DNA from: Erysipelotrichaceae bacterium MTC7
GTDB taxonomy: Bacteria > Bacillota_I > Bacilli_A > Erysipelotrichales > Erysipelotrichaceae
Direction: 5' to 3'
NCBI GenBank assembly: GCA_001695645.1
Contig: LVZN01000012.1
Location: forward strand, 195,922 to 227,921
Length of the DNA stretch: 32,000 bases
In this document: piece after piece, positions 1-32,000 of the stretch
How the letters are laid out: the number at the start of each line of letters is the position of its first letter
How positions within the stretch are numbered: position 1 is the first letter of the stretch
Notes under the pieces: model-generated
Seen by the model: the letters and a program-made list of their open reading frames with translations, nothing else
Database searches by the model: none
Told to the model about the DNA's origin: nothing
Program-made: the position numbers and the translations under genes

Positions 1-1
1 T

Positions 2-541
2 GATGCAATTGTTGCTGGTAGTGCCTTTGTTAGTGCCTTACAAAGCATTACATCTAGAAATATCAATCCATTACATAGCAGTGTTGTGACAATTGGGACA
101 TTTCATGCAGGAAGTGCAGAAAATATCATTGCAGAAACATGTGCAATGAAGGGAACCATTCGTTCTTTTCAAGATGAAGCGTACGAAAAAATCAAAGAAC
201 GAATTCAAGAAATTGCAGAAGGCGTGTCAAAAACATACAATGTTACAATCGATGCTAAAATTGTTGACTATTACTTTGTTGTTGATAATGATGAAAAATT
301 ATACAAGCTTTTGGAGGATGTCTTACAAGATGATTTACAAGTGGTTGAACCAAAAATGGTCGCAGAAGACTTCTCGTTCTATCAAAAAGAAATACCAGGG
401 CTTTTCTACTATATTGGAACACACACAGATCAATACGATCAAAACCTCCATAGTGCAAAATTTGACTTTGACGAAACCGTATTGCTTCATGTCATCGAAA
501 CAAATGTGCGATTGTTAGAAGGGATGCATGTATATGATTGA
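2..541 (+). CDS. M20-family amidohydrolase (N-acyl-L-amino-acid amidohydrolase / hippurate hydrolase-like), C-terminal part; 5' end lies outside the window
   Basis: The frame is open from base 2 (DAIVAGSAFVSALQSITSRNINPLHSSVVTIGTFHAGSAENIIAE...), a pattern typical of the M20 amidohydrolase lid/dimerisation region. It continues through the listed ORF 86..541 to TGA at 539-541. Confidence 0.8.
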   Translation, partial: DAIVAGSAFVSALQSITSRNINPLHSSVVTIGTFHAGSAENIIAETCAMKGTIRSFQDEAYEKIKERIQEIAEGVSKTYNVTIDAKIVDYYFVVDNDEKLYKLLEDVLQDDLQVVEPKMVAEDFSFYQKEIPGLFYYIGTHTDQYDQNLHSAKFDFDETVLLHVIETNVRLLEGMHVYD

Positions 542-1253
542 TGTACACTGTCATATTCTGTATCGTGTAGATGATGCAAGTCAACGCTCTACAGAATCAC
601 TTGATATGTTAAAAGTAGCTGCTGCTGATGGAATTAGAACCATTGCAGCAACCAGTCATATCAAACCACCGATGTATGAAAACACCAAACAAGACTTACA
701 AGAAGCATTGGATCGTGTTCGTGCCTTAATCCAAGCAAATCATTTAGACATTGAAGTAATTCTTGGAGCAGAAAACTTTCTTAACCATAAAAGTATGCAT
801 TTGCTTGATGAAGATGGATTTGTGAGTTATGGAGATCATGGCAAGTATATGTTGGTGGAGTTTGCTTGGACCAAAAACATCTATGATAAACCAACCAGTT
901 ACTTACAACGTATTATAGATAAAGGCTTCATTCCAGTTGTGGCACACCCAGAACGTTATCAATGGGTTCACGAAGATTACGAATTGGTCCGTTTGTGGCG
1001 TAACATGGGATGTTTGATGCAAGTCAATCGAACAAGTGTCTTGCAACTTGATAAAATGGAAAAAGCAAATATTTTTGCGTTACGTTTGCTTGAAGATGAT
1101 TTAGTGGACTGTATTGCAACAGATTCACATGCACCATATCCACCACGTTCACCAAAACTTAGTGATGTCTACAAATACATCAGCGAACACTATGGCGAAG
1201 CGAAAGCAAAACATTATCTTGTCGATATGCCCGCTAAAATTATTGCGAAATAG
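534..1253 (+). CDS. PHP-domain Mn-dependent protein-tyrosine phosphatase (CpsB/YwqE family)
   Basis: The N-terminus MIDVHCHILYRVDDAS and the later AHPERY and TDSH motifs fit the CpsB/YwqE family. The ATG at 534 overlaps the upstream stop (ATGATTGA); 528 is an alternative start. Confidence 0.8.
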   Translation: MIDVHCHILYRVDDASQRSTESLDMLKVAAADGIRTIAATSHIKPPMYENTKQDLQEALDRVRALIQANHLDIEVILGAENFLNHKSMHLLDEDGFVSYGDHGKYMLVEFAWTKNIYDKPTSYLQRIIDKGFIPVVAHPERYQWVHEDYELVRLWRNMGCLMQVNRTSVLQLDKMEKANIFALRLLEDDLVDCIATDSHAPYPPRSPKLSDVYKYISEHYGEAKAKHYLVDMPAKIIAK

Positions 1254-1256
1254 AAA

Positions 1257-1299
1257 AAAGATGTTGGAACAAGCAATGAACCAACATCTTTTCTTTTGT
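1257..1299. terminator. Bidirectional intrinsic terminator between convergent genes
   Basis: AAAGATGTTGG (1257-1267) pairs perfectly with CCAACATCTTT (1281-1291), followed by a T-rich run. An A-run on the other side serves the minus strand. Confidence 0.7.
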
Positions 1300-1553
1300 T
1301 ATTTCGTATGTGTTTGGTTTTGTAATAAAAGTTCTTGTGTACCGTTTGATACAAGTAACGTTCCAAATCCAAATAGCGCAAAACACACAAGCGCATATGT
1401 ACTAATATCTTTAATGAATGTGTACGTCTTTTCTGGAGATTGATTGCTCTCCATTGCTGGATTGGTAAGTGCCCCAATCGTTAAAAACAACATGACAACA
1501 AACCAAAGAATCGCTACGACTTTTAGTACATTTCCAATTTTTTTTGTCTGCAT
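1299..1553 (-). CDS. Small hypothetical membrane protein (two predicted hydrophobic helices)
   Basis: 84-aa ORF with a GGGAG RBS 8 nt upstream of the ATG (reverse complement of 1562-1566) and a TATAAT-like box further upstream. Two hydrophobic stretches (VVAILWFVVMLFLTIGAL and YALVCFALFGFGTLLV). No family recognised. Confidence 0.55.
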   Translation of the reverse strand: MQTKKIGNVLKVVAILWFVVMLFLTIGALTNPAMESNQSPEKTYTFIKDISTYALVCFALFGFGTLLVSNGTQELLLQNQTHTK

Positions 1554-1595
1554 AATGTAAGCTCCCTTTATGTATAGGTTTATTATATATAAAAT

Positions 1596-1627
1596 TGCAT
1601 TAAAAAAGAAGGAAATTAATCCTTCTT
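1596..1627 (-). terminator. Intrinsic terminator of the prsA-lipoprotein-hit operon
   Basis: On the minus strand AAGAAGG / CCTTCTT forms a 7-bp stem (1606-1612 with 1621-1627), followed by TTTTAATGCAATTTT. The hit stop codon lies in the loop. Confidence 0.6.
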
Positions 1628-2014
1628 AAGTAAGTTTTGTAAGGCTGGTAAATCTTGTTCTGGACTTTCTTTAAATTCAATGACAACATCATCCGTTGCA
1701 TGATAGCGGGGAATGATATGTACATGGAAATGAAATACGCTTTGTCCAGCAACTTCGTTCACATTGCTTAGAATGTTTAAACCAGTACAATCCAGTTTAT
1801 TCATGTAACTCTTTGCAAGATCTTGTGCCACTACCATTACTTTTTGCATCGTTTCTGTATCTACATCAACGAAGTTTTCATAATGTTTTTTTGGAATGAC
1901 AAGCGTATGTCCTTTGGTTACTTGAGATATATCAAGGAAAGCTAGGACATCTTGATCTTCATACACTTTGTACGAGGGGATTTCACCATCGATAATCTTA
2001 CAGAAGATACACAT
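1616..2014 (-). CDS. HIT-family (histidine triad) nucleotide hydrolase
   Basis: Histidine-triad motif HFHVHIIP plus the N-terminal CIFCKII zinc-ribbon-like motif; 132 aa. Confidence 0.9.
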   Translation of the reverse strand: MCIFCKIIDGEIPSYKVYEDQDVLAFLDISQVTKGHTLVIPKKHYENFVDVDTETMQKVMVVAQDLAKSYMNKLDCTGLNILSNVNEVAGQSVFHFHVHIIPRYHATDDVVIEFKESPEQDLPALQNLLKKD

Positions 2015-2016
2015 AA

Positions 2017-2916
2017 TTATTTCTCAAACTTCCAACTAGATGATAGTAGTTCTTGGTAGATTTTAACATCGTGAATTGAGTAATCGTATTTCTTTAAGTA
2101 ATATGCAAATGCACGATCAGCAAGAGGTTTTGGTGCATCCTCTTCTGTTGATTCTGTAATCGTAATTTCAGAGATGTTTGTAATTGCTTCATCTTTGAAT
2201 TTTTCATAGTTTGTTTGTGTTACTTTTACAATGTAGTATGTTTCTGCTGTTGGATCTTGTAAGACTTTATCAACTACACCTTTTTTAGACGCTTCTTCGA
2301 TGTATTTCCAAGCAACATCAGGAAGTCCACTGTTGGTGTTATAGATAGCTTCTGATCCATTGTAAGTTCCTTCATCACCGAATTCTTTTGCGACAGCAGC
2401 AAAGTCTGCGTCTTTTTTCTTAGCAGCAGCTAATGCTTCTTTTGCTTTTGCTTCATCTTTTACTTGGATGATTTGAGCTTTCTTAGGACTGAATTCTTTT
2501 GCAAGGTCTGCTAAATTTGCTTTTACATATAATGAAGTAAGCTTGTTCATACGTGCGTTCAATAAGATAACATCGTTGTAAAAACTTTCTTCGTCTGCAT
2601 AACCGTAACTCTTATATGTATTTTCCCATTGATCGCCATACGTTTCTTTATAGTATGCTAGATCTTCATCTGCTGCTTTTTTGATTTCATCGTCAACTTT
2701 TACAAGTTTATCGACAAGAATTTCGCTCATCGCACGTTGCACTGGAGTAATGTTTCCTTGTGCGACTAAACCTGTGTAAATATCACCCTTGGTAATTTCT
2801 TCATCACCGATGGTAATTAAGACTTTATTGTCATCTTCGACTTGTGTTGTTGCATTGCTACATCCACTAACGAGTAATAGGCTAGCACAAGCAACTGTAA
2901 GTAATTTCTTTTTCAT
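2017..2916 (-). CDS. Lipoprotein, PrsA/SurA-N-like chaperone paralog without a recognisable parvulin domain
   Basis: Signal peptide with lipobox LLVSGC. The rest is lysine/acidic-rich and helical-looking, similar in style to the N- and C-terminal chaperone arms of the upstream PrsA-like gene. No rotamase motif seen. Confidence 0.6.
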   Translation of the reverse strand: MKKKLLTVACASLLLVSGCSNATTQVEDDNKVLITIGDEEITKGDIYTGLVAQGNITPVQRAMSEILVDKLVKVDDEIKKAADEDLAYYKETYGDQWENTYKSYGYADEESFYNDVILLNARMNKLTSLYVKANLADLAKEFSPKKAQIIQVKDEAKAKEALAAAKKKDADFAAVAKEFGDEGTYNGSEAIYNTNSGLPDVAWKYIEEASKKGVVDKVLQDPTAETYYIVKVTQTNYEKFKDEAITNISEITITESTEEDAPKPLADRAFAYYLKKYDYSIHDVKIYQELLSSSWKFEK

Positions 2917-2931
2917 TGTTGTATCCTCCTA

Positions 2932-3948
2932 TTATTCTTTCTCTTCTTCAACGCCCATGTATGTAAGCAGTTGCGATTTTAAATCTTTGTCATTAATTTT
3001 AACTCCAAGTTTTTCTGCTTTTTGCCAAACGACTTGTTTACGTAAGTTTGGGTTCGCTTCTTGAACTGCAGTGACAACTGCATCAGCGTAATCTTTTAAC
3101 ATTTTTTCTTTACTTGTTGTATCAATTTTAATTTTGTGGAATCCGTGTTCTGTACGAACCCATCCAGAAACTTCACCATCTTTAAGTTTCCATGCAGCAT
3201 CCTTAAACTCAGTAACTAGGGAACTGTCCTTCGTTTGGATACCTAGGCTACCATTTTTAGCAGCACTTGTTGTATCTTCAGAATATTCTTTTGCAACTTT
3301 TCCAAACGATTCATCTTTTAACAAGCTATCGATTTTATCCATTTTTGCTTGTTGTTCAGCAGTAACTTCTGCATCCTTTTCAACTGATACTAGGATATGA
3401 CTGATCACGCGTGGTGATTTGTCTTCATAGATTTTGTCGAAAAGCTCTGGATTTTTATTGATGTAATCACTCATCATTTTTGTTGCTTTTTCAATGTCTA
3501 AGAAGTATTCTTCAAAGTCATCCACACCAGAATAACCAAGCTTTTGAAGTTCTGTATCCATGTAGCTTTCGTAATTCTTTCCTTGTGATGATTTAAAGCT
3601 TGCTTCAGCAGCTTCAAAGTTTGTTTCTGCTGTTTCTTTCATTTTGTCTGTTGCCTTTACACTTTGACTAACAACTTCACGTTCTAACATTGAATAAGCA
3701 AGAATGACACCACTTGGTGTTTCACTGTCGCTTCCTGTTAATTCAAATAATTCTTTATAATATTTGTCTGCAGTGTAATTTTTATCGGCTAAAGAGAAAA
3801 TCACATCCTTACCATCAACACTTTTTGCTCCGATGGTATCTTTGTTTGTATCCCAAGCAAAATAGATCGCAAAAGCGACTAAAATGGTTCCCACTAGAAT
3901 AACAAACCAGAATTTTTTAAGGATATCCTTGATTGTTTCAATATTCAT
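2932..3948 (-). CDS. prsA: Membrane-anchored PrsA-like peptidyl-prolyl isomerase (parvulin domain)
   Basis: N-terminal TM helix (FWFVILVGTILVAFAIYFAW). Parvulin-type segment SHILV...AKEYSEDTTSAAKNGSLG...GFHKIKI. Start moved to the ATG at 3948, which has a GGAGG RBS (reverse complement of 3953-3957); the listed ORF start at 3981 lacks one. Confidence 0.75.
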   Translation of the reverse strand: MNIETIKDILKKFWFVILVGTILVAFAIYFAWDTNKDTIGAKSVDGKDVIFSLADKNYTADKYYKELFELTGSDSETPSGVILAYSMLEREVVSQSVKATDKMKETAETNFEAAEASFKSSQGKNYESYMDTELQKLGYSGVDDFEEYFLDIEKATKMMSDYINKNPELFDKIYEDKSPRVISHILVSVEKDAEVTAEQQAKMDKIDSLLKDESFGKVAKEYSEDTTSAAKNGSLGIQTKDSSLVTEFKDAAWKLKDGEVSGWVRTEHGFHKIKIDTTSKEKMLKDYADAVVTAVQEANPNLRKQVVWQKAEKLGVKINDKDLKSQLLTYMGVEEEKE

Positions 3949-4085
3949 AATGCCTCCTACTATGTTTTTGCATTTTTGCATATGCTAGTATATTATAAAG
4001 GAAACACTTACATAATTCTAGTGTTTACCGTAAAAGTTCACGAGAACTTCAATAAAAAAATTTTCGCAAAGTTAAGTCATCTTCA

Positions 4086-4114
4086 TTGATTAAACGGCAC
4101 TTTGTGAGTACAAT
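4086..4114 (+). promoter_or_regulatory. Candidate sigma-A promoter of the suf operon
   Basis: TTGATT (4086-4091), 17-nt spacer, TACAAT (4109-4114), about 25 nt upstream of the sufC ATG. Confidence 0.45.
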
Positions 4115-4139
4115 AATAGGAATGAGAGGTAGATAACAT

Positions 4140-4943
4140 ATGGCAAAGCTTATTATTAAAGATTTACATGTTGGAATAAATGAAAAAGAAATTTTAAAGG
4201 GAGTAAACTTAGAAGTTGATTCTCACGAAATACATGCAATCATGGGACCAAACGGGCAAGGGAAGAGTACACTCTTGTCAGCGATTATGGGAGACCCTAA
4301 ATTTACGATCACCAAAGGAAGTATTTCTTTTGATGGAAAAGATGTCTTAGCGATGAGCGTAGACGAAAGAAGTCGTATGGGTATTTTCTTAGGAATGCAA
4401 TACCCTGCAGAAATTCCGGGAGTAAACAACTCGGATTTTATGCGTGCTGCAATGAATGCACGTTTAGAAAAACCAATCTCGTTATTTAAATTCATTAAGG
4501 AAATGGAAGGGGCAATTGAAGACCTTGGTTTATCAAGTGAAATGGCTCACCGTAACTTAAACGAAGGATTCTCTGGTGGAGAAAAGAAACGTAACGAAAT
4601 TGTACAAATGAAATTGTTGAAACCAAATTTAGCAATGTTGGATGAAATTGACTCTGGATTGGATGTTGATGCTTTGCAAATTGTTGCCAATGCAGTGTAT
4701 GACTTATTTAACTCACAAGAGTTATCATTATTAATTGTCTCACACTACGAACGTTTCTTAGACTTGATCAAGCCAACACACGTTCATGTATTGCTTGATG
4801 GTAAAATCCAAGAGACTGGTGGATATGAACTCATTAAGAAAATTGATAGTGAAGGATACGACTGGGTATACGATAAATACGGTGTTGAAAAACCTGCAAT
4901 TCAAACGCGTATGTCACTAGATGCTTGTGGAGCGAAAAAGTAA
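4140..4943 (+). CDS. sufC: Fe-S cluster assembly ATPase SufC
   Basis: Walker A GPNGQGKST, ABC signature FSGGEKKR and Walker B LAMLDEIDSGLD. First gene of the sufCDSUB order. Confidence 0.95.
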   Translation: MAKLIIKDLHVGINEKEILKGVNLEVDSHEIHAIMGPNGQGKSTLLSAIMGDPKFTITKGSISFDGKDVLAMSVDERSRMGIFLGMQYPAEIPGVNNSDFMRAAMNARLEKPISLFKFIKEMEGAIEDLGLSSEMAHRNLNEGFSGGEKKRNEIVQMKLLKPNLAMLDEIDSGLDVDALQIVANAVYDLFNSQELSLLIVSHYERFLDLIKPTHVHVLLDGKIQETGGYELIKKIDSEGYDWVYDKYGVEKPAIQTRMSLDACGAKK

Positions 4944-5737
4944 TGGAACAACTCGTAGGGAATACCAATCTTACGCTGGTTGATTCACAAGTAGAAATAT
5001 ATGAACTTCATGATACGCAGGAATTAAACATTACAACAACGGAACAAACAAAAAGCGAGTTAGTGATTCGACTTGTGGAAAACACAAATGTGAACTGTAG
5101 GATTGCTTTGGCACCATACAGTGAATTACACATCCTTTTTGATAATGAAACAAAACAAGCAAATATAAATGTTGTTGCTGATGTAAAACGTGGAGCAAGT
5201 ATTCGTCTTGGTATGTATGAACTGAGTGAAAGTACGGTCAAAGAACAAGTGCTTGTGAATTTGCTTGACCAAGAAGCCAAGGCAAAAGTTATTTCAACAA
5301 GTATTTCTAGTACAAGCAAAGACTTTGATATTGAATGTATACATCATGCACCAAACACGAGTTCTGATATGAATAACTTTGAAATTTCAGATGCAGGGGC
5401 AAACTATACATTACGTGCTTGTGGAACGATAAAAAAAGGTGCTGTTGGTAGTAAATCGCACCAAATGAGTCGTATTCTAACAACTAGTGAAAATCAAATC
5501 AGTAAGGCAACACCAGTCTTGTTGATTGATGAAAATGATGTAATGGCAAGCCATGCCAACTCGATGGGGAAAATGGACGACCAACACCTTTACTATTTAA
5601 CAAGTCGAGGAATGGATGAAAAACAAGCAAAAGAATTATTAACACTATCTTACTTGTTACCAATCAGTGAAGTGTTTGATAACGAAGATATTCGCAGTGA
5701 CTATATCAATAAAGTGCGTAGTCGCGTAGGTTTATAA
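4943..5737 (+). CDS. sufD: Fe-S cluster assembly protein SufD (short form, 264 aa)
   Basis: Positioned between sufC and sufS. The C-terminal SufB/D-type region (ASHANSMGKMDDQHLYYLTSRGMDEKQAKELL) parallels the SufB C-terminus in this window. The ATG overlaps the sufC stop (TAATG). Confidence 0.8.
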   Translation: MEQLVGNTNLTLVDSQVEIYELHDTQELNITTTEQTKSELVIRLVENTNVNCRIALAPYSELHILFDNETKQANINVVADVKRGASIRLGMYELSESTVKEQVLVNLLDQEAKAKVISTSISSTSKDFDIECIHHAPNTSSDMNNFEISDAGANYTLRACGTIKKGAVGSKSHQMSRILTTSENQISKATPVLLIDENDVMASHANSMGKMDDQHLYYLTSRGMDEKQAKELLTLSYLLPISEVFDNEDIRSDYINKVRSRVGL

Positions 5738-5739
5738 AC

Positions 5740-6972
5740 ATGGATGTACAAAAAATAAGAGAAGACTTTCCAATGTTGAAAGTAAAAAGTAAAAAAGGTC
5801 ATGACTTGATTTACTTTGACAATGCGGCAACCGCATTTAAACCTTATAGTGTAATTGATGCAGTAACTTCATATTACACAAAGTATTCAGTGAATGCCCA
5901 CCGTGGTGACTATGAACTCGGATTTACCGTGGATACGCTTTATGAAGAAGCACGTGAACGCGTGGCAAAATTTATAAATTGTGAGAAAAAAGAAGTTGTT
6001 TTCACAACCGGAGCTAGTTTTGGCTTAAACCAAGTAGCATATGGATATGCGGGTCATATTTTGCAACCTGGAGATGTTATTTTAACTGATGAAGCTGAAC
6101 ATGCATCTAACTATTTGCCATGGATGAACATCGCAGAACAAAAACAAGCGAAGCTTGAATTTATTCCACTTGATGAACATGGGATGATTACACCTGAAAA
6201 AGTAAGAGAGATGATGTCTGACAAAGTAAAAATTGTGGCGATTGCACATGTCACAAACGTACTTGGTGCAGAAATTGATATAAAAGAAATTACACGTATT
6301 GTTCATGAATATGGTGCAATCATTGTGGTTGATGGTGCGCAAAGTGCACCACATATGAAAGTGGACATGCAAGATCTTGATTGTGATTTCTTTGCTTTTA
6401 GTGGACACAAACTATGTGGACCAACTGGAATTGGCGTACTTTATGGTAAATACGAATTGCTGGAAGTTATGGAACCACTTTTACTTGGTGGTGGAAGTAA
6501 TGCCCGTTACGATATGTGTGGAAACATCTTAATGAAAAACCCACCATACAAATTTGAACCAGGAACTCCACCAATTGAAGCAACGTTAGGTATGAAAGCA
6601 GCCATTGATTATATTGATAACTTGGGAATGGAAAACATTCACAAGTATGAACATGAATTACGTGATTATATGCTTAAAAAAATGCAAAGTGAACTTGATA
6701 ATGTTGAAATCTACAATGCAAATGTGGAAAGTAGTATCATTACGTTCAATGTAAAAGATGTCTTTAGTCAAGATGCAGCAACGTATTTCTCAGACCAAGG
6801 AATTAGTTTACGTAGTGGACAACACTGTGCCAAACTGTTAATGGATGTATTAAAAACACCGAGTACATTGCGTGCAAGTCTATACTTCTACAACACCAAA
6901 GAAGAAGTTGATCACTTTATTGAAGTATGTAAGAGCATAAGTAAAGAATCCATGTTGGATGTATTCTTTTAG
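5740..6972 (+). CDS. sufS: Cysteine desulfurase SufS (class V aminotransferase, group II)
   Basis: PLP-lysine context FFAFSGHKLCGPTGIGVLYG and catalytic-cysteine context LRSGQHCA; 410 aa. Confidence 0.95.
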   Translation: MDVQKIREDFPMLKVKSKKGHDLIYFDNAATAFKPYSVIDAVTSYYTKYSVNAHRGDYELGFTVDTLYEEARERVAKFINCEKKEVVFTTGASFGLNQVAYGYAGHILQPGDVILTDEAEHASNYLPWMNIAEQKQAKLEFIPLDEHGMITPEKVREMMSDKVKIVAIAHVTNVLGAEIDIKEITRIVHEYGAIIVVDGAQSAPHMKVDMQDLDCDFFAFSGHKLCGPTGIGVLYGKYELLEVMEPLLLGGGSNARYDMCGNILMKNPPYKFEPGTPPIEATLGMKAAIDYIDNLGMENIHKYEHELRDYMLKKMQSELDNVEIYNANVESSIITFNVKDVFSQDAATYFSDQGISLRSGQHCAKLLMDVLKTPSTLRASLYFYNTKEEVDHFIEVCKSISKESMLDVFF

Positions 6973-6984
6973 GAGGAAATGTTT

Positions 6985-7434
6985 ATGAGTAGTATGATGA
7001 ACGACCCGATGATTTTACGACAAATTATTATGGATCATGGAGAGCATCCAAGAAATCATGAATTGTCGCAAGATCCTACATATAAAGAAAAACACATGGC
7101 CAGCGATTCTTGTATCGATGATATCCATGTGCAAGCAAAAATTGAAGATGGAAAGATCGATGATGTACGTTTTGATGGGGTAGCATGTACCATCTCTACT
7201 TCATCAACCTCAATCATGAGTGAACTTCTCATTGGTAAAACCATCGAAGAAGCACGTGAAATTATTAAAAACTATCGTGCGATGATTGATGAAAAACCAT
7301 ACGATGAAGATTTACTTGAAGAAGCGGTTGCATTTAAAAACGTTGGAAAACAAGCCAACCGTATTCACTGTGCCACAATTGGCTGGGATGGTATGGAAGC
7401 TTTAATTAATGAAAGCGAGGAACACCATGACTGA
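6985..7434 (+). CDS. sufU: Zinc-dependent sulfur transferase SufU (IscU/NifU-like)
   Basis: Conserved Cys contexts (NDSCID-like [27 protein letters not shown]). AGGAGG at 6971-6976 favours the ATG at 6985 over 6979. Confidence 0.9.
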
Positions 7435-8833
7435 TAAAGAAAAAGAACTGGGACTAAGTGAAGACTATGAATATGGTTTTCATGATGAAGATACCAGTGT
7501 GTATAAAACAAAAAAAGGGTTATCAAAAGCGATCGTTGAAGAAATTTCAACAATAAAAGGTGAACCTGAATGGATGAAAGAATATCGTCTTAAAGCACTT
7601 GAATACTTTCAAAAGTCACCGATGCAAACATGGGGACCAGATTTAAGTGAAATCGATTTTGATGACTTTACATATTACATCAAACCAAGTGATCGTACAG
7701 AGACATCTTGGGATGATGTTCCAGATACGATTAAGGAAACTTTTGATCGTTTAGGAATTCCAGAGGCAGAAAAAGACTTCTTAGCTGGAGTTACAACACA
7801 GTACGATAGTGAAGCTGTGTATCACAACATGCTACAAGAAGTACAAGATAAAGGGGTCATCTTCCTTGATACAGACACGGCATTAAAAGAACATGAAGAT
7901 TTATTTAAGAAGTTCTTTGGGAAATTAATTCCTTACACGGATAACAAATTTGCAGCGTTAAACAGTGCTGTATGGAGTGGTGGTAGTTTTATTTACGTAC
8001 CAAAAGGTGTGAAGTTAGATAAACCATTACAATCGTATTTCCGTATTAACACAGAACAAGGTGGTCAGTTTGAACGTACATTAATCATTGTCGATGAAGG
8101 TGCGGACATCCATTATGTTGAAGGTTGTACAGCTCCTGTGTATTCTAAAGATAGTTTGCATGCTGCAGTTGTTGAAATCTTTGTGCATAAAGATGCTAAA
8201 TGTCGCTATTCAACAGTGCAAAACTGGAGTAGTAACATTATCAACCTTGTTACCAAACGTGCAAAAGTACTTTACAATGGAAGCATGGAGTGGATTGATG
8301 GAAATATCGGTTCAGGGATTAATATGAAATATCCTGCTTGCGTTCTAGCGGAAGAATATGCGAAAGGAACCACCGTTTCGATTGCCGTTGCAAGTAAAGG
8401 ACAAGTCCAAGATGCAGGTGCCAAGATGATTCATTTAGCACCAAATACATCAAGCACGATAATTTCTAAATCAATCTCAAAAAAAGGTGGAGAAGTCAAT
8501 TACCGTGGTATTGTTCGTCATGGAAAACATGCGAAATATGCCAAAAGTAAAATTGAATGTGATACACTTATATTAGACAAATTAAGTCGATCAGATACAA
8601 TCCCAACAAATATCGTGGAAAACAATCACTCAACGATTGAACACGAGGCAACAGTATCAAAGATTTCTGAAGAACAATTATACTATCTAATGAGTCGTGG
8701 GTTAACCAAAGAAGCTGCAGAAGAAATGATTGTAATGGGATTTTTAGAACCATTTACAAAAGAGTTACCAATGGAATATGCAGTTGAACTTAACCAACTA
8801 TTAAAAATGGATATGGAAGGGTCAATAGGGTAA
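7427..8833 (+). CDS. sufB: Fe-S cluster assembly scaffold SufB
   Basis: Typical SufB sequence ([17 protein letters not shown]..., [43 protein letters not shown]). The ATG at 7427 follows GAGGA and overlaps the sufU stop. Confidence 0.95.
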
Positions 8834-8837
8834 TACT

Positions 8838-9368
8838 ATGAAAAAGAATCTGAGAGAAGAAACTAGAAAAAAACGTGAAGAACTTAACGAACTGCAACTT
8901 GCCAATTATTCATTGGATGTTGTTGATAAGTTGATACCTTTGCTACGAAAATATGAAAAAATCGCAATTTATCTACCGATGAATAGCGAAGTTGATGTAA
9001 CAAGTTTACTAGGTCTTGAACGTTCTTTCTTTGCGCCAGTTGTAAGTGGAAAAAGAGAAATGGACTTTTACTTAATTGAAGGTCTTGATCAATTTACCAT
9101 TGGAGCATTTGGACAAAAAGAACCAATCTCGGATTTTAAAATAGCACCTGAAGATCTTGAAGTGATTATTGTGCCATTGGTCGGCTTTGATGCGAACTTG
9201 AACCGCTTGGGTCAAGGTGGTGGATATTATGATGTCTACCTTAAGAAAACAAATGCATTAAAAATCGGTGTTGGTTTTGAAGCACAAAAGGTTGCAGATA
9301 TTCCAACGGAAGCTTTCGATGTTCCTTTGGATTACATTGTTAGTGAAGCCAAGGTTTACCATAGATAA
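8838..9368 (+). CDS. 5-formyltetrahydrofolate cyclo-ligase
   Basis: 176 aa with the family motif GQGGGYYD and the VPLVGFD segment. Confidence 0.85.
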   Translation: MKKNLREETRKKREELNELQLANYSLDVVDKLIPLLRKYEKIAIYLPMNSEVDVTSLLGLERSFFAPVVSGKREMDFYLIEGLDQFTIGAFGQKEPISDFKIAPEDLEVIIVPLVGFDANLNRLGQGGGYYDVYLKKTNALKIGVGFEAQKVADIPTEAFDVPLDYIVSEAKVYHR

Positions 9369-9730
9369 TATACAACTAGAGTCCCAATTACCAGAAATGG
9401 TAGAAATGGGATTCTTTTTTTATGCATAGACAAGGAATACAACAAGCCAATTAGCGATCCGCATAGTACAACAACAAGCATGCACGATAGGCCAACTAGC
9501 AAATACACATAAAGTAAGTACTTTAAATCTGCACCACCAAGCATACCTTTCATGTAACCACACCACAACAGACAAAAAAATAAAATCGCAAGTAAAACAA
9601 AGTCAATTCTTGGGTTATTGTATATAAGTAAGTCGATATACAATAGACAGAAGAAGCGATCTTGAATAAAGTTTGACTCTATATCTTGTATACAAAGGTA
9701 ATAAAGTAGAAAATATGTTGTAGATTCCAT
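9356..9730 (-). CDS. Short A24-family aspartic (prepilin-type) peptidase, TadV/CpaA-like size
   Basis: Polytopic 124-aa membrane protein with two Asp motifs in A24-like contexts (IQDIESNFIQD and GGADLKYL). Its 3' end overlaps the 3' end of the convergent cyclo-ligase gene by 13 nt. Confidence 0.5.
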   Translation of the reverse strand: MESTTYFLLYYLCIQDIESNFIQDRFFCLLYIDLLIYNNPRIDFVLLAILFFCLLWCGYMKGMLGGADLKYLLYVYLLVGLSCMLVVVLCGSLIGLLYSLSMHKKRIPFLPFLVIGTLVVYYLW

Positions 9731-9743
9731 ACTTTATATACAA

Positions 9744-9772
9744 TTGAAAGTTATAAGTACCTAAAATATGAT
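9744..9772 (+). promoter_or_regulatory. Candidate promoter of the HAD hydrolase gene
   Basis: TTGAAA (9744-9749), 17-nt spacer, TATGAT (9767-9772). AAGAGG RBS before the ATG at 9800. Confidence 0.4.
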
Positions 9773-9799
9773 AAAATAGAAGACATTAAGAGGTATACA

Positions 9800-10558
9800 A
9801 TGAAAACATTTTTTATCGATTTAGATGGTACAATGTATCATGGAAGCATTATGATGGATGGTGCGCAAGAATTCCTTGATCGCATCAAAGCTAGTGGCAA
9901 CCGTTATGTTTTTCTAACAAACAATGCCACAAGAACCTTACAACAAAATAGGGAACACATGGAAGCCATTGGTTTTCGTGGAATTAAAGATGAAGATTTC
10001 TTTACATCAAGTATGGGGGCTGCCATGCACATTGCTCAAAATTATAAAGAACGCAATGCATTTATGATTGGTCGTGATGGTTTGCGTGAAGCATTACTGG
10101 ACAATGGTTTTACTATGACTGAAAAAGATGTCGATTTTGTCTTTGTAGGATTGGATAAAGAGGGGACGTATGAAGAGTATTCATATGCTTTGAAATTCTT
10201 ACTAAACGGTGCAAAGCTTGTTGGTACCAATAGTGATCGCCGCTTGGCAACGAGTGATGGTTACGCCATTGGTAATGGAAGTGTTGTTGCTTTGTTTGAG
10301 TACGCCAGTGAACAAGAAAGTGAAAAGATTGGAAAACCATATGCACCAATCTTGAATCAAGCATTGCGTCATTTTCAAATTGACAAAGCAGATGTCATCA
10401 TGGTCGGTGATAATTTAGAAACCGATATTGCACTTGGTGAAAATACTGGAATTGAAACGATTTTAATTACATGTGGTGTACATAAACGAGAAGATGTTCA
10501 AAAGTTGAAAATTGAGCCAACATATATTGTCGATGCATTTGATCAAATCAAAATGTAG
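9800..10558 (+). CDS. HAD-IIA family sugar/nitrophenyl phosphatase (NagD/YutF-like)
   Basis: Motif I FIDLDGTMY, motif II LTNN, and late motifs GKP and VGDNLETDI. Confidence 0.85.
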   Translation: MKTFFIDLDGTMYHGSIMMDGAQEFLDRIKASGNRYVFLTNNATRTLQQNREHMEAIGFRGIKDEDFFTSSMGAAMHIAQNYKERNAFMIGRDGLREALLDNGFTMTEKDVDFVFVGLDKEGTYEEYSYALKFLLNGAKLVGTNSDRRLATSDGYAIGNGSVVALFEYASEQESEKIGKPYAPILNQALRHFQIDKADVIMVGDNLETDIALGENTGIETILITCGVHKREDVQKLKIEPTYIVDAFDQIKM

Positions 10559-10580
10559 TGAAAAAATTAAACAAATTACG

Positions 10581-10594
10581 TGAAAGCGGTTGCA
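10581..10594 (+). promoter_or_regulatory. cre (CcpA catabolite-responsive element) candidate overlapping the licT promoter -35
   Basis: TGAAAGCGGTTGCA matches the Firmicute cre consensus TGWAANCGNTNWCA at 13 of 14 positions. Confidence 0.55.
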
Positions 10595-10617
10595 ATTGTG
10601 TGCAATTATGTTACAAT
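10590..10617 (+). promoter_or_regulatory. Promoter of the licT leader (extended -10)
   Basis: TTGCAA (10590-10595), 16-nt spacer, TGtTACAAT (10609-10617). Confidence 0.55.
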
Positions 10618-10629
10618 GCAATTGTAAAG

Positions 10630-10662
10630 TTGGATAGTGATTGTGATTAACAAGCTAAACCT
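10630..10662 (+). promoter_or_regulatory. RAT (ribonucleic antiterminator) element, LicT/BglG target
   Basis: TTGGATAGTGATTGTGATTAACAAGCTAAACC resembles the RAT pattern GGATTGTnACTG...CAGGCAAAACC. Its 3' end overlaps the left arm of the following terminator. Confidence 0.7.
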
Positions 10663-10722
10663 ATTTGCCCTTAATATGTATAAAAAGAATTTCTTTTTTG
10701 TATAGGGTAGATAGGTTTTTAT
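10657..10722 (+). terminator. Conditional intrinsic terminator overlapping the RAT
   Basis: AAACCTATTTGCCCT (10657-10671) pairs with AGGGTAGATAGGTTT (10704-10718): 15 bp including 2 G-U pairs, followed by TTTTAT. Confidence 0.7.
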
Positions 10723-10740
10723 ATTTTAGAAGGTGAGGAA

Positions 10741-11592
10741 ATGATGAAAATTGAGAAAATACTAAACAATAATGTCGTCGTCATTTTGGAAAAGAATCAA
10801 GAAGAAAAAATTGTAATGGGACGTGGCTTGGCTTTTGGCAAAAAAGTTGGAGAAGAAATTGATGATACAAAAATCGATAAAGAATTTGCCTTAACAAGTG
10901 ATGTTGCAAATTCACGATTTCAAGAATTAATTGTAGACATTCCACTTGAATATCTAGATCTTGCAGAAGATATTATCCGCTATGCAAAAACGAAACTAGG
11001 AAAGAAATTAGATGAAAATATTCACGTTTCACTAGTTGACCATATTTATACTGCAGTTGTTCGTCAAAAAGAGGGAATTAAAGTAAAAAATGCATTGTTG
11101 TGGGAGACTAAACGTTTCTATCCAGAGGAATATGCAATTGGACTTGAAGCATTAAAAATGATTGATGAACGATTTGATGTTCAACTGCTAAAAGATGAAG
11201 CAGCATTTATTGCATTGCATATTGTAAATGCAGAAATGAATGAACAAGATATTGAAGATGTATATGAAATAACACAAGTCATGCAAGAAATATCAAATAT
11301 TGTTAAGTATTACTTCAATGTGGATTTTGATGAAGATTCGGTTTATTTTTATCGCTTCATCACACATTTGAAGTTCTTTGCACAACGACTCGTGCATCAT
11401 AGTACATTTTCTGGCAGTCAAGAAGATGATGAATTGCTAGATGTGATTCGATTGAAATATAAAAATGCATATGAATGTGTACGAAACATTGCAAAGTTCA
11501 TTGTTGAAAAATACGATTATGTATTATCAAGTGAAGAGCAATTGTATCTTACCATTCATATTGAAAGAGTTATTTACAAAACAGATAAATAG
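10741..11592 (+). CDS. licT: BglG/LicT-family transcription antiterminator (CAT + PRD1 + PRD2)
   Basis: The N-terminal CAT domain (KIEKILNNNVVVILEKNQEEKIVMGRGLAFGKK) and two PRD-like halves with conserved His contexts (SLVDHIYTAV, FIALHIVNA, RFITHLKFF, LYLTIHIERV). The start could be 10741 or 10744. Confidence 0.9.
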   Translation: MMKIEKILNNNVVVILEKNQEEKIVMGRGLAFGKKVGEEIDDTKIDKEFALTSDVANSRFQELIVDIPLEYLDLAEDIIRYAKTKLGKKLDENIHVSLVDHIYTAVVRQKEGIKVKNALLWETKRFYPEEYAIGLEALKMIDERFDVQLLKDEAAFIALHIVNAEMNEQDIEDVYEITQVMQEISNIVKYYFNVDFDEDSVYFYRFITHLKFFAQRLVHHSTFSGSQEDDELLDVIRLKYKNAYECVRNIAKFIVEKYDYVLSSEEQLYLTIHIERVIYKTDK

Positions 11593-11633
11593 AATTGATT
11601 TTTCATAAACGTTAACGATGAAAGGAGGGGCGT

Positions 11634-11647
11634 TCATAACGTTTACA
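11634..11647. promoter_or_regulatory. Second cre-like palindrome between licT and the PTS gene
   Basis: The reverse complement TGTAAACGTTATGA matches TGWAANCGNTNWCA at 13 of 14 positions. It lies within an imperfect hairpin, TAAACGTTA...TAACGTTTA (11606-11646). Confidence 0.4.
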
Positions 11648-11656
11648 AAAATATAT

Positions 11657-13613
<1,957 letters not shown>

Positions 13614-13621
13614 AAACATGC

Positions 13622-13655
13622 AAAACATTAGGGAGACCTAATGTTTTGTTGCCTT
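13622..13655 (+). terminator. Intrinsic terminator after the PTS gene
   Basis: AAAACATTAGG (13622-13632), loop GAGA, CCTAATGTTTT (13637-13647), then GTTGCCTTTAT. Confidence 0.75.
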
Positions 13656-13693
13656 TATAGATAAAAAAGAATAAAAATAATGCATTTATTGCC

Positions 13694-15197
<1,504 letters not shown>

Positions 15198-15207
15198 TTA
15201 AATCATT

Positions 15208-15261
15208 GCCTGTTTATGATGTACCGAGAACTGGTAGTTGATAAACAGGCTTTATTATTTT
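15208..15261 (+). terminator. Hairpin terminator after GH1 gene 1
   Basis: GCCTGTTTAT (15208-15217) pairs with ATAAACAGGC (15241-15250), followed by TTTATTATTTT. The loop is long (23 nt). Confidence 0.6.
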
Positions 15262-15292
15262 ACTAAAGAAAAAGAAAGAAACAGGAGGAACT

Positions 15293-18101
<2,809 letters not shown>

Positions 18102-18109
18102 TATTACAC

Positions 18110-18146
18110 AAAGATGATCATCAATTGGTCATCTTTTCACTTTTTC
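18110..18146 (+). terminator. Intrinsic terminator ending the glucosidase operon
   Basis: AAAGATGATCA / TGGTCATCTTT stem (one G-U pair), loop TCAAT, then TCACTTTTT. Confidence 0.7.
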
Positions 18147-18376
18147 CGTGTTCGAATAGAAATCTACATACTGAGCAAACAATCGCTGCAAACGCATAAT
18201 AAAGTTGTATAAAAAGGGGTGTATGTCCCTTTTTATATATATTCAATAGATATGTAGCATAAGATGTTCAAATAAGCCGATGTTTATCGCGTATAATCGA
18301 ATTGTCAGTAACAATATTTTGATAAAGTGAAAGCGCTTATATTGACTTTAAAGTTAAAACTTGATAACCTATAGAT

Positions 18377-18507
18377 AGGTAGTGATGCCTCGTGGTTAAT
18401 CGCTTAATTATCTTTTTCCCCACCCATAGAAAGATAATTGAATTTCTCCCCAGATTAATTACGGAAAGATCGTTAAGAGGCATGTAAGTGTCTCTTATTT
18501 TGTTTTC
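18377..18507 (+). ncRNA. Candidate structured RNA with two C-rich single-stranded segments and a strong terminator. Either an sRNA of the C-rich RsaE/RoxS style or a cis-acting leader of the NUDIX gene.
   Basis: Possible promoter: TTGACT (18342-18347), 17-nt spacer, TGaTAACCT. Hairpin 18406-18439 (AATTATCTTT / AAAGATAATT) has the loop UUCCCCACCCAUAG. An unpaired UUUCUCCCCAG lies at 18443-18453. The terminator at 18474-18507 has a 10-bp stem, a GUAA tetraloop and UUUUGUUUUC. An alternative pairing exists between AUGCCUC (18385-18391) and GAGGCAU (18477-18483). Confidence 0.35.
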
Positions 18508-18566
18508 TTGGAGGAGTTAGGTATAATAGATATATAAAGGATAGATAAAAGGAAAGGAATGTAAAT

Positions 18567-19085
18567 ATGTTAATTGCCATTCTAGAAGATCGCGTTTTTA
18601 GAAAACGCACAAAAGAGCCATACCTAAAACGTTGGACAGTCCGTTGTTTCGTTTATAACGAGAACGATGAACTTGTTTTCTTACGTATTAAGGGAACGGA
18701 TGCCCTTGGTCGTAGAAATCATTTAGAAACCATTGGTGGTGGGGTTGAAAATGAGGAAAGTTTAGAAGACGCAGTAAAACGAGAAATTCGTGAAGAGATT
18801 GGATATGAGTGCGAGATTATCGATAATATTGGATATGTAGTTGATCATTACAATTCGTTAAATCGTGAAACGATTTCAAATTACTTTGTGGTGAAGCTCA
18901 CAAACTATATTGGCGGGGAGTCACGTTCAGAGGAAGAAGAAGCACTGATTGAAGGTACAGAGGCATATAGTGAATCTGAAGTGATGGGTATGCTAAAAGA
19001 TTATACAAAGCGCAGTGTGAATGAACTTGTGCAACGTCGTGATCTAATCGCTTTTGAATATTATGTAAAACATAAACACAACTAA
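18567..19085 (+). CDS. NUDIX-family hydrolase
   Basis: NUDIX box GGGVENEESLEDAVKREIREEIGYE (GX5EX7REUXEEXGU); 172 aa. Confidence 0.85.
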   Translation: MLIAILEDRVFRKRTKEPYLKRWTVRCFVYNENDELVFLRIKGTDALGRRNHLETIGGGVENEESLEDAVKREIREEIGYECEIIDNIGYVVDHYNSLNRETISNYFVVKLTNYIGGESRSEEEEALIEGTEAYSESEVMGMLKDYTKRSVNELVQRRDLIAFEYYVKHKHN

Positions 19086-19086
19086 G

Positions 19087-19126
19087 AAAGACGGGTCCAA
19101 CCTAAATAAGGTAGAGCCCGTCTTTT
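19087..19126. terminator. Bidirectional terminator between the NUDIX gene and maa
   Basis: AAAGACGGG (19087-19095) pairs with CCCGTCTTT (19117-19125), with T/A runs on both sides. Confidence 0.7.
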
Positions 19127-19129
19127 ATG

Positions 19130-19717
19130 CTATTTATAGTTTGTTTTATCCGCTTCTGTAATAGGACGAAGCACTTTGCATGGATTTCCTGCTGCAACTA
19201 CATTGGCTGGGATATCTTTAGTTACAACACTTCCTGAACCAATGATAGTACCATCACCAATTTGTACACCTTGATTGATGTGAACACCTGCACCTATCCA
19301 AACATCATTTCCAATACTGACAGGCTTAGCGTAGCATGCACCATATCTACGTTCCGTCGCATCGATGGCGTGGTTTGCTGTGTAGATGCCAACACGAGGA
19401 CCAAATAGTACGTGATTTCCAATGGTAATGGGTGCACCATCCAGCATTATGCAATCGAAATTTGCATAGAAGTTGTCACCAATGGTGATGTTAAAACCAA
19501 ACTCACAACGAAAGTTGGGTTCGAAATACGGGTTTTTACCAACCTTATGGAACAGTTTTTGTAATATCGCTTCGCGTTCAGTAGCAGATTTTTCATAACT
19601 TTGATTGTAGGCATTAGTCATTAGAACGGCTTGTTTTCTTGCTTCTACCAGCTGTGAATCAAGATCGTTGTACATTTCACCAAGCAACATTTGTTGTTTT
19701 AATTTGTCAAAGTTCAT
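19130..19717 (-). CDS. maa: Sugar O-acetyltransferase (maltose/galactoside acetyltransferase family, left-handed beta-helix)
   Basis: Maa-type N-terminal helix region (MLLGEMYND...) followed by hexapeptide repeats (IGNHVLFGPRVGIYT, IGNDVWIGAGVHINQGVQIGDGTIIGSGSVV). Confidence 0.88.
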   Translation of the reverse strand: MNFDKLKQQMLLGEMYNDLDSQLVEARKQAVLMTNAYNQSYEKSATEREAILQKLFHKVGKNPYFEPNFRCEFGFNITIGDNFYANFDCIMLDGAPITIGNHVLFGPRVGIYTANHAIDATERRYGACYAKPVSIGNDVWIGAGVHINQGVQIGDGTIIGSGSVVTKDIPANVVAAGNPCKVLRPITEADKTNYK

Positions 19718-19722
19718 AGCAT

Positions 19723-20511
19723 TTATTTAGCTAATTCTTGTATTTCAACAAGACAACTATCCTTTCTTTCTTGATGTAAACTTGGTAGGCGATGAATGAT
19801 GCAAATACCAGGTTTTTTTACTAATTTGTAGATATCTTGTATGGTTTGATCCAAATCATCAGTAGAACAGTGGACTTCTTTTAACTGTAAATCACGATAT
19901 GTATACACCGGATAACTTGGATCCACTTCTAGTGTTGCGGATACAGGGACAACAATATTTGCGTTTTCACCTTCTTTAAAAATCACCATTTTTGAGATGG
20001 TCGAGCGACTTAAATTATGTTTCTTAATAAACTCGCGTAGGGCTGTTCGATACTTAATATAATCTTCCAAGTCCATATGAAGGATTTTTTTTAAGTCGAT
20101 AGCAATTAATGCGAAACGTAAATATGGAAGGTCAACATCATGTATTTGTGGTGATGGTTGCTCCAAACTCTTTTCATAATAGGTAAGCTTTTCTTGTTTG
20201 TTTTTTATGGTTTCAAGTTCTTTTTCTAGTTTTTCACGTTTTTCTTTCAATAAGGTTTCGTAGTCTAGGTTTGGTGTTTCAAGCATGATTTTAATTTCAT
20301 CTAATGAAAAGCCAACGTATTGCAATCGCTGAATTTGAATCAGCGTCCCAGACTGACCTTTTTCGTAATATCGATAATTGCTGTCTGGATCGACATAAAC
20401 AGGTGAAAGCATGCCTAAAGAATCATAATAACGTAATCTTTGTACACTGACATCGTTAAGTTTTGCCATTTCTCCAATTGATAAATATTTTTCCATATTT
20501 CTAGTATACAT
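19723..20511 (-). CDS. MerR-family transcriptional regulator with a roughly 150-aa C-terminal putative effector domain
   Basis: N-terminal MerR wHTH (LSIGEMAKLNDVSVQRLRYYDSLGMLSPVYVDPDSNYRYY), then a coiled-coil (KEKREKLEKELETIKNKQEKL). The C-terminal domain is not recognised. The start is 20511 or 20496, and neither has a clear RBS. Confidence 0.85.
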   Translation of the reverse strand: MYTRNMEKYLSIGEMAKLNDVSVQRLRYYDSLGMLSPVYVDPDSNYRYYEKGQSGTLIQIQRLQYVGFSLDEIKIMLETPNLDYETLLKEKREKLEKELETIKNKQEKLTYYEKSLEQPSPQIHDVDLPYLRFALIAIDLKKILHMDLEDYIKYRTALREFIKKHNLSRSTISKMVIFKEGENANIVVPVSATLEVDPSYPVYTYRDLQLKEVHCSTDDLDQTIQDIYKLVKKPGICIIHRLPSLHQERKDSCLVEIQELAK

Positions 20512-20513
20512 GA

Positions 20514-21288
<775 letters not shown>

Positions 21289-21290
<2 letters not shown>

Positions 21291-21318
21291 AAAGACGCTT
21301 ATGCGTCTTTTGTTTTTT
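21289..21318. terminator. Bidirectional terminator shared by the NagB-like and radical SAM genes
   Basis: AAAGACGC TTAT GCGTCTTT followed by TGTTTTTT. The stop codon of the minus-strand gene lies in the loop. Confidence 0.7.
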
Positions 21319-22252
21319 CTAGAGCTTTTCCTTGCCATGTGTTTTTAGCAACCATGCGTTTATCAATGTCGTTGAGGACAATGGTTTTCTTAAACATCCA
21401 TTCGGACCCTATTTGTTCACCGCGAATGCCATCACCTGTTAAGCGTTGAATGATGATGTGTTTAGGCAATACTTCAAGTTGTGAAACAACAACATCAATA
21501 TACTCATCTTTATCAAGCATCTTAAATGGGTGGGCTAGGTATGCCTGACCTAGAACGGTCTCTTTTAATATGTACAACATATGAATCTTCACTGCGTGAA
21601 TTGGCAACTGTCCAACTTTATATGCATTTTGAATCATTGCTTCTTTACTTTCACCAGGTAAGGAATTCATTAGATGGACACATATTTTTAGATTGGTTTT
21701 TGCCAAACGATCAATCGTATCTAAGAAGCATTGATATGTATGTCCACGATTTAACTTTGCGGCAATTGTATCGTCTGTTGTTTGTAAACCAAGTTCCACC
21801 CAAATATCTTTCTTTCGACTGATAAAATCAAGGTAGTCAATCATCTCGTCACTAAGACAGTCTGCGCGTGTAGCTAAGGCGATGGCAACAACTTCATCTT
21901 TGTTTAAAAATGGTTTTAGCATCTTTGAGACGTCTTCAACGCTTGCATAGGTGTTGGTATACGCTTGAAAATAAGCGATGGCTTTACCATTTGGCCACTT
22001 GTGTAACATAACCTTTAAATTTTCTTGGTATTGTTTTGCCAACGGTTCAAACATTGCTTCAATGGTATCTCCACTCCCATAACTACTACAAAATGTGCAA
22101 CCACCAACACCTGCGGTTCCATCACGGTTGGGACAACTAAAATTTGCGTTTAAAGCAACTTTGAATACTTTGCTGTCATATTTTGTTTTTAAATAGTGAC
22201 TCCACGTATAATAACGCTTATTGTCATCACTGTACGGAAATGGATTATTCAT
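21299..22252 (-). CDS. Radical SAM protein, TIGR01212 (YhcC-like) family
   Basis: N-terminal FKVALNANFSCPNRDGTAGVGGCTFCS cluster motif characteristic of this family; 317 aa. Confidence 0.85.
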   Translation of the reverse strand: MNNPFPYSDDNKRYYTWSHYLKTKYDSKVFKVALNANFSCPNRDGTAGVGGCTFCSSYGSGDTIEAMFEPLAKQYQENLKVMLHKWPNGKAIAYFQAYTNTYASVEDVSKMLKPFLNKDEVVAIALATRADCLSDEMIDYLDFISRKKDIWVELGLQTTDDTIAAKLNRGHTYQCFLDTIDRLAKTNLKICVHLMNSLPGESKEAMIQNAYKVGQLPIHAVKIHMLYILKETVLGQAYLAHPFKMLDKDEYIDVVVSQLEVLPKHIIIQRLTGDGIRGEQIGSEWMFKKTIVLNDIDKRMVAKNTWQGKALEKTKDA

Positions 22253-22300
22253 GCTTCTTATCTTAACACAGAACCACTTTTGTGTTAATCTTTATAGGAA

Positions 22301-22999
22301 ATGATTGAAACAAAACAGATTGTAATTGATGGGTATAAGATTACGTATCAATTGGAAAAAAAGAAAATGAAAAATATGGTAATGCGCATCCAAGAAGATG
22401 GTTCTTTAAAAGTTAGTGCCAACCCGTATATTCCGCAACATAAAATTGATTCTTTCTTGCAAGAACGGCTTTCTTGGATTTTAGCTAAACAAGAAAAACA
22501 GCATGCAATTTTTGATCGCATCTTTACGACTATCGAAAAGAACCGTGATTTATATCTTTTTGATGAAGCGTATACAATCATTTGCGTGCAATCCAATAAA
22601 AAAGGGATTCAATTCTTAGACAAGAATGTATATGTGTATTATGTTAATGATAAAGCAGAATGTGATACACAACTTCATAAGTGGATTCGTCAAGAATGTG
22701 AAAAGCGTTTTACATCAGTAATTCATGAATTTGATCACATGCTCCAAGATTATCGAATTTCATTTCCAACACTAAAAGTACGTAAAATGAAATCGCGGTG
22801 GGGAAGTTGTGCAACAAGAAGCAATCTAATTACTTTAAATACAAACTTGCTTCATTTACCAAAGTCGTTTTGTGAGTATGTGGTGTTACACGAACTTGCG
22901 CACTTTGTACAACCAAACCATAGTAAGCACTTTTATCAAATCATTGAAAATTATATGCCAGATTATAAAGTGCGTACCAAACTGATTAATCAATTATAG
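22301..22999 (+). CDS. YgjP-like DUF45 zinc metallopeptidase/hydrolase (M48 superfamily)
   Basis: SRWGSC motif and HELAHFVQPNHSKHFY (HExxH plus downstream His); 232 aa. Confidence 0.8.
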   Translation: MIETKQIVIDGYKITYQLEKKKMKNMVMRIQEDGSLKVSANPYIPQHKIDSFLQERLSWILAKQEKQHAIFDRIFTTIEKNRDLYLFDEAYTIICVQSNKKGIQFLDKNVYVYYVNDKAECDTQLHKWIRQECEKRFTSVIHEFDHMLQDYRISFPTLKVRKMKSRWGSCATRSNLITLNTNLLHLPKSFCEYVVLHELAHFVQPNHSKHFYQIIENYMPDYKVRTKLINQL

Positions 23000-23007
23000 G
23001 AGGTCTC

Positions 23008-23565
23008 ATGACAAAACATGTAAATTGGGTCTTGTTTCGTTCATTTGTCATAGCTGGAACATTCACCTTTGCAGGAGGGTTGGCAATGTTGCCGCTTTTA
23101 CAAAAGGAAATTGTCGATAAGCATAAACTTATGAACAAAGACGAGTTTTTAGAAGATGCGATTATGGCACAAACCTTACCAGGAATCATAGCATTGAATA
23201 GTGCTTGTTTCGTTGGTAAGAAAAGTAATGGAATATCAGGAATGATTGCTGCTGCCTTAGGAAGTATTTTACCTGCGTTTGTCTTTATGTTGCTTGCCAC
23301 GATACTATATGCATATATTCCACAAGAAGGACCACTACAAACGGCGTTTGTGGGTATACGTGCTTCCGCTGTGGCCTTTATATTTGCTGCTGCAATTTCT
23401 ATTGGTCAACACGCTTTGAACCACAAAGTTAACTGGTTAATTATGATATTAAGTTTTCTAGTGATTGTCGTGTTTAATTTCCAAGCACCTTATGTAATTT
23501 TATTTGCTGGTATCTTTGGAATTATCTACTATAGTTATATAAAAAAAGAAGGAGGTAAGGTGTAA
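23008..23565 (+). CDS. chrA: Chromate transporter family protein (half-size, first of pair)
   Basis: Polytopic 185 aa with AGTFTFAGGLAMLPLLQKE (CHR-family GGxxA motif). Start/stop coupled to the next half-size paralog. Confidence 0.8.
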   Translation: MTKHVNWVLFRSFVIAGTFTFAGGLAMLPLLQKEIVDKHKLMNKDEFLEDAIMAQTLPGIIALNSACFVGKKSNGISGMIAAALGSILPAFVFMLLATILYAYIPQEGPLQTAFVGIRASAVAFIFAAAISIGQHALNHKVNWLIMILSFLVIVVFNFQAPYVILFAGIFGIIYYSYIKKEGGKV

Positions 23566-24128
23566 TGCTAATCCAAATTCTTCTTGCGTTTCTAAAGGTC
23601 GGTTTCCTTGGTTTTGGTGGTGGATATGCCATGTTATCGATGGTGCTTGATGAATCGCTGAAACTAGGACTTACGGTTCACCAATTTGCAGACTTGAATG
23701 CACTAGATATGTTGATACCAGGTCCCATTGCCATCAATGCGGCAACGTATGTGGGATATCTAGCAGATGGTTTTGCTGGTGCAACTGTTGCAACTGCAGC
23801 TGTTTGTGTGCCATCGTTTGTCTTGGTACCGCTATTCATCAAATTCAAACGGACCTTTGCCAATAACCCTAAGGTGAACCAATTTCTTGATATGGTCAAG
23901 CCTGCAGCCGTTGGACTGGTAGCTAGTGCAGGCTTTACGTTGTTTTTGGGGGTTGTCTTCGGGGTGGATACATTTCAAGATTTACTTGCTAAGGTACATC
24001 CACCTGATGTATTTGCATTGGTTGTAGTGATTGTTTGTAGTTATTTACACATCAAAAAAAATGTCAATCCAATCTTGTTGACGGTAGTCTCAGGTATCAT
24101 CGGTTTTGGCCTATATTATATAATGTAA
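23565..24128 (+). CDS. chrA: Chromate transporter family protein (half-size, second of pair)
   Basis: LKVGFLGFGGGYAMLSM motif; 187 aa, polytopic. The ATG overlaps the upstream stop (TAATG). Confidence 0.8.
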   Translation: MLIQILLAFLKVGFLGFGGGYAMLSMVLDESLKLGLTVHQFADLNALDMLIPGPIAINAATYVGYLADGFAGATVATAAVCVPSFVLVPLFIKFKRTFANNPKVNQFLDMVKPAAVGLVASAGFTLFLGVVFGVDTFQDLLAKVHPPDVFALVVVIVCSYLHIKKNVNPILLTVVSGIIGFGLYYIM

Positions 24129-24142
24129 AACGATGGCGTTAG
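24115..24142. repeat. Left copy of a perfect 28-bp direct repeat (ATTATATAATGTAAAACGATGGCGTTAG)
   Basis: Identical to 27360-27387; the flanking bases differ on both sides. It contains the last codons and stop of chrA plus the left arm and loop of the ancestral terminator. Confidence 0.95.
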
Positions 24143-24213
24143 ACTTGGGCATTTTTTGGTGGAGCGCATCATAATAATATAAAATTAAGTGAAAGTCATT
24201 ATATCTACCTAAC

Positions 24214-24250
24214 AGGATCAACTTATGTGTTGATCCTTTAGCTTTTTATG
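24214..24250 (+). terminator. Intrinsic terminator just inside the left edge of the cassette
   Basis: AGGATCAAC (24214-24222), 6-nt loop, GTTGATCCT (24229-24237), then TTAGCTTTTTA. Confidence 0.65.
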
Positions 24251-24377
24251 AAACATTTTCACATATGTTATGACAAAAAATAAAACACAATGTTGAAAGC
24301 ACAATGTTCATTGATTTTTAGTTAAAATAATCTACGTAGGAACCAGTTGTGTGTACATTTTGTAGCAAACGATCGTG

Positions 24378-24386
24378 TGCTATAAT
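24378..24386 (+). promoter_or_regulatory. Extended -10 promoter for the 140-aa ORF
   Basis: TGcTATAAT (24378-24386). GGAGG RBS at 24405-24409, 7 nt before the ATG at 24417. Confidence 0.5.
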
Positions 24387-24416
24387 TAAAACGTTAAAGT
24401 ATTTGGAGGTCATAGT

Positions 24417-24839
24417 ATGGTAGAAACATACAAGAAATTAACTAAGTACATTCCACTTGTTGAAGTTGAAGAATTCGGAGAGTGGATAGTTGATAATGTG
24501 AATGATGGTTCAAAAGAACATCCAATCCAGTTTCCTTTTGTGAATTATTCAATAATAATTAGAGAACTACAACAAGATATCTATTTGTTTAATGATGAAC
24601 ACCCTGAGTATGGTTTGAACAATTATTATGAAATTTTGGAACAAAGTCATATAAGCTGGGATTCAGAATCAATGCTTGATGCTAATATAGACGAGCTAGA
24701 AGGTACAACAATTATGGCTTTACTGATAGCAGCAGTAAGATCGGAACGTTTTTGTGACGGAGCTTTTCTTAATTTCCTTGAAAAGGGAGCTGTCTATAAG
24801 TGGCTTAAGAGACTGAAAGAAATTGATCAAAACTGTTAA
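24417..24839 (+). CDS. Hypothetical acidic 140-aa cytoplasmic protein (family not recognised)
   Basis: Strong RBS and promoter. No TM or signal sequence and no catalytic motif recognised. The C-terminal segment is ALLIAAVRSERFCDGAFLNFLEKGAVYKWLKRLKEI. Confidence 0.7.
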   Translation: MVETYKKLTKYIPLVEVEEFGEWIVDNVNDGSKEHPIQFPFVNYSIIIRELQQDIYLFNDEHPEYGLNNYYEILEQSHISWDSESMLDANIDELEGTTIMALLIAAVRSERFCDGAFLNFLEKGAVYKWLKRLKEIDQNC

Positions 24840-25235
24840 TGGTATTATTCGTAAATTAAGATAAGTTAGTTAGATTCATAATAATCGATTCTATTGATAT
24901 TATTTGGATATAATAGTTTTTGACTGATTTAGATATTATCATTTGCGCGACATGTGAACATGAAATCAAATTAAAACATGTTTAAGAAGACAGTTTCAGT
25001 TTGATCAGATAAGGGAAGGTGATGATTACTATCATCGGCAATACGCTTTCTTGAAAAAAATTTATACTACCGTACGAAGATTTCAAAGAAGGGTATTAAT
25101 TTGGTAAAGTTTTTCACGATAAATGATGTTCTTGAACATAAATGTCAAAAAAACTGTAAAGTTGACATGTCTCATAGAGAAAATCGTGTAGAATTGACCT
25201 ATGTGAAAAGTGAAATAAACTTGGAGGGAAACAAA

Positions 25236-27314
25236 ATGTCTAATGAATTACAAAATTTATCATTATTATTCCAAAACAGATTATTTAGAATACCTGATTA
25301 TCAACGTGGATATGCCTGGCAACAGACGCAGTTAGCGGATTTTTGGGATGATTTAATTAATTTACAAAAAGGTAAGTATCACTACACTGGACTTCTTTCA
25401 TTAAAAGTACTTAACAGTGCTGAAACTATGAACTGGGACAGTGATTTGTGGATGAGAGACAAAGGTTTTAAACTATGTCATATTATTGATGGACAACAAA
25501 GATTAACTACATTTATTATTCTACTGAACGAAATTGTTGAATTTGAACGTTTACTTGACTGCAACTCTGGCAAAACTGATGATGAAATAGTGCTTGGGTA
25601 CGATACATTAAAAGATGTAGTTGCAAAGTATATTTGTCAGCATAGACCGCCGAATAATTTGATTACTACATATCTTTTTGGCTATGAAGTTGATAACCCA
25701 AGTTCTGATTATCTTAGATTTCAAGTTTTTAATGAGACATTCTCTGGGACTATAAATGAAACATATTATACAAAGAATTTAAAGTTCGCTAAATCCTTTT
25801 TTCATGAAAATATAACGGCATTATATAATACTGAGGGAATAGATGGTTTAAGCAATTTATATTTGAAATTAACGCAACAACTAATGTTTAATATACATGA
25901 AATAGCTGATGATTATGATGTATTTATAGCATTTGAAACAATGAATAATCGTGGGAAAAAACTTACAAATTTGGAACTGCTCAAAAATAGGTTGATTTAT
26001 CTTACAACACTATATTCCAATAATAAATTTGATGAATTGGATAAAAACAATCTTAGAGGAAAAGTAAATGATGCGTGGAAGGAAGTATATTATCAACTTG
26101 GGAGAAATGAAAAAACATCATTGTCAGATGATGAATTTTTAAGAGCTCATTGGATTACTTATTTTGCTTTTTCTCGTACAAAAGGTGATGATTACATTCA
26201 TTTCTTGCTAAATAAGTTCTCTGCAAAAAAAATATATGAAAAGAAAACGATTATAATAGCTGATGCACCAATAGATGTAGAGAATGTAGATTATGATGCA
26301 GAAGAAGCAATTGATGAACTAACTGAACAGGAAATTCTTGAAGTATCAAAACTTGAACCTGCAGAGATATCTACGTATGTCAGCAGCCTGAAAAATGCAG
26401 CAAAATACTGGTATGACTCGTTTTTTCCAATGCAAAGTGAAAACTTGTCAAAAGAGGAAAAGTTGTGGGTAGACAGATTAAATCGTGTCGGTATTGGTTA
26501 CTTCAGACCGTTAGTTATGGTGCTTATAAGTCGCAGAGATTTTACAGCAGAACAACGAATTATCGCATTTTCGGCAATAGAAAGATTTATCTTTATTTGT
26601 TTTAGATTCGGATATTTCAATTCAACGTATGGAAGTAGTAAATATTATCGCGTTGCTAGAAGTATCAATTTAAAACAGATGGAAATAAGTGATTTGGTTA
26701 ACGATTTGGCTAAAACCATTGATGACAATATTGATTATATTATCCCAAGTTTTGTAACAAAAATTGAAAACTTTTTTGCCAGTAAAGATGGTTATTATTC
26801 TTGGAACTCCATAAAGTATTTTTTGTACGAGTACGAGCTCTTTCTTGCAAAGAAAAACAATCTTGATAAGGTAAGTTGGGAGATGTTCACAAAAACAGAA
26901 AAGGATAAAATATCTATTGAACATATACTTCCACAGACTCCATCAAAGCATTACTGGAGGAAACAGTTTAGGCAATTTGATAATGAAGAAATACGACTCC
27001 TTTCGTGTGCTTTAGGAAATCTACTACCTCTGTCACAAAGTATTAACTCTTCCTTGCAAAATGATAGTTTTGATGATAAAAAGACATCTAAATCTTCTGG
27101 AAGAAGAGGATATCAAAATGGCTCGCATTCAGAAATTGAGGTTTCAAAAGAAGCAGATTGGTCTGCTGATAGAATCTATCAACGAAGCAAATCATTATTA
27201 AAGTTCATGGAAACTCGTTGGCAATTCAACTTTACCAATGAGCAAATTGATAGATTGATTTATGTAACATTTGCCATTGATGATAGAGCGATTCCTGATG
27301 AAGTTGTTGAATAA
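25236..27314 (+). CDS. DUF262 + DUF1524 two-domain nuclease (GmrSD / BrxU / SspE-like type IV restriction architecture)
   Basis: N-terminal FRIPDYQRGYAW and IIDGQQRLTTF (DUF262 motifs). C-terminal SIEHILPQTP...LGNLLPLSQSINSSLQNDSF (DUF1524 His-Me finger pattern). Start placed at the ATG at 25236, after GGAGGG at 25223-25228, rather than the listed TTG at 25101. Confidence 0.85.
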   Translation: MSNELQNLSLLFQNRLFRIPDYQRGYAWQQTQLADFWDDLINLQKGKYHYTGLLSLKVLNSAETMNWDSDLWMRDKGFKLCHIIDGQQRLTTFIILLNEIVEFERLLDCNSGKTDDEIVLGYDTLKDVVAKYICQHRPPNNLITTYLFGYEVDNPSSDYLRFQVFNETFSGTINETYYTKNLKFAKSFFHENITALYNTEGIDGLSNLYLKLTQQLMFNIHEIADDYDVFIAFETMNNRGKKLTNLELLKNRLIYLTTLYSNNKFDELDKNNLRGKVNDAWKEVYYQLGRNEKTSLSDDEFLRAHWITYFAFSRTKGDDYIHFLLNKFSAKKIYEKKTIIIADAPIDVENVDYDAEEAIDELTEQEILEVSKLEPAEISTYVSSLKNAAKYWYDSFFPMQSENLSKEEKLWVDRLNRVGIGYFRPLVMVLISRRDFTAEQRIIAFSAIERFIFICFRFGYFNSTYGSSKYYRVARSINLKQMEISDLVNDLAKTIDDNIDYIIPSFVTKIENFFASKDGYYSWNSIKYFLYEYELFLAKKNNLDKVSWEMFTKTEKDKISIEHILPQTPSKHYWRKQFRQFDNEEIRLLSCALGNLLPLSQSINSSLQNDSFDDKKTSKSSGRRGYQNGSHSEIEVSKEADWSADRIYQRSKSLLKFMETRWQFNFTNEQIDRLIYVTFAIDDRAIPDEVVE

Positions 27315-27359
27315 AAAATCTATTTTATATTCTAACTAAACCTTAATATGTTGAAAATG

Positions 27360-27387
27360 ATTATATAATGTAAAACGATGGCGTTAG
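27360..27387. repeat. Right copy of the 28-bp direct repeat
   Basis: Identical to 24115-24142. Here it is continuous with the right arm of the terminator. Confidence 0.95.
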
Positions 27388-27402
27388 GCCATCGTTTCTT
27401 TT
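27373..27402. terminator. Bidirectional terminator (ancestrally shared by chrA and the PHP gene)
   Basis: AAACGATGGC (27373-27382), loop GTTAG, GCCATCGTTT (27388-27397), then CTTTTT. The PHP gene stop codon lies in the loop and its last codons lie in the right arm. Confidence 0.8.
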
Positions 27403-28169
27403 TCGATTTTATCTATGTCCGTTCCAACGTGACTTGGTTGATGTGCATCACTTGCAGTGATCATAGAAACTCCATACGTTTTGAATGTTTGTAACAACTG
27501 TTTGTTATCGCCAATATCTTCATGATGATAACGATAATGAATACCGGTATTGTTTTCGGCTTTCACATGATGCTCAACTAACGCTTTAGCCAGTTCATTA
27601 TAGGTTTCTTGTAAGTCATAGGTTGGATAATAATTAAATAGTTTTAATTGATCTGGGTGGGCAAGTTGCGTGAACAAAGCACTACGTACAAGTTGCATGA
27701 CAAGCTCATAATAACGTTGATAGATACTGTTCACATCTTGTACATTCCATAAAAGCTCTTTGGAAAAGTTCATATCATAAAGAATTCCATCGATGGAGTG
27801 AATAGCACCAACGACAAAATCAAGTTCTAATGGAGCAAGTGTCTTGCGTAAGAACGTCTCATACTCTGGTGCATAACATACTTCCAAACCATAGAGAACT
27901 TCAATACCGTGATCTTCTCGTTGAATGTCTTTCATTAAATCGATAAATTCATGTACGCTATTACAAAACTTTGTTTTTCCTTGTAGCCAGAGATCTTGTA
28001 CTTCATAAGTGCGTAAGTTTTCATATATTGGTTTAAATTCTACAAAGCGATGTGTGTGGTCCAAAATTTGAATGGTTGTTAATCCTTTTTTCTTAGCTTC
28101 ATTAATAAATTCATAGACATACTCTTTTGTGAGTGGTCCGTTTTCTAAATGCATGTGTCCATCAATCAT
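27384..28169 (-). CDS. PHP-domain metal-dependent phosphoesterase (HisJ-type histidinol-phosphatase family)
   Basis: N-terminal MIDGHMHLE, plus internal DHTH, GAIHS and C-terminal ASDAH metal-ligand contexts; 261 aa. Confidence 0.75.
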   Translation of the reverse strand: MIDGHMHLENGPLTKEYVYEFINEAKKKGLTTIQILDHTHRFVEFKPIYENLRTYEVQDLWLQGKTKFCNSVHEFIDLMKDIQREDHGIEVLYGLEVCYAPEYETFLRKTLAPLELDFVVGAIHSIDGILYDMNFSKELLWNVQDVNSIYQRYYELVMQLVRSALFTQLAHPDQLKLFNYYPTYDLQETYNELAKALVEHHVKAENNTGIHYRYHHEDIGDNKQLLQTFKTYGVSMITASDAHQPSHVGTDIDKIEKETMA

Positions 28170-28193
28170 ATGTATCCCTCATTTCTTTTGGAT

Positions 28194-28202
28194 ATTATAG
28201 CA
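28194..28202 (-). promoter_or_regulatory. Extended -10 promoter of the PHP gene
   Basis: The minus strand reads TGcTATAAT, about 25 nt upstream of the GAGGGA RBS and the ATG at 28169. Confidence 0.45.
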
Positions 28203-28249
28203 TATCCTAACATTTGGAAAAAACGGTTTTATTTCTGGTAGGAATGACA

Positions 28250-28458
28250 TTGTCGAATATGCCATTCTAATTTATAATACAAGTACAAGGTAGAGATACC
28301 TAGAAAGATGTCTCCCGAGGAGTGAGGGTGACAAAAATCCCAAATATCGCTCATTAAAGAACTATCCTGAAAGAGAGTTGAACAGGATACAAAAAATGAA
28401 AGGCAACTCATGATAAAAGGATTCTCTGACAATAGAAAAAGAGAATCCTTTTTATTTG
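28250..28458 (+). ncRNA. Orphan promoter-to-terminator unit (about 170-nt candidate sRNA, class unknown)
   Basis: TTGTCG (28250-28255), 17-nt spacer, TATAAT (28273-28278). Internal hairpins: GGTA-GAGA-TACC at 28289-28300 and TATCCTG...CAGGATA at 28363-28389. A 12-bp terminator stem, AAAAGGATTCTC / GAGAATCCTTTT (28415-28452). A separate serC promoter follows. Confidence 0.3.
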
Positions 28459-28534
28459 TTTATAATTCGTAATGTAACAAAATGTAATAGAATATTTGAT
28501 ATATTTACATTTCTTTCAAAAAAATTACATTTAT

Positions 28535-28564
28535 TTCAAAAATCTGTCATTTTTATGTTACAAT
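28535..28564 (+). promoter_or_regulatory. serC-serA promoter (extended -10)
   Basis: TTCAAA (28535-28540), 18-nt spacer, TGtTACAAT (28556-28564). A second TACAAT lies at 28569-28574. AAGGAG RBS before the ATG at 28596. Confidence 0.5.
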
Positions 28565-28595
28565 AGGGTACAATATTATAAAGGAGATTGAAATT

Positions 28596-29675
28596 ATGAA
28601 CAGAGTGATTAACTTTAGTGCAGGACCATCACAGATGAGTGAAAAGGTTCTTAAAAAAGCGAGTGAGCAGTTGTTAAACTACAACCAGACAGGACAATCG
28701 ATTATGGAGATGTCCCATCGTTCGGCAGAATTTTTAGAGGTTTTCAACTCCTGTAAGTCCAAGTTAATTCAACTCATGAATATACCGGAAAACTACGAGG
28801 TATTATTCTTACAAGGGGGAGCAAGTACACAATTCACAATGGTGCCTTTAAACATCTTAGGGGAACATAAAAAAGCAGCTTTCATTAATACTGGAGCTTG
28901 GTCAAAAAAAGCAATTGGTGAAATGAAAAAACTAGGAGAAGCAGTCGTTGTAGCTAGTAGTGAAGATGATACATTCTCATACATCCCTAAAGAGTATGAA
29001 GTACCAAGTGATGTAGACTATTTCTATATTTGTGAAAACAACACAATCTATGGAACAAAATACAAAGAATTACCTGATACAAAAGGTTTACCATTGGTTG
29101 CCGATTTATCTAGTTGCATCCTTTCGGAAGCAATTGATGTTAGTAAATATGGAATCATCTTTGCAGGTGCACAAAAAAACATGGGAATGGCTGGATTGAC
29201 AGTTGTTATCGTCCGCAAAGACTTAATTAAAGAAGATAAGAGTCTTCCATCAATGTTGTCATATAAAGTACAAGCCGATAACGATTCTATGTTTAATACA
29301 CCACCAACGTATGCAATTTACATTCTTGGTTTGGTACTTGAATGGATTGAAGAAGAATTTGGAAGTCTTGAGAACTTAGGAACTTACAATCGTGAAAAAG
29401 CAGAAATTTTGTACGATTATTTAGATCAATCAAAACTGTTTAAAGGAACTGTCGCAAAAGAAGACCGTTCTTTAATGAACGTACCATTTGTTACTGGTGA
29501 TGAAACTCTAGATGCTACTTTTGTAAAAGAAGCAAAGGCAAGAGGTATGGTGAATTTAAAAGGACACCGTAGTGTTGGGGGAATGCGTGCCAGCATTTAC
29601 AATGCGATGTCAAAAGAAGGTGTAGAAACACTTGTTGCGTTTATGAAGGAATTTGAAGAGGAACATACAAAATGA
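28596..29675 (+). CDS. serC: Phosphoserine aminotransferase
   Basis: N-terminal INFSAGPSQMSEKVL, PLP-lysine context GAQKNMG and C-terminal HRSVGGMRASIYNA; 359 aa. Confidence 0.93.
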   Translation: MNRVINFSAGPSQMSEKVLKKASEQLLNYNQTGQSIMEMSHRSAEFLEVFNSCKSKLIQLMNIPENYEVLFLQGGASTQFTMVPLNILGEHKKAAFINTGAWSKKAIGEMKKLGEAVVVASSEDDTFSYIPKEYEVPSDVDYFYICENNTIYGTKYKELPDTKGLPLVADLSSCILSEAIDVSKYGIIFAGAQKNMGMAGLTVVIVRKDLIKEDKSLPSMLSYKVQADNDSMFNTPPTYAIYILGLVLEWIEEEFGSLENLGTYNREKAEILYDYLDQSKLFKGTVAKEDRSLMNVPFVTGDETLDATFVKEAKARGMVNLKGHRSVGGMRASIYNAMSKEGVETLVAFMKEFEEEHTK

Positions 29676-30829
29676 ATATAAAACTATACAATAAAATTTC
29701 ACCAAAAGGATTGGCTCTTTTTGATGATGAAAAATACCGTTTTGGTGAAGAAGTAAACAATCCAAATGGTATCTTGGTACGTAGTGCCAAACTAAACGAT
29801 ATGGAATTTAATGATGAGTTACGCGCCATTGTGCGTGCTGGAGCTGGGGTAAACAACTTACCAATCGATCGTTGTAGCGAAGCGGGTATTGTTTGTTTTA
29901 ATACACCTGGAGCCAATGCAAATGCCGTAAAAGAACTTGTTTTTGCAGGAATGTTACTTTCTGCAAGACCGGTTTATAACGCTATGAACTGGGTTGCAAC
30001 GCTAGATGAGACTGCAGAAGTATCTAGTATTGTTGAAAAAGAGAAAAGCAACTTTGTCGGAAATGAACTTCGTGGTAAAAAACTAGGAATCATTGGACTG
30101 GGTGCCATTGGAATCAAAGTGGCAAACTTAGCATTGCACTTTGGAATGGAAGTATATGGATACGACCCATATATTTCAATTGATGCAGCATGGCAGTTGT
30201 CACGTAAAGTGCACTATGCAAAAACCTTAGAAGAATTGTACGAGAAATGTGACTACATTTCGGTTCATGTTCCTTTAAGTGATAAAACAAAAAATATGAT
30301 TAATGGCGATGCAATTGCAAAAATGAAAGATAACGTATGTATCTTAAACTTTGCACGTGGTGGATTGGTTGACGAAACAGCCGTTGTTAAAGCCATTGAA
30401 GCAGGAAAAGTGAAAAACTATGTTACAGATTTCCCAAATGGAGATATTTTACATGTAGATGGTGTTATCTGTATTCCGCACTTAGGAGCTTCAACACCAG
30501 AATCAGAAGAAAACTGTGCCATTATGGCGGTTGACCAAATTCAAGATTTCCTTGAAAATGGAAACATTTTACATTCGGTGAATTTACCGAATGTACATAT
30601 GGATCGTAGTGGAGATGCAAGAATTACGATCTTCCACCGCAATGCACCAAATATGATTGCGCAAATCACACAAACCATTTCAGATAAAGGGATCAACATT
30701 GAAAACTTAATCAACAAAAGTAAAAACGATTATGCGTATACGATTGTCGATGTAAACAGTACCGATGTTGATGCAGTAGTCAAAGAATTAGCCTCAATTG
30801 ATGCAATTTTGAAGGTGGTTGCACTGTAA
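29672..30829 (+). CDS. serA: D-3-phosphoglycerate dehydrogenase (2-hydroxyacid dehydrogenase with C-terminal ACT-like domain)
   Basis: NAD-binding GIIGLGAIG and catalytic region NFARGGLVDE...PHLGAST. Overlaps the serC stop (ATGA). Confidence 0.88.
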   Translation: MNIKLYNKISPKGLALFDDEKYRFGEEVNNPNGILVRSAKLNDMEFNDELRAIVRAGAGVNNLPIDRCSEAGIVCFNTPGANANAVKELVFAGMLLSARPVYNAMNWVATLDETAEVSSIVEKEKSNFVGNELRGKKLGIIGLGAIGIKVANLALHFGMEVYGYDPYISIDAAWQLSRKVHYAKTLEELYEKCDYISVHVPLSDKTKNMINGDAIAKMKDNVCILNFARGGLVDETAVVKAIEAGKVKNYVTDFPNGDILHVDGVICIPHLGASTPESEENCAIMAVDQIQDFLENGNILHSVNLPNVHMDRSGDARITIFHRNAPNMIAQITQTISDKGINIENLINKSKNDYAYTIVDVNSTDVDAVVKELASIDAILKVVAL

Positions 30830-30954
30830 ACAAACGAATTATCAGAATTGTAGGTTCTTTAGTTGAAGAAGATTTTGAAATCCCATATAATATATTTTAG
30901 TATATGACATATTAAGATATAGGAACCGAAGGCGGATCAGACAGGGAGAATTTA

Positions 30955-31881
30955 ATGAATACTACATATTTGAAATACGTAATTGAAATTGAAAAAAGAC
31001 GTTCCATTACGCATGCTGCAGAGAAACTGTACATGGCACAACCAAACCTAAGTAAAGTGATTCGAGAATTTGAAGAAACGCTTGGTTTTACGATTTTTGA
31101 ACGTGGACCAAAGGGTACGGTGCCAACACCAGAAGGCGCACAACTGATTAAATATGCGAAAGAAGTTCTTGCGCAAATCAATAAGATTGAACAAATTAGC
31201 CAAAGTGAGTTTAAAGATGTACAACGTTTCAATGTGACAACGCCAAGAGGTAGTTATATTTCTTATGCTGTTGTTCGTTTGATTGAAGAACTTGATTTGG
31301 ATAAATCCATTCAGGTTAACATTCAAGAAACCAACTCGATGCAGGCGATTTCTAATGTGTCTGATGGTCAGTTTAATTTAGGTGTGATTCGTTACGATAT
31401 GGCGCACGAAAACTACTTTCGTGATTATTTAAAGGATAAGAAGGTTGTATTTGAACCTATTTGGGAATTTAAGCATTTAGTTACACTGGCAAAAGATTCT
31501 CCATTGCATGACAAAGAAATCTTAGAACTTTCTGACTTGGATGATTTTGTTGAAATTTCACACGGAGATAATTTTGTGCCATATCTTAAACAGTTGAACC
31601 AAAATGAAGAAGCTTGTAGTAAACAAATCTTTGTTTATGAAAGACAAACACAATTTGCAATTATGTCTCATGTCCCAAAAACGTATATTTGGGGTTCGGC
31701 AATACCACAAGAGTTGTTGGATTTATACAATCTTGAACAAAAACCTTGTAAAGGTATTCGTAAAAAATATCGTGATGGTTTTATTTATCGAGAAGGTTAC
31801 ACCTTGTCGAATTTAGATCAGCGTTTTATGGTGAAACTTGAAGAAGTAAAAAATGAAGTTTACCAAAACTTAGAAAAATAA
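30955..31881 (+). CDS. LysR-family transcriptional regulator
   Basis: N-terminal wHTH (YLKYVIEIEKRRSITHAAEKLYMAQPNLSKVIREFEETLGFTIFER) plus a substrate-binding-like C-terminal domain; 308 aa. Confidence 0.88.
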   Translation: MNTTYLKYVIEIEKRRSITHAAEKLYMAQPNLSKVIREFEETLGFTIFERGPKGTVPTPEGAQLIKYAKEVLAQINKIEQISQSEFKDVQRFNVTTPRGSYISYAVVRLIEELDLDKSIQVNIQETNSMQAISNVSDGQFNLGVIRYDMAHENYFRDYLKDKKVVFEPIWEFKHLVTLAKDSPLHDKEILELSDLDDFVEISHGDNFVPYLKQLNQNEEACSKQIFVYERQTQFAIMSHVPKTYIWGSAIPQELLDLYNLEQKPCKGIRKKYRDGFIYREGYTLSNLDQRFMVKLEEVKNEVYQNLEK

Positions 31882-31893
31882 TAAGGGGTTAAT

Positions 31894-32000
31894 ATGTATA
31901 AGATTGTTGAAAAAGAAAGATTGAATCCAACAGTTACGAAAATGGTCATTGAAGCACCAGCGATTGCGAAAAAAGCAAAAGCTGGACAATTTGTCATTTT
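31894..32000 (+). CDS. PyrK-like FAD/NAD(P)-binding protein (sulfide/dihydroorotate dehydrogenase-like, ferredoxin-NADP reductase small subunit type), N-terminal 35 codons; runs off the window
   Basis: My own translation from the ATG at 31894 gives MYKIVEKERLNPTVTKMVIEAPAIAKKAKAGQFVI, a typical N-terminus for this family. GGGG RBS-like at 31885-31888. Confidence 0.6.
   Translation, partial: MYKIVEKERLNPTVTKMVIEAPAIAKKAKAGQFVI

Follow-up and report, generated by a model that had tools for sequence, protein, structure and literature searches.

The analysed window, the whole stretch of 32,000 nt from contig LVZN01000012.1 of Erysipelotrichaceae bacterium MTC7 (positions 195,922-227,921; all coordinates below are those of the window), contains a 3217-bp insert (24143..27359, plus strand) in the loop of the terminator hairpin shared by a chromate-transporter gene and a PHP-family gene, and this insert is flanked by a perfect 28-bp direct repeat. 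We think it somewhat probable that the arrangement arose by a recombinase-free, illegitimate insertion with a 28-bp target duplication, followed by spread through homologous recombination in the flanks. The gene content suggests that the 3.2-kb segment is a small defence islet, acquired by horizontal transfer and with a predicted restriction activity.

The repeat, ATTATATAATGTAAAACGATGGCGTTAG, is present in exactly two copies in the window (24115..24142 and 27360..27387, plus strand), and no third copy was found there with up to three mismatches. It is the longest perfect direct repeat of the 32 kb, and 0 of 100 dinucleotide-preserving shuffles matched it. The bases just outside the two copies are different and the boundaries are sharp, while the copies themselves agree at every position, including the halves now free of constraint. 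The left copy consists of the last 11 nt of chrA2, its TAA stop codon (24126-24128) and, from the ancestral hairpin, the left arm and the loop; it does not form a hairpin (z 0.29). The right copy continues into GCCATCGTTT, which gives a 10-bp stem with the 5-nt loop GTTAG (27373..27397; -15.6 kcal/mol, z -3.95). This is the ancestral bidirectional terminator hairpin, of which a homologue exists in the sister species Breznakia blatticola, and the stop codon of the PHP gene lies in its loop (TTA at 27384-27386 on the plus strand). The insertion point is the junction between the loop and the right arm of the terminator hairpin.

Upstream of the insert lies a split chromate-transporter pair, chrA1 (23008-23565, plus strand) and chrA2 (23565-24128, plus strand), whose halves match the Pfam Chromate_transp family (E 3e-40 and 3e-37) and are 88-89% identical in amino acids to those of B. 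blatticola. Downstream, on the minus strand, is a PHP-family (HisJ-like) histidinol-phosphatase gene (27384..28169; Pfam PHP, 2e-11), whose NCBIfam HisJ-family matches fall under the curated cut-offs. In B. blatticola (L001) the site is empty: the chrA TAA is followed by AAAAACGATGA-TTTAGT-TCATCGTTTTT, a single hairpin with the PHP stop codon in the loop, so that the gap between the two genes in the sister lineage is 11 nt. Five metagenome contigs (L061-L065) share this arrangement. Since chrA and PHP have a bare common terminator in all these sequences, a foreign segment of lower GC content must have entered the hairpin loop. The comparator for the empty site is another species (PHP proteins 78% identical), the sole same-species comparator being occupied by other cargo. 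The 28-mer includes chrA codons that are specific to the species, and in the alignment about 6 substitutions and a 2-nt indel separate it from its counterpart in B. blatticola. A true target duplication is the interpretation that suits it best.

The GC content of the insert is 0.310, as compared to 0.356 in the rest of the window. All 224 windows of the same size outside the insert have a GC content of at least 0.331 (sd 0.010), which places the insert about 4.5 sd low; the GC3 of its two genes (0.24-0.26) is within the host range. A terminator-like hairpin followed by a T-run (24214..24237, plus strand; -17 kcal/mol, z -4.56) belongs to the insert and is now located downstream of chrA2. A putative promoter was read from the sequence at 24360..24386 (plus strand; TTGTAG, 15 nt, TGcTATAAT), with the extended -10 element at 24378-24386, and both insert genes are preceded by GGAGG ribosome-binding sites (24405-24409 in the case of the first gene). 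No integrase, other recombinase or transposase domain was found by Pfam among the 26 ORFs submitted across the window. Terminal inverted repeats are likewise absent from the insert.

Most of this had been anticipated by a sequence-only reading of the same DNA, which described a perfect 28-bp repeat with differing outer bases, a right copy that completes a 10-bp hairpin holding the PHP stop, and a left copy that carries the chrA stop but lacks the hairpin. It also described an AT-rich insert with its own expression signals, devoid of integrase, transposase and inverted repeats, and proposed that a 3217-bp segment had entered and duplicated 28 bp, leaving both flanking genes whole, at a place where chrA and the PHP gene were once convergent neighbours with a common terminator. 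These points agree with the measurements given above, the convergent layout being the one conserved in B. blatticola and the five metagenome contigs. The checks that it proposed were also informative: relatives with the empty site do exist, the 28-mer has just its two copies in the window, and a different cargo occupies the site in another strain (see below).

The larger gene of the insert (25236..27314, plus strand) encodes a 692-aa GmrSD-family Type IV restriction endonuclease, as identified by Pfam, PADLOC and sequence motifs. Its start is most likely the ATG at 25236, not the mechanically assigned TTG at 25101. The N-terminal GmrS/DUF262 domain, a ParB-like NTPase (PF03235 GmrSD_N, E 1.4e-27, residues 56-298 of the 737-aa ORF), contains the DGQQR motif (IIDGQQRLTT), and the C-terminal GmrD/DUF1524 domain, a His-Me (HNH) nuclease (PF07510 GmrSD_C, E 1.3e-18), the (E/D)-H-N-N motif (SIEHILPQ...GNLLPLSQSINSSLQN, that is EHILPQ...N...N). 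PADLOC matched the gene to the HEC-06 (1.9e-45), Orf5 and SspE-like models; at the sequence level the protein had no match among solved structures. Enzymes of this family cleave modified phage DNA, such as glucosyl-hmC DNA. The main gene is thus a recognisable family member, which does not support the earlier view of the insert as an undescribed accessory or defence module. That the insert encodes a GmrSD-like nuclease and a small protein was, on the other hand, correct, Pfam naming the two as GmrSD family and DUF6508.

The closest relatives of the GmrSD protein either are fused to DUF4268 or belong to a two-gene module with an upstream HTH gene, and are found beside a large serine recombinase, beside an IS or in Streptococcus suis prophages. 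Nucleotide identity with the closest loci (80%) is confined to 25189-27298, homology to the metagenomic elements L044-L053 starting at 25189. Just at this border, a tblastn search with the HTH protein of L044 revealed the last 13 codons of an HTH gene (25188..25226, plus strand; 9/13 identities). At the other end the gene lacks the last 14 or so codons and the C-terminal linker of its closest relatives, and a tblastn search with the DUF4268 protein of L044 found no DUF4268 in the window, homology stopping at 27298. Hence, of the upstream HTH and downstream DUF4268 genes that characterise the GmrSD-DUF4268 sub-lineage, the window holds only the 13-codon HTH remnant. The gene is a stripped fragment of an HTH-GmrSD-DUF4268 module.

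The smaller gene (24417..24839, plus strand) encodes a 140-aa DUF6508 protein (PF20118, E 9e-12), whose closest non-self homologue is 64% identical. Its AlphaFold2 model is confident (pLDDT 91.7), and no fold match to this predicted model was found in the PDB. We also observed that DUF6508 recurs close to Type IV restriction, DUF4268 and BREX genes; that the protein is a novel accessory part of the DUF4268/Type IV restriction neighbourhood is conceivable but rather unlikely. The two genes are separated by a 349-bp spacer (24840..25188) with no ORF of at least 40 aa and no detected homology, which is likely the junction of two unrelated pieces. The cargo is a patchwork, in which a GmrSD fragment is joined to an unrelated DUF6508 gene.

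The same-species comparator (L072/L073), with flanks 97.3-98.9% identical to those of the window, carries a different allele: its hairpin holds a 6.2-kb sugar-PTS/GH1 operon. This cargo lacks a recombinase and is not bounded by a repeat (the best match is 10 bp), and its junctions are unlike those of the window, 18 bp of the hairpin being replaced. Across strains and species, the space between chrA and PHP contains the GmrSD islet, the PTS operon, an ABC transporter or nothing, in a sample of a handful of genomes in which a single cargo is defence-related. In the flanks, the window differs from L072 by 4.8% out to 0.95 kb from the site and by 4.6% out to 0.55 kb, as compared to 0.45% and 0.59% beyond these distances, which corresponds to an about ten-fold rise in SNP density over the last 0.5-0.95 kb before the site. 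The intergenic region 28170-28595 (426 bp) shows zero differences. We read the divergent tract (approximately 23184..27940; flanks 4.6-4.8% against about 0.5% outside) as a probable homologous-recombination import that included the cargo, import being the presumed direction. Both the other cargo of L072 and the SNP tract around the site directly support the recombination-mediated hotspot exchange that the sequence-only reading had mentioned as an option. On balance, we regard the terminator as a recombinase-free insertion hotspot whose alleles spread via flanking homologous recombination, a view that we hold with moderate confidence.

The following course of events may be envisaged. A GmrSD fragment, from a module that prophages and other mobile elements normally carry beside serine recombinases, would have been joined to DUF6508, and the patchwork would have entered the loop of the chrA/PHP terminator in an illegitimate event without a recombinase. 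The 28 bp of target might have been duplicated if the hairpin underwent staggered breakage, or template switching, and the gaps were then filled in. Both flanking genes have stayed whole; chrA now reads into the hairpin of the insert and GmrSD into the old one. The terminator would act as a recurrent insertion site in this species, and its alternative cargos would behave as alleles, passed from one strain to another through homologous recombination in the flanking chrA and PHP genes, which would make an element-encoded recombinase unnecessary. The cargos of the window and of L072 could also have arrived by unrelated mechanisms.

A different explanation, which had been put forward from the sequence as attL/attR cores mobilised in trans, is that the 28-bp repeats delimit a site-specific integrative element, either non-autonomous (CIME- or pseudo-SCC-like) and mobilised in trans, or decayed after deletion of its integrase. 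Perfect direct repeats at a gene 3' end, with both genes kept, are typical of integrase att sites, and 28 bp is inside the size range of att cores; moreover, the target is dyad-symmetric and the crossover point adjoins the spacer of the dyad. The deletion scars of the cargo (the HTH remnant, the missing DUF4268 and the loss of the last 14 or so GmrSD codons) and the recombinases adjoining its relatives would also fit. However, Pfam detected no integrase in the insert or in the rest of the 32-kb window (26 ORFs). The recombinases found beside the GmrSD relatives are of the serine type, and serine recombinases exchange strands at a 2-bp core and do not make 28-bp identical repeats. At the same site the L072/L073 cargo has no repeat and other junctions, where an att element would be expected to show constant ones. 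A 24-mer of the repeat core had no match in the viral collection and a 21-mer none in the metagenome collection; the repeat matches chrA codons of its own species and not a conserved attP-like sequence. No integrase-bearing element using the chrA/PHP site was seen in these collections or in the window. This evidence weakens the explanation, which we now consider rather doubtful.

Less probable still is a Campbell-type single crossover. Here a circle that had earlier been excised from this site in a close relative, and that already bore the 28-bp stretch, would have re-entered the chromosome through recombination over the short homology and so restored the repeats. The identical repeats are near the minimum length for RecA-dependent recombination and the locus has demonstrably been exchanged between strains by homologous recombination, but this process moves the problem elsewhere, since an initial duplication would still have to arise in some way. 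In addition, the SNP tract on both flanks is better explained by a double crossover on linear DNA than by integration of a circle. It is similarly unlikely that the terminator hairpin was the mechanistic target, more than a tolerated site. In that case, a recombinase-free break or template switch at the extruded palindrome would capture foreign DNA, and the outcome would be a long target duplication, as in the window, or a small target deletion, as in L072. In the furthest form of this idea the GmrSD nuclease itself might promote the insertion of its gene, as would suit the "selfish restriction gene" life cycle proposed by Kobayashi.

A transposon, a Xer-dependent (dif-like) module and an integron cassette are effectively refuted: the 28-bp length is that of a dif site, TAATGTAAAAC resembles a XerD arm (8/11 with respect to B. 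subtilis dif) and the integron core consensus GTTRRRY is matched at both junctions (GTTAGGC and GTTAGAC), but the insert has neither terminal inverted repeats nor a transposase and 28 bp is far above usual target-site duplications, the putative XerC arms match at 3/11 positions with identity running 11 bp past the XerD-like arm, and there is no attC-like hairpin beyond the host terminator, no IntI and no attI. The repeat contains chrA coding sequence and is therefore derived from the target, not from a cassette, and the steady rise of the cumulative GC skew over the profiled 18-32 kb indicates that the site is not the replication terminus.

With recombinase-free insertion as the preferred reading, the site would represent a natural case of the entry of a defence gene and of its within-species spread without a recombinase of its own. 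The empty, occupied and alternative-cargo sites are each defined to the base pair. The locus could be a model for the mechanism of "insertion with long target duplication" and for a test of whether convergent-gene terminators are preferred entry points of accessory DNA in Firmicutes. DUF6508, with its confident predicted fold and no known structural relative, is a lead in itself.

As regards known systems, the locus shares with core-genome hotspots exchanged via flanking homology the varied cargo between conserved genes and the recombination tract; it differs from core-genome defence hotspots in having one defence-related cargo among a handful of genomes. Recombinase-less att-flanked elements include the CIMEs of Streptococcus thermophilus at fda (about 27-bp repeats) and pseudo-SCC cassettes. 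Small cargo, direct repeats of about 15-30 bp at a gene 3' end and the lack of an integrase in cis are common to these and to the insert, but CIMEs and pseudo-SCC cassettes share att sites with an integrase-bearing ICE or SCC, and no such partner was found here. The HTH-GmrSD-DUF4268 module ("RloF") is known from the S. suis rum-type prophages Javan575 and phi-SsuFJSM5_rum and from the metagenomic elements L044-L053; its GmrSD genes are 70-80% identical to that of the window in nucleotides and up to 83% in amino acids, while the copy in the window, which sits in a chromosomal terminator, has lost DUF4268, the recombinases and all but 13 codons of the HTH gene.

The GmrSD-family Type IV enzymes comprise Eco94GmrSD, BrxU and SspE-like DUF262-DUF1524 proteins (Machnicka et al., 2015, PMC4619093). 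The window enzyme shares with them the two-domain architecture, the DGQQR and H-N-N motifs, the carriage on mobile elements or defence islands and the frequent horizontal transfer; it departs from its own lineage, normally fused or adjacent to DUF4268, in that DUF4268 is missing. "Insertion with long target duplication" of restriction(-modification) genes has been described before (Nobusato et al., 2000, Gene 259:99; Furuta, Abe and Kobayashi, 2010, PMC2853133; reviewed in PMC2993543), which also speaks against an undescribed module (PMC2853133; PMC2993543). The published duplications are of 45-423 bp, one screen having used a cut-off of >30 bp (PMC2853133), and the class includes a lone, shortened Type IV mcrA gene (PMC2853133; PMC2993543). 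In common with this class, the insert is shorter than 20 kb (3217 bp), carries a restriction gene and no mobility gene, and in the empty site, here that of a sister species, its repeats have one aligned counterpart. On the other hand, the 28-bp repeat is under the >30-bp criterion used to exclude att cores, which makes the assignment to the class borderline and one by resemblance only; further differences are that the host belongs to the Erysipelotrichales (Firmicutes), that the DNA entered a bidirectional terminator hairpin at its loop and that the enzyme is of the GmrSD type, with no methyltransferase. The locus reveals neither a novel type of defence system nor a novel class of mobile element, and is a clean example of a pattern known for restriction genes.

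The sequence ATTATATAATGTAAAACGATGGCGTTAG was found by a window search in two exact copies, at 24115-24142 and 27360-27387. This 28-mer is the longest perfect direct repeat of the window, was matched in none of 100 shuffles and has no third copy in the window at up to three mismatches. The left copy includes the end of chrA2 (ORF at 23565-24128), with its last 11 nt and its TAA. The right copy runs on into GCCATCGTTT, which completes a hairpin at 27373-27397 (10-bp stem, 5-nt loop; -15.6 kcal/mol, z -3.95); the PHP gene, on the minus strand (27384-28169), has its stop codon inside this loop. At the left copy the hairpin is absent (z 0.29). Coordinates, folding and domain searches agree with the sequence-only reading of this DNA, which had described the repeat, the hairpin, the two stops and the lack of a recombinase.

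The same reading had predicted that relatives would carry the empty site, and this is what was observed in Breznakia blatticola, the nearest species representative (94% amino acid identity for serC/serA and 78% for PHP). In its locus L001 and in five metagenome contigs of the B. blatticola lineage (L061-L065), chrA2 and PHP are convergent and the interval between them is empty, with an 11-nt gap and one hairpin; the order is chrA TAA, then AAAAACGATGA-TTTAGT-TCATCGTTTTT, whose loop holds the PHP stop. Since this hairpin is homologous to the right-hand hairpin of the window, the ancestral state was one shared terminator. By this comparison, the window carries an insertion after the hairpin loop, with 28 bp of target on both sides. 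The interval contains a spacer of about 100 bp with a different hairpin in Breznakia sp. PF5-3 (L003), and an ABC transporter and a 175-aa membrane protein in B. pachnodae (L002 and, partially, L069). In contigs L066-L068 chrA is absent, and PHP and a YgjP-like gene overlap; the chrA pair is missing entirely from this lineage. A chrA2-based locus search of metagenome contigs gave no match. As for chrA itself, it consists of two half-size Chromate_transp genes, chrA1 and chrA2 (23008-24128; 185 and 187 aa), with an ATGA in which the stop of the first overlaps the start of the second. B. pachnodae and B. blatticola keep the same split, so the arrangement seems to be a normal two-gene short-chain CHR pair and not a pseudogene.

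When the junctions were read by hand, neither a decayed chrA tail 5' of the right repeat nor a PHP tail 3' of the left repeat was seen, and identity stopped abruptly. The 28-mer agrees with the chrA codons of the window's own lineage; as read from the alignment, about six substitutions and one 2-nt indel separate it from its counterpart in B. blatticola. Identity between the two copies extends to the halves that are now without function, which speaks for a true target duplication of fairly recent date. We conclude that a real insertion into the terminator hairpin took place, with a 28-bp target duplication.

The 3217-bp insert (24143-27359) has a GC content of 0.310 as compared to 0.356 in the remaining window, and all windows of the same size outside it were at 0.331 or above (sd 0.010). 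The windowed composition check that had been proposed therefore set the insert apart by its GC, lower than in every such window, but not by GC3 or codon usage, for which the insert genes were not separable from host genes. The flanks encode housekeeping functions (SUF, PTS and glycosidase, serC/serA and similar). No recombinase or transposase domain was detected among the 26 window ORFs submitted to Pfam, and the insert has no terminal inverted repeats. It contains a hairpin of its own (24214-24237, z -4.56), now located 3' of chrA2, and the GmrSD gene runs into the old terminator. The three proteins of the insert region are identical to OCN05229-OCN05231 of Erysipelotrichaceae bacterium MTC7. 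The insert is a patchwork of unrelated pieces and not a conserved two-gene unit.

The GmrSD-family gene (25236-27314; GGAGG 8 nt upstream) encodes a 692-aa protein that matched GmrSD_N (1.4e-27) and GmrSD_C (1.3e-18) in Pfam, with HEC-06, Orf5 and SspE-like as top PADLOC models and with intact DGQQR and H...N...N motifs. Its closest relatives share 72-83% amino acid identity; most are 855-945-aa fusions with DUF4268, and others are 706-718 aa long, with a separate DUF4268 gene 3' and a 78-aa HTH gene 5'. DUF4268 is absent from the window locus. Nucleotide homology to the relatives' loci is about 80% and limited to 25189-27298; with respect to their module, 13 HTH codons are kept in the window and GmrSD is without its last 14 codons or so. 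The relative in locus L044 adjoins a 521-aa large serine recombinase, that in L052 adjoins an IS, and in Streptococcus suis prophages a relative annotated as "RloF" follows two recombinases near the prophage end. The cargo is a predicted Type IV restriction gene, evidently derived from mobile-element modules. Gene order in the loci of the closest relatives (L044, 5863-11570; L070; L071) was serine recombinase(s), HTH, GmrSD, DUF4268 and a conserved 243-aa protein without a Pfam domain. The rum-type prophages of S. suis have the module immediately 3' of the two recombinases, and aminoglycoside-resistance genes are found downstream of it in phi-SsuFJSM5_rum.

The other insert gene encodes a DUF6508 protein (24417-24839), and has an extended -10 promoter-like site and GGAGG upstream. 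The best non-self homologue shows 64% identity. The AF2 model is confident (pLDDT 91.7), and no fold or sequence relative was found in the PDB. No match was obtained in PADLOC, NCBIfam, phages or plasmids, and no mention of the family was found in the literature. Two of the three other contexts examined place DUF6508 near DUF4268 proteins in defence or mobile regions: in L060 (6001-6411) a Type III R-M system is followed by GmrSD, DUF4268 and DUF6508, and in L074 (6001-6411), an element with a Tn916-type integrase, BREX BrxL and DUF4268 are followed, farther along, by DUF6508. In L054 (5001-5420), from Phascolarctobacterium, the gene lies among housekeeping genes. A role of DUF6508 alongside Type IV restriction is a possibility.

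The decisive comparison for the site was provided by contigs L072 and L073, found by cluster look-up, whose flanks are 97.3-98.9% identical to the window, so that they belong to the same species. Other cargo at the same site, for which a search had been suggested, is present here as a 6.2-kb PTS operon between chrA2 and PHP, encoding PTS IIB, PTS EIIC, GH1, an RpiR-like regulator and a second GH1. It lacks a recombinase and is not flanked by a repeat (best match 10 bp). Homology of L072 to the window breaks off directly after the chrA stop and restarts within the right hairpin arm, indicating that the PTS cargo replaced 18 bp of the same hairpin. The site has been occupied recurrently, without a recombinase. 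In L072 the cargo (about 1844-8018, reverse complement) is bounded on either side by terminators of its own and lacks mobility genes, and the PHP C-terminus reads ...EKEETETK* in the L072-type contig as compared to ...EKETMA* in the window. Elsewhere in the window, a GH4 gene lies between two paralogous GH1 6-phospho-beta-glucosidase genes (13779-15197 and 16665-18101), which share 73-75% nucleotide identity over several hundred bp. A BglG-type antiterminator gene and a PTS EIIBCA gene are located upstream, and the whole appears to be a commonplace duplicated cluster for sugar utilisation.

Compared with L072, the window has SNP densities of 0.45% in 22286-23183, 4.8% in 23184-24128, 4.6% in 27396-27940 and 0.59% in 27941-32000. 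The alleles have been exchanged via flanking homology. The SNP pattern is the footprint of a homologous-recombination tract, and in one of the two strains the allele came together with flanks of about 0.95 kb and 0.55 kb from a donor 5-8% divergent. PHP and serC are divergent, and the 426 bp that separate them (28170-28595) show zero SNPs with respect to L072, although the adjacent 3' part of PHP differs by 4.6%. In Rfam analysis of 23000-28600 the only hit, to STnc230 (28391-28460), lay outside the insert and was below threshold (27 bits vs. a gathering score of 50). A leader or regulatory RNA for serC/serA that has escaped recognition could lie in the SNP-free region.

As to how the insert entered, we infer an illegitimate original event. 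If the palindrome was the place of staggered breakage or of a template switch, with fill-in afterwards, the duplication in the window and the small deletion in the L072 allele would both follow; the terminator hairpin may possibly be a mechanistic target. Site-specific recombination, with the 28-mers as attL/attR cores of an integrase-driven element (mobilised in trans, according to the earlier proposal), is possible, and would suit the att-like size of the repeat, the dyad symmetry of the target and the deletion scars in the cargo. It is less likely than illegitimate insertion, since no integrase is found among the 26 ORFs, the recombinases linked to this GmrSD lineage are serine recombinases, and the second cargo, in L072, has different junctions and no repeat. 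Moreover, the core is unmatched in viral and metagenome collections: neither its 24-mer nor the left insert end was found in viral contigs, nor its 21-mer in metagenome contigs. A Xer/dif module, prompted by the 28-bp length and a XerD-like arm, was rejected, as XerC arms match only at 3/11 positions, identity extends 11 bp beyond the XerD-like arm and GC skew is not terminus-like. An integron cassette was discarded too: GTTRRRY occurs at both junctions, but an attC fold and IntI are absent and the repeat is target-derived. A transposon is dismissed by the absence of terminal inverted repeats and transposase.

Nobusato et al. (2000) described how restriction genes are inserted without a recombinase, between long direct repeats that are single-copy at the empty site. 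Such insertions were surveyed systematically for Types I-IV by Furuta, Abe and Kobayashi (2010, PMC2853133), with a lone, shortened mcrA gene among their cases. Long-target-duplication insertion has also been reviewed (PMC2993543). GmrSD enzymes themselves, as well as their association with DUF4268 and mobile elements, are likewise documented (PMC4619093). Hence, of the original interpretation, the insertion into a shared terminator holds, given the empty site, whereas the undescribed module gives way to a known class of restriction-gene insertion. The insert is best seen as a defence islet, well resolved, in a hotspot for accessory genes, in agreement with the long-target-duplication class except for its repeat length, 28 bp as compared to at least 45 bp.
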